Shown here: in pieces, positions 1-64,000 of the stretch
How positions within the stretch are numbered: the first letter of the stretch is position 1
How the letters are laid out: the number at the start of each line of letters is the position of its first letter
NCBI GenBank assembly: GCA_041480065.1
Contig: JBGOZF010000019.1
Span: forward strand, 1,194 to 65,193
DNA from: Rhodocyclaceae bacterium
GTDB lineage: Bacteria > Pseudomonadota > Gammaproteobacteria > Burkholderiales > Rhodocyclaceae
Length of the DNA stretch: 64,000 bases
Direction of reading: 5' to 3'
Notes under the pieces: generated by a model
Databases searched by the model: none
What the model saw: only the letters and a program-made list of their open reading frames with translations
Told to the model about the DNA's origin: nothing
Made by a program: the position numbers and the translations under genes

Positions 1-93
1 TTCATCTATGTCGTCAACCCGAAGCAGGTCGTTATCGAACAATCGGGCGTGTTCTATCGGGCTGATCGCGTCGACGTTTCCGAAGGCAAGTAG
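1..93 (+). CDS. 3' end of an upstream gene of unknown product; frame 1 is open to the TAG at 91-93
   Basis: Frame 1 is open from the window edge, reads ...FIYVVNPKQVVIEQSGVFYRADRVDVSEGK and stops at 91-93. No recognisable motif. Confidence 0.3.
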   Translation, partial: FIYVVNPKQVVIEQSGVFYRADRVDVSEGK

Positions 94-677
94 CCTCGTG
101 CCGCAGCGAACGCCTGTCTCACATCCGGCGCGGGCGCTCGTCGCATGATCGCGCCTCTTCGCGTGCGACCCCGATTCGGACGGGGCGAGGGCGCTTTAGA
201 CGCCGCCGCTGGCGGTCAGTGACGCTTTCGGGTTCCCCCTGAAGCAGAACTTAACGGAGCGACATCTGAAAACGCAGAGGACGGCTTCGGGAAGGAAACC
301 GGTCGCAGGATTTGCTGAGGCCATAGTTCCATTGTGGGCACGCTGCCGACGTAGCCTGAACGAAGGACCTGCCGTTCGACGCGATTTCCGAGTCTACGAC
401 CGGTAACCGCCACGCTGCGGCCATTGGCGAATGCACCCGCGACCGGCGGCAAAGGCCGAACTGCCGAACGCCGCCCCCAAAGCCGCAATCATGCACGCTT
501 GGCCCGAACCGCCGGGCATCGTGGACGACAGGCGGGTGATGCGATTGATGCCTGTCAGAGCGCCGAAGGTTCAGTCCTCGCTGGCGAGGAACCCGATCTG
601 GCCACTGCCGATGAAGCGGCCGCGGGGGTCCGCCAGGCCAGCGCGTCCTGAATCGCCTGACGACAGTCACCGTCCAA

Positions 678-2645
678 TCAGTACAACTGGATGGCCATGT
701 CGAAGTGCCAGGTCCGGCGGATTTCGACCACGTCGTACTGGCGGGCCAGTCCCGGCGGGAACGCTTGGTAGGGCACATGGCTTTGCACGATGCGCCGTAT
801 CGCTTCATCGACTTCCGCCACGCCAGTGGAGAGAACGAAGGTCACTGTCTCCACGGATCCGTCGCTTCGGACAGCCACGGTCACCATGGGATCGGTATGA
901 GGCCGCTTCGCCACTTCACGGACCGTGTCGACAGGCGTGTTGAGCTGGATCTTCCGGGCCCACGCCTCCGCGTAGTCGGCGAGTTCAGCGTTGGGGTGGC
1001 CACGCCCCCATAGCCTGACCCGACGTGCGGTGCTCAACGAGAGGGGTAGCCTGGAAGGCGAGCGAGCGGAATTCGAGGCTGCTTCACGCCGGGCGGCTTC
1101 CTCTTCGAGCTGACGTCCCATGGCGCGACGCCGCGCATCCCGTCTTGCGTCTTCCTCTTGTTCCGCCAGGACGTGCGCGGCTTCCAGTCGTGCGGCCTCC
1201 CCGCGCGCCGCTTCCTGTCGAGCTGCCTCCTGACCCTGCGCTTCCAGCTTCGCCGCCGCTAATCGTGCGCCCTCCTGGCGTTCGGCTTCCAGTCGTGCGG
1301 CCTCGGCGCGTGCCGCTTCCTGACGAGATGCTTCCTGACCCTGTGCTTCCAGCTTTGCCGCTGCCAATCGCGCGGCTTCCTGCCGTTCGGCCTCCAGTCG
1401 TGCGGCCTCGACGCTTGCCGTTTCCTGACGAACTGCCTCCTGACGCTGGGCCTCCTGCTTTGCCGCCGCCTGTCGCGCGGCCTCCTGGCGTTCGGCCTCC
1501 TGGCGTTCGGCCTCCAGTCGTGCGGCCTCGACGCGCGCTGCTTCCTGACGAGTGGCCTCCCGACGCTGCGCCTCCAGCTTTGCCGCCGCCTGTCGCGCGG
1601 CCTCCTGGCGTTCAGCCTTCAGTCGTGCGGCCTCGACGCGCGCCGCTTCCTGGCGAGTGGCCTCCTGACGCTGCGCCTCAAGCTTTGCCGCCGCCGTTCG
1701 TGCGGCCTCGGCGCGCGCCGCTTCCTGACGAGCGGCCTCCAGTTGCGCGGCATTAACCCGCGCCGCCTCCAACTGGTCCGCCTGTCGTTGTGCCTCGTGC
1801 TCCGATGGATCGGGCTTGGCCACTTCAACGGCTTGCTCCCGCACCTCTGGTTCGGCTTGCTTCTGCGCTACCTCGCTGGCATCTTGAGGAGCCGGCATCA
1901 CGGTCTCCGTGGTCGAAGCGCTTGGTGCAACCGCGGTGACAAGCGTTGGCGCTGGTGGAGGGGGCGGCACGACGAACGCGGGCTCGTCGGACCGCTCCAT
2001 GGCGATCACTGCCACCGCAGGGGTCGGCGCGGGCGCCGCGTTACCGGACCCTTCGGTGCGCAAAGACGCTTTCGCAGGAACCGTAGCGGTCGCGACATCT
2101 GGCGCTGGTTCAGCCTTGGCCGTCGCTTCGGGCACGATCGTTTCTGCCGTCCGGCCCGGGGGTGGGGCAGAGGACTCGGATGGTGTCGGGGCCGGCCCAC
2201 CGGCAACGGGCTGCTCGATCGATGCCTGCTGCAGCGGCTCCTTGACCGACCTACCCGCAGGCTCGGCAGCTGCGACCTGCGCCGGCATGAGCACGACGCG
2301 TAGATTTGGCGCCTCGATCCATCGCGCTTGCCAGGGGAAGGCGAAGCCCGGAAACCCAAATTCCTGGTCACCGAAGGTCAAGCTCAACAGCAGCGCGTGA
2401 ATGAGCAGGGAGAGCAGGAATGCGAGAGTCAGCCGCCTGCGTTCAGCGCTGGTGCGTTGGTGCGGCAGCTGGCCGCAGTCGGCGGCTTCCGGAGATGGCG
2501 CCGGCTTTGGCTCGGATGGCTGCGTCGGCGCGGCGCTGGAACCTACCGAACCCAAGCGCGCTCCGCCGTCGCTGCCCGGGCACTGCCATTGGCGCCAAGC
2601 GGGAAGGCCCCCCGCCCCGTGCGACTGGCGACCTGACAGGCCCAC
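678..2645 (-). CDS. TonB/TolA-family-like envelope protein. N-terminal TM helix, Pro/Ala-rich linker, long (EAARQ)n coiled-coil repeat region, TonB_C/TolA_III-like C-terminal domain. Start uncertain.
   Basis: TM segment LTLAFLLSLLIHALLLSLTF. PAP-rich stretch. About 200 aa of EAARxEAxRQ heptad-like repeats. C-terminal about 100 aa (VTVAVRSDGSVETVTFVLSTGVAEVDEAIRRIV...) resembles the TonB C-terminal fold. There are about 70 aa before the TM, which is unusually long, so the true start may be an internal alternative codon. Confidence 0.55.
   Translation of the reverse strand: MGLSGRQSHGAGGLPAWRQWQCPGSDGGARLGSVGSSAAPTQPSEPKPAPSPEAADCGQLPHQRTSAERRRLTLAFLLSLLIHALLLSLTFGDQEFGFPGFAFPWQARWIEAPNLRVVLMPAQVAAAEPAGRSVKEPLQQASIEQPVAGGPAPTPSESSAPPPGRTAETIVPEATAKAEPAPDVATATVPAKASLRTEGSGNAAPAPTPAVAVIAMERSDEPAFVVPPPPPAPTLVTAVAPSASTTETVMPAPQDASEVAQKQAEPEVREQAVEVAKPDPSEHEAQRQADQLEAARVNAAQLEAARQEAARAEAARTAAAKLEAQRQEATRQEAARVEAARLKAERQEAARQAAAKLEAQRREATRQEAARVEAARLEAERQEAERQEAARQAAAKQEAQRQEAVRQETASVEAARLEAERQEAARLAAAKLEAQGQEASRQEAARAEAARLEAERQEGARLAAAKLEAQGQEAARQEAARGEAARLEAAHVLAEQEEDARRDARRRAMGRQLEEEAARREAASNSARSPSRLPLSLSTARRVRLWGRGHPNAELADYAEAWARKIQLNTPVDTVREVAKRPHTDPMVTVAVRSDGSVETVTFVLSTGVAEVDEAIRRIVQSHVPYQAFPPGLARQYDVVEIRRTWHFDMAIQLY
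1180..1720. repeat. About five tandem copies of a 105-bp (35-aa) coding repeat. One copy is 120 bp because of an internal 15-bp duplication.
   Basis: The motif ctt/cctccagtcgtgcggcctc recurs at about 1181, 1286, 1391, 1511 and 1616. Encoded peptide on the minus strand is AAKLEAQRQEATRQEAARVEAARLEAERQEAARQ. Confidence 0.75.
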
Positions 2646-3204
2646 CGGTCATGACCTTGCCAATGCACATGGGAGACACTCGTGAACCGCATCCGCTCTA
2701 TTTCCTTTTCCGCGCCGGTAAGACCAGGGCGTCGATTATCACGGTTCCGAACGAACCGTCGACGTACGGGGAGCCATTGCGCACCGAACGAGGAGCCCGG
2801 CGCGCTTCGCCCGGGCCCGAGGATATCACCCGTGCTTTGGCGACAACACCCCCATCCCCACAAACGCAGCCCTCACGCACGGTCGAACCCGCGCTCCACC
2901 CGCGCCAGTCCTACCAGGCAGGCGCCGCCAAACCACGTTGTGATCACATGCGCATGCAGTGCAGACGGTCCGAATCATGGAGCGATACATCGACGGGGGG
3001 CCGTCGAACGCTGTCCACGCTGGTTAGTCAGTGCCTCGACGACTGGATCGATGAGAACCGGGCTGCACCCGATTCAGTGGGCACGAAGGTCAGCTTCGAG
3101 GTGAGGTCGTCGCCTTCAGCCAGCGCCCTCTCTGGCCGACAAGTCGGCAGTGGAGCTCTCGCCCGGCAGATCCTCGGTCAAGGATACTGCAGCGCAAGTG
3201 CCTA

Positions 3205-3630
3205 TCAGTCAGGCCCAACCATCGGGCACGACAGAACCTGCCGTTCCGGGAGCGGAGAGTTCTTCCAACCGGGCGCAGCCAGATTCTGGAAGGCATCGAG
3301 CGATTGATATCCGGTCACATTCCAACCTGGCCCGCTCGTATGTTCGACCTCGACAACCGCGTACCGGCAATGCTTACTGCGTACCTTCAACCGATAGGCG
3401 ATTCGCCGGCGACCTGGCGAGACGTCCTCTTCCAGGACTTCGTAGCCAGTGGGCTTGCACACACTGAAGCTCGAATTCCACTCGATCGTATTGGCGCGGA
3501 TGTGAAGACCGCCGGAACATGCCCGGCCGGTACCGCCGAACGTGCCCGTGAACGGCTTGTCGGCGGCGAGTGCCGGCGCCGCCGCCATCGCGATACACAG
3601 CAACCAGCAGCCGTTTCTCACGGCGCGCAT
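3205..3630 (-). CDS. Hypothetical secreted protein (141 aa) with signal peptide and 4 Cys
   Basis: MRAVRNGCWLLCIAMAAAPALA then ADKP: Sec signal peptide with AxA cleavage site. The upstream 42 aa of the tabulated ORF are Arg-rich and non-protein-like. Confidence 0.45.
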   Translation of the reverse strand: MRAVRNGCWLLCIAMAAAPALAADKPFTGTFGGTGRACSGGLHIRANTIEWNSSFSVCKPTGYEVLEEDVSPGRRRIAYRLKVRSKHCRYAVVEVEHTSGPGWNVTGYQSLDAFQNLAAPGWKNSPLPERQVLSCPMVGPD

Positions 3631-3850
3631 AGCGCGGCCTTCCGGAATCTCAGCAGTTGGCCCGGGTGCAAAATGTGTGCTGTCGGATTGAGTCTTCTGA
3701 GCGTCTCGACGGTGGTGCCGCGCTCCCCGGAAATTCTGTCGAGGCTGCGACAGCATGGGCGAGTTGTTCGCCTACTACGCCGCCCTCCAGTCCGGTCAAT
3801 CGGAGGCAGGACTTGAAACCGCTCACGCCGTAGGGAAAGTGGCACGATGC

Positions 3851-3886
3851 AAAAAGGGCCGGGCGATTGCCCGGCCCTTCTTTGTA
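3851..3886 (-). terminator. Rho-independent terminator, bidirectional hairpin GGGCCGGGC-gattg-CCCGGCCC flanked by an A-run and a T-run
   Basis: aaaaaGGGCCGGGcgattgCCCGGCCCttctttgt lies about 60 nt downstream of the PEP-CTERM gene stop (3946). In minus orientation the hairpin is followed by TTTTT. Confidence 0.5.
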
Positions 3887-3945
3887 GAACCTTCAATTCG
3901 GAGAAGGCCCCGCATGCTTAGCGGCACCTTCTCGAATCGTCGGGA

Positions 3946-4470
3946 TCAGCCCCGCAAGCGCCGCCGCGCGATCACGCCCAACAGGCCGAGACCGGCAAGC
4001 ATCATGGCGTAGCTTTCAGGTTCCGGCACAGCCGCCGAGGCGGTATACGCGTAGGACGACGGGCTCGGACCCGTCGCCGTACCGGACACCTTGAAGTAGT
4101 AATAACCTTCCACCAGCGGGCCGCCGTTGGTGATGTAGTCACCGGAGCCGATGGTGGCATACAGCGCAAACGTCGTACTGCCGGGTTGAGCGTGGAAGAG
4201 ATCCACCGTCAGGCCGGTGATGTTGGACCCATCCACCTTGGGCTGGTCGGCGATCGTACCCAAACCACTCCAAATGTCATCTGCCGAACCCAGGACCGAG
4301 AACTTGAGCTGATCCGTGAAGGAACCCACATCGTGTTGAATGAACCCGGAGGCGAAATAGGTTTCGCCCGATACGTTTGCCACGTTGCCAAAGTCCAGGA
4401 CCACGTCGTTGGCTGAGGCGCTGGCCATGGCGATGAGGCCAAGCGCTGCCACAAGTGCCTTCAATTTCAT
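3946..4470 (-). CDS. PEP-CTERM sorting-domain protein (exosortase substrate), secreted
   Basis: N-terminal signal MKLKALVAALGLIAMASASA. C-terminus AAVPEPESYAMMLAGLGLLGVIARRRLRG is a VPEP motif, a TM helix and a basic tail, the canonical PEP-CTERM signal. RBS ggaggtcttt precedes the ATG. Confidence 0.75.
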   Translation of the reverse strand: MKLKALVAALGLIAMASASANDVVLDFGNVANVSGETYFASGFIQHDVGSFTDQLKFSVLGSADDIWSGLGTIADQPKVDGSNITGLTVDLFHAQPGSTTFALYATIGSGDYITNGGPLVEGYYYFKVSGTATGPSPSSYAYTASAAVPEPESYAMMLAGLGLLGVIARRRLRG

Positions 4471-4782
4471 AAAGACCTCCGAAAAGAAGAGGGAAAACCT
4501 CCCACCGGGCACGAACCTTGGTTGCAGTCGCGCTGGTAATCTACGTTGCCGCGAGGATTCGAGTCAATGATCCGATCGAGCTAAACCGAAGGTGGTATGA
4601 CGGACGGAGTAGTGGCGACTCGCCTGGCGCAAGTCACGTGGCTTGGCGTCGCTGGGTAACCAGCTTGTGATTGTCTTCACTGAGAACGCCAGAGACGAAG
4701 ACATCGTTCGATTCGTCCGTGAGATTCCGGCCCTGTTGGCGGAAGCGCAGTAGCTGGCATGGCAGTTTGCGAGCGCGTGCGC

Positions 4783-5445
4783 CTACCCTCGCGCCACCGC
4801 GGTGACGACATAGCGAAGCGGCCCGCCGGTGCGCAGGGCGTCGAAGGGCCAGCAGGTAATCAGGGTCAGGCGTGTCGGGCCGGAGGGATCGAGTGGCGAG
4901 AGGTCGGTCTTGTCGGTCACGCGCGTTTCGGTCACGCGGTAGGCCTGCCAGCGGCCGTCCGGCCGTTGCACGCGCAGTTCGTCGCCGACATGCACATCCT
5001 TGAGGAAGCGCAGATGGGTGTCACGGTGGCCGCCGATGACGCTGTTGCCGGCCGTGCCCGGCTCTGCGGTGCCATAGACGTGGCCGGGGCCGAAGGCGAG
5101 CGCGCGGCCGTCGGCCCCGGCGAGAACAAAGAGGTCGACGTCACGCTCAGCCATGATCAGGCGGGCGACCGGCCAGGTGTCGGCCCAGGGCCAGGGCTTG
5201 ACGGCCTTGGCACCCGCCAGCGTCTGAGTCCAGGCGCGCTGCATCAGTACCTGCGCGAGTTCGGCCTTGGCCTTGATGTAGCCAGCCTGCCCGGCATGCC
5301 AGAGGCCGAAGGCCAGCAGCAGGAGAGCGGCGACGCGCAGCCAGCGCCGTTGCCGCCGGCCGGCCACCGGCCTGGCCTCTTGCGGCCAGGCGCATTCGAC
5401 GCCGAGCGGGACTCCGTAGTCGTCGATGAAGCTCGTCGCGCTCAT
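4783..5445 (-). CDS. Sortase family transpeptidase, proteobacterial type (class resembling TIGR03784)
   Basis: VIGGHRDTHLRFL (catalytic His region), TLITCWPFD (TLxTC catalytic Cys), C-terminal RYVV (Arg). Start taken at MSATSF, 11 nt after the stop of the upstream vWA gene. The longer tabulated ORF has a non-protein-like Arg/Gly-rich extension. Confidence 0.8.
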   Translation of the reverse strand: MSATSFIDDYGVPLGVECAWPQEARPVAGRRQRRWLRVAALLLLAFGLWHAGQAGYIKAKAELAQVLMQRAWTQTLAGAKAVKPWPWADTWPVARLIMAERDVDLFVLAGADGRALAFGPGHVYGTAEPGTAGNSVIGGHRDTHLRFLKDVHVGDELRVQRPDGRWQAYRVTETRVTDKTDLSPLDPSGPTRLTLITCWPFDALRTGGPLRYVVTAVARG

Positions 5446-5456
5446 GGCCGCCTGCC

Positions 5457-7556
5457 TCAGGCAAACGCCGGACGGCGCGAGGCGAACATCAGGCCGGCTG
5501 CGAGCAGCATGGCGATGGCGCCGAGCAGCAGATGCCAGGTGCTGTCGGTGGCGCCCTTCGGCAGTTCGCCGAACACGGCCGCGTAGTTCCACCCTTGGGG
5601 CAGGTTGGTCGGCATCGCGCCGCCCTTCAGGTCCGCATCGGCCGGCCGCACGGGCGTCTTGTCCACCGCCACCAGGCTGGTGTATTTGCTCGCCAGGTGA
5701 TGCTCGATGGCGATTTCCACGACCTTCGGCTTGACGTCGTCTTCGGTCGCGCCTTCGCGCAGGCTGTCGACCAGCGACTGGATCTTCTCGCGCGCCCAGA
5801 GCACGCCCAGGCCACTGCCCCGCTCGGCCTTGTCGAGCGCCAGCGTCGCTGCCCACGGCGCATCGCCGCGCAGGCCCGAGATGCGGACATCGCCCTGCAC
5901 CGCCTTGTCGAGCGCGACGCTGACCTGCACCGGCTCGCCGAGGTAGAGGTCGGGCACGCGCGCCAGCCAGGATTCAGCCTTGCCGGGCCAGTCGATGCGC
6001 ACGCCCTTCACTACCGGCGATTCGAGCTTGGCGAAGAGTGCTCCCATCTTCTCTTTCACTTCCTCGATGCGACCGATGTAGGTGAAAGTGCCGCGCCCGG
6101 TCTGCGCCGCCTTGCTCATGAACCAGCTATTGGGCGCCGAGCCGATGCCGACGGTGAAGAGCCGCGTGTCGCCGAGCTTTTCCTGGATCATCTTGAACAA
6201 GGCGTCTTCGTTGCCGACCGAGCCGTCGGTGAGAAAGATCACCTGGCGCACGCGCTGGGTGTCCTCGCTGCCGTTGAGTGCAAGGTTCAGCGCCGAAGCC
6301 ATTTCGGTGCCGCCCTGGGCCCGGAGGCCGTGCACGAAGCTCTTGGCTTTCTTCAGGTTGTCGGCACTCGCCGGTTGCGCATCGGCGAACAGCGGCGTCG
6401 CGGCGGAATTGAACTCGATGACGTTGTAGCGATCGGCCGGAGACAGCCGGGAGACGGCCATCTCCAGCGCTTCCTTGGCTTGCTGGAGCGAAGGTCCCTG
6501 CATCGAGCCGGAGGTGTCGATGATGTAGATCACTTCGCGCGGCAGGCGCACCGATTCGGCGCCGGCGGCCGGCGGCAACAGCATCAGCAGGCCGTAGGTC
6601 CTGCCCTTCCCGGCCTCGGTGAACAGCGCCGCCTGCGGGGCGCGGGTCGGTGTGGGCGTCCACACAAGTTCGAAGTCCTTGTTGGCTGGCACGGCGCCGT
6701 CGGCGAGTTCCACTTGGGCGCTGTGATCGTCCGGCCGCGTCACCTTGACGGCGTGGTAGGGGCTGGCGATGTTCGACAGCGGCACGCCGGCGTCGAGCGT
6801 CACCTTCAGGCGCACGGGGTTGATCGGTGCCTTGCCTTCCTGCGGCTTCACTACCGGCGGCGTGATGCGCGTGGCATCGGGCACCTGGTCGGTGTTGCGC
6901 GCCCATCCCGAAGCGGGTGTGCGGACTTGCCCTTCGGTCGGCGTGCCGGGAATGTAGCGCGGGCCGACGACCATGGGGAAGCGCAGGCTGAAGCTGCCGG
7001 CGTCGTAACGCAGGGTCTGCTGGTATTCGATCTCGACGACGATCTCGCCGCGCGGCGGGATGTTGGCGACGCTGGTGGTGAAGATGTTGGGCCGCTCCTG
7101 CTCGACCAGCGCCGCGCGCTGGCCATTGCTCTTGGCCTGTTCGTAGGTGGCCTTGGCGGCGGCCTTCTCCTTGACGTCGGCCTCGACGATGCGCTCGCCG
7201 ATCTTCATCTTCATGTGATCGACGGCGGCGTTCTCGGGCAGCGGAAAGACGTAGACGCCCTCCTGCCAGTCGTCGCTAGGATTGCGGAAGGTTTGCCGCA
7301 CGCGGGCGCGGCCGACGATGCCGGCGACATGGATGTCGACGTCGGTGTCGAGCACCGGCACCGCGAAGCTGCTGCCACTGGATTTGAAGAGCAGGCTGCC
7401 CTGCTGCGCCTCGGCCGGCCGGGTCGGAATGCGTTCAAGCTCGGCGGCCGCCGCGGCGAACCCGTAGCCGAGCAGCAATACGGCGACGAGAGCAACCGCC
7501 ACGGCCAGGAAGAACTCGGCCGCCGGCGAACGGCGACGAGCGATGGTGTTGTTCAT
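5457..7556 (-). CDS. Sortase target surface protein with VIT and von Willebrand factor A domains and a C-terminal LPxTG-like sorting signal
   Basis: Signal peptide with a TM-like h-region. VIT-like N-terminal region. vWA MIDAS motif IYIIDTSGSMQG. C-terminus ELPKGATDSTWHLLLGAIAMLLAAGLMFASRRP is a motif, a hydrophobic segment and a basic tail. Lies immediately upstream of the sortase gene. Confidence 0.8.
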   Translation of the reverse strand: MNNTIARRRSPAAEFFLAVAVALVAVLLLGYGFAAAAAELERIPTRPAEAQQGSLLFKSSGSSFAVPVLDTDVDIHVAGIVGRARVRQTFRNPSDDWQEGVYVFPLPENAAVDHMKMKIGERIVEADVKEKAAAKATYEQAKSNGQRAALVEQERPNIFTTSVANIPPRGEIVVEIEYQQTLRYDAGSFSLRFPMVVGPRYIPGTPTEGQVRTPASGWARNTDQVPDATRITPPVVKPQEGKAPINPVRLKVTLDAGVPLSNIASPYHAVKVTRPDDHSAQVELADGAVPANKDFELVWTPTPTRAPQAALFTEAGKGRTYGLLMLLPPAAGAESVRLPREVIYIIDTSGSMQGPSLQQAKEALEMAVSRLSPADRYNVIEFNSAATPLFADAQPASADNLKKAKSFVHGLRAQGGTEMASALNLALNGSEDTQRVRQVIFLTDGSVGNEDALFKMIQEKLGDTRLFTVGIGSAPNSWFMSKAAQTGRGTFTYIGRIEEVKEKMGALFAKLESPVVKGVRIDWPGKAESWLARVPDLYLGEPVQVSVALDKAVQGDVRISGLRGDAPWAATLALDKAERGSGLGVLWAREKIQSLVDSLREGATEDDVKPKVVEIAIEHHLASKYTSLVAVDKTPVRPADADLKGGAMPTNLPQGWNYAAVFGELPKGATDSTWHLLLGAIAMLLAAGLMFASRRPAFA

Positions 7557-7705
7557 TGTGACCTCCCGTGAGATTGGGCTTCAGCCCACGGGTGTCATTT
7601 CATGCCCGCCACCGGTCAATGCGATGGAACGAGGCTGGCCGGCCGGCGAGGAATTGTGGCAGGAATGTGGTCCACCGGACTGCGCCGGCGGGTGGCCCGC
7701 CCGAA

Positions 7706-9034
7706 TTACTCCAGCAGCGTGTTGATCGCGATCACGTCTTCGTCGGCGAGATTGCCTGCCGCGGCCTTGAGCTTCAGTTGTGCAACCAGGGTGTCGAGGC
7801 GCGCCTTCATCAGCTTCTGGCGCGTGTCGTAGAGTTGGCTCTGCGCGTTGAGGACGTCGATGTTGATGCGCACGCCCACTTCGTAGCCGAGCTTGTTCGA
7901 ATCCAGCGCGGCCTGCGATGAAGCCACCGCCGCCTCGTAAGCCTTGACCTGCGACAGGCCGGAGCTGACGCCGAGGAAAGCCTGGCGCGCGCCCAGCGCC
8001 GCCTGCCGGCGGGCATTGTCGAGATCGGCAAGGGCCTTCTCGCGCAGCGCCACCGCTTCGGTGGTCTTCGATACCACGTAGCCGCCGGCAAAGAGGGGAA
8101 CAGCCACTTGCAGACCGACGGTCCGGTTGGTGGTGTCGATGCCGGCCCCGCCCGGAACGCTAGCGCTGTAGCCGGCGCCGTTCTTGCCATAGGTGGCGAC
8201 GAGATCGAGCGTCGGCATGTGGCCCGCGCGCTGTTTGCTCACTTCCTGGCTGGCGATTTCCAGCCCTGCCTGCGCCTGCACCACCGTCGGATTGCCGGTC
8301 TCCGCCGTCTCGGCCCACTTCATCATGTCGTCGGGCTGCGGCCGGCTGATCAGCGTTCCCGGCTTCAGGGTCTTCAGGACATCGGGTTCGTTGCCGGCCA
8401 CGGTACGCAGCACCTGCCGCTTGACGGTGAGGTCGCTGTCGGCGGCGATTTCGGTCGCCACCGCGAGGTCGTAGCGCGCCTGGGCTTCGTGGGTATCGGT
8501 GATGGTGGCCGTTCCGACTTCGAAGTTGCGCTTGGCCGATTCGAGCTGCTGGGTGATGGCGATCTTCTGCGCCTGGCTGACGGCAAGGGTTTCCTGCGCC
8601 AGCAGGACATCGAAGTAGGCCTGGGCGACGCGCAGGATCAGGTCCTGCCGGGCAGCGGCGAACTGCGCTTCGGCCTGGGCGACGCCGAACTCCCCCTGTT
8701 TGTAAGTAGCCCAGTTCTGCCAGCGGAACAGCGGCTGCGAGAGTGTCGCGGTCCAGCCATGGCTGTTGTAGTTGAGGCTGCTCTTCGACTGCGGATTCGT
8801 GCGGGGGGTGATGTCGGTGTCGTTCCAGACCGTGTTCGCCGATACGCCCAGGTTCGGCAGCAGACCCGCCCGGCTCTGCGGCAGCCGCTCGCGGCCGGCA
8901 TCGAGGCTGGCCTTGGCGGCGGCGAAGGTGGCGTCGTAGCCGACCGCATCGCGGTAGACGGACGCCAGATCCGCCGCTTGCGCGGCGCTCGCCAGGAACA
9001 TGCCGGATATCAGCAGGGATAGGGTCTTGTTCAT
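7706..9034 (-). CDS. TolC-family outer membrane efflux channel
   Basis: Start at MNKTLSLLISGMFLASAAQA (signal peptide). Two-repeat architecture of helical and beta segments typical of the outer membrane factor family. Ends ...INTLLE. Confidence 0.8.
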   Translation of the reverse strand: MNKTLSLLISGMFLASAAQAADLASVYRDAVGYDATFAAAKASLDAGRERLPQSRAGLLPNLGVSANTVWNDTDITPRTNPQSKSSLNYNSHGWTATLSQPLFRWQNWATYKQGEFGVAQAEAQFAAARQDLILRVAQAYFDVLLAQETLAVSQAQKIAITQQLESAKRNFEVGTATITDTHEAQARYDLAVATEIAADSDLTVKRQVLRTVAGNEPDVLKTLKPGTLISRPQPDDMMKWAETAETGNPTVVQAQAGLEIASQEVSKQRAGHMPTLDLVATYGKNGAGYSASVPGGAGIDTTNRTVGLQVAVPLFAGGYVVSKTTEAVALREKALADLDNARRQAALGARQAFLGVSSGLSQVKAYEAAVASSQAALDSNKLGYEVGVRINIDVLNAQSQLYDTRQKLMKARLDTLVAQLKLKAAAGNLADEDVIAINTLLE

Positions 9035-9050
9035 TGCCAGCTCCGCTCGG

Positions 9051-9374
9051 TCAGTAGGTGGGCATGACGGGATCGACGTCCCGCGCCCAGGCGGCAAGGC
9101 CGCCATGCAAATTGAAGATATTGGTAAAGCCCTGGTATTCCAGGAACATCGCCACCTGGTAACTGCGGGCGCCGTGGTGGCAGATGACGACCGTTTCGGC
9201 GTTGCGGTCGAGCTCCAGGTAGCGAGCCGGCACCGCGCGCATGGGAATCGGCCTGGCGCCGGCGATGCGGCAGACATCCAGTTCCCAGGGTTCCCGCACG
9301 TCGAGCAGCACGGGCCGCGCGCGCGCCGGGTCGTCGAGCCATTCCTTCAGCTGGGCTGCGGCAAGTTGCTGCAT
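9051..9374 (-). CDS. Single-domain rhodanese (sulfurtransferase)
   Basis: 107 aa with the active-site loop VVICHHGARS. Its start ATG overlaps the pcm stop by 1 nt (TGATG). Confidence 0.65.
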   Translation of the reverse strand: MQQLAAAQLKEWLDDPARARPVLLDVREPWELDVCRIAGARPIPMRAVPARYLELDRNAETVVICHHGARSYQVAMFLEYQGFTNIFNLHGGLAAWARDVDPVMPTY

Positions 9375-10042
9375 CAGAGCGTGAATTCCGTACCGACCGG
9401 CGCGTTGCGCAATTGGGCGACGCAGGTCTCGAACAGGCCCTGGCCGCGATAGGCACCTTCGCCGACGCCAGTGACAAGACGGGCGGTTTGCACCGGCGCT
9501 TCGCCGAGGAAGGCGAACAGCCGGCCGCCGACTTTCAGCCGGGCCAGCAGTTCGGCCGGAATTTGGGCGAGGCCACCGGAAAGCATGATGACATCGAACT
9601 GAGCACCGACCGAGCGGGAGACGACGAAGCCATCGCCGGTCTCCACGGTGACATTGCCCAGCCCTGCACGATGCAGGTTGGCGCGGGCGCTGTCGGCCAG
9701 CTCGGGGACGATCTCGATGCTGGTGACGTGATTCGCATGCACGGCGAGCAGGGCGGCCGTGTAGCCGGAACCGGTGCCGATCTCCAGCACGTTCTCCTGC
9801 TTTCGTGGCTTCAGCGCCTGGACGACCGCCGCGTCGATGCGCGGCGTCAGCATCGTGGCGCCATGGCCGAGCGGCAGCGCAACATCGGCGAAGGCAAGAT
9901 GACGAAACGCGGGGGGCACGAATTCCTCGCGGCGGACGACGTGCAACAGCTCGCGCATGTCCTCGCGCAGCGGCTCCGAGGACCGGATCTGCTGCTCGAC
10001 CATGTTGTATCGGGCTTGCTCGAAATTCATCGTGACATGCAT
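9374..10042 (-). CDS. pcm: Protein-L-isoaspartate O-methyltransferase
   Basis: SAM-binding motif VLEIGTGSGY. Overall Pcm-like sequence over 222 aa. Confidence 0.8.
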   Translation of the reverse strand: MHVTMNFEQARYNMVEQQIRSSEPLREDMRELLHVVRREEFVPPAFRHLAFADVALPLGHGATMLTPRIDAAVVQALKPRKQENVLEIGTGSGYTAALLAVHANHVTSIEIVPELADSARANLHRAGLGNVTVETGDGFVVSRSVGAQFDVIMLSGGLAQIPAELLARLKVGGRLFAFLGEAPVQTARLVTGVGEGAYRGQGLFETCVAQLRNAPVGTEFTL

Positions 10043-10128
10043 GGGAGGGTTCGCGGCGAAAGAGCGATGACGAACTGGAGATTAGCATATCCTTATGAAC
10101 GGATACGTTGGTCTGTTGCACGCGAATT

Positions 10129-13100
10129 CTACGCCGGCCCGACCGCACCCGGCTCCCGGACCTTGTACCACGCGGCATAGAGCGCCGGCAGGAACAGGCA
10201 GGTCAGCGCAGTCGCCACGATGAGGCCGCCCATGATGGCCACGGCCATCGGGCCCCAGAACACCTGGCGCGAGAGCGGGATCATCGCCAGCACCGCCGCC
10301 GCCGCCGTCAGCACGATGGGCCGCAGGCGGCGCACGGTGGAGCCGACGATGGCATCCCAGGTGCTCTTGCCGGCGCGTTCGTCCTGGTCGATCTGGTCGA
10401 CCAGGATCACCGAGTTGCGCAGGATCATGCCCATCAATGCAATGACGCCGAGCTGGGCGACGAAACCGAAAGGCGCCTGGAAGATCAGCAGCGACAGTGT
10501 GACGCCGATCAGCCCCAGCGGCGCCGTCAGCAGCACCATGATGGTTCGGCGCATGCTCTGCAACTGGATCATGAGCAATGTAATGACTGCCACCAGCATC
10601 AAGGGCATGACGGCCTGGATGGATTTCTCGCCCTTGCCGGACTCTTCGATCGCGCCACCCATCTCGATGCGGAAACCCGGCGGCAACTTGGCGCGGATGG
10701 GATCGAGTTGCGGGCTGATGCGCGTCGATACCGCCGGACCCGTCGCGTTGCCCAGAAGGTCCGCGCGCACGTTGATCGTCGGCAGGCGGTCACGCCGCCA
10801 GATCAGGCCTTCCTCGAGCACCGGTACCAGCTTGGCCACCTGCGCCAGCGGCACGTGGCGGCCGGTGGCGGTCGGGATGTCGAGGTCGGGCAGGCGATCG
10901 AAGGAATCGCGCTCGGCACCGGACGCGCGCCAGACGACGTCGATCAACTGGTCGCCTTCGCGATACTGGGTGATGGTCGCGCCCTTCAGCCAGGCCTGCA
11001 AAGCGAGCGCCAGGTCCTGACTCGAGATGCCGAGCGCCCGGGCGCGGTCCTGGTCGATCTCGACGCGCAGGCTCTTGCTCTTCTCGTTCCAGTCGAACTG
11101 GACATTCTGCAGGCTGGCATCGGTACGCATGACGACCGCGACCTCTTCGGCGATGGCGCGCAACTGGTCGATATCCTCGCCCATGACCCGGAAGGCCACC
11201 GGGAAGCCGACCGGCGGGCCGTTTTCCAGCCGCAGCACGCGCAGGCGCAGGCCCGACCAGGCGCCATCGCTGTCGGCGAAGCGGGTCTCCAGGCGCTTCT
11301 TCAAGTCCTCGCGCGCTTCGAGTCCCTTGGTGACGACGATGAACTGCGCGAAGTTGTCGGCGAACAGCTGCTGGTTCAGCGGCAGGAAGAAGCGCGGCGG
11401 GCTGTTGCCGACGTAGGCGGACTGGGATTCGACGGCGTCGTCACCGGTCAGCAGTTTCTCGACCTGCTCCACCGCTGTCTCGGTTGCCTTGAGCGATGCC
11501 CCCTGCGGCAGCCAGAGTTCGATCAGAAGCTCGGGGCGCGAGGACGCCGGGAAGAACTGCTTCTTCACCACCGTAGCGAAGACCGCGACCGAGACGGCGA
11601 AGGTGACGACCGTGGCGCCGATCACCAGCCAGCGCCGGCGCAGGCACCATGTCACCAGGGCCCTGAAGCGCAGATAGAAGGGCGAACCGTAGATGTCGCC
11701 GCCATGCTTGGCGCCGAGGGCGGCGAGCTTCTCCGGGTTGAGTATCTTGTAGCCCAGGTAAGGCGTGAACACGACGGCCACGACCCAGGACACGATCAAC
11801 GCGATGGTGACCACCGAGAAGATCGAGAAGGTGTACTCGCCGGCGGAGGACTTCGCAAATCCGACCGGCGTGAAGGCGGCGGCGGTGATCAGCGTGCCGG
11901 TGAGCATCGGGAAGGCCGTCGAAGTGTAGGCGAAGGTGGCCGCCTTGAAGCGGTCCCAGCCCTGCTCCATCTTCACGACCATCATTTCGACGGCGATGAT
12001 GGCATCGTCGACCAGCAGGCCGAGTGCGATCACCAATGCACCGAGCGACACGCGTTGCAGGTCGATGCCGAAGACGCGCATCAGGAAGAAGGTAATGGCC
12101 AGCACCAGCGGGATCGACAAGGCGACCACGGTGCCGGTGCGCCAGCCGAGGCTGAGGAAGGAGACCGCCAGAACGATCACAACTGCTTCGGTGAGCGACT
12201 CGACGAAGAGCCGGATCGACATCTTCACGACCTCCGGCTGGTCGGAGACATTGTTGACCTCGATACCGGCCGGCAGGTTGGCGGACAGGCGCTGCATCGC
12301 CGCCTTCAGGTTCTCGCCGAGGCGGATGACGTCCCCGCCCTTGTCCATCACCACGCCGATGCCGATCGCATCCTTGCCGGCCACGCGCATGCGCGGGCTG
12401 GGCGGGTCGGCGAAGCCGCGCTTCGCCTCGGCGATGTCGCCCAGGCGGAAATGGCGGCCGCCGACGGCGAGGTCGGTCTCGCGGATCTTGTCGGCGGTAT
12501 CGTAGGGGCCCGTCACGCGCAGGCGGACGCGCTCGCTGTCGGTTTCGATGAAGCCGGCCGCGGCGACGGCGTTCTGGCGTTGCAGGGCGTCGAAGATCTG
12601 GCTGGGCTGGATGCCGAGCGCGGCGAGGCGGGTCGGCGTCACCTCGACGTAGATCTTCTCGTCCTGGACGCCGATCAACTCGACCTTGCGGACATCCGGC
12701 ACCCATTTCAGCTCGCGCGCGATGCGGTCGGCTTCGCCGCGGAGTTCACCAAGATCGAAACCATCGCCGGTCAGCGCGTAGATGCTCACATCGACGTCGC
12801 CGAATTCGTCGTTCGGGTACGGGCCCTGGACCCCCGCTGGCAAGGTGTGCTGTATGTCGTCGAGCTTCTTGCGTACCTGGCGCCAGGCTTCGGGCACTTC
12901 CGATTTGGGCGTGAAGTCCTTTAGCGTAAGCAAGAGCAGCGACTGGCCCGGCTTCGACGCTGAGGTCATGACGTCGACCCAGGGCGTTTCGGTGAGCTTC
13001 TTCTCGATACGCTCGGTGAGTTCCGATTCCACTTGCTGCGCCGTCGCACCCGGCCAGAGCGTGCGCACGATCATGACCTTGAAGGTGAAGTCCGGGTCCT

Positions 13101-13215
13101 CGGCGCGGCCCAGCTTGAGGTAGGAAATCGCACCCGCGGCCATCAGGACGATGATGAGATAGAGCACCATCGACGGATGCTCGAGGGACCACGCGGAGAG
13201 GTTGATGTTCTTCAT
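10129..13215 (-). CDS. RND efflux transporter permease subunit (AcrB/HAE1-like, 1028 aa)
   Basis: Twelve-TM, two-large-loop RND architecture with characteristic motifs throughout. Start ATG overlaps the MFP stop (ATGA). Confidence 0.9.
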   Translation of the reverse strand: MKNINLSAWSLEHPSMVLYLIIVLMAAGAISYLKLGRAEDPDFTFKVMIVRTLWPGATAQQVESELTERIEKKLTETPWVDVMTSASKPGQSLLLLTLKDFTPKSEVPEAWRQVRKKLDDIQHTLPAGVQGPYPNDEFGDVDVSIYALTGDGFDLGELRGEADRIARELKWVPDVRKVELIGVQDEKIYVEVTPTRLAALGIQPSQIFDALQRQNAVAAAGFIETDSERVRLRVTGPYDTADKIRETDLAVGGRHFRLGDIAEAKRGFADPPSPRMRVAGKDAIGIGVVMDKGGDVIRLGENLKAAMQRLSANLPAGIEVNNVSDQPEVVKMSIRLFVESLTEAVVIVLAVSFLSLGWRTGTVVALSIPLVLAITFFLMRVFGIDLQRVSLGALVIALGLLVDDAIIAVEMMVVKMEQGWDRFKAATFAYTSTAFPMLTGTLITAAAFTPVGFAKSSAGEYTFSIFSVVTIALIVSWVVAVVFTPYLGYKILNPEKLAALGAKHGGDIYGSPFYLRFRALVTWCLRRRWLVIGATVVTFAVSVAVFATVVKKQFFPASSRPELLIELWLPQGASLKATETAVEQVEKLLTGDDAVESQSAYVGNSPPRFFLPLNQQLFADNFAQFIVVTKGLEAREDLKKRLETRFADSDGAWSGLRLRVLRLENGPPVGFPVAFRVMGEDIDQLRAIAEEVAVVMRTDASLQNVQFDWNEKSKSLRVEIDQDRARALGISSQDLALALQAWLKGATITQYREGDQLIDVVWRASGAERDSFDRLPDLDIPTATGRHVPLAQVAKLVPVLEEGLIWRRDRLPTINVRADLLGNATGPAVSTRISPQLDPIRAKLPPGFRIEMGGAIEESGKGEKSIQAVMPLMLVAVITLLMIQLQSMRRTIMVLLTAPLGLIGVTLSLLIFQAPFGFVAQLGVIALMGMILRNSVILVDQIDQDERAGKSTWDAIVGSTVRRLRPIVLTAAAAVLAMIPLSRQVFWGPMAVAIMGGLIVATALTCLFLPALYAAWYKVREPGAVGPA

Positions 13216-14224
13216 TGCAGAGCGCGAACCTTCTGCCCGGCCGTGAGTTTGTGCACGCCGGCGGCGACGATGCGCTCGCCCGGCTGGAGGCCATCGGCGA
13301 CTGTCGCGCCCGCGTCCGTATACGCGGAGACGGCGACCGGCCGCAGGGTGAGCGTCAAATCCTGCCCCACCACCCAGACGGCCGGGCGGTCGCCCTGCTG
13401 GAATACCGCGGAGAGCGGTATGGCGAGGGCTGGCTGCTTGCCGGCGGTAAAGCGCACGGTGGCGGTCATGCCCAGCGCGACCGATGCATCCGCATTGAGC
13501 AGGCTGACGCGGGCGGCGAAGGTGCGGGTCGTCGGGTCGGCCGCCGGCGCCAGTTCGCGCAGCCTGCCCCGGTAGGCCTTGCCGCCCGACCAGAGCGTGA
13601 CGGCGGCTTCGTCCCCGACCTTGATGCCGGTGATGACCGATTCGGGCAGCGAGATCGCGACTTCGCGCTCGCCATCCTGGGCAATCCGGAACACCGGTTG
13701 GCCCGACGCTACCACCTGCCCGGGTTCGCCGAGAACCGCAGCGATGACGCCCGGCCGGTCTGCCGCCAGTTGCGCGTAGGCCGACTGGTTGCGGGCAATG
13801 CCGGCTTGCGACTCCGCGGCCTTGAGCGCGGTTTCCTTGGCGTCCAGCGCGGCGGAACTGACGAAGTTCTGCGCCCGCAAGTCGCGGTAGCGCTTGGCAT
13901 CGGCCTGTGCGAGCACCAACTGCGATTGCGCCTGCGCCGACTGTAATGCCACGTCGGCCGGGTCCAGGCGCGCGAGCAGTTGGCCCGCGGTAACGTGGGC
14001 ACCGGCATCGACCTTGCGTTCGACCAGCTTGCCGCCGATGCGGAACGACAAGGGGACTTCGTAGCGCGCGTGAACTTCGCCACTGTAGCTGCGCGCCGCA
14101 TCCGCGGCCGTGGTTCCGGCGACGATGATCTTCACCACGGTCACTTCATGCGGTGGCGGCGCGGATTCGCCGCACGCGCAGAGGGCGATCGTCGCCACCA
14201 GGACAGCCAGGGTTCGGTAGGTCA
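13212..14224 (-). CDS. RND efflux periplasmic adaptor subunit (membrane fusion protein, lipoprotein)
   Basis: Start at [19 protein letters not shown] (lipobox). HlyD-like coiled coil and beta-barrel domains. ATGA overlap with the tetR stop. Confidence 0.85.
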
Positions 14225-14872
14225 TGGTTTGGGCTCCCGTAACGCGAGGCCGTGGGTAAGGATATCGACAGCCTGATTGAGAAATTCTTCGGCCTCGGGC
14301 AGGTCGCACATGAAACCCGCGAAGCTCCGCCGCCAGATGATGAACGAGAACATGGGCGCAAAGACGATGCGCGCGGCCAGCGCTGCCGGTACCGGGCGGA
14401 AGTCGCCGGCGGCGATGCCCTGCTCGATGATGCGGATCATCGCCCGGTGCGCACGGCTGATCAGCGAATCGTGAAACCAGCGGGAGAGTTCCGGGAAGTT
14501 GCCCGATTCGGCGACCAGCAACTTGGGCACCGCGCCCAGCGCCGTGGAGCCCACCATTTGCCACCAGCCGAACACAAACTCGCGCAGGAGGTCTGCCGCC
14601 GGCCGGCTGGTGTCACCGGCCAGCGCCTCGGCTGCTTCGACCGCCGGCATCATGGCCGCCTCGACCGCGGCCTTGAACAATGCTTCCTTGCTGTCGAAGT
14701 AGAGATAGACCGTGCCCTTCGATACGCCGGCGTGGGCAGCGATGTCTTCGAGCCGAGTAGCGGCGAAGCCCTTCTCGGCGAACACGTCCAGCGCCGCGGC
14801 CGCGATCTCGCCCGGCCGTGCCTCCTTGCGCCGGCGGCGGATGAACTTCTGGATGGGGCAACAGGCTTTCAT
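14222..14872 (-). CDS. TetR/AcrR-family transcriptional regulator, first gene of the efflux operon
   Basis: Classic Tet[50 protein letters not shown]. Start at MKACCPIQ. Confidence 0.85.
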
Positions 14873-14891
14873 GCTTGGGCGCTCTCTTACT

Positions 14892-14905
14892 GACTGACCG
14901 GTCAG
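14892..14905. promoter_or_regulatory. 14-bp perfect palindrome ACTGACCGGTCAGT about 20 nt upstream of the tetR start; candidate TetR operator
   Basis: Located in the divergent tetR/tpsB intergenic region at 14892-14905. TetR-family operators are typically short palindromes overlapping their own promoter. Confidence 0.3.
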
Positions 14906-15267
14906 TAAGTTATGCGATCTGTCGCGGATTGTCAACCCATCAATGCGTGTGGCATGAACTGACAACATCTGTGCCGTACCGTTCCAGCCTGAAACCCAAT
15001 CCCCGCACGACCGCTGGCGCCAGCGTTGATTTCCTGATGTCATCAATGCTGTCACTTGCCATTGGACATAATAGAACCAGACCAAATATGCAGAAATGTG
15101 CTGCTTTTTCGGCCGCCAATGGCATAATTGGCCAAAGACACATGAATACGCGATTCGGCGGCCGCCAAGGAGATCTTGCGGCAACCCAGCCGAACCTTTC
15201 CGCCCTGACAGAGACACCGCCCACGGCGGCGGGCAATCAACACCTCAAACTCACGACGGACCTCGGC

Positions 15268-16941
15268 ATGACGCTCGATAGGGACGGCTCGGCTCTGTCT
15301 GCATCGCTCACAATCGGGCGGCGACCGCGCGGCATCCCGTTACTTGCCGCTGCCATCTTCTGCACCATGGCTGCGGCGCCTTGCGTTTGGGGCGACAACC
15401 TGCCCTCACGCGACGATGGCGGCTTCGTACTTCCGGCGGTACCCCAGTCGGCACCCTTCGGGGCCGGCACCGGCGCGACGGTATTCGTATCCGGCATCGA
15501 GTTCGAAGGCAACAAGGTGTTCACGGATGCCGAGCTTGGCGCCATTGCGGCGCCGTTCGTCAATCGCGAACTGCGCGTTGCCGACATCGAAGAACTGCGC
15601 CAGCGGCTGACGCAGCACTATGTGGACAAGGGTCACGTGAACTCCGGGGCAGTGATTCCTGCCGACGCCTACCGCGACGGCATCCTGCACGTGCAGATCA
15701 TCGAAGGGCGAATCTCCGAAGTGCGCCTGCGCGGCATGGATGGCCTCAAGGATGAGTACCTGACTTCGCGCCTGGGCGCCGATGGCGAAACCCTGAACGT
15801 CAACATCCTCCAGGAACGAATTCGCCTGCTGCTGGCCGATCCGCTGTTCGATCGCATCAACGCCCGCATCGTGCCAGGCGCCACGCTCGGCAGCGCCGTC
15901 GCTGAGATTGATGTCGGTCGCGCACCGGTGTTACACGCCCAGGTGTTCGCCAACAACTACCTGTCGCCGTCGCTGGGTTCCGGCCTGCTGGGCATCAACG
16001 GCGTGCTGAGAAACGCCACTGGCTGGGGAGACGCGATCGAGGCTACCGCGCAGTCGAACGGCCATACCGATCACTACGATCTGGCCTGGGCCGTGCCGCT
16101 CCTGGCCGGGCCGACGGTACTCGACATCCGCGTCGCCAGCGGCGCCTCCGCGGTAGTCGAGGAGCCTTTCAGTCAATTGAACATCAAGAGCCAGGTCAGC
16201 AGCCGGCAGATCGGCATCAGTCATCCGCTCTTCGTCGACACGCGCCGTCAGTTGGGCCTCGGCGTCACCTTCAGTGAGCGCGAGAGCCGGACGACGCTGG
16301 ACGGCGAGCCCTTCTCGTTCACTCCGGGCGAGGTGGACGGCAAGACCAGGGTACGCGACTGGAGCTTCTACCAGGATTACGTGCAGCGTTTCGACCGCCA
16401 CGTGCTGGCCTTCCGCTCGACCTTCATCTGGGGCCGCAACAACCTTTCGGAGTCGTCTCTGCCCGACCAGCCGGCGCGCAACTACCGCCTGTGGGTCGGC
16501 CAGATCCAGACGCAATCGAATCTCACCGAGTCGGGCTTGCAGTTGATTCTGCGCGCCAACATCCAGCACAGCCCGGATCGCCTGGTGCCGCTGGAACGGC
16601 TGGGCATCGGCGGCCGCTACACCGTGCGCGGCTACCGTGAGAACCAGCTAGTGCGCGACAACGGCTACATCCTCAACGCCGAACTCGTATATCCGCTGCT
16701 GCGCGACGAAGGCGCAAGGCGCCAGTTCGCGGTGGTTCCTTTTCTCGACCTGGGGCGCGGCGCCAACCAGAACGAGCCGGGCGAACGCCTCGCCTCGCTG
16801 GGCGTCGGTTTCCAGGGACGCTGGGGCGGCCTGGAGGGCGAACTGTTCCTCGCCAAGCGGCTGAAGACACCATCGGTGGAGACCCACGGCAACCCTCAGG
16901 ACCGCGGCATTCATATGCAGGTGCGCTATGCCTTCCTTTGA
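15268..16941 (+). CDS. ShlB/FhaC/HecB-family two-partner secretion outer membrane transporter (TpsB)
   Basis: Signal peptide RRPRGIPLLAAAIFCTMAAAPCVWG. POTRA-like region VFVSGIEFEGNKVFTDAELGAIAAPFV...HYVDKGHVNSGAVIPADAYRDGILHVQIIEGRISEV, then a beta-barrel. Start is uncertain; an upstream ATG at 15142 is possible. Confidence 0.8.
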   Translation: MTLDRDGSALSASLTIGRRPRGIPLLAAAIFCTMAAAPCVWGDNLPSRDDGGFVLPAVPQSAPFGAGTGATVFVSGIEFEGNKVFTDAELGAIAAPFVNRELRVADIEELRQRLTQHYVDKGHVNSGAVIPADAYRDGILHVQIIEGRISEVRLRGMDGLKDEYLTSRLGADGETLNVNILQERIRLLLADPLFDRINARIVPGATLGSAVAEIDVGRAPVLHAQVFANNYLSPSLGSGLLGINGVLRNATGWGDAIEATAQSNGHTDHYDLAWAVPLLAGPTVLDIRVASGASAVVEEPFSQLNIKSQVSSRQIGISHPLFVDTRRQLGLGVTFSERESRTTLDGEPFSFTPGEVDGKTRVRDWSFYQDYVQRFDRHVLAFRSTFIWGRNNLSESSLPDQPARNYRLWVGQIQTQSNLTESGLQLILRANIQHSPDRLVPLERLGIGGRYTVRGYRENQLVRDNGYILNAELVYPLLRDEGARRQFAVVPFLDLGRGANQNEPGERLASLGVGFQGRWGGLEGELFLAKRLKTPSVETHGNPQDRGIHMQVRYAFL

Positions 16942-18889
16942 TCTTCTGCGGGCAATAGTCGTCGGCACTTTCCTCCTTGCCGCGCCCATGTTGCCGCTCG
17001 CGGCGACGACGGATGCACCGCCCGACGATGGCGCCGCTTTCTTGCGCGCGGAACTGAAGGCACTGCATTCACCCGACGCCCCGAAACCACTGCCACGCGC
17101 CGCCGCCGCGGTACGCCAGGCGCGGCAGCTGCCGCTGGCGCCAAACGAACGCGCTTCGCTGCTGCTGCGTGCCGGCTCGCTGGCCGGCAAACTCGGCACC
17201 CCCGGCCTGCGCATCGCCTTCGATGCGCTCGACGAAGCCAGATCGCTCGCCGAGACGGTCGGCGACGAGCGCCTGATGGCGGAGGCCTACGACGGCCTCA
17301 GCGATCTCTACGAGAAACAACGACGCAACGACGAAGCACTGCAACTCGCCGAGACGGGCGTGCTGCACGCGCAGCGCATCAACGGCCACGACCTGCTGAT
17401 GCGCCTGGAGTGGCGGCTCGGACGCCTGTTCGAGGCACAGGGCCGCAATGACCTGGCGCTCGCGGCACTGCGACGTGCGGTTCGGCACATCGAAGCCATC
17501 CGCGCCGACATCCCGATCCGCTATCAGGACGGCCGCTCATCGTTCCGCGAAACCCTCGAACCGATCTACCTGGCGCTGGCCGATCTGCTGTTGCGGCAGT
17601 CGCGCGTCGGCACCGGCGACACCCGCCCCGCCCTGCTGCGCCAGGCGCGCAATACCGTCGAGTTGATCAAGCAGACCGAACTGGAGGATTACTTCCGCGA
17701 CCGCTGCACGGTGGACTCGGCCCGGCCTGCCGTCGCCGCCGGACCATCGGCCTCGACGGCGATCTACTACCCGATCGTGCTGCCCGATCGCCTGGAGCTG
17801 CTCGTCGAAAGCGATCACGGTTTCGAGCAGCGAACCGTCAACGTGACGGCCGCCCAGCTTCACAAGACCATCGCCAATTTCATTGCCGCCCTGCGTTCGG
17901 CCGGCCCCTATCGCGCCGATGCCGAGCGGCTCTACGGCTGGCTGATCGCGCCGATAGACGACTTGCTGAAACAGCGGCACGTCGACACGCTGGTCGCCGT
18001 GCCCGATGGTGCCCTGCGCCTGGTGCCGCTGGCCGCACTGCACGACGGCAGCCACTTCCTCGCCGAGCGCCTCACGATTACCACCGTACCCGGGCTCTCT
18101 TTCTCCGGTGGCAATCGGCCATCGACCGCAACACCACGCATCCTGCTCGCCGGCCTGAGTGAGCCCGGCCCCGTTGTCGCAAAGCTGCCGGAATCGGTGG
18201 TCAACCAGATGCCCGAAACCGCCGCCGGCCCGCTCTCGCGCTTCGCGCCGCCGCCGGGATTGCGGTCCCTGACCGAGGCCACCCAGTCCGTAGCGACGCC
18301 GTTCCCCGAGCCTGCCGGCGAACACGAACGGAAGCTTCGTGCCGCACTGGCGTTGCCGGGCGTCAAGAAGGAAATCCATCAACTCGAAGGTCTGGTGCCC
18401 GGCAACGTACTGCTGGACCAGTCCTTCACGCTGGGCGCCTTCAAGCAGCAACTGGCGGACCACGATTTCTCCATCGTGCATATCGCCTCGCACGGGCTGT
18501 TCGGCGCGAGCATGGACGATACCTTCATCATGACCTACGACGAACTGCTGACGCTCAACGGCTTGCAGGCCCTGATGACGCAAAGGCGCAAGCCGGTCGA
18601 TCTCATCACTCTGAGCGCCTGCCAGACTGCCGAAGGCGACGACCGCGCGCCTCTCGGCTTTGCCGGCGTCGCGATCAAGGCACATGCGAAGACCGCGCTC
18701 GGCACACTCTGGCCGGTGTCCGACGAGGTCACGCAGACCATGATGTCCTCGTTCTACGGCAATCTCGCCCACGGCGACAAGTCCAAGGCCGGCGCCCTGC
18801 GCGCCGCCCAGCGAACGCTGATCGCCGGAGGCGAATTCGACCATCCGTTCTATTGGGCACCCTTCATCCTGGTGGGAGACTGGCAATGA
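16928..18889 (+). CDS. Secreted TPR-repeat protein with a C-terminal CHAT (caspase-like) protease domain
   Basis: Signal peptide MPSFDLLRAIVVGTFLLAAPMLPLAA. TPR-like helical repeats. CHAT catalytic dyad candidates IVHIASHG (His) and ITLSACQTAEG (Cys). Overlaps the tpsB stop by 14 nt and the tpsA start by 4 nt. Confidence 0.8.
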   Translation: MPSFDLLRAIVVGTFLLAAPMLPLAATTDAPPDDGAAFLRAELKALHSPDAPKPLPRAAAAVRQARQLPLAPNERASLLLRAGSLAGKLGTPGLRIAFDALDEARSLAETVGDERLMAEAYDGLSDLYEKQRRNDEALQLAETGVLHAQRINGHDLLMRLEWRLGRLFEAQGRNDLALAALRRAVRHIEAIRADIPIRYQDGRSSFRETLEPIYLALADLLLRQSRVGTGDTRPALLRQARNTVELIKQTELEDYFRDRCTVDSARPAVAAGPSASTAIYYPIVLPDRLELLVESDHGFEQRTVNVTAAQLHKTIANFIAALRSAGPYRADAERLYGWLIAPIDDLLKQRHVDTLVAVPDGALRLVPLAALHDGSHFLAERLTITTVPGLSFSGGNRPSTATPRILLAGLSEPGPVVAKLPESVVNQMPETAAGPLSRFAPPPGLRSLTEATQSVATPFPEPAGEHERKLRAALALPGVKKEIHQLEGLVPGNVLLDQSFTLGAFKQQLADHDFSIVHIASHGLFGASMDDTFIMTYDELLTLNGLQALMTQRRKPVDLITLSACQTAEGDDRAPLGFAGVAIKAHAKTALGTLWPVSDEVTQTMMSSFYGNLAHGDKSKAGALRAAQRTLIAGGEFDHPFYWAPFILVGDWQ

Positions 18890-28765: not shown

Positions 28766-29211
28766 TGCGCGCGCTCTTCGTTGCTGTGGGTCTGGCACTA
28801 CTGGTCGGGTGTGCGAACCTCTTCACGAGCACTCTGGACCTCGATCAAGTCCAAGAGGTCTATGTTGCCGACTTCCATTCCGACGATATGGCCACATGCG
28901 ACCCATCCGATGTTCCCTTGAGCCACGGCCGTGCCAGGAAGTTCTTTCAGCGCGCCAGGATCGTCGACTACAAGACGATTCATGACCACTACGATGTAGC
29001 GCCCTGCTATATCGAGGGCTCACTGAGATACCGATCGAAAGGCTGTGGCTGGAAGAGCCTGGCCGGTGCCACCGCGGAAGTCCGTTGCGGTGAGAACACG
29101 TGGCACCTGGTCTGCGACGACTGCGAAGACTTGTTCGAGGATAAGACGCCGAAGTACCGAGACCCGACGCTTACTTCACCAGCCCCTTCTGCGCCAGGAA
29201 GCGATAGATGA
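28756..29211 (+). CDS. Hypothetical lipoprotein (151 aa, 6 Cys), start overlapping the amidase-remnant stop
   Basis: MAIVRALFVAVGLALLVGC lipobox. An ATGGCAATAG overlap couples its start to the upstream stop. Lower G+C. Its 3' end overlaps the convergent LON-domain gene by about 40 nt. Confidence 0.4.
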   Translation: MAIVRALFVAVGLALLVGCANLFTSTLDLDQVQEVYVADFHSDDMATCDPSDVPLSHGRARKFFQRARIVDYKTIHDHYDVAPCYIEGSLRYRSKGCGWKSLAGATAEVRCGENTWHLVCDDCEDLFEDKTPKYRDPTLTSPAPSAPGSDR

Positions 29212-29788
29212 TCTCCAGCCGGGACACGCTGTCCTCGAGTTCGAGCAGTCTCTGCCTGGCCAGCAGCGGTATCGGCAGCACCTCGCACCAGCGGTAGCCG
29301 ACCCAGGTGGCATCGAAGAAGCGGTGCGGCTTGGGCGGCGCGCGATCGCCGAGATCCTCGACGACGGCGCGCAGCAGCGGCACCAGCCGCGCATAGTCGG
29401 CCGGAATCTTCTCCACCGGCTCCGGATCGAGAAATGTCACTTCGGCACGCGCCAGACCCGACGGCTCGTTGCGGCGGGACACGATGCGGAACCGTTCGTC
29501 ACCCTGCGCCACGACTTGCAGCACACCCAACTGCGCCATGTCCCATTCGACGATGCGGGCCAGGGTGCCGACCTCATGCGGTACGGCCGGCGCCTTCCCC
29601 GGCTGCACCACCTCGGAACCCTCGGCGATCAGACAGACGCCGAAGGGCATCTCGTCCTTCATGCAGGCAGCGGCCATGTCCATGTAGCGTTGCTCGAAGA
29701 TCTTGAGCGGCAGAGCCCCGCCGGGGAAAAGCACCGCGCGCAACGGGAACAGCGGCAGATCGAGCGTGGCGCTCAATCGCCGCCCCAA
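29171..29788 (-). CDS. LON N-terminal (substrate-binding) domain protein, stand-alone
   Basis: LPLFPLRAVLFPGGALPLKIFEQRYMDM... is the typical LON-N/PUA-like domain. 205 aa with no AAA+ or protease domain. Confidence 0.75.
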   Translation of the reverse strand: MGRRLSATLDLPLFPLRAVLFPGGALPLKIFEQRYMDMAAACMKDEMPFGVCLIAEGSEVVQPGKAPAVPHEVGTLARIVEWDMAQLGVLQVVAQGDERFRIVSRRNEPSGLARAEVTFLDPEPVEKIPADYARLVPLLRAVVEDLGDRAPPKPHRFFDATWVGYRWCEVLPIPLLARQRLLELEDSVSRLEIIYRFLAQKGLVK

Positions 29789-30378
29789 GGCTGCATCAGA
29801 TTATGTTCGATACCCAGTTGATCGAGGATGCGCGCCACCACGAAGTCGACCAGTTCGGACACGCTTTGCGGATGGCGATAGAAACCGGGGTTGGGCGGCA
29901 GGATGACACCGCCGGCGCGCGACACGCGCAACATGTTCTCCAGATGGATCGCCGACAGCGGCGTCTCGCGCGGCACCAGGATCAACTTGCGGCCTTCCTT
30001 CAGCACCACGTCGGCGGCGCGGGCGATGAGGTCGTCGGCGAGGCCGGCGGCGATCTTCGCCAGCGTGCCCATGCTGCATGGGCAGATTACGTAAGCGTCG
30101 GGAGGATTGGAGCCGGAGGCCAGCGGCGCATTCCAGTCCTGGGCGCCGAAGACCGACAATTGCCCGTCCCCGGCGTTGAAGCGATCTGCGAACAGGCGCT
30201 GGGCTCCGCGCGGCTGGACCGGCAGCACGAAGTCCAGCTCCTGTTTGGCGACCAGTTGCGCCGCCTGCGAGTAGACAAGCCAGACGCGCACATCGGCGGC
30301 CAGCAGGCATTCCAGCAGCCTGAGGCCGTAGGGCAGGCCGGAGGCGCCGGTGAACGCGAGGGCGACGGTCTTGGTCAC
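29773..30378 (-). CDS. ubiX: Flavin prenyltransferase UbiX
   Basis: GTG start (VTKTVALAFTGASGLPYGLRLLECLL) preceded by an AGGAGA RBS. Conserved CPCSMGTLAKIAAGLADDLIARAADVVLKEGRKLILVPRETPL. Its stop overlaps the LON-N gene start. Confidence 0.85.
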   Translation of the reverse strand: MTKTVALAFTGASGLPYGLRLLECLLAADVRVWLVYSQAAQLVAKQELDFVLPVQPRGAQRLFADRFNAGDGQLSVFGAQDWNAPLASGSNPPDAYVICPCSMGTLAKIAAGLADDLIARAADVVLKEGRKLILVPRETPLSAIHLENMLRVSRAGGVILPPNPGFYRHPQSVSELVDFVVARILDQLGIEHNLMQPWGGD

Positions 30379-30890
30379 GAATTCTCCTGGGCGAGCAGGC
30401 GCGCGGCGATAAGGCCGTTGATCACGCCGAACACCAGCGCGAACAACGCAAACACCGGCACCAGGTAGAACACGCCGTTGTGAGGAACCAGCCAGACACG
30501 GGCCAGCAATACCTGACCGCCGATATGGGCGAACGCTGCCAGGATACTCTGGGTCACAGGTCCGAACCACTTGGGCGGCAGCCTGGCCGCGCCGGCCAAC
30601 ACGGCGAGGCTGAGCAGCGCGCCCGTCAGGCTGAGGAAGAAGCCCGGCGCCAGGAACTGGCCGATCAACAGGCTGCCGGCGATTACCCGCAGAAGCGACA
30701 CCCAGACCGCCTCGCGCCAGCCATGGCGCGCCAGCACCACCAGGATCACGACGTTGGCAAGCCCGGGCTTGACGCCGGGCAGCGGCGTCGGGATCGCCGC
30801 CTCGGCCACCGTCAGGGCGATCGCCGCCGCCGTATAGCGCGCGATACGCCGGTCGCCCGGCCCCACCTTTAGTTGTATCGTCGATTGAGC
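30375..30890 (-). CDS. Polytopic inner-membrane protein, Gx-transporter / heptaprenyl-diphosphate-synthase-component-I-like family
   Basis: Five to six TM helices (VILVVLARHGWREAVWVSLLRVIAGSLLIGQFL..., VFYLVPVFALFALVFGVINGLIAARLL). Start uncertain. Stop abuts the ubiX start. Confidence 0.45.
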   Translation of the reverse strand, partial: AQSTIQLKVGPGDRRIARYTAAAIALTVAEAAIPTPLPGVKPGLANVVILVVLARHGWREAVWVSLLRVIAGSLLIGQFLAPGFFLSLTGALLSLAVLAGAARLPPKWFGPVTQSILAAFAHIGGQVLLARVWLVPHNGVFYLVPVFALFALVFGVINGLIAARLLAQENS

Positions 30891-31034
30891 CAAGTCAAGA
30901 TACAAATATTCAACAAAATATGCTATCCGGAACCGCAATGAAATATAATATTTCGGTTTGTCGCATCCTGCGCAAATCGGTCCTTTCCAATGACCTGCTG
31001 TTCGGATCGCGGCTTGGCTCGGAGTGTTGAGATT

Positions 31035-33023
31035 ATGAGACCTTTTCCCGGCGCAGCAAGTTTCCGCTCATCTTCGCCACGACTCCCGGACAAATCCCAC
31101 TTCCGATCGCGCGCATCAGCCATCGCCGTAGCGACCGTCTTCGGCCTGCCGGCCACCGGATACGCCCTCGGCCTGGGCGGGATTGTCGGCGAATCGATCC
31201 TGGGCGAGGCACTGCAACTCGAGGTCCCTCTCACTGGAACACTCGATGGCGCACTTGACAATAACTGTGTGTCGCTGAGGCGGCCGGCCGATCCGATCGA
31301 TCCGGAGTATTTCCCCCGCGACATGGTGGCCCGCGTCGACAAGCAGTCGGGCAGCCTGCGACTGTTGCTCACCACCCGATCGGCGATACGCCAGCCGCTT
31401 CTGCAGTTCGGTGTCTCGATCACCTGCGGCTATAACCTGTCGCGCGATTACCTGATCGCCGTGTCGCCGCGCGAACGCGCACCCGCCACCCAGCCGGACG
31501 CTCAACCCGGCACGCAGGCCGTCGCCCGGGCGGTCGCGTCGCCACAGGGGCCGACCAGCATTCATGCGGCGACGCCGGACGGCGTGGCTGGCAAGAGCAT
31601 CGTCCTCGACCGCGAGATGACCCTCGAACAACTGGCGCGGCAACGTTTCCCGGGGCCGCTGCGCCAGGAACGCTTCATGCGCTGGGTCGTCGAGGCCAAT
31701 CCGCAGTATTTCGCCAATGCCGGCGATCTCCGGCAGTATCGTCTGGCCACCGGTACGCAGTTGCTGATTCCGGACGGCGTGCCGCCGCGCCGCGCCGGCG
31801 ACCACCAGAACGGCAGCTCTCCTCTGGACCAGATCGGCAAAGCCGCGGCGCCGAAAACAGCCGTTGCCGACGCGACCACGAAGCCGAAAGCCACCGCCAA
31901 AGCGGTCGCCAAGCGCGGCCAGGATCGGCTCGTGGTCGGCAGCGGCGGCGGCGTCAAGGACTACAAGGAAGCGGTGGCGCTGGTGCAGCGACTGACCGGC
32001 ATGATGGAGCAGCAGGTGACGGCCCAGGCCGCCAACGAGGAAAGGATCCGCCAGCTCGAGGCGGGCGCAGCGGATCTCAAGAATCGGATCGCGCAAGTCG
32101 AGGCCGACGCCAGGCAGCGCGAGGCGCAGATTGAGGCTCAACTGCAGGCCGCGAAACAAGCCCAGGACGAATTGGCCGAGCGCGCGTGGTGGCAGGTGGC
32201 CGTCGCCGTTCTCGTCGGCGGCGCGCTTGGGGCCGCCCTCCTGCAAGGCTATCGCATGCTGACCGCGAGACGACAGGAGCCGGAACTGCCCAGCTTCGGC
32301 ACGCCGCCGCATAAGACCGCCGACGCGGCCGGCAGCAAAGCCAAGCCCGCTGCCGCCCCCGCGCGCGCCGGGGGTCGGCTGCCGGCTCGGGCGACCGAAG
32401 CACCCGCCGCCCCGCGCGCAGCCGGGCCGGCGGCGCTGCGCAGCGCCCCGTCGGCGCAAGCCCGCAAGCCGAAAGCGGACAAGGATCCGCTCGATTTCGA
32501 GCCGCCATCATTCCTGCAGACGGAGTCCAGGCGCGTGACGACCGCACAGACCGCGACGGCAGTCGCCGATGTGGCCGTCCAGGAAGTTCCCGATCCCGCC
32601 AAGGCCGCCATCGAGTTGGCCAACATCATGACCTCGATGGGCTTGACCGAATCCGCCGCCCAGACGCTGGTCGACCATATCCGCGAAAACCCGCGTCAAT
32701 CGCTTCAGCACTGGTTGAAGCTGCTGGAACTGCACCGCATCAACGGCAAGCGCGAAGACTTCGAGCGTTCGACCCAGGAGCTGCGTCAGCACTTCAATGT
32801 CCGGGTCGAGGAATGGGGCAGCGCGGCCGGCGCCAGCCGCGGCAGCATCGAGACCTATCCGCATGTCCGCGCCCAGATCACCAAGCTCTGGCACGATCCC
32901 GGCTGCGTCAAGTACCTTCATTCGCTCTTGATGGACAACCGGGAAGGAACCCGTGCCGGCTTTCCGCTGTCCGTCGCGGAGGAAATCCTCCTCCTGATCG
33001 CCGTTCAGAGCGACACCCAATGA
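31035..33023 (+). CDS. FimV/HubP-like protein: FimV N-terminal motif, LysM-like domain, coiled coil, TM helix, low-complexity region, FimV-C-like TPR tail
   Basis: YALGLGGIVGESILGEALQLEVPLTG matches the FimV N-terminal signature. Putative LysM at SIVLDREMTLEQLARQRF...GTQLLIPD. Coiled coil QVEADARQREAQIEAQLQAAKQAQDEL followed by TM WWQVAVAVLVGGALGAALL. C-terminal AAIELANIMTSMGLTESAAQTLVDHI...LKLLELHRINGKREDF. Start at MRPFPG. Confidence 0.6.
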   Translation: MRPFPGAASFRSSSPRLPDKSHFRSRASAIAVATVFGLPATGYALGLGGIVGESILGEALQLEVPLTGTLDGALDNNCVSLRRPADPIDPEYFPRDMVARVDKQSGSLRLLLTTRSAIRQPLLQFGVSITCGYNLSRDYLIAVSPRERAPATQPDAQPGTQAVARAVASPQGPTSIHAATPDGVAGKSIVLDREMTLEQLARQRFPGPLRQERFMRWVVEANPQYFANAGDLRQYRLATGTQLLIPDGVPPRRAGDHQNGSSPLDQIGKAAAPKTAVADATTKPKATAKAVAKRGQDRLVVGSGGGVKDYKEAVALVQRLTGMMEQQVTAQAANEERIRQLEAGAADLKNRIAQVEADARQREAQIEAQLQAAKQAQDELAERAWWQVAVAVLVGGALGAALLQGYRMLTARRQEPELPSFGTPPHKTADAAGSKAKPAAAPARAGGRLPARATEAPAAPRAAGPAALRSAPSAQARKPKADKDPLDFEPPSFLQTESRRVTTAQTATAVADVAVQEVPDPAKAAIELANIMTSMGLTESAAQTLVDHIRENPRQSLQHWLKLLELHRINGKREDFERSTQELRQHFNVRVEEWGSAAGASRGSIETYPHVRAQITKLWHDPGCVKYLHSLLMDNREGTRAGFPLSVAEEILLLIAVQSDTQ

Positions 33024-34252
33024 ATCCGGCGGTATACGAACTGGCGGTCTCGGATGACGGTGTCGCCACACCGGGATACGGCGTCCTGGCGGCCTATGTG
33101 CCCGCCGATGCCGACTACTTTCCCTTGGTCGTCGCCGGCTGCGACCCCCGCCATGACCCTGGCAAGCCGATCGAAAGCCTGGCCAGCCCGGTTTTCGCGC
33201 ATATCAACAAGTCGCTCGGCAAACCGCCCGGTCTCAGGTGGGTGGTGGTAGACAACTGGGGGCGCTTCTTCGAAGCCGTTCCCCATTGGTCGACCGATGC
33301 CGACACGCCGCCGATACTCGAATTCAAGCGCTTCCCCGGCGGTGTCGGCGTCGACGCCTTCACCAAGGAAGTCGGCCCGGCCGGCGAAGCCGGCCTGGAA
33401 CTGCTCTCCGCCGTCATCGAAGGCACCAACCTCACCACCACGCCGACCTCGGTGCGCCAGTTTCTCGATGCCATCCAGTCGCACGGCAATCTGCCGTCGC
33501 CGGGCGCGCTCTTCCACGCCGTCAGCACCGCTGCGGTGACCGGTGACATCCGCGCCGCGACGCAGGCGATTCAACTCGACCCGGTGATTTCGGCCACGCT
33601 CATCAACTACGCGAACGCCGCCGCCTTCGCCAATGCCGGCAAGACCGGATCGGTATCGGAGGCCATCCAGCGCCTGGGCATCAACCAGGTGCGCCGGGTC
33701 GTCTTCATCGCCGAGATGATGGTGCGCTATCAGAAAGGCGCCTGCCCGGAGTTCGACTACAAGGCCTACTGGCACAATGCCATCGCCACCGGCGCGGCGA
33801 TGCGCGGACTGATGCCCGAATTCGGAATCCCGGAACGGCTTGCCGACGACGGCTTCACCACGGGACTACTCTCAGGCATCGGCTGGCTGGCCATCGCCGA
33901 GACCTTCCCGAACCTCATGACCGAGTACCTCAATCGAGGGCGCAAAGCCGACCCGATCGCGAAGACGCGGCTGCAGCAGGAGATTTTCCCCGGTCCGGTC
34001 AACCGGGTCAGCGAAGCCTACCTCGCCCGGTTCGACTTTCCCGAAAACGTCCAGGCGGCCATCAGCGGAATGCCAACTCGCGACGGTTGGGCCTGGTTCG
34101 ATTGCCTGGCCGCAGCAATCCGCGGTGGTCAGAGCCTGGCGCCCTTCGATTGCCTGGCGGTACCCACCGACCTTCCGGTTCCCGATGTCTGTCGTGAAGA
34201 ATGGCAGCACTGGAAGAGCCTGCTCGCCATCCCTTCGGCCATCAGTAGCTGA
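33020..34252 (+). CDS. HDOD-domain signal transduction protein with an uncharacterised about 200-aa N-terminal domain
   Basis: HDOD core DIRAATQAIQLDPVISATLINYANAAAF...SVSEAIQRLGINQVRRVVFIAEMM. ATGA overlap with the FimV-like stop. Confidence 0.7.
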   Translation: MNPAVYELAVSDDGVATPGYGVLAAYVPADADYFPLVVAGCDPRHDPGKPIESLASPVFAHINKSLGKPPGLRWVVVDNWGRFFEAVPHWSTDADTPPILEFKRFPGGVGVDAFTKEVGPAGEAGLELLSAVIEGTNLTTTPTSVRQFLDAIQSHGNLPSPGALFHAVSTAAVTGDIRAATQAIQLDPVISATLINYANAAAFANAGKTGSVSEAIQRLGINQVRRVVFIAEMMVRYQKGACPEFDYKAYWHNAIATGAAMRGLMPEFGIPERLADDGFTTGLLSGIGWLAIAETFPNLMTEYLNRGRKADPIAKTRLQQEIFPGPVNRVSEAYLARFDFPENVQAAISGMPTRDGWAWFDCLAAAIRGGQSLAPFDCLAVPTDLPVPDVCREEWQHWKSLLAIPSAISS

Positions 34253-34619
34253 GCGAGTCGTAGCCCGGTTGCCCACCCGCCAGGGCCAGGCTCACGTGAT
34301 TCGGTGCGCAGATGGCGACCGCGTTGGCCCGGGTCAGCCAGCCCTGCCGGACGCAATACTGGCGCGGCCCTGGATCGGTCAGCACGCGGGCGCGGCCAGG
34401 CTGGATTTCAACCACCGTGATCCCCAGCGGTCCCGGCACTTCGATTCGTCGCGCCGCGGTTAGCGGGTACTCCGCCACCACGCGGCCATCGAGCCGGACC
34501 ACCGCGCGTTCGGCCGGACCACCGCGCCAAAGCAGCGGAAAGGACACCGCCACCACCGAGGCGCCCACAACCGCCACCAGCCAGTCGCCCGGGCGAAGCA
34601 GCGGCAGCCAGGTCTTCAT
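34242..34619 (-). CDS. NusG-domain-II-like small protein (DUF1312-like)
   Basis: N-terminal TM helix. C-terminal CVRQGWLTRANAVAICAPNHVSLAL matches the C..QG.I......I.C.PN.V motif of the NusG_II family. Confidence 0.45.
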   Translation of the reverse strand: MKTWLPLLRPGDWLVAVVGASVVAVSFPLLWRGGPAERAVVRLDGRVVAEYPLTAARRIEVPGPLGITVVEIQPGRARVLTDPGPRQYCVRQGWLTRANAVAICAPNHVSLALAGGQPGYDSLSY

Positions 34620-34638
34620 GGCAGCGCCAGCGGTCGAC

Positions 34639-35523
34639 TCACGATTGATCCGGCGCCGGACTCTCGCGTCCCAGGTTGCGGTGACGGACCAGTACCCGCA
34701 GCTTGTCGCGGAATCGTGCGACCAATTGTTCCGCGAAATACACCGAGCGGTGCTGGCCGCCGGTGCAGCCGACCGCCACCGTCAGGTAGGAGCGGTTGTC
34801 GCCGATATAGGACGGCAGCCAGGTCTCGATGAAGCGGCCGATGTCGTCGAGCATGCGCATCGCATCGGGCTCCGCTTCCAGGAAGGCGATCACCTCGCTG
34901 TCGAGGCCGGTCAGCACGCGCAACTGCGGATCGTAATGGGGATTGGGCAGGCAGCGGACATCGAAAACGAGATCGGCGTCGAGCGGCAGCCCGTGCTTGA
35001 AGCCGAACGACTCGAACATCAGTGTCAGCCCCGAATTGCTGCCAAGCTCGGCGAAATCCTTGATGAAGGCGCGCAATGCGTTGGGTCGCAGGTTGCTGGT
35101 GTCGATGCGATGCCCTAGCCCGGCCAGATCCTCGAGCATCTCGCGCTCGCGGCGGATCGCCTCGGCCAGCGTGATGTTGCCGGCAGCCAGCGGGTGGCGG
35201 CGGCGCGTTTCGGAAAAGCGCTGGATCAGCACGTCGTCGCGGGCGTGCAGGAAAAGGAAGCGCATATCCACGTCGCCGGCAATCTTGAGGTCGCGCAGTT
35301 GTTCGGGCAGGAAGGACGCCACGCCGGCGCCGCCGCGCATATCCATGGCGACGGCGATGCGCTCGTAACCCTCGGCGCAGAGCTGCTCCACCAGACGCAT
35401 CAGCAGCGCCAGCGGCAGGTTGTCGACGCAGAAATAGCCGGCATCCTCGAGCACGTTCAAGGCGATCGACTTGCCGGAACCGGACAGGCCGCTGATGAGG
35501 ATGAGTTTCACGGCGCAAAGCAT
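34639..35523 (-). CDS. rapZ: RNase adapter protein RapZ (YhbJ), P-loop NTPase
   Basis: Walker A LILISGLSGSGKSIALNVLED. Conserved C-terminal VAVGCTGGQHRSV. Start possibly a GTG at VKLILIS. Confidence 0.85.
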   Translation of the reverse strand: MLCAVKLILISGLSGSGKSIALNVLEDAGYFCVDNLPLALLMRLVEQLCAEGYERIAVAMDMRGGAGVASFLPEQLRDLKIAGDVDMRFLFLHARDDVLIQRFSETRRRHPLAAGNITLAEAIRREREMLEDLAGLGHRIDTSNLRPNALRAFIKDFAELGSNSGLTLMFESFGFKHGLPLDADLVFDVRCLPNPHYDPQLRVLTGLDSEVIAFLEAEPDAMRMLDDIGRFIETWLPSYIGDNRSYLTVAVGCTGGQHRSVYFAEQLVARFRDKLRVLVRHRNLGRESPAPDQS

Positions 35524-35561
35524 AGCCGATTCGCTTGCCCCTGCGTACGGCGGCGAGGCCC

Positions 35562-36476
35562 TCAGGCGGCCATGGTCGGCACGATGTCGCCGTCGACGAT
35601 GGTTACCGCCTTGGCCTTCTGCAGTTCCGCCAGCAGCCAGCCGGCCAGCGCCTCGGCGTCCATGCCCAGGAGCCCCGCGCCGACATCGCGGAACAGCGGC
35701 ACGGCCTGAAGGTAGGCTGCAAGGCCGTCCACGGGAAGGCGCTGCAAGTCCAGCAGATTGAACGCGAAGCAGGCCTTGACCGCGTTGCGGGCGATGCGGG
35801 CCGGATCCTTCTCGAAGGCCTCCAGGCGCCGGAACGCCCTTTCCAGCGCCGCGTCGACGTCGTCGAAGGCCGCGCCATGCCCTGGAATGACTGTCGACAC
35901 CGGCAGACGCGACAGTCTTTCCAGCGTCCCACGCGTGGCTTTCAACGCGCCGGTCCTGCCCAGCAGTTCGCCGAAGACGATGCCGAAGCCGTCCTGCCAG
36001 AGGGCGTCGCCGGAGATCAACAGTCGCTTCTCGGCACAGTGGAAGACCAGCGCCTCCATGTCGTGGCCCGGCGCGGCGAGCGCACGCCAGACCAAGCCGC
36101 CCATCTCGAACTCCTGGTCCGGCGCGATCACACCGTCATGATGGAAGCGGTCGCCCCGCTGGGCCGCCGGCCCCAGCAGCAGCGCCTCCTCGTCCCAGGC
36201 CGCGACATGGGCCTCGATACCGGCGGGGATCACGATCTCGCAGCCATGAGCGCGCCTGACTGCGGCATTGCCGCCGATATGGTCGGAGTGGGAATGCGTG
36301 TTGATGAGGCGGGTCAGCCGGCGGCCATCCAGCGCTGCCTCGACCAGCGCCAAGGTCTGCGTCGCGTGGCCGACATAGCCGCTGTCGACCAGCGTGGCCG
36401 TCTCGCCTTCGAAGAAGAGGATGTTGTTCGACGAAAGCCAGCCGCGCTCGATGATGCGAAGCCGCGGCAACACCAT
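35562..36476 (-). CDS. MBL-fold metallo-hydrolase
   Basis: Zn-binding motif INTHSHSDHIGGN plus downstream His/Asp ligands. Start at MVLPRLRII, overlapping the HMG-CoA lyase stop (TGATG). Confidence 0.7.
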   Translation of the reverse strand: MVLPRLRIIERGWLSSNNILFFEGETATLVDSGYVGHATQTLALVEAALDGRRLTRLINTHSHSDHIGGNAAVRRAHGCEIVIPAGIEAHVAAWDEEALLLGPAAQRGDRFHHDGVIAPDQEFEMGGLVWRALAAPGHDMEALVFHCAEKRLLISGDALWQDGFGIVFGELLGRTGALKATRGTLERLSRLPVSTVIPGHGAAFDDVDAALERAFRRLEAFEKDPARIARNAVKACFAFNLLDLQRLPVDGLAAYLQAVPLFRDVGAGLLGMDAEALAGWLLAELQKAKAVTIVDGDIVPTMAA

Positions 36477-37378
36477 CACCGCCTGGCGATCAGCGCCCGT
36501 GCCACCCGCGAATTCGATTCGCGTCCGAGCTGTTGCGAGATCCAGACGCCAGTTTCGGCCAGCCGCAGCAAATCGATGCCGCTCTCGATGCCCAGTCCCT
36601 GCAACAGCCAGACCACATCCTCGGTGGCGACATTGCCTGCCGCGCCCGGCGCGTAGGGGCAACCGCCGAGACCGGCGACAGAGGCGTCGAACACTCCCAT
36701 GCCCATCTCCAGCGCCGCATAGATGTTGGCGATCGCCATGCCGTAGGTGTCGTGGAAATGGCCGGCGATCTTCTTGAGCGGCGCGCGCCGCGCCACGGCC
36801 TCGATCATCGCCTTGATCTTGAGCGGCGTGCCGACGCCGATGGTGTCGCCCAGGCTGACTTCGTAGCAGCCCATCTCGAGCAGGGAGCGGGTCAGGTCGG
36901 CCACCAGCTTCGGCGCCACCTCGCCCTCGAACGGGCAGCCGAGCACGCACGACAAATAGCCGCGCACCTTGATGTCGGCCTCTTTGGCGGCTTCGATGGC
37001 GGCCCGGAAGCGTTCGAACGATTCGGCGATCGAGCAGTTGATGTTCTTCTGCGAGAAGGATTCCGAGGCGGCGCCGAACACCGCGACCTCCTTCGCACCC
37101 GCTGCCAACGCAGCCTCCAGCCCTTTCATGTTCGGCACCAGCACCGGGTAGGCAACACCCTCGCGCTGCGGAAGCGCGCGCATCAGTTCGGCGCTCTCGG
37201 CCATCTGCGGCACCCACTTCGGCGACACGAAGGCGCCCGCCTCGACGGTCTTGAGCCCGCAGGCGGCAAGACGGTCGATCAGTTCCGCCTTGACCGCGAC
37301 CGGCAGGATGCGGGCCTCGTTCTGCAGCCCGTCGCGAGCGCCCACTTCGACGATGCGGACATTGCGGGGCAGAGTCAT
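36476..37378 (-). CDS. liuE: Hydroxymethylglutaryl-CoA lyase
   Basis: VEVGARDGLQNE, HFHDTYGMAIANIYAALEMG, GLGGCPYA: HMGL signature motifs across the full length. Confidence 0.85.
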   Translation of the reverse strand: MTLPRNVRIVEVGARDGLQNEARILPVAVKAELIDRLAACGLKTVEAGAFVSPKWVPQMAESAELMRALPQREGVAYPVLVPNMKGLEAALAAGAKEVAVFGAASESFSQKNINCSIAESFERFRAAIEAAKEADIKVRGYLSCVLGCPFEGEVAPKLVADLTRSLLEMGCYEVSLGDTIGVGTPLKIKAMIEAVARRAPLKKIAGHFHDTYGMAIANIYAALEMGMGVFDASVAGLGGCPYAPGAAGNVATEDVVWLLQGLGIESGIDLLRLAETGVWISQQLGRESNSRVARALIARR

Positions 37379-37690
37379 GCTCTTCCTGCCGGGACTTGGG
37401 GGCTGTCGGTGGACATGATCATCAGGTTCATGGGAACGATACTATGCCGGCTCGAACGAAATCTGCAAAGCCCACTGCCAATGGAAGATCCGGCCGACCC
37501 GACGTTCCGCTACACCAGGTTTCAAACGTGGTTTCGCCTACGTGGGCTGGCGACATGTCCGACTTGCTCGGCACGCCTTCGCTACGGCCATGTCGGCATA
37601 ACCCGACGCCGTCTGCTTTCTATTCCTTAAGTATCATTGTTGCTATAGTGGACGATGTGCAATCAGGCCCAGCCCCAGAGGGAGAATATA

Positions 37691-38137
37691 GTGGAAAGAA
37701 AGATTCTGTTGGTCGAAGACAATCCGGATGACGAGTTCCTGGCCTTGCGGGCGCTGCGGAAGAACAACGTGGCAAACGAGGTCATCGTCGCCCATGACGG
37801 ATTGGAGGCGCTGGACTACCTGTTCGGCGAAGGCACGCAAGCCGGCCGGGAACGGCTGGTACCGGAGGTCATCCTGCTCGATCTCAAGTTGCCGAAGATC
37901 GATGGGCTGGAAGTGCTGCGCCGCATCCGCGCCGACGAGCGCACCCGGCGCATTCCCACTGTGATCCTTACGACATCGGGCGAAACGATCGACATCGAGA
38001 CCAGCTACGACAACGGCTGCAACAGCTACATCCGCAAGCCGGTCGACTTTGAACAGTTCATCGATGCGGTGCGCCAACTTGGTCTCTACTGGCTGGTGCT
38101 GAACACGACGCACAGGTCCGACACACTGGCTTCCTGA
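37691..38137 (+). CDS. Single-domain response regulator (REC)
   Basis: GTG start after a GGGAGA RBS. KILLVEDNPDDEFL...VILLDLKLPKIDGLEVLRRIR...IRKP: receiver domain with conserved Asp pocket and Lys. Confidence 0.75.
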   Translation: MERKILLVEDNPDDEFLALRALRKNNVANEVIVAHDGLEALDYLFGEGTQAGRERLVPEVILLDLKLPKIDGLEVLRRIRADERTRRIPTVILTTSGETIDIETSYDNGCNSYIRKPVDFEQFIDAVRQLGLYWLVLNTTHRSDTLAS

Positions 38138-38142
38138 CCCTC

Positions 38143-39894
38143 ATGCCGGAAGTCCTGGTCAAGCTCCTGTTCGTCGAGGATGTCGAAGACGATGTATTGC
38201 TCATCGTTCGCCAACTCCGCCAGGGGGGCCTGATAGTCGATTACCAGCGAGTCGACTCGGCCAGGACACTCGAAGCTGCGCTCGACCAGCGCGATTGGGA
38301 CATCGTCGTCACCGATCACAACATGCCCGGTTTCGACTCCGGCGCCGCGCTCGAAATCGTGCGCCACCACAATCCCGACCTGCCCGTGATCATCGTCTCC
38401 GGCAGCATCGGCGAGGAAGTGGCGGTCGAGGCGATGCGCATGGGCGCCAAAGACTACATCATGAAGGACAACCTGCGTCGACTGGTGCCGGCGGTCCGGC
38501 GCGAACTCGACGACGCCGGCGCCAGGCAAGGCCGCCGCGAGGCGGAAGCCGCCATGCAGCATCTGGCGCTGCACGACTCGCTCACGGGGCTAAAGAATCG
38601 AACCAGTTTCCAGCGTGGGCTGGAAAGGCTGCTTGATCAAGCCCGGCGCCAGGACACCCGGCACAGCCTGCTGTTCCTGGACCTGGACCAGTTCAAGGTC
38701 GTGAACGACACCTGCGGCCACCTGGCCGGCGACGAGATGCTCAAGCAACTGGCGGGCGTGCTGCAGCGCTCCATCCGCACCAACGACCATTTGGCGCGCC
38801 TGGGTGGCGACGAGTTCTGCATCCTGCTCGAGAACTGCGTATTGGAACGCGCCCGGGAAATCGCCGAAACCTTGCGCATCGCGGTGCACGATTTCCGCTT
38901 TCTCTGGAACGGCAAGTTCTTTTCCGTCGGCGTCAGCATCGGCATCGTCGGCATCGATCGCAGCAGCGGCAGCGCCAACGACATCCTGAGCGCCGCCGAC
39001 ATTGCCTGCTATGCCGCGAAGGACCGTGGTCGCGACGCGATCCAGGTCTACGAGCGGGATGATCTGGAACTGACCCGGCGGCGCGGCGAGATGGACTGGG
39101 TGAGCCGTATCGACGACGCGCTGGACGGCGGCCATTTCCAGTTGTGGCGCCAGCCCATCCGCTCCCTCGCCGAAGGCGGCGAGAACCGGGTTCATCATTA
39201 CGAACTGCTGTTGCGCATGCTTGACCAGGACGGTACCGTCGTGCTTCCCGGCGCCTTCCTGCCGGCGGCGGAACGCTATGACCGCATGCGCGATATCGAC
39301 CGCTGGGTGGTCGACAATGCGCTCAAGTATGTCGGCGAGCATCAGGAATCCGGCGAACAGTTTCACGCCATCAATCTGTCCGGCGCGTCGATGGGCGACG
39401 ACAGCCTGCGCGAATTCGTCGGCGACCGGATGACGGCGCACGGCGTCGATCCGCGCAGCATCTGTTTCGAGGTCACGGAGACCGTGGCCATCGGCAACTT
39501 CAAGGCGGCGGTCGATTTCATGCAGAACCTGCGCCGGATCGGCTGCCGCTTTGCCCTCGACGACTTCGGCAGCGGCCTCAGTTCGTTCGCCTATCTCAAA
39601 TCGCTGCCGGTGGATTTCATCAAGATCGACGGCAGATTCATCCGCACCCTAGGCACCGATCCCATGGACCGTGCCATCGTCGAGGCCATCCATCGCGTGG
39701 CGCACGTCGCCAACTTGCGCACCATTGCCGAATTCGTCGAGGATGTCACAGTCATTGACGTACTGCGCGACATCGGCGTGGACTTCGCCCAGGGTTATGC
39801 CATCGGCCGGCCGGAACCGCTACCGATACGTGGCCGGCCGGCCAGAGTGGCCGGGTTGCCCGGAATGGTCCTCTCGGGGAAGAGGACATCATGA
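38143..39894 (+). CDS. Response regulator with REC-GGDEF-EAL architecture (c-di-GMP turnover)
   Basis: REC (LLFVEDVEDD...IVVTDHNMPG...KDYIMKD). GGDEF (RLGGDEFCILL). EAL domain (YELLLRM...DDFGSGLSSFAYLKSLPVDFIKID). Starts 5 nt after the REC gene. Confidence 0.85.
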   Translation: MPEVLVKLLFVEDVEDDVLLIVRQLRQGGLIVDYQRVDSARTLEAALDQRDWDIVVTDHNMPGFDSGAALEIVRHHNPDLPVIIVSGSIGEEVAVEAMRMGAKDYIMKDNLRRLVPAVRRELDDAGARQGRREAEAAMQHLALHDSLTGLKNRTSFQRGLERLLDQARRQDTRHSLLFLDLDQFKVVNDTCGHLAGDEMLKQLAGVLQRSIRTNDHLARLGGDEFCILLENCVLERAREIAETLRIAVHDFRFLWNGKFFSVGVSIGIVGIDRSSGSANDILSAADIACYAAKDRGRDAIQVYERDDLELTRRRGEMDWVSRIDDALDGGHFQLWRQPIRSLAEGGENRVHHYELLLRMLDQDGTVVLPGAFLPAAERYDRMRDIDRWVVDNALKYVGEHQESGEQFHAINLSGASMGDDSLREFVGDRMTAHGVDPRSICFEVTETVAIGNFKAAVDFMQNLRRIGCRFALDDFGSGLSSFAYLKSLPVDFIKIDGRFIRTLGTDPMDRAIVEAIHRVAHVANLRTIAEFVEDVTVIDVLRDIGVDFAQGYAIGRPEPLPIRGRPARVAGLPGMVLSGKRTS

Positions 39895-42029
39895 ACGTTT
39901 CCGCCTGCCTGCTGCGCGTCCTGTTGCTCGCCGCCGGCGCCTTGCCGCTGACCGCCAGCGCCGAAGATCCGCTGCTGCTGATGCTCTCCGGCGACGAGCA
40001 GCTCGTCAGCATCGCCACCGGATCGCCGCGGCCAGTGTCCAAAGCACCTTCGACGGCCACCGTCATCACCGCCGACGACATCAAGGCCACCGGCGCCACC
40101 GATTTGAGCGAAGTGCTGGAGACGGTGCCCGGGCTTCATGTCTCCCGAAGCGGCTTCCTTTGGAGGCCGCTCTATTCGATCCGCGGCATCCTCACGCAAT
40201 ACAACCCGGAAGTGTTGGTCATGCTCAACGGCATTCCGATCACGAACGGCTTCTACGGCAATCGCGGTCAGTTGATGGGCGGGTTTCCCATCGAGCATAT
40301 TTCCCGCATCGAAGTCATTCGTGGCCCGGGTTCAGCCCTGTATGGCGCCGAGGCGGTATCGGGCGTGATCAACATCGTCACCAAGACTGCCGACGAAATT
40401 GACGGCACCGAAACAGGTCTGCGCGCGGGCTCCTTCCGCAGCTACGACGGCTGGATCCAGCACGGCGGCAAGTGGGGCGAGATCGATGTCGCTGCCTACC
40501 TGCGTTTGGGCAGCACCGCCGGCTCCCGCCGTACGGTGGAAGCCGATGCCCAGACCTTGCTCGATGGCAAATCCGGCACGCACGCTTCCAATGCACCGGG
40601 GCCCGTCAATGTCGGCTCCGACTCAATCGACGCGCGGCTGGATGTATCGCACGACAAATGGCGCTTTCGCGGCGGATATATCGGTCGCCCCAACAATCAT
40701 GGAACAGGCACAGGCGTCGCGGACGCATTGGACCCGATAACCAAGGCTGACGCGTATTACGCCAACGCCGATCTGACCTGGCATGACGCCAAGTTCAGCC
40801 AGAACTGGGATGTCTCCATCCAAGCGAGCTACTACGACATCGCGGAAACCAATTCCGACGTCACCCTGTTTCCGGCCGGTTCCGCATTGCCGCTGCCGCT
40901 TCCGGGTGGTGCACCGTCCGCCATCGGCATGGTCGGGCGGCCCCAGCACTGGGAACGACAGGAGCGCCTGAATCTGGCGGCGCTCTACGCCGGCTTCGAG
41001 AAGCACAAGCTGCGACTGGGCGCCGGCTACAACCTGGACGATATGTACAAGGTCACCGAAACCAAGAATTTCACTTTCGTAACCCTCCCGGTACTGGGAA
41101 ACGTGCCGATTTGCCTGGACCTCAACTGCTCGACGGTCGCGGCCACCCCGTCGAATGGCCTCTACTTCCTGACCCCGCACGCGCGCCGCTCGGTGTACGC
41201 TTATGCCCAGGACGAGTGGCTTCTGGCGCCCGACTGGTATCTGACCGCCGGTCTGCGCCAAGACCATTACTCGGATTTCGGCAGCACCACCAATCCGCGC
41301 GCCGCCCTGGTCTGGGATACCGCCTACAACCTCACCAGCAAACTGATGTTCGGCCGTGCCTTTCGTGCGCCGTCCTTCGTCGAGCTATACACGATCAACA
41401 ACCCGACGGCCCTCGGCAATCCGAATCTCAAGCCCGAGACCATCAGCACGACGGAACTGGCCTTCTCCTGGCAAGCGAAGCCCAACCTCAAGACCGGCCT
41501 CAACCTGTTCCATTACCGGATGAAAGACGTGATCCGCTTCGTCTCCAATGCCGATCCGACGACCGGCAGCACGGCCCAAAATGCGGGCAATCAGCACGGC
41601 AGGGGCCTGGAACTGGAATTCACCTGGGGCGCCGCGGACGATCTTAGGTTATCGGGCAACTATGCCTATCAACATTCGATCGACGAGAACACCAACCAGG
41701 ATGCCGGCCTGGCGCCCCACCACCATGCCTATCTGCGCACAGATTGGCGCTTCATTCCCGGTTGGACGCTAAGCGGCCAGGTGAATTGGGTCGCCGATCG
41801 CATGCGCCAAGCTATCGACAGCCGTCCGAAGATCGCCGACTACACCACCGCCGACCTGACCCTGCGCACCACGCAACTGCGCAAGGATTGGGAATTCGCG
41901 TTCTCGGTGCGCAACCTGTTCAACGTCGATGCCCGCGAGCCGACCGCGGAATCCTCTGCTGCCAATATTCCCAATGACCTGCCGCTGCCCGGACGCAGCC
42001 TCTATCTTGAGTTGCGTTACCGCCTGTAG
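39891..42029 (+). CDS. TonB-dependent-receptor-like outer membrane protein, paralog 1 (plug + 22-strand barrel-like region)
   Basis: Signal peptide. Plug motifs ATVITADDIKATGATDLSEVLETVPG and IEVIRGPGSALYGAEAVSGVINIVTK. Long barrel region with NP.LKPE and FRAPSF(V/I)E motifs. ATGA overlap with the GGDEF-EAL stop. The C-terminal residue is Leu rather than the usual Phe/Trp. Confidence 0.8.
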   Translation: MNVSACLLRVLLLAAGALPLTASAEDPLLLMLSGDEQLVSIATGSPRPVSKAPSTATVITADDIKATGATDLSEVLETVPGLHVSRSGFLWRPLYSIRGILTQYNPEVLVMLNGIPITNGFYGNRGQLMGGFPIEHISRIEVIRGPGSALYGAEAVSGVINIVTKTADEIDGTETGLRAGSFRSYDGWIQHGGKWGEIDVAAYLRLGSTAGSRRTVEADAQTLLDGKSGTHASNAPGPVNVGSDSIDARLDVSHDKWRFRGGYIGRPNNHGTGTGVADALDPITKADAYYANADLTWHDAKFSQNWDVSIQASYYDIAETNSDVTLFPAGSALPLPLPGGAPSAIGMVGRPQHWERQERLNLAALYAGFEKHKLRLGAGYNLDDMYKVTETKNFTFVTLPVLGNVPICLDLNCSTVAATPSNGLYFLTPHARRSVYAYAQDEWLLAPDWYLTAGLRQDHYSDFGSTTNPRAALVWDTAYNLTSKLMFGRAFRAPSFVELYTINNPTALGNPNLKPETISTTELAFSWQAKPNLKTGLNLFHYRMKDVIRFVSNADPTTGSTAQNAGNQHGRGLELEFTWGAADDLRLSGNYAYQHSIDENTNQDAGLAPHHHAYLRTDWRFIPGWTLSGQVNWVADRMRQAIDSRPKIADYTTADLTLRTTQLRKDWEFAFSVRNLFNVDAREPTAESSAANIPNDLPLPGRSLYLELRYRL

Positions 42030-42068
42030 CCGCATGATCGGCGCGATTCTCTCGGACAGGAAGACATC

Positions 42069-44207
42069 ATGAGCGCCGATTGCCACTGCCTGCTGCGTCT
42101 GGCGTTGTTCGCCGCAGGGGCATTCCCGCTGGCCGCAAGCGCCGAAGATCCGCTCCTGCTGATGCTGTCCGGCGACGAGCAGCTCGTCAGCCTCGCCACC
42201 GGGTCGCCGCGGCCGGTCTCCAAGGCGCCTTCGACGGCCACTGTCATCACCGCCGACGACATCAAGGCCACGGGCGCCACCGATTTGAGCGAAGTGCTGG
42301 AGACCGTGCCTGGGCTTCATGTCTCCCGCAGCGACTTCCTTTGGAAGCCGCTCTATTCGATCCGCGGCATCCTCACGCAGATGAACCCGGAAGTGCTGGT
42401 GATGCTGAACGGCGTCCCCATGACCACTGGCCTCTATGGCGACCGGGGTCGCCTGATGGCCGGCTTCCCGCTCGAGCATGTTTCCCGTATCGAGGTGATA
42501 CGAGGCCCGGGTTCGGCGCTGTACGGTGCCGAGGCTGTGTCGGGCGTCATCAATATTGTCACCAAGACCGCCAAAGAAATTGACGGCACCGAAACAGGTC
42601 TGCGCGCGGGCTCCTTCGACACCTACGACGGCTGGGTCCAGCACGGCGGCAAGTGGGGTGAGGTCGATGTCGCCGCCTACCTGCGCTTGGGGCACACCGC
42701 GGGCTTTCGCCGTACAGTGACGGCCGACGCCCAGACCGCACTCGATAGCGCGTTCGGCACCCACGCTTCCAATGCACCAGGGCCAATCAATACCGGTTAC
42801 GACTCCATCGACGCACGGCTGGATCTATCGTACGACAAGTGGCGCTTTCGCACCGGCTACATCGGTCGCCCCAACAATCATGCACTTGGCGCTGGCGTCG
42901 CGGATGCGCTCGACCCAATATCCGCGGCTAACGCGCATTACGCAAACGCCGATCTGACCTGGCATGACGCCAAGTTCAGCCAGAACTGGGATATCACGGT
43001 CCAGGCAAGCTATTACGACATCGCCGAGACCAACAGCGACGTCATCCTGTTTCCGGCCGGTTCTGCGCTGCCATTGCCGCTGACCGGCGGCAGGGGTTCC
43101 ACCATAGGCATGGTCGGACGGCCCCAGAATTGGGAACGGCAGGAACGACTGAACCTGTCGGCTCTCTATGGCGGATTCGAAAAGCACAAGCTGCGCGTCG
43201 GGGCCGGCTACAACGTGGACGACGTGTACAAGACCACTGAGACCAAGAACTTCACGTTCGATGGCATCTGGCCGGTGTGCATCAACCTCGACTGCTCGAC
43301 AGTCACGGCCACCCAGGCCAACGGACTGCTCTACCTGTCGCCGCATCTACGCCGCTCCCACTACGCATACGCCCAGGACGAATGGGGCTTAGCACCCGAC
43401 TGGACCCTGACAGCCGGATTGCGCCACGACCGCTATTCCGATTTCGGCGGCACCACCAATCCGCGCCTCGCCGTCGTCTGGGACACGGCCTACAACCTGA
43501 CCACCAAGCTGATGTTCGGCCGGGCCTTCCGGGCACCCAGCTTCATCGAGTTCTACAGCATCAACAACCCGGTGTCGCGCGGCAATCCGAATCTCAAGCC
43601 CGAGACCATCAGCACGACGGAACTGGCCTTCGCGTGGCAAGCAAAGCCCAACCTCAAGACCGGCCTCAACCTGTTCCATTACCGGATGAAGGACGTGATC
43701 CGCTGGATCGCGAATGCCGACCCCACCACCGGCAAGACCGCCCAGAACGCCGGCAACCAGCACGGCAGCGGTCTGGAGCTGGAATTCGCCTGGGATGCAT
43801 CCAGCGATCTGCGGCTATCCGGAAACTACGCCTACCAGCGCTCCATCGACGAGAACACGAATCAGGATGCCGGCCTGGCGCCGCATCATCATGCCTATCT
43901 GCGCACGGATTGGCGCTTCGTTCCAGGCTGGACGCTGAGTGGCCAGGTAAACTGGGTCGCGGATCGGATGCGCCAGGCCATCGATAACCGTCCGAAGATT
44001 TCCGACTACACCACCGCCGACCTGACCTTGCGTACCGGCGAGTTGCGCAAGGACTGGGAACTCGCTTTCTCGGTGCGCAACCTGTTCAACGCCGATGCCC
44101 GCGAGCCGACACCGGGACCGAGCACCCCCGGTACTCCGCCCAACATTCCCAACGACCTGCCCCTGCCCGGACGCAGCATCTATGTTGAGTTGCGAATTCG
44201 ACACTGA
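42069..44207 (+). CDS. TonB-dependent-receptor-like outer membrane protein, paralog 2 (tandem duplicate of 39891-42029)
   Basis: Same length (712 aa) and the same motifs. By eye well above 80% nucleotide identity over the 5' half. The duplicated unit includes about 22 nt upstream of the ATG. Confidence 0.8.
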   Translation: MSADCHCLLRLALFAAGAFPLAASAEDPLLLMLSGDEQLVSLATGSPRPVSKAPSTATVITADDIKATGATDLSEVLETVPGLHVSRSDFLWKPLYSIRGILTQMNPEVLVMLNGVPMTTGLYGDRGRLMAGFPLEHVSRIEVIRGPGSALYGAEAVSGVINIVTKTAKEIDGTETGLRAGSFDTYDGWVQHGGKWGEVDVAAYLRLGHTAGFRRTVTADAQTALDSAFGTHASNAPGPINTGYDSIDARLDLSYDKWRFRTGYIGRPNNHALGAGVADALDPISAANAHYANADLTWHDAKFSQNWDITVQASYYDIAETNSDVILFPAGSALPLPLTGGRGSTIGMVGRPQNWERQERLNLSALYGGFEKHKLRVGAGYNVDDVYKTTETKNFTFDGIWPVCINLDCSTVTATQANGLLYLSPHLRRSHYAYAQDEWGLAPDWTLTAGLRHDRYSDFGGTTNPRLAVVWDTAYNLTTKLMFGRAFRAPSFIEFYSINNPVSRGNPNLKPETISTTELAFAWQAKPNLKTGLNLFHYRMKDVIRWIANADPTTGKTAQNAGNQHGSGLELEFAWDASSDLRLSGNYAYQRSIDENTNQDAGLAPHHHAYLRTDWRFVPGWTLSGQVNWVADRMRQAIDNRPKISDYTTADLTLRTGELRKDWELAFSVRNLFNADAREPTPGPSTPGTPPNIPNDLPLPGRSIYVELRIRH

Positions 44208-45144
44208 CGGACGGCTCCGCGCCAGGCGCTTGCTCGCACTCGCCGCCACTGCGCTCTGCCTGCTGTCGCTCGCCGGCGGCGCGCGAGCGGAAACTCGCAT
44301 CAGCGTGCTCTATCCCGAATCCGCCACGCCTGTTGTCAGGCTCTACCAAACCATCGTGGAAGGCATGGCCCGGGCGGGCGACGTGCGCCTGCAAAGCCGC
44401 GCGATTTCCGAAAGGGATTCCCCCGAGGAAATCAAAGCCTGGGTTTCAGCCAACCAGAGTCAGGTGGCCGTCGTCCTCGGCGATTTGCCGCTGGCGGTGA
44501 CCGGATCGCTGGCCACGACGATGCCGCTGATCTATGGCGCCGGCGCCTTGAGCGACAATGCCCGCCCCGGCGTCAGCCTGGCTTCCAGCCCGGCTCAGAT
44601 GTTCAGCCGCCTCCGGCAGATCAAACCCGACGTCGAGCGGGTGTTCGTGGTCTACAAGCCGCAGGCGACCGGCTGGCTGATCGCTGCCGGCCGCGCGGCT
44701 GCACGCGATCAGGGCCTCGAACTGGTCGCCAGTGCCTGCGACGACGTCCAGCAGGCAGGGGCGGCGTTCGGCCGCATCCTGCAACAGGCACGACCCGGCA
44801 AGGATGCCATCTGGCTCACGCTGGATCCGGTCGTACCGGTCAACCAGTTGTTGCCGGTGTTGTTGCGCGAGTCCTGGGACAAACACCTGGTACTGTTCTC
44901 CAACAACCCCGTGGACGTGGCCAAGGGTGCGCTGTTCGCGCTCTATCCCGACTACCCGACCATGGGGCGGCAACTCGCCGAGCGGGCCAAACGCCAACTG
45001 GCAAGACCTTCCCAGGCCGGCCCCGAAGCCAGCGAACACTTGAACGCAGCACTGAATACGCGCACGGCCTCCCATCTGGGTATCGTGCTGGGTGAGCAAC
45101 AGCAGCAGGCGTTCGACCGGATCTTTCCGGAGACCGACAAGTGA
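44182..45144 (+). CDS. Periplasmic binding protein of the uncharacterised ABC-type substrate-binding family (PF04392-like), often partnered with sensor kinases
   Basis: Signal peptide RRLLALAATALCLLSLAGGARA. RISVLYPES...VAVVLGDLPL...VFVVYKP... is an SBP-like alpha/beta fold. The first ATG lies 26 nt inside the TBDR2 3' end, so the start is uncertain. Confidence 0.55.
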   Translation: MLSCEFDTDGRLRARRLLALAATALCLLSLAGGARAETRISVLYPESATPVVRLYQTIVEGMARAGDVRLQSRAISERDSPEEIKAWVSANQSQVAVVLGDLPLAVTGSLATTMPLIYGAGALSDNARPGVSLASSPAQMFSRLRQIKPDVERVFVVYKPQATGWLIAAGRAAARDQGLELVASACDDVQQAGAAFGRILQQARPGKDAIWLTLDPVVPVNQLLPVLLRESWDKHLVLFSNNPVDVAKGALFALYPDYPTMGRQLAERAKRQLARPSQAGPEASEHLNAALNTRTASHLGIVLGEQQQQAFDRIFPETDK

Positions 45145-46658
45145 AGACGACGCGCCTGGCCGATCGGCTCGGACAGCTTAGCGTACGCAAGTCGCTGGCG
45201 CTCGCGACCATTCCCCTGACATTGCTCGGCGCGCTGGCCATCGGCCTGGTCACGGCCGCGCTGTCTACCGAAGAGGTCGCCCAGTACCACGTCCGTGCCG
45301 GTGAGCAGATGACAGCCACGCTTGCGCAGCGCAGCGACCTGGCATTGTTGTATGAAAGCAGCACCGCCATCGCCGAGACGGCCGATTCGCTTTTGAGCAA
45401 TCCGCTGGTGCGAGAAATCCGCGTCGTCGGAAAGACGGGCAAATTGCTTTTCAGCAAGACCAACGGCGCAAGCCATCCATGGAGCTACCCCGCCGCGCCG
45501 AGAGAAGGGACGGCCACGGCGGAACTGGACGACGTCTGGGTATTCGCGCGGCAAGTCAGGACCGCGGCGCCGACGTCGACCGATCCGCAGATACCGGAAG
45601 CAGCGCTGCTCGGAAACACCGGCAACGAAGTCCTGGGCGAGGTTCAACTCGCGCTCGGCAAGGATGCGCTGGTCAAGGCGCGCAGCATCATCTTCTTCGG
45701 CAACCTGTTCACCGCCCTGGGGTTCTCGCTGCTGGTGGTGATCGCCATGCTGCTGCTGGTGCGCAGATTCAGCCGCCCTCTCGAGGCCTTGGCCGACGCC
45801 ATGCGTGAAGCCCGCGACGGCGGCTGGACGGAACCCGAGCGGCTCGATGGGCCACGCGAAATCCGCGAGATCAGCGAAAGCTACAACGCGTTGATGAATA
45901 CCTTGCGCTCGCGCGAGGAAGAACTGCGCGACTTCAACCAGGACCTCGAAGACCGCATCCGCCAGCGTACCCAGGCGCTCGAAGCCGCCAACAAGGAACT
46001 GGAGGCCTTCAGTTACTCCGCCTCTCACGACCTGCGCGCGCCGCTGCGCGCGATCGACGGCTTCGGCAAGGCGCTGCTGGAAGACTACGCGCCATCGCTC
46101 GACCCCACGGCCCAGAATTACCTGAACCGCATGCGCGAGGGGGCCCGGCGCATGAGCGAACTCATCGACAACCTGCTGAAGCTGTCTCGCGTGACGCGCT
46201 ACGAGATGCAACGCACAAACGTGGACATGAGCGAGTTGGCGAGCGTTGTGGTCGCCCAGTTGCGCGAGCAGTATCCCGCCCACCCGGTCGACTTCCGCAT
46301 GTCGCCCAACATGCAGGTCCGGGCGGACCCGAACCTGCTGCGCATCGCGCTCGACAACCTGCTCGGCAACGCCTGGAAATACACCGGCCGGGTGACAAAC
46401 GCCCGCGTGGAGTTCGACCAAATCAGCCGCGACCACGAAACGGTCTATGTGCTGCGCGACAACGGCGCCGGTTTCGACATGCGCTTTGCCGACAAACTAT
46501 TTGGCGCATTCCAGCGCCTGCACGGCAGGGAGTTCGACGGCAACGGCATCGGCCTCGCCATCGTCCAGCGCATCCTGATCCGCCACGGCGGCCGCATCTG
46601 GGCCGAAGCCGAATTGAACAAGGGCGCGTCTTTCTATTTCACGCTGCCGGACTCTTAG
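45141..46658 (+). CDS. Sensor histidine kinase (2 TM, periplasmic domain, HAMP, HisKA, HATPase_c)
   Basis: GTG start overlapping the SBP stop (GTGA). H-box FSYSASHDLRAPLRAI. N/G boxes LLGNAWKYT and DNGAGFDMRFADKLFGAFQRLH...GNGIGLAIVQRI. Confidence 0.85.
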   Translation: MKTTRLADRLGQLSVRKSLALATIPLTLLGALAIGLVTAALSTEEVAQYHVRAGEQMTATLAQRSDLALLYESSTAIAETADSLLSNPLVREIRVVGKTGKLLFSKTNGASHPWSYPAAPREGTATAELDDVWVFARQVRTAAPTSTDPQIPEAALLGNTGNEVLGEVQLALGKDALVKARSIIFFGNLFTALGFSLLVVIAMLLLVRRFSRPLEALADAMREARDGGWTEPERLDGPREIREISESYNALMNTLRSREEELRDFNQDLEDRIRQRTQALEAANKELEAFSYSASHDLRAPLRAIDGFGKALLEDYAPSLDPTAQNYLNRMREGARRMSELIDNLLKLSRVTRYEMQRTNVDMSELASVVVAQLREQYPAHPVDFRMSPNMQVRADPNLLRIALDNLLGNAWKYTGRVTNARVEFDQISRDHETVYVLRDNGAGFDMRFADKLFGAFQRLHGREFDGNGIGLAIVQRILIRHGGRIWAEAELNKGASFYFTLPDS

Positions 46659-46679
46659 GAACAGATCGCAGCCGGGCGC

Positions 46680-47213
46680 CTACCTCTCGGGCGAAATGAC
46701 CGTCGGCGGCGGCACCAGCAAGATCGGCTTGACGGTGGGGGCCGCAGCCGGATCGACGGCCTGTATGACCGATTCCGCAGGGGCGGAGGATGGGAGCGCG
46801 GCGCGAGCTGTCGCTTCGGCCAGCGCCTTTTCGGTCTGGGCGACAATTTCCCGGCCGGTGGCGGCGTCGTAAAACCAGGTCGCGCTCTTGGCCACGGCCC
46901 GCATCCGCGTGCTGTTGGGACTGATGGCCTCGAAGTCGATCTGGATTTCGCGGCCGGCGGCATGGGCAATGATCGGCCCACTGGTATCGGCGGCCGTAGC
47001 ATCCACGCTGATGCCCATCTGCTTCAGCGCATCCAGCGCAGCGTTGCGAACCTCGCGAACCGGAAAAGTGAAAGTGCGATAGATGGTGCCGTTGAGCGTC
47101 TGATTTACGCCCGCCGAGGCGCCGACGCCGAACGCGGTGAGCGCCAGCGACTCGCAGCCGGCCAGCGCGGTCGCCGTGACCATGCAAAGCGCAATTGGAT
47201 AGCGATGCGTCAT
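46680..47213 (-). CDS. Hypothetical lipoprotein
   Basis: MTHRYPIALCMVTATALAGC lipobox, then about 160 aa with no recognised motif. Confidence 0.4.
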   Translation of the reverse strand: MTHRYPIALCMVTATALAGCESLALTAFGVGASAGVNQTLNGTIYRTFTFPVREVRNAALDALKQMGISVDATAADTSGPIIAHAAGREIQIDFEAISPNSTRMRAVAKSATWFYDAATGREIVAQTEKALAEATARAALPSSAPAESVIQAVDPAAAPTVKPILLVPPPTVISPER

Positions 47214-47780
47214 CGACTCCACCTCGAACGGCCAGACAACAATTTTCCCGGGCAGATACAGGCCGGGAGCAATAGTTCCCGACGTCCCGCCACCGTGCGG
47301 CGAGCGGCTTCATCCCGTCATTTCCCGGCAATGCCTGGCGCCGATAGTCCGGGTTTTGATCTGACGAGAACACCCCGGGCTTGATGCGTCGTCCTGTTGC
47401 ATCTCTGCGTAGCTACGCCATCTTCGTTCGCCGGCTGCCCCGGGCGACCGGATTGATTCTCGCCGCCCGGTCGCCCGTGGGACGTTCGATCAAGATCTTC
47501 CTCTTCGGTGTCGGCGCCATCCTGCCGCTGGGTTCGCTGATTTGGGCTTTGCTATTTTGGCACGGCCACGGCATCCGCAGATACAGTCGCGACTGGCGAG
47601 CATGCGCTCCTCGTCGCATGTCGGTAAAGCGTGCTTGAACGGTCGGTGATATTGCTCGCTCTGAAGTCCCGTTGCCTGAACTGCCGTTGGTCTCATGGTA
47701 CTCCGAGGGCTGCAATGGTTCCGGCGGCGGCGATCAAGGTCGCCGAGGCAAGGATGCCTTGGGTGGTACTGTTGGGGTCT

Positions 47781-48008
47781 TTAGGGCCGGAGCGCTCGCG
47801 CTATACTCATGTCATCGCCCAGGCCTTCCCATTGCTCGCTAAGGAAGCTGAGTTGCTGGCACATCATCGCTGCGATCTTCTGGAACGACTCCTGAGGGGT
47901 GCCTGCACGTTGCCTCTCGAAGTCGATCTCGCGCTGAAGCAATATTCCCAGCGGCTTCTTCTCGCCCGAGTTGTTCAAGAACTCTTCGATGGCTCTTTTG
48001 CGGCGCAT
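47781..48008 (-). CDS. Small hypothetical protein (75 aa) in a low-G+C patch
   Basis: Protein-like composition (MRRKRAIEEFLNNSGEKKPLGILLQREIDFERQRAGTPQESFQKIAAMMCQQLSFLSEQWEGLGDD). In-frame stop 27 codons upstream. Weak RBS. No motif recognised. Confidence 0.2.
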   Translation of the reverse strand: MRRKRAIEEFLNNSGEKKPLGILLQREIDFERQRAGTPQESFQKIAAMMCQQLSFLSEQWEGLGDDMSIARALRP

Positions 48009-48645
48009 CTCGAATGCGTCGGGATCAACCTGTGCCAGGAATGCCCAATCCTCAAAATGGAAGTCGGATTCGATTTCCGCGTCCCCGTATCACAATTGTT
48101 CAATCGTTCCAATCGCTCGAAGTCCAACCGGTCGTCTTCATGGCGTCTGTTCTGGCCGACGCCGGCGGACTGCTCCCGGTTGGCGGTCAGCGCAAGTATA
48201 TATTGTTCAGGCTATATCGAACGATATAGCTGTGAAAAATTGTTGTCGTGGCAGGTCATGGAGAATCAGGCGATAGCGGCAAGCAGTCGGCCTCCTGCGT
48301 GGAGGTGCGCCGGCACATGAAAAGCGCCCTGACGACGCGGGGCCGCACCATAAGACCAGCGGCAGCAATGGCCGATCAAGCGTCACAGAGCATTGATTCG
48401 TGAATCTCGGCTGTCGAGTGCGGACCAGATGCCCCAAGGGGCTATTCCCGTGCCTCGTCAGCGTCTCTTGATGGCCGCATGCTACCCAATCGGCGCAGCT
48501 TTCGATTCCTCTGTAAGCCCGATACTGCGCCACCGCGCATGCCTGGCGTCGATCTGCCGAAGGAACGTCCAACGACTCGAAACGAATGAAGTCGGTATAT
48601 GGTCGCGCATGTCATAGATCGCATCGAGATTGCGGAAAGGGAATC

Positions 48646-50487
48646 ATGGAATTCGTCTTTCGTCATTTAGGGCTTATTGGCGGGTTCGTCCTGATTATTG
48701 CAGCTGCGTTCTTTTGGAAGGCACTCCTGTGGCTATTTGGCGTCATCATCGTTCCCGACGACAGCGTCGGAACCGTAACCAAGAAGTTCGTCATCTTTGG
48801 TGCCAACCGCAACCTTCCCGACGGGCAGATCATTGCGCTCGAAGGCGAAGCGGGTTATCAGGCAGACACCCTGCCGCCGGGTTTGCACATCGGCCTGTGG
48901 TCATGGCAGTACACCGTTGAACTCGTCAAGTTCCTCACGGTGCCGCAAGGTTCGGTCGGCGTCGTGCAGGCTTGCGACGGCAAGCCGCTGCCCAGCGGAC
49001 GCGTCATCGCCAAGGGTGTCGAGTGCGAATCCTACCAAGACGCCAAGGCGTTCTTCGCGGGAGGCGGCGAGCGCGGTCCGCAAATGAAAGTCATCCCGCC
49101 CGGGACATACCGCGTCAATCCGATACTTTACGAGGTGCAACTGGCCGACGTGATCAACATTCCCGAGAACAAGGTTGGCATCGTCACCACAAGCGAAGGC
49201 CAACCGCTGCCCACCGGCGAGATCGCAGGCGAGAAGATCGAATCACACAACATGTTCCAGGATCCCGATCTTTTCGTGGCCAACGGCGGATACAAGGGCC
49301 TGCAGGAACAAGTGCTTCTTGCCGGGCGCTACTTTCTGAATCCGCGTTTCGCGGCCGTCGAGATCGTCGACATGATCACGGTGCCCATTGCCACCGTCGG
49401 CGTGGTCATCGCCTACGTCGGCAAGGAGGGCAAGGACGTCACCGGCGATACCTTCAGGCATGGAAATCTCGTATCCAAAGGCGAAAAGGGCGTGTGGGTC
49501 GATCCGCTTGACCCCGGCAAGTACCCCATCAACCCCTACACCCACAAGGTGGTCAACGTCCCGACGGCGAACGTCGTGCTGAACTGGGCTACCGGCAAGA
49601 CGGAAGCGCACCACCTCGATGCCAACCTGTCCACAATCACCGTGCGCTCCGCCGATGGCTTCAAGTTCAATCTGGATGTATCTCAGATCATCCACATCCC
49701 GCGCAACGATGCGCCGAAGGTCATCGCCCGTTTCGGCGACATGAGTGCGCTTGTGACCCAGGTGCTTGAGCCGACCATCGGCAACTACTTCCGCAATGCC
49801 GCGCAAGGCAGCGACATTATCGATTTCCTCAGGAACCGCTCCGTCCGCCAGACTGAGGCCCGCGATTCGATCTCGGCCGCGCTCAAGGAATATAACGTCG
49901 GCGCCGTCGACACGCTGATCGGCGATATCGTTCCGCCCGACGAACTCATGCGCACCTTGACCGACCGCAAGATCGCGGAGCAGGAGCGAGTCACGTACGA
50001 GACCCAGCGGCAGGCACAGGGTGTCCGCCAGGAACTCGAACAGGCCACTGCCCTCGCCGATACCCAGGCGCGTGTGGTCGACGCTGAGCGGAAAGTCACC
50101 ATCGCCGAGTTCGAGGCGCGCGCCACCGTCAAGTCTGCCGAAGGCAATGCCAAGTCCAAGACGATCAACGCCGAGGCGGATGCCACCGTGCTGCGTACCG
50201 TGGGCGAGGCGGGAGGGGCCAAGATCCTGGCCGTCGGCGGCGCCGAGGCGAAGGTCATCCAGCAGAAGGTGAGTTCGATGGAAGCCGGGAACTATGCCGT
50301 CGTTCAGGTGGCCGAGTCACTTGCCAAGGGCGGCATCAAGATCGTCCCCGATATTGTCGCCGGCGGCGCAGATGGCTTGGGCGGCGGATTCGTCAACGTC
50401 CTGCTCGGCAATATGATCCACCAGGACTACGTCAAGCGCCAGGCGGCTGCACCCGGCACTACCGGCAATGGCGCACGCGAGACATGA
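48646..50487 (+). CDS. Flotillin-like SPFH/band-7 protein with N-terminal TM and a long N-terminal repeat-containing extension
   Basis: RBS aaaggg, then ATG. TM GLIGGFVLIIAAAFFWKALLWLFGVIIV. SPFH core (ITVRSADGFKFNLDVSQIIHIPRNDAPKVIARFG...). Flotillin-type A/E-rich coiled coil (AEQERVTYETQRQAQG...AEADATVLRTVGEAGGAKI). Lower G+C than the flanks. Confidence 0.7.
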   Translation: MEFVFRHLGLIGGFVLIIAAAFFWKALLWLFGVIIVPDDSVGTVTKKFVIFGANRNLPDGQIIALEGEAGYQADTLPPGLHIGLWSWQYTVELVKFLTVPQGSVGVVQACDGKPLPSGRVIAKGVECESYQDAKAFFAGGGERGPQMKVIPPGTYRVNPILYEVQLADVINIPENKVGIVTTSEGQPLPTGEIAGEKIESHNMFQDPDLFVANGGYKGLQEQVLLAGRYFLNPRFAAVEIVDMITVPIATVGVVIAYVGKEGKDVTGDTFRHGNLVSKGEKGVWVDPLDPGKYPINPYTHKVVNVPTANVVLNWATGKTEAHHLDANLSTITVRSADGFKFNLDVSQIIHIPRNDAPKVIARFGDMSALVTQVLEPTIGNYFRNAAQGSDIIDFLRNRSVRQTEARDSISAALKEYNVGAVDTLIGDIVPPDELMRTLTDRKIAEQERVTYETQRQAQGVRQELEQATALADTQARVVDAERKVTIAEFEARATVKSAEGNAKSKTINAEADATVLRTVGEAGGAKILAVGGAEAKVIQQKVSSMEAGNYAVVQVAESLAKGGIKIVPDIVAGGADGLGGGFVNVLLGNMIHQDYVKRQAAAPGTTGNGARET

Positions 50488-50518
50488 TTTCTCGCTCCAC
50501 TCACCCGGCCGACCGCCC

Positions 50519-52528
50519 TTATGCCGCCTCAAACTCCACCAGTTCCGCGCCGTCGCTGACCTGCTCGCCGACGGCATAACGGAAACTCTTGACGATGCCG
50601 TCGCTGGGCGCGGCGATGGTGTGTTCCATCTTCATGGCTTCGAGAATCAGGAGCGGCGCGCCCTTGGCGATCTTCTCGCCGGGTTTGGCGATCAGGGCGA
50701 TGATCTTGCCGGGCATCGGCGCCGTGAGGCCGCCTTCGGCGCCGCCGGCATCGAGCGAATGTGAAAGCGGATCGACGGCGGCAAGCACGTGGCAGCGGCC
50801 GTGCAGGAAAACATGGCGCTTCTCGGCGGCGACGACGACGGTGACGCTGCTCCGCGAGCCGCCGAGGTCGGCACGCAGTTCGCCGCCGGGCAGCAGTTGG
50901 CCGCCGGCGCGCGTGGGCTGGCCGTCGATCTCGAGTACGAATTCGCGGCCGGCGTAGGCCACCTGGATAATCTTCTCGGTCTGCTCGCAACGGAAGGCGA
51001 GGCTGCGCCGCGCGACGCTGTTCAGGCGCCAGCCGTCGCGGCCGTGCCAGGGCGAATGCGGATCGCCGCCGGCCGCGGCAAGCTGCGCCGCCGTCGCGCG
51101 CTCGCGCAAGAGCTCGGCCAGGGCCGCGGCAAGCCAGGCTTCGCGCGGCGGCTCGGTGGTACCGCCGAACAGGAATTCCCTTTCCCTTTCGATCAGGCCG
51201 GTATCGAGGTCGGCCTGGGCGAAGGCCGGACAGGCGATGAGCTTCGAAAGGAAGCCGACATTGTTGGCGACCCCGACGACGCGATACTGCGCCAGGGCTT
51301 GCAACATGCGCGCGAGCGCCCTTTCGCGGGTTTCATCCCAGACGATCAGCTTGGCGATCATCGGGTCGTAGTGCGACGAGATCTCGTCGCCCTGCTCGAC
51401 CCCGGTATCGACGCGCACGTGCAGCGACTCGGCCGGCGGCGCCAGATGGGTCAGTCTTCCCGTTGACGGGAGGAAGCCCTTGTCGGGATCCTCGGCGTAG
51501 ATGCGCGCCTCCAGCGCATGGCCGCGAATGGCGAGTTGTTCCTGCGCCAGCGGCAGCGGCTCGCCGGCGGCGACGCGCAACTGCCATTCGACGAGATCGA
51601 GCCCGGTGATCATCTCCGTGACCGGGTGTTCGACCTGGAGACGGGTGTTCATTTCCATGAAGTAGAAGGTGCCGCTCATTTCGTCTGTCGTGTCGACGAT
51701 GAACTCGACCGTGCCGGCACCGACGTAACCGACGGCCCGCGCCGCCTCGACGGCCGCCTTGCCCATCGCCGCACGGCGCGCGGCGCTCATGCCCGGCGCC
51801 GGTGCTTCCTCCAGCACCTTCTGGTGGCGGCGTTGCACCGAGCAGTCACGCTCGAAGAGATGCACGACGTTGCCGCCCCAGTCGGCGAACACCTGTATCT
51901 CGATATGGCGCGGGCGCTGGAGGTACTTCTCGACCAGCACGCGCTCGTCGCCGAAACTCGACGCCGCTTCGCGCTTGCACGAGGCCAGGGCATCGGCAAA
52001 CTCGCCAGCGGCGCGGACGATGCGCATGCCCTTGCCGCCGCCGCCTGCGGAAGCCTTGATCAGCACCGGGTAGCCGATGACCTCGGCCTCCCATGCCAGC
52101 ATTTGCGGATCCTGATCGTCGCCGTGGTAGCCCGGCACCAGCGGCACGCCGGCTTCCGCCATCAACATCTTGGCCGCCGCCTTCGAGCCCATGGCACGTA
52201 GCGCCGCGGCCGGCGGCCCGATGAAGACCATGCCGGCCTGCTCGCAGGCGAGCGCGAAATGCTCGTTCTCGGACAGAAAGCCGTAACCCGGATGAATCGC
52301 TTCGGCGCCGGTCTCGCGCGCGGCGGCGATGATGCGTTCGATCGACAGGTACGATTCGCGCGCCTCCGCCGGACCGATCGCTACAGCCTCGTCGGCCAGC
52401 CGGACATGGCGGGCGCCGACATCGGCCTCGGAATAGACCGCGACCGTGCGGATGCCCATCTGCCGCGCCGTGCGGATGACGCGGCAGGCGATCTCTCCCC
52501 TGTTAGCGATCAGGATCTTGCCGAACAC
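50519..52528 (-). CDS. liuD: Methylcrotonyl-CoA carboxylase alpha subunit (biotin carboxylase + biotinyl domain)
   Basis: ATP-grasp biotin carboxylase motifs across the length. C-terminal biotin attachment EAMKMEH. Sits in the liu cluster. Confidence 0.85.
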   Translation of the reverse strand: MFGKILIANRGEIACRVIRTARQMGIRTVAVYSEADVGARHVRLADEAVAIGPAEARESYLSIERIIAAARETGAEAIHPGYGFLSENEHFALACEQAGMVFIGPPAAALRAMGSKAAAKMLMAEAGVPLVPGYHGDDQDPQMLAWEAEVIGYPVLIKASAGGGGKGMRIVRAAGEFADALASCKREAASSFGDERVLVEKYLQRPRHIEIQVFADWGGNVVHLFERDCSVQRRHQKVLEEAPAPGMSAARRAAMGKAAVEAARAVGYVGAGTVEFIVDTTDEMSGTFYFMEMNTRLQVEHPVTEMITGLDLVEWQLRVAAGEPLPLAQEQLAIRGHALEARIYAEDPDKGFLPSTGRLTHLAPPAESLHVRVDTGVEQGDEISSHYDPMIAKLIVWDETRERALARMLQALAQYRVVGVANNVGFLSKLIACPAFAQADLDTGLIEREREFLFGGTTEPPREAWLAAALAELLRERATAAQLAAAGGDPHSPWHGRDGWRLNSVARRSLAFRCEQTEKIIQVAYAGREFVLEIDGQPTRAGGQLLPGGELRADLGGSRSSVTVVVAAEKRHVFLHGRCHVLAAVDPLSHSLDAGGAEGGLTAPMPGKIIALIAKPGEKIAKGAPLLILEAMKMEHTIAAPSDGIVKSFRYAVGEQVSDGAELVEFEAA

Positions 52529-52534
52529 TCGGCG

Positions 52535-53323
52535 CTACTCCGCAACCCAGGACGGACGGCGCTTGTCCAGGAAGGCGGCGACACCTTCGCGGCCTTCGTC
52601 GGAGGCACGCGCCCGGGCGATGCGCCTTGCGGTATCGTCCATCAACTCGGCGTCGAGCGGCCGATTGACGACGGCGCGGACGAGGTCCTTGCATTCCCCG
52701 ATCGCGCGTGGCCCGTTCTGCAGCAGGGCGGTGACGATCTGGCCGACCGCGTCGTCGAGCCCGGCTTCATCGGCCACCATTTCGTGGATCAGGCCGATGC
52801 GATACGCCTCGGAGGCGGAGAAGCTCTCGCCCGTCAACATGTAGCGACGTGCGTGCCGCGTACCCATGGCAGCGATCACGTAGGGGCTGATCACCGCGGG
52901 GATCAGGCCGAGCCGCACTTCCGAGAAGCAGAACTGGGCTTCGAAGGTAGCAACGGCGATATCGCAGGCGGCCACCAGGCCGACGCCGCCGCCGTAGGCC
53001 GGCCCCTGGACGCGGGCGATGGTCGGCTTGGGGATGGTGGCAATGCGCTTGAGCATTTCGGCCATCACGCGGGCGTCGCGCTGGTTCTCTTCCGTGCTCA
53101 GTGCGGCGGCATCGCGCATCCAGCCGAGATCGGCCCCGGCGCAGAAGCTCTTGCCGGTGGACGAGAGCACGACGACGCGCACGCTGTCGTCACGGCCCAT
53201 GACGCCGAGGGCGCGCACCATTTCCTGAATCAGCACGTCGTCGAACGCGTTGTGGCGATCCGCCCGGTTGAGGGTAATGATGCCGACGCCGCTGTCGATC
53301 TCGGTAACGATGTTCTTGTACAT
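52535..53323 (-). CDS. liuC: Methylglutaconyl-CoA hydratase (enoyl-CoA hydratase/crotonase family)
   Basis: Crotonase fold with oxyanion region SFCAGADL and GGGVGLVAACDIAVA. Confidence 0.8.
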   Translation of the reverse strand: MYKNIVTEIDSGVGIITLNRADRHNAFDDVLIQEMVRALGVMGRDDSVRVVVLSSTGKSFCAGADLGWMRDAAALSTEENQRDARVMAEMLKRIATIPKPTIARVQGPAYGGGVGLVAACDIAVATFEAQFCFSEVRLGLIPAVISPYVIAAMGTRHARRYMLTGESFSASEAYRIGLIHEMVADEAGLDDAVGQIVTALLQNGPRAIGECKDLVRAVVNRPLDAELMDDTARRIARARASDEGREGVAAFLDKRRPSWVAE

Positions 53324-53332
53324 GTCGGTCCC

Positions 53333-54940
53333 TTACATCCTGAATACGCCGAAGTTCGTCTTGCCGATCGGCGCGTTGAGCGCCGCCGACAGGCCCAGGC
53401 CCATGACGCGCCGGGTCTGCAATGGGTCCAGTATGCCATCGTCCCACAGGCGCGCGCTCGCGAAATAGGGATGGCCCTGGCTTTCGTACTGCTCGCGGAT
53501 CGGCGCCTTGAACGCTTCCTCCTCGTCGGCCGGCCAGGTCTTGCCCGCCGCTTCGAGGCCGTCGCGTTTGACGGTGGCCAGCACCGAGGCGGCCTGCTCG
53601 CCGCCCATGACCGAGATGCGCGCATTCGGCCACATCCACAGGAAGCGCGGCGAGTAGGCCCGCCCGCACATGCCGTAGTTGCCGGCGCCGAAGGAGCCGC
53701 CGATGATCAACGTGAGCTTCGGCACCGCGGCAGTCGCCACCGCGGTCACCATCTTGGCGCCGTCGCGGGCGATGCCGGCGTTCTCGTACTTCCTGCCGAC
53801 CATGAAGCCGGTGATGTTCTGCAGGAACACCAGCGGGATGCTGCGCTGCGCGCACAGCTCGATGAAATGGGCACCCTTGAGCGCCGATTCCGAGAACAGG
53901 ATGCCGTTGTTGGCGACGATGCCGACCGGGTAGCCGTAGAGGCGCGCGAAGCCGGTCACCAGCGTGGTGCCATAGCGCGCCTTGAATTCGTCGAAGCGCG
54001 AACCGTCGACCAGGCGGGCGATGACTTCGCGCACGTCGTAGGGCTTGCGCGTATCGGCGGGAATCACGCCGTAGAGTTCGGCCGGGTCGTAGAGCGGCTC
54101 TTCGGGCGTCGCCAGATCGAGCGTCACTTCCTTGCGCCAATTGAGGTTGCCGACGATGCGCCGGGCGATCGAGAGCGCGTGATGATCGTTCTCGGCCAGG
54201 TGATCGGCAACGCCGGAGATGCGCGTATGCACGTCGCCGCCACCGAGGTCTTCGGACGTCACCACTTCGCCGGTGGCGGCCTTCACCAGCGGCGGGCCGC
54301 CGAGGAAGATGGTGCCCTGGTTGCGCACGATCACGGCTTCGTCCGACATCGCCGGCACGTAGGCGCCGCCTGCCGTGCAGGAGCCCATGACCACGGAGAT
54401 TTGTGGGATGCCCTGGGCGGAGAGGTTGGCCTGGTTGTAGAAGATGCGACCGAAGTGGTCGCGGTCGGGAAAGACTTCGTCCTGCATCGGCAGGTTGGCG
54501 CCGCCCGAGTCGACCAGGTAGATGCAGGGCAGGCGATTCGCGGCGGCGATCTCCTGGGCGCGCAGATGCTTCTTCACCGTCATCGGGTAATACGATCCGC
54601 CCTTGACCGTGGCGTCGTTGGCGACGATGACGCACTCGACACCCGAGACGCGGCCAACGCCGGTCACCAAACCCGCCGATGCAATGTCACCACGGTAGAG
54701 ATTCCACGCCGCAAGAGGCGAGAGTTCGAGGAAGGACGCGCCCGGATCGATCAACTGGTCGATGCGGTCGCGTGCCAACAGCTTTCCGCGCGCGAGGTGC
54801 TTCTGGCGCGCCTCCTCCGAGCCGCCGCGGCTGACCAGCGCCGTCTTCTCGCGCAGGTCGGCGACCAGCGCGTTCATGGCCGCTGCCGCCGCGCGGTACT
54901 CTTCGGAACGCGTGTCGAGGCGGGACTTGATGACGCTCAT
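53333..54940 (-). CDS. liuB: Methylcrotonyl-CoA carboxylase beta subunit (carboxyltransferase)
   Basis: 535-aa carboxyltransferase with the typical N and C subdomains ([19 protein letters not shown]...). Confidence 0.85.
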
Positions 54941-55543
54941 TCAAAAGCCTCCGTTCTCAAGCCACTTCTCGATCTGGGGCAGGCGGTCCGCACCCCAGAA
55001 GACTTCGCCATCGACGACGATCCAGGGCGCGCCGAAAACGCCGGCGGCGATCGCCGCATCGGTCTCGCGCCGAAGACGTTCCTTCAGTTCGGTGGAGGCA
55101 AGCGCCGCCGAGAGCGCGTTCTTGTCGACGCCCATCGCCGCCGCGATGTCGAGCACCGTCGCCGGCGCGGAGATGTCACGGTCGTCGACGTAGAAGGCGC
55201 GAAAGACGGCATGGGCGAACTGCCGGGCCTCGGCGTCGTCGTGATCCTGCATCCAGTAGAAGGCGCGCGCGGCCTGCTGGGTGGGCAACGGAAAACTCGA
55301 GGGGAAGCGAAACGGTATGCCCATGAAGCGGGCCGAGCGGGCCATGTCGTTCGGCGCGTACTTTTCCTGGGCCGGCTGCTTGACCAGAGAAGCCGTACCC
55401 CAGTGCTGGAAGATCACGCCCAGCAACAGCGGTCGCCAGAGCACCTCACGGCCATGACGGGCCGCCAGGGCATCGATCTTCTCGCTGGCGAGATATGAGT
55501 ACGGCGACGAGAAATCGAAGTGAAACGTTATCGCTTCGGCCAC
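54941..55543 (-). CDS. DsbA-like thioredoxin-fold protein, 2-hydroxychromene-2-carboxylate isomerase family
   Basis: ITFHFDFSSPYSYLA near the N-terminus and overall HCCA-isomerase/DsbA-like pattern. Commonly embedded in liu clusters. Confidence 0.65.
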   Translation of the reverse strand: MAEAITFHFDFSSPYSYLASEKIDALAARHGREVLWRPLLLGVIFQHWGTASLVKQPAQEKYAPNDMARSARFMGIPFRFPSSFPLPTQQAARAFYWMQDHDDAEARQFAHAVFRAFYVDDRDISAPATVLDIAAAMGVDKNALSAALASTELKERLRRETDAAIAAGVFGAPWIVVDGEVFWGADRLPQIEKWLENGGF

Positions 55544-55561
55544 GCCTGTCCCTTTGCCATT

Positions 55562-56698
55562 CTAGTTGTCGACCAGTGCCCTGCCGATGACCAGGCGCTG
55601 GATGTCGGACGTTCCCTCGTAGATCTGGCAGACGCGAACGTCACGATAAATGCGTTCGACCGGGAAGTCGGTCACGACGCCGTAGCCGCCATGGATCTGT
55701 ATGGCGTCAGAGCATACCCGTTCGGCCATCTCCGAGGCAAACAACTTGGCCATGCTGGCCTCCTTGAGACAGGGCTCGCCGGCGTCCTTGAGGCTGGCGG
55801 CATGCCACACCAGTTGCCGCGCCGCTTCGATATTCGTGGCCATGTCGGCGAGCCGGAAGCTCACCGCCTGGTGCTCGATGATCGGCTTGCCGAAGGCCTC
55901 GCGCTCGCGGCCATAGGCAAGTGCGGCCTCCAGCGCCGATCGGGCCATGCCGACGCTCTGCGAGGCGATGCCGATGCGGCCGGCTTCGAGGTTGGAAAGC
56001 GCGATCCGGTAGCCCTCGCCTTCGCGGCCGAGCAGGCAATCGGCCGGGATGCGGCAGTCCTCGAGCAGGATCTGCGCGGTATCGGAGGCATGCTGGCCGA
56101 GCTTCTCCTCGATGCGGGCGACGACGTAACCCGGCGTGTCCGTCGGCACGACGAAGCAGGAGATGCCCTTCTTGCCCGCGGCCGGATCGGTGACGGCGAA
56201 GACGATGGCGATCTGCGCGTTCTTGCCGGAGGTGATGAACTGCTTGACGCCGTTCAGCACCCAGCCGTCGCCGTCCTTGACTGCCTTGGTCTTGATGGCC
56301 GCCGCGTCCGAGCCGACGTGCGGCTCGGTGAGGCAGAAGCAGCCCAGCAGTTCGCCCGACGCCGCGCCCTTGAGCCAGCGTGCCTTCTGCGCGTCATTGC
56401 CGTACTTCATGAGGATGCCGCAGACCAGCGAGTTCTGCACCGAGAGGATGGTCGAGGTGGCGCCGTCGCCGGCGGCGATCTCCTCCAGCGCGATGGCGAG
56501 CGAGAAATAGTCGAGTCCCGCGCCGCCCCACTGCTCGGGCACCACCATGCCCCAGGCGCCGAGACCAGCGAGTTCCCTCAAGGCATCACTCGGGAAGCTC
56601 GCCTGCCGGTCGCGCTCGGCGGCGAAGGGCGCCAGGCGTTCGCGGGCGAAGTCGCGCATCATGTCGCGGATCATGCGCTGGGATTCGTTGAGGATCAT
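55562..56698 (-). CDS. Acyl-CoA dehydrogenase, short/branched-chain type
   Basis: Full-length ACAD. Catalytic-base region YEGTSDIQRLVIGRAL. Strong resemblance to SCAD/SBCAD-type enzymes. Confidence 0.8.
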   Translation of the reverse strand: MILNESQRMIRDMMRDFARERLAPFAAERDRQASFPSDALRELAGLGAWGMVVPEQWGGAGLDYFSLAIALEEIAAGDGATSTILSVQNSLVCGILMKYGNDAQKARWLKGAASGELLGCFCLTEPHVGSDAAAIKTKAVKDGDGWVLNGVKQFITSGKNAQIAIVFAVTDPAAGKKGISCFVVPTDTPGYVVARIEEKLGQHASDTAQILLEDCRIPADCLLGREGEGYRIALSNLEAGRIGIASQSVGMARSALEAALAYGREREAFGKPIIEHQAVSFRLADMATNIEAARQLVWHAASLKDAGEPCLKEASMAKLFASEMAERVCSDAIQIHGGYGVVTDFPVERIYRDVRVCQIYEGTSDIQRLVIGRALVDN

Positions 56699-57591
56699 GC
56701 TTGCACCTTTCTAGCGGAGTATTGGGTGAGCGCCACGCCCGCGAGCACCAGCAGGCCGCCGAACAGAACCGATGGCCCGGGCCGTTCGTCGAGCAACCAC
56801 GCGGCCTGCAGCACTGCGGCCACCGGCACCAAGTTGATGAATATCGAGGCACGCGCGGCGCCGATCTTCTGCACGCCTTGATTGAACCACGTGAAGCCAA
56901 GCGTGGTGCCGAGCAGGCCGAGAAACAGCAGCGCTGCCCAGGAACGCGGCGAGTAGTCAGGCGCGAGGTCGCCGGGCGCATGCGTCAGCGCCACCGCCAG
57001 CAGCATGAGCCAGCCGGCGACCGAAGCATAGGTGGTGGCCACGAGCGGCGAGATCGTGCGCATGGCCACGCGACCGATCAGCGTGTAGCTGGCCCAGAGA
57101 AGCGCGCAGGCGAGGATTAGCAGTTCGCCCTGACCGATGTCGCCGGCAAGCGGCGCCAGCGGCGAGCCCTTGCCGATCACGGTCAGGCAGCCTACCAGCG
57201 CCACCGCGCTGCCGAGCGCTTTCAGCCGCGTCATCGGCTCGCCCAGCAGCAGCCAGGCGCCGAGCGTCACCACGACCGGGTTCAACGCCACGACGAGCGC
57301 GCCGCGGCCCGCGGCCATATGTTGCATGCCGAACAGGAAGCAGATGTTGTAGAGGAAAATGCCGGTGGCACCGAGTGCCAGCACCTGGAGCGCCTCGCGG
57401 CGGGTGAGCGGCAGCAGGCGGCGGTAGTGCCAGAGCACGAGGCCTCCTAGGCTGACCACCGCGAACAGGAAGCGCCAGACCGCTGCGGCCAGCGGCGGCA
57501 CCTCCTGAACGACGACGCGTGCCGCGATCCAGGTGCCGCCCCAGAAGAACATCGTCAGCGCCAGCTTGAAGTAGGTCGGCGCCGGATTCAC
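56695..57591 (-). CDS. DMT-superfamily (EamA-like) transporter
   Basis: Ten TM helices in two EamA repeats. GTG start overlapping the thiolase stop. Stop overlaps the ACAD start. Confidence 0.65.
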   Translation of the reverse strand: MNPAPTYFKLALTMFFWGGTWIAARVVVQEVPPLAAAVWRFLFAVVSLGGLVLWHYRRLLPLTRREALQVLALGATGIFLYNICFLFGMQHMAAGRGALVVALNPVVVTLGAWLLLGEPMTRLKALGSAVALVGCLTVIGKGSPLAPLAGDIGQGELLILACALLWASYTLIGRVAMRTISPLVATTYASVAGWLMLLAVALTHAPGDLAPDYSPRSWAALLFLGLLGTTLGFTWFNQGVQKIGAARASIFINLVPVAAVLQAAWLLDERPGPSVLFGGLLVLAGVALTQYSARKVQA

Positions 57592-58769
57592 ACCATCTCG
57601 ACCGCCAGCGCCACGGCCTCGCCGCCGCCGATGCACAGGCTGGCGACACCGCGCTTGCCGCCGTATTTCTTCAGGGCGCCGAGCAGCGTCACCAGGATGC
57701 GGCAACCTGAAGCGCCGATGGGATGACCGAGCGCGCAGGCGCCGCCATGAACATTCACCCGGTCGGCCGGCAGCTTGAGATCGTGCAGCGCCGCCATGGT
57801 GACGACGGCGAAGGCCTCGTTGATCTCCCAGTAGTCGACGTCGGCGACGTTCCAGCCCGTCTTGGCCAGAAGCTTCTGCATGGCTGCCACGGGCGCGGTG
57901 GTGAACCAGGCCGGCTCCTGGGCGTGCGTGGCGTGACCGAGGATGCGCGCAAGCGGCGTAAGCCCGAGTGCCTTCGCCTTCGATTCGCGCATCAGCACCA
58001 CGGCCGCGGCGCCGTCGGAGATCGACGACGAGTTGGCGGCCGTCACGGTGCCGTCCTTCTTGAAGGCGGGTTTCAGGTTCGGGATCTTGTCGAGTTGCGC
58101 CTTCGGCGGCTGCTCGTCCTTATCGACGACCACGTCGCCCTTCTTGCCGGCAACGGTGACCGGAGCGATCTCCCAGGCGAAGGAGCCATCCTTGATTGCG
58201 TTCTGCGCGCGCGTGGTGGAGCGGACGGCAAAGTCGTCCTGGTCCTTGCGCGTGAAGCCGTACTTCTCGGCGCAGACCTCGGCGAAGGTGCCCATCAGGC
58301 GGCCTTTCTCGTAGGCATCCTCGAGGCCGTCGAAGAACATGTGGTCGAGTACCTGGCCGTGGCCCAGGCGCATGCCGCCGCGCGCCTTGGGCAACAGGTA
58401 GGGCGCATTGCTCATCGACTCCATGCCGCCAGCGACGCCGATCTCGTAGCTGCCGGCGAGCAGGCTGTCGTGCATCAGCATCACGGACTTCAGCGCCGAG
58501 CCGCAAACCTTGTGCACCGTGGTGCAGCCGGCCGAAAGCGGCAGTCCCGCACCGATCGCCGCCTGGCGCGCCGGTGCCTGGCCGACGCCCGCCTGGAGCA
58601 CGTTGCCGAAGACGACTTCCTCGATCTGCTCGGGCTTCAGGCCGGCACGCTCGACGGCTGCCTTGATGGCGACGGCGCCCAGTTGCGGCGCGGTCAGCGA
58701 ATTGAAGTCGCCCTGAAAACCGCCCATCGGAGTACGCGCGGCGGAAACAATGACTATGGGGTCTTGCAT
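57588..58769 (-). CDS. Acetyl-CoA C-acetyltransferase (thiolase II)
   Basis: MQDPIVIVSAARTPMGGFQG... Active-site Cys region and C-terminal NVHGGACALGHPIGASGCRIL. Confidence 0.85.
   Translation of the reverse strand: MQDPIVIVSAARTPMGGFQGDFNSLTAPQLGAVAIKAAVERAGLKPEQIEEVVFGNVLQAGVGQAPARQAAIGAGLPLSAGCTTVHKVCGSALKSVMLMHDSLLAGSYEIGVAGGMESMSNAPYLLPKARGGMRLGHGQVLDHMFFDGLEDAYEKGRLMGTFAEVCAEKYGFTRKDQDDFAVRSTTRAQNAIKDGSFAWEIAPVTVAGKKGDVVVDKDEQPPKAQLDKIPNLKPAFKKDGTVTAANSSSISDGAAAVVLMRESKAKALGLTPLARILGHATHAQEPAWFTTAPVAAMQKLLAKTGWNVADVDYWEINEAFAVVTMAALHDLKLPADRVNVHGGACALGHPIGASGCRILVTLLGALKKYGGKRGVASLCIGGGEAVALAVEMV

Positions 58770-64000: not shown

Follow-up and report, generated by a model that had tools for sequence, protein, structure and literature searches.

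The two adjacent minus-strand genes described here form an ordinary example of a system already catalogued in Gram-negative bacteria, in which a 'class GN sortase' gene is paired with one for a VIT-vWA target. The sorting motif of the target, LPKGAT, is a common allele of this known system, with Gly fixed in a large betaproteobacterial clade. The replacement of Thr by Gly at position 4 of the motif is a real variant that is conserved in the family and recurs there, neither an error nor a one-off. The pair is very probably a dedicated sortase cassette of the class GN ('marine/proteobacterial') type, carried by an uncultured betaproteobacterium and using Gly as a functional allele. For genome annotation, the present locus is routine. 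About a quarter of the sampled targets, together with the entire present clade, carry Gly and not Thr, within a conserved P-x-x-A-T core, and the G/T motif poses a well-defined question of specificity, with two natural substrate alleles that experimenters can compare.

A class GN sortase and its VIT-vWA target

An earlier note on this DNA had described a Gram-negative sortase encoded next to a VIT-vWA substrate and had suggested a profile search. The search, along with the Pfam domains, bears the description out: the target scores 808.6 bits against TIGR03788 (model positions 1-629 of 629; curated NCBIfam equivalog cut-off 551.65 bits), and the sortase scores 216.9 bits against TIGR03784, 'class GN sortase' (curated NCBIfam equivalog cut-off 158.25 bits), and matches PF04203 with an E of 9.7e-28. 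The family of the target is widespread, comprising more than 6,700 protein clusters at E<=1e-30 versus the target, with members in Proteobacteria, Nitrospira and Acidobacteriota MAGs.

Both minus-strand frames are taken as real genes because their GC3 (target 0.88, sortase 0.86) exceeds the 0.47-0.75 of the overlapping ORFs, and the plus-strand ORFs 5532..7571 and 4759..5586 were dismissed as shadow ORFs by codon-position GC. The target ends in a TGA stop codon at 5459-5457 of the minus strand, and both the 11-nt gap before the sortase and the MIDAS sequence DTSGS were found in the sequence as noted earlier. Since sortase homologues are 219-221 aa long and cover 99-100% of the query, the sortase start was placed at the ATG at 5445; a 357-aa ORF with a GTG start (4783..5856) overlaps the target and was dismissed in favour of this ATG. 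The span previously given for the pair needs one correction: 4783, named as its start, is where the stop codon of the sortase ends. A scan found no terminator-like site between the target and sortase genes, and their co-transcription is likely. Scanning for promoters and terminators across TolC, target and sortase yielded nothing convincing, and an Rfam scan of the window (the whole 64-kb stretch of DNA that was analysed) returned zero matches. The features of the pair are collected in Table 1.

Table 1. Features of the target and sortase genes; positions are those of the window, residues those of each protein
Feature	Position	Strand	Basis or remark
GGAGG ribosome-binding site, 5 nt 5′ of target ATG	7562..7566	-	read from sequence
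Sortase target gene, VIT-vWA protein, 699 aa	5457..7556	-	ATG start; TIGR03788
N-terminal hydrophobic segment, residues 9-41, signal peptide or signal anchor (predicted)	7434..7532	-	hydropathy peak 2.59
VIT domain, residues 70-178	7023..7349	-	PF08487, E 3.9e-37
vWA domain, residues 341-491	6084..6536	-	PF13768 (E 1.5e-22), PF13519 and PF00092 matches
MIDAS DTSGS, residues 347-351	6504-6518	-	within vWA
N-L-P-Q-G-W motif, residues 651-656	5589..5606	-	end of folded ectodomain, after last AF2 beta-strand
Sorting motif L665-P-K-G668-A-T670 (CTG CCG AAG GGC GCC ACC)	5547..5564	-	aligns with LPQTAT
C-terminal TM helix L676-A692	5481..5531	-	hydropathy 2.01-2.5; AF2 helix 672-693
Basic stop-transfer residues R694-R695	5472..5477	-	read from sequence
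11-nt intergenic spacer ggcaggcggcc, target stop to sortase ATG	5446..5456	-	read from sequence
Class GN sortase gene, 220 aa, ATG at 5445	4783..5445	-	TIGR03784, PF04203, AF2 fold
Sortase N-terminal membrane anchor, about residues 35-55, WLRVAALLLLAFGLWHAGQAG	5281..5343	-	inside AF2 helix 30-76
Catalytic His140 codon (GGHRDTH)	5026..5028	-	aligned with 2LN7 His
Catalytic Cys198 codon (TLITC)	4852..4854	-	aligned with 2LN7 Cys
Catalytic Arg211 codon	4813..4815	-	aligned with 2LN7 Arg

The AF2 model of the target (mean pLDDT 79.9) has a helix at residues 11-39, and the MIDAS residues D347, S349, S351, T417 and D444 are invariant in an alignment of 40 diverse homologues (A1). The best structural match to the whole ectodomain is human inter-alpha-inhibitor heavy chain 1, ITIH1 (PDB 6FPY; E 6.8e-34, 627 aligned columns, 15% identity), with a TM-score of 0.63 normalised by target length; both proteins combine a VIT domain with a MIDAS-bearing vWA domain. 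ITIH heavy chains, too, become covalently attached to a glycan polymer through the processed C-terminus, but their linkage is an ester joining the C-terminal Asp to chondroitin sulfate or hyaluronan and is made without a sortase, and the parallel in transfer is an analogy, not evidence.

In the sortase, the Cys of TLITC and the His and Arg pointed out by the earlier reader correspond to C198, H140 and R211, as judged by comparison with 2LN7 and with the family. Among 67 sortases of the family, conservation of each of the three reaches 95% or more, His140 being invariant in the sortase alignment A2. The AF2 model (pLDDT 84.2) adopts the sortase beta-barrel, and its Foldseek matches are class A, C, D and E sortases, superposed at ~2 Å rmsd over ~135 residues.

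Glycine at position 4 of the sorting motif

The target carries a tripartite signal, composed of an LPXTG-like motif, a TM helix and a basic cluster. Its tail reads E664-LPKGAT670-DSTWH, followed by a hydrophobic helix at about residues 672-693 and by S-R694-R695-PAFA, in agreement with the ELPKGATDST, hydrophobic helix and RRP first recorded from the letters. The RR pair after the helix is conserved among homologues, and residues 664-671 are disordered in the AF2 model, forming a linker directly before the C-terminal TM helix. The choice of LPKGAT as the motif is upheld by its alignment with the LPQTAT of other members and by its position in this linker. The other candidate, N-L-P-Q-G-W, was rejected as a sorting motif: it closes the folded domain, 20 residues from the TM helix, and it also accompanies LPQTAT in T-type proteins. 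Within it, P653 and G655 do not vary in the clade alignment A3 and reach 90% conservation or more in A1. The target is the sole ORF with a tail of this kind in the 64-kb window, within which the proposed one-enzyme, one-substrate arrangement holds.

The comparison of ortholog tails called for earlier finds the motif to be lineage-wide: all 120 closest homologues of the target (59-100% identity), which are betaproteobacterial MAG sequences, read LP[QKR]GA[T/A] followed by a TM helix and basic residues. Neither a true motif lying elsewhere nor a frameshifted C-terminus, the two findings that the earlier note had set against its own reading, was encountered, these nearest homologues being in agreement; a C-terminal frameshift or sequencing error was dismissed on the collinearity of the tail with the same 120. 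At the level of single residues, L665, P666, G668 and A669 are invariant in the clade (alignment A3; 40 sequences, 60-82% identity), and the whole of F-G-E-L-P-x-G-A-T-D around G668 is invariant or almost so. Among the 40 diverse homologues of A1, conservation is 90% or higher for P666, A669 and T670 and below that level for position 668.

The family at large was sampled by clustering it at 50%, which gave 131 representatives. Position 4 of the motif is T in 94 of these, G in 31 (~24%), S in 4 and A in 2. The substitution that had been suspected of marking a variant cleavage site is real, but it is not special to the present locus, occurring in 31/131 representatives from many lineages and belonging to the ordinary variation of the family. 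On a rough tree, G-type targets turn up in ~31 separate clades, and the codon of the motif Gly differs by lineage, being GGC, GGT or GGG. Other positions are better conserved, with Thr 6 in 121, Pro 2 in 113 and Ala 5 in 105 of the 131; position 5 is A or G in 123, whereas position 1 may be L, Y, M or F and position 3 may be Q, A, R, K, S or N. These counts lead to the family signature x-P-x-[T/G]-[A/G]-T, against which the consensus given in the earlier note, LP(Q/K)T(A/S)T, is too narrow, since positions 1, 3 and 4 vary more in the family. Going by its conservation in sequence, the Gly at this fourth position very probably represents a selected and functional allele of the signature, and a recurrent one.

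No column of the sortase alignment cleanly separated G- from T-type motifs, in a comparison that is underpowered with only 7 G-type pairs; the best column was G189 (71% versus 10% for G- and T-type motifs, 7 G-type pairs). A full-text literature search for LPQGAT, LPKGAT and LPQTAT gave nothing relevant.

Gene neighbourhood and related sortase systems

In ~75 of 80 species loci, the sortase lies directly 3′ of the target. The same order, target then sortase, is found in the Pds system (Shewanella oneidensis SO2195/SO2196 and the pds locus of S. algae), which also has in common with the present pair the VIT-vWA architecture of the target, the tripartite C-terminal signal and an N-terminally anchored sortase; the equivalog models TIGR03784 and TIGR03788 are both exceeded by the present pair. 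The Pds motif has Thr at position 4, whereas the present target has Gly. The Shewanella loci further include a gene for the OmpA-like PdsO and the divergent two-component system PdsR/PdsS (PghR/PghK), which the present 64-kb window lacks. Searching the ORFs of the window by phmmer with the PdsO-like proteins of two other loci (L003 and L009) retrieved no PdsO (TIGR03789), and the gene directly upstream of the target is TolC, not PdsO; a PdsO-like OmpA-family gene takes this upstream place in ~14/80 loci. Likewise, nothing homologous to the response regulator and histidine kinase of another Rhodocyclaceae locus (L081) was found in the 64-kb window, an adjacent pair of this kind being present in ~24/80 loci, and no YkuD L,D-transpeptidase was found in the window. 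Here, the pair follows the TolC gene of an RND-PCMT-rhodanese-TolC cluster, as it also does in an 81%-identical relative (P0002). The orthologous operon of Shewanella is induced by peptidoglycan damage and beta-lactams, which ties it to the response to both (bioRxiv 10.1101/2023.05.05.539549; PMC11580497), and the role of class GN sortases in Gram-negative bacteria was stated to be unknown in the 2023 preprint (bioRxiv 10.1101/2023.05.05.539549). The literature searched contained no biochemical work on any class GN sortase.

Outside class GN, the closest sortase family is class D, including the LPxTATN-specific SrtD. The present sortase reaches ~80 bits against its models (80.7 bits against NF033746, with a cut-off of 165, and 80.4 against NF058671, with a cut-off of 140) and, scoring below these cut-offs, is not a class D member. 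The best solved structure by sequence is the class D enzyme of B. anthracis, 2LN7 (E 4.4e-8). Class D signals (LPNTA / LPxTATN) have the P-x-T-A-T core in common with the family signal, and class D enzymes act on few, dedicated substrates, as the present sortase would. They differ in that the present host is Gram-negative, position 4 is Gly, and the substrate is a large VIT-vWA protein instead of a spore-envelope protein. The B. anthracis class D enzyme SrtC cuts LPNTA between Thr and Ala, with m-Dpm as the nucleophile (PMC3297441). When the target tail was searched in isolation, the LPxTATN sorting-signal model came top, tied with the SrtA-type LPXTG model TIGR01167 at ~16 bits; the full-length target had no match to TIGR01167 at E<=0.01.

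The SrtA/LPXTG system resembles the present one in its signal of motif, TM helix and basic tail, in the Cys-His-Arg sortase fold and in Leu-Pro at positions 1-2. Its motif has Thr 4 and Gly 5, both missing from L-P-K-G-A, and one SrtA enzyme serves many substrates at the cell surface, in contrast to the putatively one-to-one, dedicated pair described here, whose compartment would be the periplasm.

Proposed mechanism and its alternatives

In the proposed mechanism, the 699-aa target would be exported via its predicted N-terminal hydrophobic segment. The ectodomain is modelled like an inter-alpha-inhibitor heavy chain, with a VIT domain, a beta domain, the MIDAS-bearing vWA domain and a C-terminal domain; the protein is predicted to be held in the inner membrane by its C-terminal helix and the RR pair, and LPKGAT would stand just outside the membrane, on a linker that is disordered in the AF2 model. 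The gene downstream, probably co-transcribed, encodes a membrane-anchored Cys-His-Arg sortase whose catalytic domain would face the periplasm. By analogy with cleavage between Thr and Gly of LPXTG and between Thr and Ala of the class D motif LPNTA, the cut made by the enzyme in LPKGAT would most likely separate G668 from A669. A thioacyl intermediate would form, and the new C-terminus of the target would then be passed to an amine. As in class D, this acceptor would most probably be a meso-diaminopimelate side chain, carried by peptidoglycan or lipid II. Gram-negative peptidoglycan also contains m-Dpm. Attachment of this kind would anchor the adhesin-like vWA protein in the cell envelope.

This mechanism presupposes a working motif. 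A decayed or non-functional LPKGAT, or one produced by a sequencing or frameshift error, with the pairing of enzyme and substrate lost, could account for the missing canonical Thr 4 of LPXTG and for the way in which TIGR01167 aligns with the isolated C-terminus, matching the TM helix and tail only (model positions 6-32; 16.1 bits versus a cut-off of 15.9). Against such decay stand the near-invariance of G668 and its flanks in 40 homologues at 60-82% identity, the G-type motif of all 120 nearest homologues with TM helix and basic tail intact, the intact triad of the sortase, and a continuous frame with a GC3 of 0.88; this reading is extremely improbable and effectively refuted. The acceptor leaves more room for doubt. 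The partner of the target might be a lipid or another envelope protein, such as one resembling OmpA or Lpp, or the sortase might act as a mere processing protease that releases the ectodomain to the periplasm. The PdsO-like gene directly upstream of the target in ~14/80 loci would suit the former, no acceptor has been identified to date, and deletion of the sortase system of S. oneidensis left ampicillin resistance unaltered (bioRxiv 10.1101/2023.05.05.539549). However, PdsO is absent here and from most loci and so is no obligatory acceptor, and the nearest characterised sortases use the m-Dpm of peptidoglycan (PMC3297441), so that a non-peptidoglycan acceptor or simple processing, while worth keeping in mind, is unlikely.

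The position of the cut can be questioned as well. Were the scissile bond to follow Thr 6, between T670 and D of G-A-T-D, the T/G position would become a permissive P3, and LPXTG, cut between Thr and Gly, would be only a partial parallel. Such a shifted register would fit the constancy of position 6 (T in 121/131) and position 5 (A or G in 123/131) beside a position 4 that flips between T and G and may also be S or A, and it would fit alignment A1, in which P666, A669 and T670, but not position 668, reach 90% conservation. Yet a tolerant P1 pocket would equally suit the small residues T, G, S and A at position 4, and we know of no precedent for a sortase register with Pro at P5, which counts against the shift. 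The nearest enzymes are those of class D, in which SrtC cuts LPNTA after position 4, with Pro at P3 (PMC3297441), and cleavage after Thr 6 is accordingly regarded as quite improbable.

Cleavage between G668 and A669 remains the preferred reading of the site. To our knowledge, Thr stands at P1 in every sortase characterised so far. It is rather unlikely that class GN breaks this rule, whether with an acyl-enzyme on Gly (LPxG cut before AT) or with a scissile bond after the Thr 6 of x-P-x-[T/G]-A-T. If true, cleavage after Thr 6 would be a register unlike that of any characterised sortase, and the G-fixed betaproteobacterial clade would offer a natural test case for a departure from Thr at P1.

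A class GN sortase and its adjacent target

The locus is a genuine member of a family that is already catalogued and named by annotation pipelines; it pairs a VIT-vWA protein (the target) with a sortase encoded after an 11-nt spacer on the same strand. The target matches NCBIfam TIGR03788 ('marine proteobacterial sortase target protein', an equivalog model) end to end with 808.6 bits (cut-off 551.65), and the sortase matches TIGR03784 ('class GN sortase') with 216.9 bits (cut-off 158.25). With both proteins above their equivalog cut-offs and the genes tightly coupled, the Gram-negative sortase and neighbouring substrate described in the earlier note are borne out; its one-enzyme/one-substrate arrangement holds within the 64-kb window, where the two genes are adjacent and a single ORF carries the sorting signal. 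The GC3 values of the target (0.88) and the sortase (0.86) are as expected for real genes at a genomic GC of 66%, and plus-strand ORFs overlapping the pair look like shadow ORFs by codon-position GC content. The true sortase start is the ATG at 5445, since homologues of 219-221 aa cover 99-100% of the query from there; these homologues rule out as the sortase a 357-aa GTG ORF that overlaps the target.

Features of the locus and of a related locus (window positions unless stated otherwise)
Feature	Position	Strand	Remarks
RND adaptor	13212-14564	minus	upstream of target
RND permease	10129-13215	minus	upstream of target
PIMT-like methyltransferase	9374-10042	minus	upstream of target
Rhodanese-like ORF		minus	upstream of target
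TolC	7706-9025	minus	upstream of target
GGAGG ribosome-binding site	5 nt upstream of target ATG	minus	read from sequence
Target ORF	7556-5457	minus	699 aa; ATG start, TGA stop 5459-5457
VIT domain	target residues 70-178		Pfam
vWA domain	target residues 341-491		Pfam
N-L-P-x-G-W motif	5589-5606	minus	target residues 651-656
Sortase ORF	5445-4783	minus	220 aa; ATG start
P-L-G-V-E-C-A motif	5389-5409	minus	sortase residues 13-19
PEP-CTERM FxDxF-family protein	3946-4512	minus	NF038126, 96 bits; directly downstream of sortase
183-aa ORF	3205-3756	minus	downstream of sortase; N-terminal hydrophobic segment, no NCBIfam match
655-aa ORF	678-2645	minus	downstream of sortase; weak TolA-like match only, E 2.5e-4
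YkuD domain gene, 160 aa	L081/L082 10820-11302	plus	Rhodocyclaceae relative

The pair carries export and anchor segments. The AlphaFold2 model of the target (mean pLDDT 79.9) starts with an N-terminal helix and runs through the VIT beta-sandwich, a beta domain in the middle and the vWA domain to a mixed C-terminal domain finishing near residue 647; a disordered stretch (664-671) and a terminal helix (672-693) complete it. Among solved structures, human inter-alpha-inhibitor heavy chain 1 matches the ectodomain best (6FPY, E 6.8e-34 with 627 aligned columns), and the MIDAS residues D347, S349, S351, T417 and D444 are invariant in an alignment of 40 homologues of 41-66% identity. Some 10 residues before the sorting motif, N-L-P-x-G-W forms a second conserved motif and closes the folded ectodomain; within the clade its P653 and G655 never vary, and across the family both are at least 90% conserved. 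It co-occurs with LPQTAT in proteins with Thr at sorting-motif position 4 (T-type), which makes it an element separate from the sorting motif, and it could be a sortase exosite.

The sortase model (pLDDT 84.2) has the membrane anchor within a long N-terminal helix, followed by a sortase beta-barrel; over about 135 residues this barrel fits class A, C, D and E sortases at about 2 Å. The catalytic triad is intact: in the alignment H140, C198 and R211 fall on the catalytic residues of the Bacillus anthracis class D sortase 2LN7, the best solved sequence relative (E 4.4e-8), and are at least 95% conserved among 67 family sortases. No class GN structure was among the matches of the sequence search of solved structures. 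In the cytoplasmic N-terminal tail, predicted to be disordered by AlphaFold2, P-L-G-V-E-C-A is near-invariant across the sortase alignment of the betaproteobacterial clade, a conservation unexpected for a region preceding a membrane anchor.

The two genes end a same-strand cluster whose upstream part spans 7706-14564 (minus), and the 81%-identical relative P0002 keeps the order RND-PCMT-rhodanese-OEP-target-sortase. Because of this shared order, and because no terminator is predicted in the 149-nt gap between TolC and the target, co-transcription with TolC is possible. The PEP-CTERM protein beside the sortase system indicates that the organism also carries an exosortase-type sorting signal.

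A sorting motif with glycine at position 4

The target tail reads N651-L-P-Q-G-W...F-G-E-L665-P-K-G668-A-T670-D-S-T-W-H, followed by the transmembrane helix and S-R-R-P-A-F-A. In diverse-family alignments LPKGAT fills the columns with the consensus LPQTAT, P666, A669 and T670 being at least 90% conserved, and in the model it is exposed on the disordered linker directly before the transmembrane helix, the place expected of a sortase signal. Gly occupies position 4 in all 120 closest homologues (59-100% identity; named hosts Rhodocyclaceae, Zoogloeaceae, Denitratisoma or Burkholderiales MAGs), every one of which has the transmembrane helix and basic residues. Their motifs are LPQGAT (93), LPKGAT (11), LPRGAT (11) and LPKGAA (2), and the remaining three start PQGAT at the edge of the 50-residue extraction window. 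In a clade alignment of 40 sequences, L665, P666, G668 and A669 do not vary, and F662, E664, T670 and D671 hardly do. The reading of LPKGAT is thereby upheld, as the homologues' tails and the clade alignment agree that the motif does not lie elsewhere and that the C-terminus is neither atypical nor frameshifted.

An exhaustive HMMER search was parsed into 151 representatives of 50%-identity clusters, 131 of which have a recognisable motif before the C-terminal transmembrane helix.

Residues at the sorting motif in 131 representatives
Position	Residues (count)
1	L 64, Y 28, M 10, F 10
2	P 113, A 18
3	Q 58, A 19, R 17, K 14, S 7, N 6
4	T 94, G 31, S 4, A 2
5	A 105, G 18
6	T 121

The class GN target signature is x-P-x-[T/G]-[A/G]-T, with Thr at position 6 best conserved. 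Against these counts LP(Q/K)T(A/S)T, which the earlier note gave tentatively as the reported motif of the proteobacterial sortase class, is too narrow. The note's observation was thus confirmed and its interpretation supported in part: Gly at position 4 (G-type) is not a new variant but family variation, fixed in the clade, recurrent and present in about a quarter of the sampled representatives. No mention of LPQGAT or LPKGAT in a class GN context, and no characterisation of any class GN sortase, was found in the literature searched.

GTDB species genomes gave 67 target-sortase pairs, of which the seven G-type ones span beta-, gamma- and alphaproteobacteria (Burkholderiales, Thiotrichales, Pseudomonadales MAGs, Oceanibacterium and Kiloniellales). 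In a rough neighbour-joining tree built from 215 targets after trimming their last 60 residues, G-type targets number 51 and form one 18-member clade, which holds the window protein, and about 30 small separate clades; the tree requires at least 38 changes of state at position 4 versus a mean of 52.6 for shuffled labels. Repeated switching between Thr and Gly is clear, the tree itself being crude, and the position-4 Gly codons differ across lineages (GGC, GGT or GGG). Going from Thr to Gly takes two nucleotide changes; the Ser and Ala states are possible one-step intermediates, consistent with tolerance for small residues. G-type sortases are no nearer to each other than they are to T-type sortases, and no column of the sortase alignment tells the two types apart; G189 comes closest (71% versus 10%) in what is a weak test with seven G-type pairs. 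The testable point for class GN specificity is that Thr at position 4 would be dispensable; the conserved core is P-x-x-A-T.

Proposed cleavage and attachment

The sortase would cleave the motif and, in the periplasm, transfer the target to an acceptor carrying an amine. Among characterised classes, class D is its nearest by enzyme similarity. With the LPxTATN signal model, which pairs with a class D SrtD, the isolated tail reaches about 16 bits (below the cut-off of 32), and with TIGR01167 about the same. Gram-negative peptidoglycan also offers m-diaminopimelate as a nucleophile. It is this nucleophile that is used by the B. anthracis class D SrtC, which cleaves LPNTA between T and A (PMC3297441). 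On that precedent, the most economical model has the sortase cut between G668 and A669 and attach the target to m-diaminopimelate. Less probably, the scissile bond could follow Thr at position 6, a residue better conserved than position 4, or the acceptor could be something other than peptidoglycan, or the ectodomain could simply be released. In Shewanella, beta-lactams and PBP1a loss strongly induce the orthologous operon (bioRxiv 10.1101/2023.05.05.539549), as does a pdsS gain-of-function mutation (PMC11580497), a pattern that fits an envelope or peptidoglycan role; deletion of the operon leaves ampicillin resistance unaltered (bioRxiv 10.1101/2023.05.05.539549).

Comparison with the Pds system and other loci

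The Shewanella archetype, the five-gene proteobacterial dedicated sortase (Pds) system, comprises PdsS/PdsR (= PghK/PghR), the OmpA-like PdsO, the target and the sortase (PMC11580497; bioRxiv 10.1101/2023.05.05.539549). The locus described here differs in the Gly at motif position 4 and in having no PdsO, PdsR or PdsS nearby: the search of the 64-kb window found no OmpA-like protein and nothing homologous to the response regulator or kinase linked to the sortase. These absences are not exceptional, since PdsO-like genes occur at about 14 of 80 loci and a two-component system at about 24 of 80.

In a Rhodocyclaceae relative (target P0034, 66% identical, with LPQGAT), a YkuD (L,D-transpeptidase) gene lies 14 nt after the sortase, and a divergent OmpR-type response regulator and histidine kinase precede the target. 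The YkuD neighbour is lineage-specific, being essentially absent at the other 80 loci (one marginal match, E 9.9e-5). Despite its 'marine proteobacterial' name, the family is also found in Nitrospira/Nitrospirota, Vicinamibacteria and other Acidobacteriota-like MAGs, where the order of target then sortase is kept (L009, L014, L017, L019-L022, L027, L030, L031, L052 and L073).

Follow-up and report, generated by a model that had tools for sequence, protein, structure and literature searches.

Six open reading frames, each verified at its coordinates and all on the + strand, span positions 37655-46658 of the window, by which we mean the whole 64-kb stretch of DNA analysed. They encode two response regulators, two TonB-dependent receptors (TBDRs), a periplasmic solute-binding protein (SBP) and a sensor histidine kinase (Table 1). 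From 5′ to 3′ the genes are joined by a gap of 5 nt, an overlap of 4 nt, a gap of 39 nt, an overlap of 26 nt and an overlap of 4 nt, in agreement with an earlier note on this DNA, which had given the junctions as 5 nt, ATGA at 39891, 39 nt, a start at 44182 and GTGA at 45141. The SBP gene thus starts (44182) 26 nt within the 3′ end of the TBDR2 gene, its ORF having an alternative start at 44095, and the kinase start codon overlaps the stop codon of the SBP gene (GTGA).

A divergent HMG-CoA-lyase-like gene on the - strand (36476-37378) precedes the cluster, and a convergent ORF, also on the - strand, follows it, ending 22 nt past the kinase stop codon. A sigma-70 consensus scan found no promoter-like site in 37000-47600, and no terminator was recognised by a consensus scan of the operon region. 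The domain calls of the earlier note were all reproduced when the six proteins were searched with Pfam. This search revealed no DNA-binding regulator among the products of the six-gene operon, and the operon does not encode an Hpt protein.

Table 1. Coordinates in the window of the six genes and of the intergenic region preceding them.
Feature	Position	Strand	Remarks
Presumed promoter region, intergenic	37379-37654		Divergent HMG-CoA-lyase-like gene on one side, first operon gene on the other
REC-only response regulator, 160 aa	37655-38137	+	Pfam Response_reg 66 bits
REC-GGDEF-EAL protein, 583 aa	38143-39894	+	Pfam REC 56, GGDEF 152, EAL 208 bits
TonB-dependent receptor 1 (TBDR1), 712 aa	39891-42029	+	Plug 88, barrel 161 bits
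TonB-dependent receptor 2 (TBDR2), 712 aa	42069-44207	+	Plug 85, barrel 166 bits
Periplasmic solute-binding protein (SBP), 320 aa from ATG 44182	44182-45144	+	PF04392 27.8 bits
Sensor histidine kinase, 505 aa	45141-46658	+	Pfam HAMP, HisKA, HATPase_c

The TonB-dependent receptors

In both receptors the Plug and TonB_dep_Rec_b-barrel domains score above the Pfam cut-offs (23.9 and 27 bits, respectively), which places them in the TBDR class, defined by a plug and a 22-strand barrel, and TBDR1 has a signal peptide. They are tandem paralogues with 82 % identity in protein and 81 % in DNA, and the duplication takes in ~25 nt of the ribosome-binding (Shine-Dalgarno) region. The periplasmic N-terminus and the start of the plug are 97 % identical between the two, and the differences are scattered over the barrel and the loops. 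This tandem paralogy had been overlooked in the earlier note. Paired TBDRs are likewise found in the related loci L001, L014 and L015.

A putative TonB box, EQLVSIA, is seen at residues 36-42 ahead of the plug start (AP...VIT), and its spacing to the plug equals that of ETMVVTA in CirA. Only ~11 residues separate the signal-peptide cleavage site from the box, and they form a conserved acidic/hydrophobic extension (EDPLLLMLSGD) that reads [DE][DE]xxLxLxYGD in relatives. Pfam detected neither an STN domain nor any other N-terminal signalling domain on either receptor, and ECF sigma or anti-sigma genes were found neither among the six genes nor among the long ORFs scanned at ~31-52.5 kb; the absence of a FecA-type signalling extension and of an ECF sigma had been pointed out before, and both analyses agree with it.

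TBDR1 scores 387-1292 bits against the full-length or near-full-length TBDRs of related loci and at most ~190 bits against any curated NCBIfam TBDR model, and the xVSIATG motif is kept across ~70 aligned TBDRs of the subfamily. Judged by sequence, TBDR1 falls in a subfamily whose members accompany the SBP-sensor pair. The solved structures nearest to the plug domain include PfeA and PirA.

The periplasmic binding protein

The SBP carries a signal peptide with cleavage between ARA and ET, and it matches PF04392 (ABC_sub_bind) at 27.8 bits, just over the cut-off of 25.9, the match being confined to the C-terminal half. The AlphaFold model (mean pLDDT 93) has its best PDB matches in 3LKV, 3LFT (L-Trp bound) and 6HNI/6HNJ, with E values of 1e-13 to 1e-15 and TM scores of 0.5-0.6, and these PF04392 structures bind aromatic amino acids. 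The score above the gathering threshold, together with the modelled type I periplasmic binding-protein fold resembling 3LFT and 3LKV, assigns the protein to PF04392. A phmmer search of the PDB gave no real relative, its four matches being designed PPR proteins at chance level, and the NCBIfam search gave no match; these results and the marginal Pfam score show that the SBP lies on a divergent branch of the family.

No ABC permease or ATPase genes stand beside the SBP gene in the cluster. Of 160 related loci only one has an ABC ATPase-like ORF at a distance of up to 5 kb from the SBP, and those annotated with Pfam contain no ABC ATPase or permease. The orphan status attributed to this protein in the earlier note, outside any ABC permease/ATPase setting, is borne out, and we predict that it is a ligand-binding co-sensor.

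Kinase, receiver and c-di-GMP enzyme

Two transmembrane segments of the kinase (17-44 and 182-211) enclose a periplasmic region of ~140 aa and are followed by HAMP, as previously called, by HisKA (50 bits) with the H-box SHDLRAP, and by HATPase_c (72 bits) with the N, G1 and G2 boxes NLLGNA, DNGAG and GNGIGL. The periplasmic region gives weak matches to CHASE8 (E 0.003) and sCache_4 (E 0.14), both below cut-off; the sensor of locus L042 reaches the sCache_4 cut-off, and that of L008 is a sub-threshold match. A single-sequence structure model of the periplasmic domain was unusable (pLDDT 56). Unlike its fused relatives, the 505-aa kinase has no REC or Hpt domain detectable with Pfam. The NCBIfam BarA model aligns with residues 18-502 at 79.6 bits, the cut-off being 890, and with sCache_4 below cut-off and REC/Hpt missing the protein does not classify as an unorthodox kinase of the GacS/BarA type.

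The acidic pocket of the REC-only protein reads VEDNPDDE and its phospho-acceptor motif VILLDLKLP, and a REC-only gene is also present 5′ of the REC-GGDEF-EAL gene in the close relatives L001/L010, L002, L012, L014, L015 and L016. In the REC-GGDEF-EAL protein the GGDEF motif (residue 221) is intact, an RxxD I-site (residue 212) lies five residues upstream of it, and the EAL domain has the motifs ELL (354), EVTE (443), DDFGSG (473), KID (494), EFVE (530) and QG (550). This protein is predicted to act as c-di-GMP cyclase/phosphodiesterase under the control of phosphorylation and to be what the module acts through. Since the module has no DNA-binding output, its primary output would be a second messenger and not transcription.

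Conservation of the gene neighbourhood

The neighbourhood was surveyed in 80 species-representative genomes of beta- and gammaproteobacteria, Desulfuromonadales and Magnetococcales. A membrane sensor gene lies directly 3′ of the SBP gene in 78 of the 80, and most of these sensors match the N-terminal/periplasmic sensor region of the window kinase. A TBDR of the same subfamily occurs within 10 kb in 60 of the 80 loci and is adjacent in 41. No TBDR was seen within reach in the other 20, 12 of which have two tandem SBPs, indicating that the receptor is dispensable for the SBP-sensor pair. In 40 loci the sensor itself carries GGDEF-EAL, and in 22 a gene of its own close by encodes these domains; the remaining 18, several of which are incomplete, showed no c-di-GMP domain.

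Metagenome loci 6 kb or longer numbered 42; of these, 37 have a TBDR, 8 carry fusions running from the kinase to GGDEF-EAL and 11 have the sensor domain directly on GGDEF-EAL. A fusion architecture of relatives is HAMP-HisKA-HATPase-REC-Hpt-REC-GGDEF-EAL, and sensor-GGDEF-EAL variants are represented by L042, L058, L122, L130 and L135. Gene order varies, the TBDR being upstream, downstream or on the opposite strand, and among close relatives an identical five- or six-gene order with unrelated flanks is found in L001, L002, L012, L014-L016 and L170. As more than 100 independent loci with differing flanks show this arrangement, the association is far beyond chance. The neighbourhood analysis proposed in the earlier note hence shows a module recurring well outside this genome, clearly not the co-occurrence in one genome that was held to speak against it; the module is widespread in bacteria and almost unstudied. 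Many loci of relatives add an acetolactate-synthase/ScyA-like TPP enzyme, an SDR and two citryl-CoA-lyase-like proteins, sometimes joined by a sulfotransferase or a GNAT. This linked enzyme set is absent from the 64-kb window.

A proposed sensory pathway

It is moderately probable that the operon constitutes a TBDR-gated sensory pathway with c-di-GMP as its output. The earlier note had read the six genes as one functional relay, and synteny across classes together with the domain fusions strongly supports a single unit; the direction of the signal, from ligand through TBDR, SBP and kinase to c-di-GMP, we infer from topology and analogy.

A scarce or bulky extracellular ligand would bind one or both TBDRs and be driven into the periplasm by TonB energy, a step suggested by the intact plug, barrel and TonB box. 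The imported ligand would then be captured by the orphan PF04392-type SBP, as suggested by its fold, by its signal peptide and by its having no ABC transporter as partner. The liganded SBP may then bind to the kinase at its Cache-like periplasmic domain of ~140 residues and switch the activity of the enzyme via HAMP; this is argued for by the adjacency of SBP and sensor, by their translational coupling and by analogy with LuxP-LuxQ, TorT-TorS and PahP-PahK. The kinase would phosphorylate the REC domain of the REC-GGDEF-EAL protein and shift the balance between c-di-GMP synthesis and breakdown, in line with the many relatives that fuse these domains in one polypeptide. One may speculate that the kinase has a further target in the stand-alone REC, or that this protein serves as phosphate sink or relay element. 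Because the kinase lacks REC and Hpt domains and the operon lacks an Hpt protein, the phosphotransfer route to both receivers is assumed. c-di-GMP is a messenger governing biofilm and motility, and the module would feed an outside chemical signal into it.

Relation to known systems

Substrate-binding proteins act with membrane sensors in the established systems LuxP-LuxQ, TorT-TorS, ChvE-VirA, CBP-ChiS and NspS-MbaA. No TonB-dependent receptor is known to be dedicated to any of these, while ChiS has a porin. As in the module, an orphan SBP encoded beside a membrane sensor acts as its ligand-binding subunit in systems of the LuxP-LuxQ type, and NspS-MbaA, an SBP with a GGDEF-EAL protein, shares the c-di-GMP output of the sensor-GGDEF-EAL variants described here. 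However, the SBPs of these systems belong to families other than PF04392, and the sensor domains differ too. Stimulation of transmembrane receptors by SBPs is also stated in the abstracts of published work.

FecA-FecR-FecI and FpvA-FpvR-PvdS resemble the module in that an outer-membrane TonB-dependent receptor heads a trans-envelope route. They require an STN domain, an inner-membrane anti-sigma and an ECF sigma, none of which was found on the receptors, in the cluster or among the long ORFs scanned around it, and their signal passes by protein contact, whereas that of the module probably passes as an imported ligand. Two-component systems linked to TBDRs are known in PfeS/PfeR-PfeA, in PirS/PirR-PirA and in the Bacteroides hybrid systems with SusC/SusD, and the likeness to the PfeS/PfeR-PfeA type lies in periplasmic kinase sensing of a substrate imported by the linked TBDR. 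In these systems, by contrast, DNA-binding regulators induce the receptor gene, and there is neither a separate SBP nor a c-di-GMP enzyme. GacS/BarA kinases share the N-terminal architecture and, with the fused relatives, the REC-Hpt extension; we know of no partner SBP or TBDR for GacS. Their full architecture is sCache_4-HAMP-kinase-REC-Hpt, whereas the window kinase has no REC or Hpt and its sCache_4 match is far below threshold.

The earlier suggestion that this is not a described system was too strong, since a TBDR-SBP-kinase gene cluster, PahS-PahP-PahK, has been reported in Cycloclasticus sp. P1, with a proposed relay from the outer membrane through a periplasmic binding protein to a kinase (Wang et al. 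2023, iScience; PMC10570129). By their descriptions, the two clusters (Q91_0827, Q91_0826 and Q91_0825 in Cycloclasticus) share the order TBDR, SBP, histidine kinase, the SBP and kinase genes lying downstream of pahS. The sizes are similar as well, PahS, PahP and PahK having 687, 318 and 771 aa and the unfused relatives that we annotated 685-712, 303-338 and 505-691 aa. Neither PahS nor the window TBDRs have an ECF-type signalling domain, and PahK is described as lacking a recognisable periplasmic sensor domain, as is true of the window kinase at standard Pfam thresholds. Output differs, being an unlinked GacA-type DNA-binding regulator in Cycloclasticus, the operon-encoded REC and REC-GGDEF-EAL proteins in the window and, in relatives, a fused relay with GGDEF-EAL at its end. 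Furthermore, the reported Cycloclasticus ligands are polycyclic aromatic hydrocarbons, whereas the carriers of the module found here are mostly not hydrocarbon degraders. Homologue searches and a cluster look-up returned no protein named Cycloclasticus, and a test by the published Cycloclasticus pocket-residue numbers gave no separation from shuffled controls. Relative to PahS-PahP-PahK, what is new is that the output is c-di-GMP, that the family is so broad and that an enzyme set is linked to it in relatives.

Alternative explanations

The Cycloclasticus work also suggests a refinement of the pathway, not exclusive of it, in which the SBP is bound to the TBDR from the periplasmic side, takes over the ligand, detaches and signals to the kinase, so that the signal would consist in the transfer and not in ligand free in the periplasm. 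For that cluster such a hand-off has been claimed on the strength of SPR, co-immunoprecipitation, FRET and two-hybrid experiments (PMC10570129), and the extension of ~11 residues before the TonB box, 97 % identical between the paralogues, could be a docking site. We nevertheless consider it unlikely here, since variants with two SBPs and no nearby TBDR imply that the SBP-sensor pair can work without a receptor of its own. The loci with no TBDR in range, 20 of 80, and the variable position of the TBDR upstream, downstream or on the opposite strand would fit a different relationship, in which the SBP and kinase sense a periplasmic cue alone and the TBDRs are co-expressed targets, for instance importing a compound needed in the biofilm state. 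That the receptors are mere cargo is highly improbable, though: the TBDR is directly adjacent in 41 of 80 loci, and module TBDRs form one specific subfamily across classes, which suggests that they evolved together with the SBP-sensor pair around a shared ligand.

The genes might instead chiefly serve nutrient uptake, the TBDRs and SBP importing a substrate through an inner-membrane transporter encoded elsewhere, with the two-component and c-di-GMP genes merely tuning behaviour to substrate supply. The PF04392 proteins known so far work with ABC importers of aromatic amino acids, TBDR genes linked to substrate-sensing two-component systems exist, and the cytoplasmic TPP enzyme, SDR and citryl-CoA-lyase-like proteins of relatives could be catabolic. 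This explanation is distinctly improbable, as the SBP gene is coupled to a sensor gene and not to a transporter, only 1 of 160 loci has an ABC ATPase-like gene within 5 kb of the SBP, Pfam-annotated loci contain no permease, and the module has no transcriptional regulator able to induce uptake genes. TBDR, two-component and GGDEF/EAL genes are generally abundant in proteobacteria, and unrelated ones could come to lie side by side. With more than 100 loci in varied flanks, translational coupling and domain fusions in relatives, the probability of such a juxtaposition is negligible, and the neighbourhood census rules it out.

Possible origin of the ligand

Returning to the TBDR-gated pathway, it is conceivable, if unlikely, that the enzymes of relatives make a secreted small molecule that the TBDR re-imports and that the SBP and the Cache-like sensor convert into a change in c-di-GMP. 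The module would then be the receiver half of an unrecognised class of extracellular communication or public-good sensing. The window organism would be an eavesdropping listener, provided that the synthesis genes are missing from the rest of its genome too. It retains the signalling genes and, in duplicate, the receptors.

Operon structure and genomic setting

Six forward-strand genes encode a receiver-only protein (REC), a REC-GGDEF-EAL protein, two TonB-dependent receptors (TBDR1 and TBDR2), a PF04392-like periplasmic binding protein (SBP) and a membrane histidine kinase. ORF calling placed them where an earlier note on this sequence had put them, with the minimal gaps and overlaps described there (5, −4 (ATGA), 39, −26 and −4 (GTGA) nt), and a Pfam search recovered every domain class that had been claimed. 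Shine-Dalgarno sequences of good quality precede the kinase gene and both TBDR genes. A divergent HMG-CoA-lyase-like gene marks the upstream limit of the operon, and a convergent ORF ending 22 nt past the kinase stop codon marks its downstream limit. A consensus scan of positions 37000-47600 found no promoter-like sites and three terminator-like sites, all within genes and below the count in shuffled sequence; the scan is uninformative about transcript boundaries.

Positions of the operon genes and of other features. Positions are those of the window unless a related locus from the genome or metagenome collections (L plus number) is named.
Feature	Position	Strand	Basis
FimV-N-like protein	30990-33023		Pfam, under cut-off
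HDOD-domain protein	32813-34252		
RapZ homologue	34639-35523	-	
HMG-CoA-lyase-like gene	36476-37378	-	
REC	37655-38137	+	Pfam
REC-GGDEF-EAL	38143-39894	+	Pfam
Duplicated receptor stretch	39866-44207		
TBDR1, Plug and barrel	39891-42029	+	Pfam
TBDR1 N-terminal extension	39963-39995		
TBDR1 C-terminus	42018-42029		
TBDR2, Plug and barrel	42069-44207	+	Pfam
TBDR2 C-terminus	44196-44207		
SBP, PF04392	44182 (or 44095)-45144	+	Weak Pfam match, 27.8 bits against a cut-off of 25.9
HAMP-HisKA-HATPase kinase	45141-46658	+	Pfam
Extra segment relative to L170	46659-50518		
SPFH/Band 7 protein, 633 aa	48586-50487		
Methylcrotonyl-CoA carboxylase alpha gene	50519-52528	-	
Counterpart region in the closest relative	L170:5112-11279		
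Linked enzyme genes, examples	L016:1256-5605; L169:376-4652; L008:4420-7771; L040:5602-6888		
Kinase-less sensor-GGDEF-EAL fusions, examples	L042:3644-5746; L058:3216-5324		

The operon lies in a leucine-catabolism (liu) neighbourhood: the HMG-CoA-lyase-like gene precedes it and the methylcrotonyl-CoA carboxylase alpha gene comes after it. In locus L170, the closest relative (SBP 92 % identical), the kinase gene abuts the carboxylase gene directly, and the window has an extra 3.9 kb between the two. This segment, which holds ORFs without a Pfam match and an SPFH/Band 7 protein and includes the lowest GC of the window (0.587, at 48-50 kb), looks like a secondary insertion. Further upstream of the operon (30990-35523) lie genes for a FimV-N-like protein, an HDOD-domain protein and a RapZ homologue; HDOD proteins are frequently tied to signalling or motility.

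Signalling proteins and binding protein

On motif inspection the receiver aspartates are intact. Intact as well are the GGDEF motif, with its RxxD I-site, the ELL, EVTE, DDFGSG, KID, EFVE and QG motifs of the EAL domain, and the H, N, G1 and G2 boxes of the kinase. Hydropathy places transmembrane segments at kinase residues 17-44 and 182-211, flanking a periplasmic region of about 140 residues. This region matches CHASE8 and sCache_4 below threshold only; the equivalent region in L042, a relative with a kinase-less sensor, attains the sCache_4 cut-off and that in L008 is sub-threshold, and the alignment of the NCBIfam BarA model to the kinase begins at the N-terminus. Based on these matches, our best guess is that the sensor region is of the GacS/BarA-like single-Cache type. 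Its structure model from a single sequence (pLDDT 56) was too poor for a fold search.

The SBP carries a signal peptide, as judged by hydropathy, and its structure was modelled with a mean pLDDT of 93. The top solved matches of the model (E 1e-13 to 1e-15) are the PF04392 structures 3LKV, 3LFT (L-Trp bound) and 6HNI/6HNJ (the tyrosine-binding CD0873). By sequence, the SBP has no real relative in the PDB, where just four chance-level matches to designed PPR proteins were obtained, and no match in NCBIfam. The SBP is thus a divergent branch of PF04392. Those members of the family with solved structures are binders of aromatic amino acids that work with ABC importers. An ABC ATPase-like ORF was present within 5 kb of the SBP in only 1 of 160 loci, which marks the SBP as an orphan that serves the sensor.

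TonB-dependent receptors

Both receptors have signal peptides (hydropathy) and a predicted TonB box, EQLVSIA, spaced from the plug as in CirA. Their closest solved relatives are CirA, PirA, PfeA and BtuB, matched in the plug only. TBDR1 and TBDR2 form a tandem pair of paralogues with 82 % protein and 81 % DNA identity, and the duplicated stretch takes in about 25 nt of upstream sequence that contains the Shine-Dalgarno site. The periplasmic N-terminus and the start of the plug are 97 % identical, with greater divergence in the barrel and loops and an indel at residues ~397-402. Among the relatives, L001, L014 and L015 have two copies and L002, L012 and L016 have one. Full-length or near-full-length receptors of related loci score 387-1292 bits against TBDR1, as opposed to at most ~190 bits between TBDR1 and the curated NCBIfam TBDR models; these receptors therefore form a dedicated subfamily travelling with the SBP-sensor pair.

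The C-termini of the subfamily are often non-aromatic, ending in L, M, H or other residues (…ELRYRL, …ELRIRH, …AVYRM; both window receptors and L010-L089), whereas outer-membrane barrel proteins typically end in an aromatic residue, usually F. An acidic/hydrophobic extension of about 11 residues, EDPLLLMLSGD (TBDR1 residues 25-35, with an equivalent in TBDR2), is kept across the subfamily between the signal-peptide cleavage site and the TonB box, and in distant relatives reads [DE][DE]xxLxLxYGD. It could serve the SBP or TonB as a place to dock in the periplasm.

Conservation of the gene set

SBP homologues with 60-92 % identity occupy the same operon of REC, REC-GGDEF-EAL, one or two TBDRs, SBP and kinase, and the flanking genes of these close-relative operons differ. 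In L001 the upstream genes are hrcA and those for a ferrochelatase and a thioredoxin, and aminotransferase (biotin-type) genes follow downstream; L002 has a GST gene at one flank and genes for ribosomal proteins at the opposite one; L170 is flanked by liu genes as in the window.

A profile scan that covered a single genome for each species yielded 409 matching stretches; the best 80 of these were fetched, and ORFs were called in them and searched with the window's domains. Among these best 80 of 409, a same-strand membrane sensor gene directly follows the SBP gene in 78, and in the majority of cases that sensor resembles the window kinase in its N-terminal sensor region too. A TBDR is found inside the fetched 10 kb in 60 of the 80 and is adjacent in 41, while GGDEF-EAL domains belong to the sensor protein itself in 40 and to a separate gene of the locus in 22. 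The outcome of an independent metagenome scan agrees: of 42 loci of at least 6 kb examined, 37 have a TBDR, 8 have fusions running from kinase to GGDEF-EAL and 11 have the sensor region joined straight to GGDEF-EAL without a kinase. Carriers include Betaproteobacteria (Rhodocyclaceae, Sulfuricellaceae, Azonexus/Dechloromonas, Aquabacterium and, in the Oxalobacteraceae, Massilia, Noviherbaspirillum and Janthinobacterium), Gammaproteobacteria (Methylomonas, Chromatiales, Pseudomonadales and Thiotrichales), Desulfuromonadales and Magnetococcales.

The fused kinases have the order HAMP-HisKA-HATPase-REC-Hpt-REC-GGDEF-EAL, and in one variant, found in Oxalobacteraceae and unclassified Pseudomonadota MAGs, such a gene follows two tandem SBP genes with no TBDR in the fetched range (L030, L033, L038, L039, L043, L046, L048, L070, L075, L077, L081 and L082). 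In another, present in several gammaproteobacterial and metagenome loci (L042, L058, L122, L130, L135, L140, L143 and L160-L162), a kinase-less Cache-like sensor with HAMP is fused to GGDEF-EAL, and SBP and TBDR still lie beside it.

A proposed relay from receptor to c-di-GMP

Directly readable from the sequences are the domains, the topology in the membrane, the intact motifs, the coupling of the genes, the conserved synteny and the kinase-receiver-GGDEF-EAL fusion. Their best-supported reading is a relay running from TBDR import through SBP and kinase to the REC-GGDEF-EAL protein. The TBDRs would import a ligand with TonB energy, the SBP would capture it, and the SBP-ligand complex would dock onto the periplasmic domain of the kinase, which would pass phosphate to the REC-GGDEF-EAL protein; the REC-only protein may take phosphate as a second target or act as a sink for it. 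That the kinase signals to the c-di-GMP enzyme is argued most strongly by the relatives in which kinase, receivers and GGDEF-EAL make up a single polypeptide. Scores of the fused receivers against the window's stand-alone REC and the REC of its GGDEF-EAL protein were low and too alike to pair them. The direct sensor-GGDEF-EAL variants show that SBP-sensor input can connect straight to c-di-GMP, as in NspS-MbaA. The earlier interpretation is supported in part: comparative genomics upholds the functional unit and the relay logic of the trans-envelope c-di-GMP system that the earlier note had proposed, while the flow of signal, that is, all binding and transfer steps and the direction of the c-di-GMP change, we infer.

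Chance juxtaposition of receptor and signalling genes is rejected given the conserved neighbourhood across relatives: the gene set recurs beyond the window's genome, in genome and metagenome loci alike and between unrelated flanks. A strict requirement for the TBDR is counted against by the 20 of the best 80 of 409 genome loci that have none in range, 12 of which carry the two tandem SBPs; in that branch the dedicated receptor is dispensable or encoded elsewhere. A transducer of the FecA type, acting through an ECF sigma factor, was also considered. Its defining features are an STN domain, an anti-sigma factor and an ECF sigma factor; Pfam found no STN domain on either TBDR and no ECF sigma or anti-sigma gene at the operon or among the neighbouring ORFs scanned, which excludes this family and agrees with the earlier claim that the receptors lack an N-terminal signalling extension and an ECF partner.

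The nearest described system, going by the published description, is PahS-PahP-PahK of Cycloclasticus sp. P1, encoded in the order TBDR (687 aa), SBP (318 aa) and kinase (771 aa), for which co-immunoprecipitation, SPR, two-hybrid and FRET data were taken to show a relay of PAH that passes from the receptor through the SBP to the kinase and has an unlinked GacA-type regulator as its end point (Wang et al. 2023, PMC10570129). The relay logic, which the earlier note did not recognise as described, has thus been published once, with an output that differs from the c-di-GMP enzyme of the window operon. No protein named Cycloclasticus was among the matches of the homologue searches or of a cluster look-up. 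With the PahP pocket residues (Y42, L135, A210, Y215, F237, L254) at fixed offset, no family protein had at least five of six, and with a slack of ±3 shuffled sequences scored nearly as high, so that this comparison does not discriminate. Among the genome and metagenome loci, the nearest to 687/318/771 aa at ~42 % GC is L110 (45 % GC, TBDR 688 aa, SBP 315 aa, kinase cut by the contig end), a resemblance that is suggestive at most. Literature searches on the Pfam/COG identifiers and on the enzyme/TBDR combination gave nothing specific to the gene set except the Cycloclasticus papers.

Partial analogues are the SBP-dependent sensors LuxPQ, TorTS, ChvE-VirA, CBP-ChiS and NspS-MbaA, and PfeSR-PfeA, PirSR-PirA and Bacteroides HTCS-SusC/SusD, where TBDR genes are paired with two-component systems. 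The kinase-less variants resemble NspS-MbaA, with a TonB-dependent receptor in addition. What appears to be new here is the tying of a TBDR, SBP and kinase relay to c-di-GMP. Within this large family, experimental characterisation extends at most to the possibly related Pah system.

TonB-dependent receptors are usually regarded either as importing nutrients or as acting together with ECF sigma factors. If true, the relay would give Gram-negative bacteria a third, general way of passing information across the envelope, with active import of the signal molecule followed by its sensing in the periplasm. Input signals are known for only a minority of c-di-GMP enzymes and two-component kinases; here the question becomes testable, since the SBP is soluble, has a high-confidence model and is thus open to ligand screening. 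Among environmental and wastewater Betaproteobacteria (Rhodocyclaceae, Sulfuricellaceae, Oxalobacteraceae) the gene set is common; in these bacteria the formation of biofilms and flocs is of practical importance.

Enzyme genes linked to the gene set in relatives

Many relatives have genes for cytoplasmic enzymes beside the TBDR gene, which hint at the origin of the ligand. Their core is an acetolactate-synthase/ScyA-like TPP enzyme with two small citryl-CoA-lyase/citrate-synthase-like proteins, often accompanied by an SDR and sometimes, in some Oxalobacteraceae, by a sulfotransferase or GNAT. Such genes are present at 47 of the best 80 of 409 genome loci and, among the metagenome loci of at least 6 kb, at 27 of 42, with Noviherbaspirillum, Massilia and Sulfuricellaceae among the carriers; tblastn over all 64 kb of the window found none. 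The linked enzymes may make the ligand, or consume or degrade it. Were they biosynthetic, the gene set would be a sensor of a self-signal or public good and the window's organism a listener only, a speculation that we consider improbable. In L016, a member of the close clade, the enzyme genes lie immediately upstream of the REC gene.

Follow-up and report, generated by a model that had tools for sequence, protein, structure and literature searches.

Tandem TonB-dependent receptor genes in a putative uptake and signalling cassette of a Rhodocyclaceae bacterium

The receptor locus and its gene products

The window, that is the whole stretch of 64,000 nucleotides that was analysed (contig JBGOZF010000019.1 of assembly GCA_041480065.1), carries a tightly packed cassette of six genes which all lie in one direction, with two TonB-dependent receptor (TBDR) genes in tandem at its centre (Table 1). 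The order of the cassette is response regulator, response regulator-GGDEF-EAL protein, one to four TBDRs, ABC_sub_bind-like binding protein and sensor kinase. The same six genes as in the window were found in loci L002, L003, L083, L085 and L086, with the single-domain response regulator in the same position in each. The stop codon of the GGDEF-EAL gene overlaps the start of receptor copy 1 (ATGA) and the inferred start of the binding-protein gene lies 26 nt inside the end of copy 2; the N-terminus resulting from this start aligns with those of L002, L003, L085 and L086 (mature end ...ARA/ETRI). The six genes presumably form an operon. A scan for promoters and terminators at the locus is weakly compatible with one operon, finding no promoter-like site and fewer terminator-like sites than in shuffled sequence. 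Neither a riboswitch nor any other RNA family was found with Rfam between 36.5 and 47.5 kb, and the best Fur-box match agreed at only 12 of 19 positions, leaving iron regulation unsupported.

Table 1. Features of the receptor cassette, with positions counted from the first nucleotide of the window.
Feature	Position	Strand	Evidence or remark
Single-domain response regulator	37655..38137	+	Pfam Response_reg, E = 3.5e-18; first cassette gene
Response regulator-GGDEF-EAL gene	38143..39894	+	Pfam Response_reg, GGDEF, EAL
Leader and ribosome-binding context of copy 1	39868..39890	+	Within 3' end of GGDEF-EAL gene; 17/23 ungapped matches to 42046-42068
TonB-dependent receptor copy 1, 712 aa	39891..42029	+	Pfam Plug and TonB_dep_Rec_b-barrel; ends LRYRL
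Probable conversion tract, copy 1 codons 26-100	39966..40190	+	Donor copy 2; 92% nt identity to copy 2
39-nt spacer between receptor copies	42030..42068	+	Last 30 nt a relic of copied GGDEF-EAL 3' end, with ribosome-binding site
TonB-dependent receptor copy 2, 712 aa	42069..44207	+	Pfam Plug and barrel domains; ends LRIRH
Periplasmic ABC_sub_bind-like binding protein, signal peptide	44182..45144	+	Pfam PF04392, E = 1.5e-6 (weak match)
Membrane sensor histidine kinase	45141..46658	+	Periplasmic domain, HAMP, HisKA, HATPase_c (Pfam)

Both receptor ORFs are genuine and encode complete TonB-dependent receptors, each made up of a plug and a barrel predicted to have 22 strands. The plug domain (PF07715) was identified with E-values of 6e-25 and 8e-24 and the barrel domain (PF00593) with 9e-47 and 3e-48 in copies 1 and 2, respectively. 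In copy 1 the signal peptide is predicted to end at about residue 24 and the plug to extend to about residue 171, and its AF2 model (pLDDT 76, pTM 0.80) has 22 barrel strands. Residues 37-43 of this copy (EQLVSIA) are TonB-box-like, resembling ETMVVTA, with the phmmer match to Cir beginning at query residue 36 (chain residue 7), and residues A42, T43 and G44 are invariant in the receptor family. The best Foldseek matches were PfeA, FepA, Cir and BtuB (E ~1e-32, TM ~0.65-0.67). Scores against the NCBIfam siderophore-receptor model TIGR01783 (178.8 and 191.5 bits) fell below its cut-off of 223.5, and an exact look-up of copy 2 returned no record.

The window receptors are like PfeA/FepA, CirA and BtuB in possessing a signal peptide, a candidate TonB-box-like motif, a plug and a predicted 22-strand barrel. 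However, they share only 18-20% identity with these proteins, the sequence match to solved structures being mostly confined to the plug, and unlike classical TonB-dependent transporters, which end in Phe, they end in Leu or His and are linked to signalling genes rather than to an inner-membrane ABC importer. In this genetic coupling of an outer-membrane TonB-dependent receptor to signal transduction they resemble the FecA/FecR/FecI type. The N-terminal signalling extension of FecA is nonetheless absent, with no such Pfam domain and only ~24 residues from signal peptide to plug; the mature protein begins ~12 residues before the TonB-box-like motif, unlike in FecA-type transducers. The partners differ also, being a periplasmic binding protein and a histidine kinase in the window and an anti-sigma and a sigma factor in the FecA type.

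Age and origin of the receptor pair

The original prediction took the pair for a recent tandem duplication with near-identical 5' halves. The tandem arrangement stands, with two 712-aa ORFs 39 nt apart, but the two copies are only ~82% identical at both the nucleotide and amino acid level (dS ~0.59, dN/dS 0.18). The 5' half (83.5%) differs little from the 3' half (81.1%), and only codons 26-100 reach 92%, so near-identity does not hold for the 5' half as a whole. Each copy has a relative in other genomes that is closer than its neighbour in the window. At L083, a syntenic locus from another sample which carries both receptor copies, the positional partners share 89.2% (copy 1 with L083_1) and 89.8% identity (copy 2 with L083_2), whereas the paralogs are 82.8% and 80.9% identical (81-83% to either paralog). 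At the nucleotide level the flanking genes (87.6-89%) are about as close to those of L083 as the orthologous copies are (~88-89%). Of the informative sites in a quartet analysis, 119 favour orthology, 15 concerted evolution and 24 the cross pattern. Together with the closer L083 orthologs, these counts place the duplication before the split of the window lineage from L083, and on this comparison the tandem genes are old paralogs within a single TBDR family. In a Kimura-corrected, bootstrapped neighbour-joining tree, which replaced an earlier and noisy one built on BLOSUM distances, W1 is paired with P0002 (bootstrap 100) and W2 is grouped with L003_1, P0012, P0015, P0013 and P0007 (bootstrap 84), with poor support (15-44%) for the deep nodes.

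A recent, lineage-specific duplication followed by rapid divergence would account for the tandem layout, the equal length of 712 aa, the shared leader and the high identity in codons 26-100. It would not be expected to leave a dS of this size, positional orthologs of both copies at 89-90% in L083, quartet sites standing 119 to 15 against within-genome sisterhood, or the same spacer relic in the more distant L086, and these results refute it. The call is thus corrected to an old, conserved pair. Both members appear functional, as judged from their intact ORFs and from dN/dS values against the L083 orthologs of 0.13 (copy 1) and 0.16 (copy 2), which indicate purifying selection.

That the leader had been copied along with the receptor was borne out by two observations. 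The leaders of the two copies, ~23 nt before each ATG, match without gaps at 17 of 23 positions, with a direct repeat starting at 39878 and 42059, and the spacer between the copies resembles the 3' end of the GGDEF-EAL gene. L083 has a longer spacer, of 192 nt, whose last 30 nt match the 39-nt window spacer (score 45, shuffle maximum 20). This longer spacer aligns both with the 3' end of the EAL gene at L083 (score 45, shuffle maximum 26) and with its homolog, the L086 spacer (score 90, shuffle maximum 28). The spacer is thus a relic of the copied GGDEF-EAL 3' end; it locates the junction of the duplication and accounts for the leader that both copies have. With a head-to-tail junction holding sequence copied from upstream of copy 1, the pair is, whatever its age and to judge from these alignments, a tandem duplication by unequal exchange. 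The copied unit measured ~2.3 kb: it began within the GGDEF-EAL gene, ~190 nt from its 3' end, and closed shortly after the receptor stop codon. Unequal crossover or slippage duplicated it in an ancestor that the window lineage has in common with several Rhodocyclaceae-like lineages.

Copy number in other strains, a check proposed with the original prediction, varies from one to four: of 79 species-representative loci, 66 have a lone receptor, 8 have two, 4 have three and 1 has four, and a single copy seems to be present in one close relative. Array size changes from lineage to lineage. The tandem pair might in principle be a mis-joined or expanded repeat, and in the near-identical assembly GCA_041494565.1 the contig does break 246 nt into copy 2, in the stretch most similar to copy 1. 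Reads, however, readily distinguish copies that are 82% identical, and two-receptor arrays were independently assembled in L002/L004, L003, L005, L006, L083, L084, L085 and L086. This recurrence of the same layout excludes an assembly artefact for practical purposes.

Divergence, exchange and C-terminal residues of the copies

The original prediction that differences cluster in loop regions agrees with the structural model. Copies 1 and 2 differ at 25% of predicted extracellular loop positions, 15% of strand positions and 11% of plug positions (loops versus strands, Fisher p = 0.0035). This concentration on the modelled loops fits specificity divergence, and the suggestion of diverging ligand specificity is compatible with it to that extent; with two such receptors, the ligands that feed a single sensor would become more varied or be divided between the copies.

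The same prediction had also raised ongoing gene conversion, for which patchy evidence was obtained. Synonymous identity between the copies is clustered (runs test p ~0.012), similarity patterns are incongruent from segment to segment along the gene, and the quartet sites that depart from orthology cluster in codons 26-100, where pS is 0.13-0.26 compared to 0.5-0.7 elsewhere; these statistics are modest (p ~0.01), and the hot bins were picked post hoc. In codons 26-100 copy 1 is 91-92% identical at the nucleotide level to L083 copy 2 and only 83-87% to its own ortholog, L083 copy 1. Short tracts, mainly in these codons, are therefore probably the product of later gene conversion in which copy 1 received sequence from copy 2. 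The copies appear still to exchange short stretches in this way, most clearly in the leader-proximal part.

The history of copy 2 is more complicated, as orthology by position and orthology by sequence do not agree. Copy 2 is 84-87% identical (85.9% nt) to the position-1 copies of L085 and L003, compared with 82.8% to copy 1 and 78% for the cassette as a whole, a resemblance which implies more than one event of duplication, loss or inter-lineage recombination. One reading is that copy 2, or its centre, was gained by recombination with another lineage, making the pair partly xenologous. Codons 76-500 of copy 2 are 88-95% identical at the nucleotide level to these position-1 copies, against 77-78% for the whole cassettes, both ends of the gene resemble copy 1, and the cassette occurs in three different genomic neighbourhoods. 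On the other side, the relic spacer common to L083 and L086 points to duplication in place, the high identity in the centre might stem from differential loss of copies in an originally larger array, and L083 copy 2 shows the same pattern, so that any transfer would predate the split between the window lineage and L083. Xenology is considered unlikely, and in-place duplication is preferred. A specific array of four ancestral paralogs with differential loss, which would bring position and similarity into agreement, was considered and dropped, given the backbone bootstraps of 15-44% and the shared spacer relic, which argues for positional homology.

The C-termini (...LELRYRL in copy 1 and ...VELRIRH in copy 2) are non-aromatic, as had been pointed out, but the view that this is unusual does not extend to the family. 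Leu is the last residue in 89 of the 120 closest homologs, Phe in only 6 and His in 3; the 109 receptors in the retrieved loci include 56 ending in Leu, 19 in Met, 18 in Phe and 1 in His. The beta-signal consensus allows a terminal hydrophobic residue (PMC10945584), making terminal Phe typical and not obligatory, and by these counts terminal Leu is the normal beta-signal of this receptor family. Other outer-membrane proteins were sought in the window as a control for C-terminal residues and none were found.

By the same comparison copy 2, with its terminal His, stands out as a rare exception, and we treat this residue as a tolerated variant. It lies outside the aromatic-or-hydrophobic consensus (PMC10945584) and its scarcity (3/120 and 1/109) could mean that it cannot act as a beta-signal and that copy 2 is losing function. 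Such decay seems very unlikely given a full-length ORF under a dN/dS of 0.16 relative to its ortholog, the recurrence of the ...RIRH or ...RYQH ending in two further, separate protein clusters (P0017 and P0020), and other family members that end in Pro, Gln, Arg or Glu; in addition, internal signals can support outer-membrane assembly (PMC10945584). A family with Leu, Met, His or Pro ends offers a natural set with which to test the terminal-aromatic rule for BAM substrates. With the pair old and conserved and the non-aromatic ends family-wide, the finding is largely one of ordinary gene-family evolution, that is birth, death and gene conversion in outer-membrane receptors.

Putative coupling of uptake to c-di-GMP signalling

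The pair also marks a conserved cassette, found mainly in Betaproteobacteria, in which TonB-dependent uptake, a binding protein, a sensor kinase and c-di-GMP turnover appear to be linked. The binding protein adjoins the receptor family in 52 of the 79 species-representative loci, and in 50 the receptor is followed by both binding protein and sensor. In relatives, the response regulator-GGDEF-EAL domains are fused to the sensor kinase in a 1480-aa protein, and the fused sensors have the architectures sCache_4-HAMP-HisKA-HATPase-REC-REC-Hpt-REC-GGDEF-EAL and sCache_4-HAMP-GGDEF-EAL. The fused sensor of L008 has 1481 aa, and its N-terminal sCache_4-HAMP-kinase part is homologous to the window kinase over the whole length of the latter (residues 6 to 504, E = 7e-37).

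From gene order and these domain fusions we infer that the cassette couples TonB-dependent uptake to c-di-GMP signalling, with the response regulator-GGDEF-EAL protein as its probable c-di-GMP output. Powered by TonB, each receptor would import a scarce ligand to the periplasm, where the ABC_sub_bind-like protein would capture it and dock on the periplasmic domain of the kinase. The kinase would then phosphorylate the two response regulators, one of which would make or degrade c-di-GMP.

It is well established, as reviewed in PMC9602780, that solute-binding proteins can activate sensors. As in TorT-TorS, LuxP-LuxQ, NspS-MbaA and ScrB-ScrC, the binding-protein gene of the window adjoins that of a membrane sensor with a periplasmic domain, the sensors in those systems being a kinase or a GGDEF-EAL protein. 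Unlike these systems, the window unit includes a dedicated TonB-dependent receptor in one to four copies, and its binding protein belongs to the ABC_sub_bind family (PF04392), its interaction with the sensor being a prediction. A PDB sequence search with this protein gave spurious low-complexity matches and no solved homolog.

TonB-dependent import into the periplasm followed by sensing of that import takes place in the polysaccharide utilisation loci of Bacteroidota, which pair a SusC-like TBDT with a hybrid two-component sensor. The window cassette is comparable in that a sensor would detect a TonB-imported periplasmic molecule; it differs in phylum, in having no SusD partner, in the separate binding protein interposed, and in a predicted output of c-di-GMP rather than transcription of degradative genes.

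Overall, we put at roughly 0.8 the probability that the receptor genes are old paralogs which arose by an upstream-inclusive duplication and have since undergone purifying selection, loop divergence and conversion, with an inferred function in uptake and signalling and Leu as the family beta-signal. No description of the cassette was found in the literature on the combination of receptor, ABC_sub_bind and sensor. A wider proposal, which we hold tentatively and at somewhat less than even odds, is that the receptor family, the ABC_sub_bind-like protein and the sCache_4/HAMP sensor make up a widespread signalling route of which no description was found, with TonB uptake as the first step of c-di-GMP signalling. 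One to four loop-diverged receptors, assembled by BAM via a Leu- or Met-terminal beta-signal, would serve as interchangeable antennae for one sensor, which may be a kinase with separate regulators or a single giant kinase-REC-Hpt-REC-GGDEF-EAL fusion. In a metagenome scan for close relatives, contigs were too short for copy counts, and receptor, binding protein and sensor again occurred together.

The receptor pair and the integrity of the assembly

ORF listing and direct reading identified two co-directional receptor ORFs of 712 aa, separated by a gap of 39 nt and referred to here as copy 1 and copy 2 (see table). Each combines a Plug domain with the barrel of a TonB-dependent receptor; in both, the signal peptide ends ASA/ED, a TonB-box-like EQLVS(I/L)A is present and an N-terminal signalling extension is absent. 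Neither reached the curated NCBIfam cut-off of any named receptor subfamily, the top score being to TIGR01783 (179 and 192 bits against a cut-off of 223.5). An AlphaFold2 model of copy 1, for which 56 family sequences were the input (pLDDT 76, pTM 0.80), predicts a 22-strand barrel enclosing the plug. The top structural matches of this model were PfeA, FepA, Cir and BtuB, with 18–20% identity, and matching to solved structures by sequence was mostly confined to the plug.

The original prediction was of a recent tandem duplication with near-identical 5′ halves, a duplicated leader and non-aromatic C-termini. The two ORFs, the leader and the C-terminal ends (...LELRYRL in copy 1 and ...VELRIRH in copy 2) were found as described, but the near-identity was overstated. 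The copies share 82% identity in both protein and nucleotides (dS = 0.59, dN = 0.107, dN/dS = 0.18; Nei-Gojobori), with 83.5% in the 5′ half and 81.1% in the 3′ half, and only codons 26–100 reach 92%.

A near-identical assembly, GCA_041494565.1 (contig JBGQBA010000020.1, locus L001), shows one mismatch in 12,425 nt and stops 246 nt into copy 2 (window 42315), within the stretch most like copy 1. Short-read assemblies usually break at repeats. Copies that share only 82% identity are too different to be merged in assembly, and the tandem layout was seen again in many independent assemblies.

Features of the receptor cassette and of related inter-copy spacers
Feature	Position	Remark
Response regulator	37655-38137	co-directional cassette gene
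REC-GGDEF-EAL	38143-39894	co-directional cassette gene
Receptor copy 1	39891-42029	+ strand
Inter-copy spacer	42030-42068	39 nt
Receptor copy 2	42069-44207	+ strand
Copy 2/binding-protein overlap	44182-44207	26 nt
ABC_sub_bind-like periplasmic protein	44182-45144	co-directional cassette gene, start inferred
HAMP histidine kinase	45141-46658	co-directional cassette gene
L083 inter-copy spacer	L083:10140-10331	192 nt
L086 inter-copy spacer	L086:7851-8000	150 nt

Age and junction of the duplication

The nearest database relative of copy 1 is protein P0002 (89%) and those of copy 2 are P0015, P0013 and P0007 (86%), while the window copies are only 83% identical to each other. P0002 maps to the contig of locus L083, which is syntenic with the window (FimV, HDOD, NusG_II, RapZ, lactamase_B and HMGL lie upstream in both) and which also carries a second receptor gene. 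The first L083 copy shares 89.2% identity with copy 1, and the second shares 89.8% with copy 2 across the 598 residues that it has before the L083 contig ends; the four paralogous comparisons all fall at 80.9–82.8%. The flanks and the orthologous copies are alike at ~88–89% nucleotide identity, and dS is 0.35–0.44 for orthologs and 0.54–0.67 for paralogs. Quartet-informative sites numbered 119 for the pairing of orthologs, 15 for the within-genome pairs and 24 for the cross pairing. In a bootstrapped NJ tree copy 1 grouped with P0002 (100%) and copy 2 with the first copy of locus L003, P0012, P0015, P0013 and P0007 (84%). Together these comparisons argue that the duplication predates the split of the window and related lineages, and the claim that it was recent is refuted. 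Each window copy has a dN/dS of 0.13–0.16 against its own ortholog, which argues that both are maintained by selection.

The final 30 nt of the L083 spacer match the spacer of the window. Part of the L083 spacer aligns with the 3′ end of the GGDEF-EAL gene upstream, of which it is a degenerate copy (local score 45, shuffle maximum 26). The spacer of L086, a more distant two-copy locus, is homologous to that of L083 (score 90, shuffle maximum 28). These homologies place the start of the copied unit ~190 nt inside the EAL gene and its end shortly after the stop codon of the receptor, and a junction common to several lineages points to a single old event. In the window lineage most of this relic was later lost, apparently by deletion between short cggcgc repeats, leaving the last ~30 nt. 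Inclusion of the EAL 3′ end also accounts for the duplicated leader, in which 17 of ~23 positions before the ATG are equal between copies (direct repeat starting at 39878/42059). The sequence following the copy 1 stop (TAGccgcATG, 42027-42036) has the "TAG, 4 nt, ATG" layout of receptor-to-binding-protein junctions at other loci, and the copied unit may therefore end just inside the binding-protein gene.

Recombination and divergence between copies

Gene conversion, as originally proposed, was supported. Synonymous identity between the copies is patchy, with a longest same-codon run of 25 codons (permutation mean 14.8, p = 0.012) and fewer runs than expected (p = 0.012). Over codons 26–100, copy 1 matches both copy 2 and the second L083 copy at 92% but its own ortholog at only 83–87%, a pattern indicating that copy 2 probably converted copy 1 once the window and L083 lineages had separated. 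Sites at odds with orthology were concentrated at codons 51–100, 151–200 and 551–650, some bins for such clustering having been picked post hoc.

Copy 2 is also a mosaic. Its codons 76–500 share 88–95% nucleotide identity with the position-1 copies of two other loci, L085 and L003, and both of its ends resemble copy 1. Overall, copy 2 (42139-44188) is 85.6–85.9% identical to these first-position receptors (L085:8071-10108, L003:10086-12114), while the cassettes as a whole share only 77–78%, so position and sequence orthology disagree between lineages. Deep nodes of the receptor tree have bootstraps of 15–44%, and the history of the array is probably one of birth, death and recombination.

The expected bias of divergence towards loops was also found. 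When mapped on the copy 1 model, 25% of positions in predicted extracellular loops differ between copies, against 15% in strands (Fisher p = 0.0035), 12% in periplasmic turns and 11% in the plug. The figures for loops L5 and L11 are 45% and 31%, and both loops contain indels. Copy 1 and its L083 ortholog differ at 9% of positions in loops and strands alike, so the loop excess is specific to the paralogs; it is suggestive, though not proof, of early specificity divergence.

The unusual C-termini proved to be a family trait. Leu is the last residue in 89 of the 120 closest database homologs (Phe in 6, His in 3) and in 56 of the 109 family receptors of the fetched loci (Met 19, Phe 18, Ile 4); Pro, Gln, Arg and Glu also occur among family members. 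In the motif ...LPLPGRSxYLELRY(R/Q)L hydrophobic residues alternate, position -3 is Tyr or His and -2 is often Arg or Lys. An aromatic C-terminus is typical of outer-membrane proteins, with Tyr common at +3 and a positive residue frequent at +2 (PMC3582582), and the beta-signal consensus permits hydrophobic as well as aromatic residues at the last position (PMC10945584). The end of copy 1 thus conforms both to its family and to this consensus. The terminal His of copy 2 falls outside it and recurs in database proteins P0017 and P0020. The binding-protein gene is inferred to start at an ATG within the final codons of copy 2 (tAT GTt), an overlap that may constrain this unusual end. In L002, L003, L085 and L086 its ATG lies 4 nt beyond the receptor TAG and the two genes do not overlap.

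The receptor cassette and its distribution

As old tandem paralogs the two receptors hold modest interest in themselves. A more interesting lead is their conserved cassette, in which a receptor and a binding protein are joined with a sensor and with c-di-GMP turnover. The window cassette comprises six tightly packed co-directional genes (37655-46658), and the same two-receptor arrangement was found in L002/L004, L003, L005, L006, L083, L085 and L086. It occurs in at least three chromosomal neighbourhoods, which suggests that it has moved as one unit. The neighbourhoods (window 36476-37378 and flanks; L002, L003, L085, L086) hold HMGL and lactamase_B; PTPS and ribosomal proteins S6, S18 and L9; or ferrochelatase and aminotransferases.

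Many loci encode the sensor as one 1480-aa protein (sCache_4-HAMP-HisKA-HATPase-REC-REC-Hpt-REC-GGDEF-EAL) and others as a 706-aa sCache_4-HAMP-GGDEF-EAL protein. The window kinase aligns over its full length with the N-terminal portion of the 1480-aa sensor, and these fusions argue that it signals to its REC-GGDEF-EAL protein. Beyond gene order and domain content, we infer the signalling steps by analogy with sensors dependent on solute-binding proteins (PMC9602780). Either receptor would take ligand into the periplasm in a TonB-dependent manner, where the ABC_sub_bind-like protein would capture it; the loaded protein would then modulate the histidine kinase, driving phosphotransfer and changes in c-di-GMP. 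Within the cassette region (36.5–47.5 kb) no riboswitch was found, nor was a Fur box in a scan; no homolog of the binding protein was found among solved structures, and literature searches likewise returned no paper dealing with this module.

Conservation was surveyed in 79 loci of species-representative genomes, mostly Betaproteobacteria. A binding-protein gene lies within 2.5 kb of the receptor in 52 of these, and in 50 of the 52 a sensor gene adjoins it. The receptor is single in 66 loci and present in two, three or four copies in 8, 4 and 1, respectively. The usual order of receptor, ABC_sub_bind-like protein and membrane sensor is seen in the window and at L008:7530-15713, L009:7857-13268 and L017:7929-16003. 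At L007:3441-10079, L036:5751-12169 and L037:1611-10064, three to four tandem receptors precede a single binding protein and a single fused sensor; the hosts of such arrays are Hydrogenophilaceae and other metagenome-assembled genomes. The second receptor of L006 starts right after the stop of the first (L006:10118-10260), with neither a clear start codon nor a positively charged signal-peptide N-region, and may be damaged or have an unusual start.
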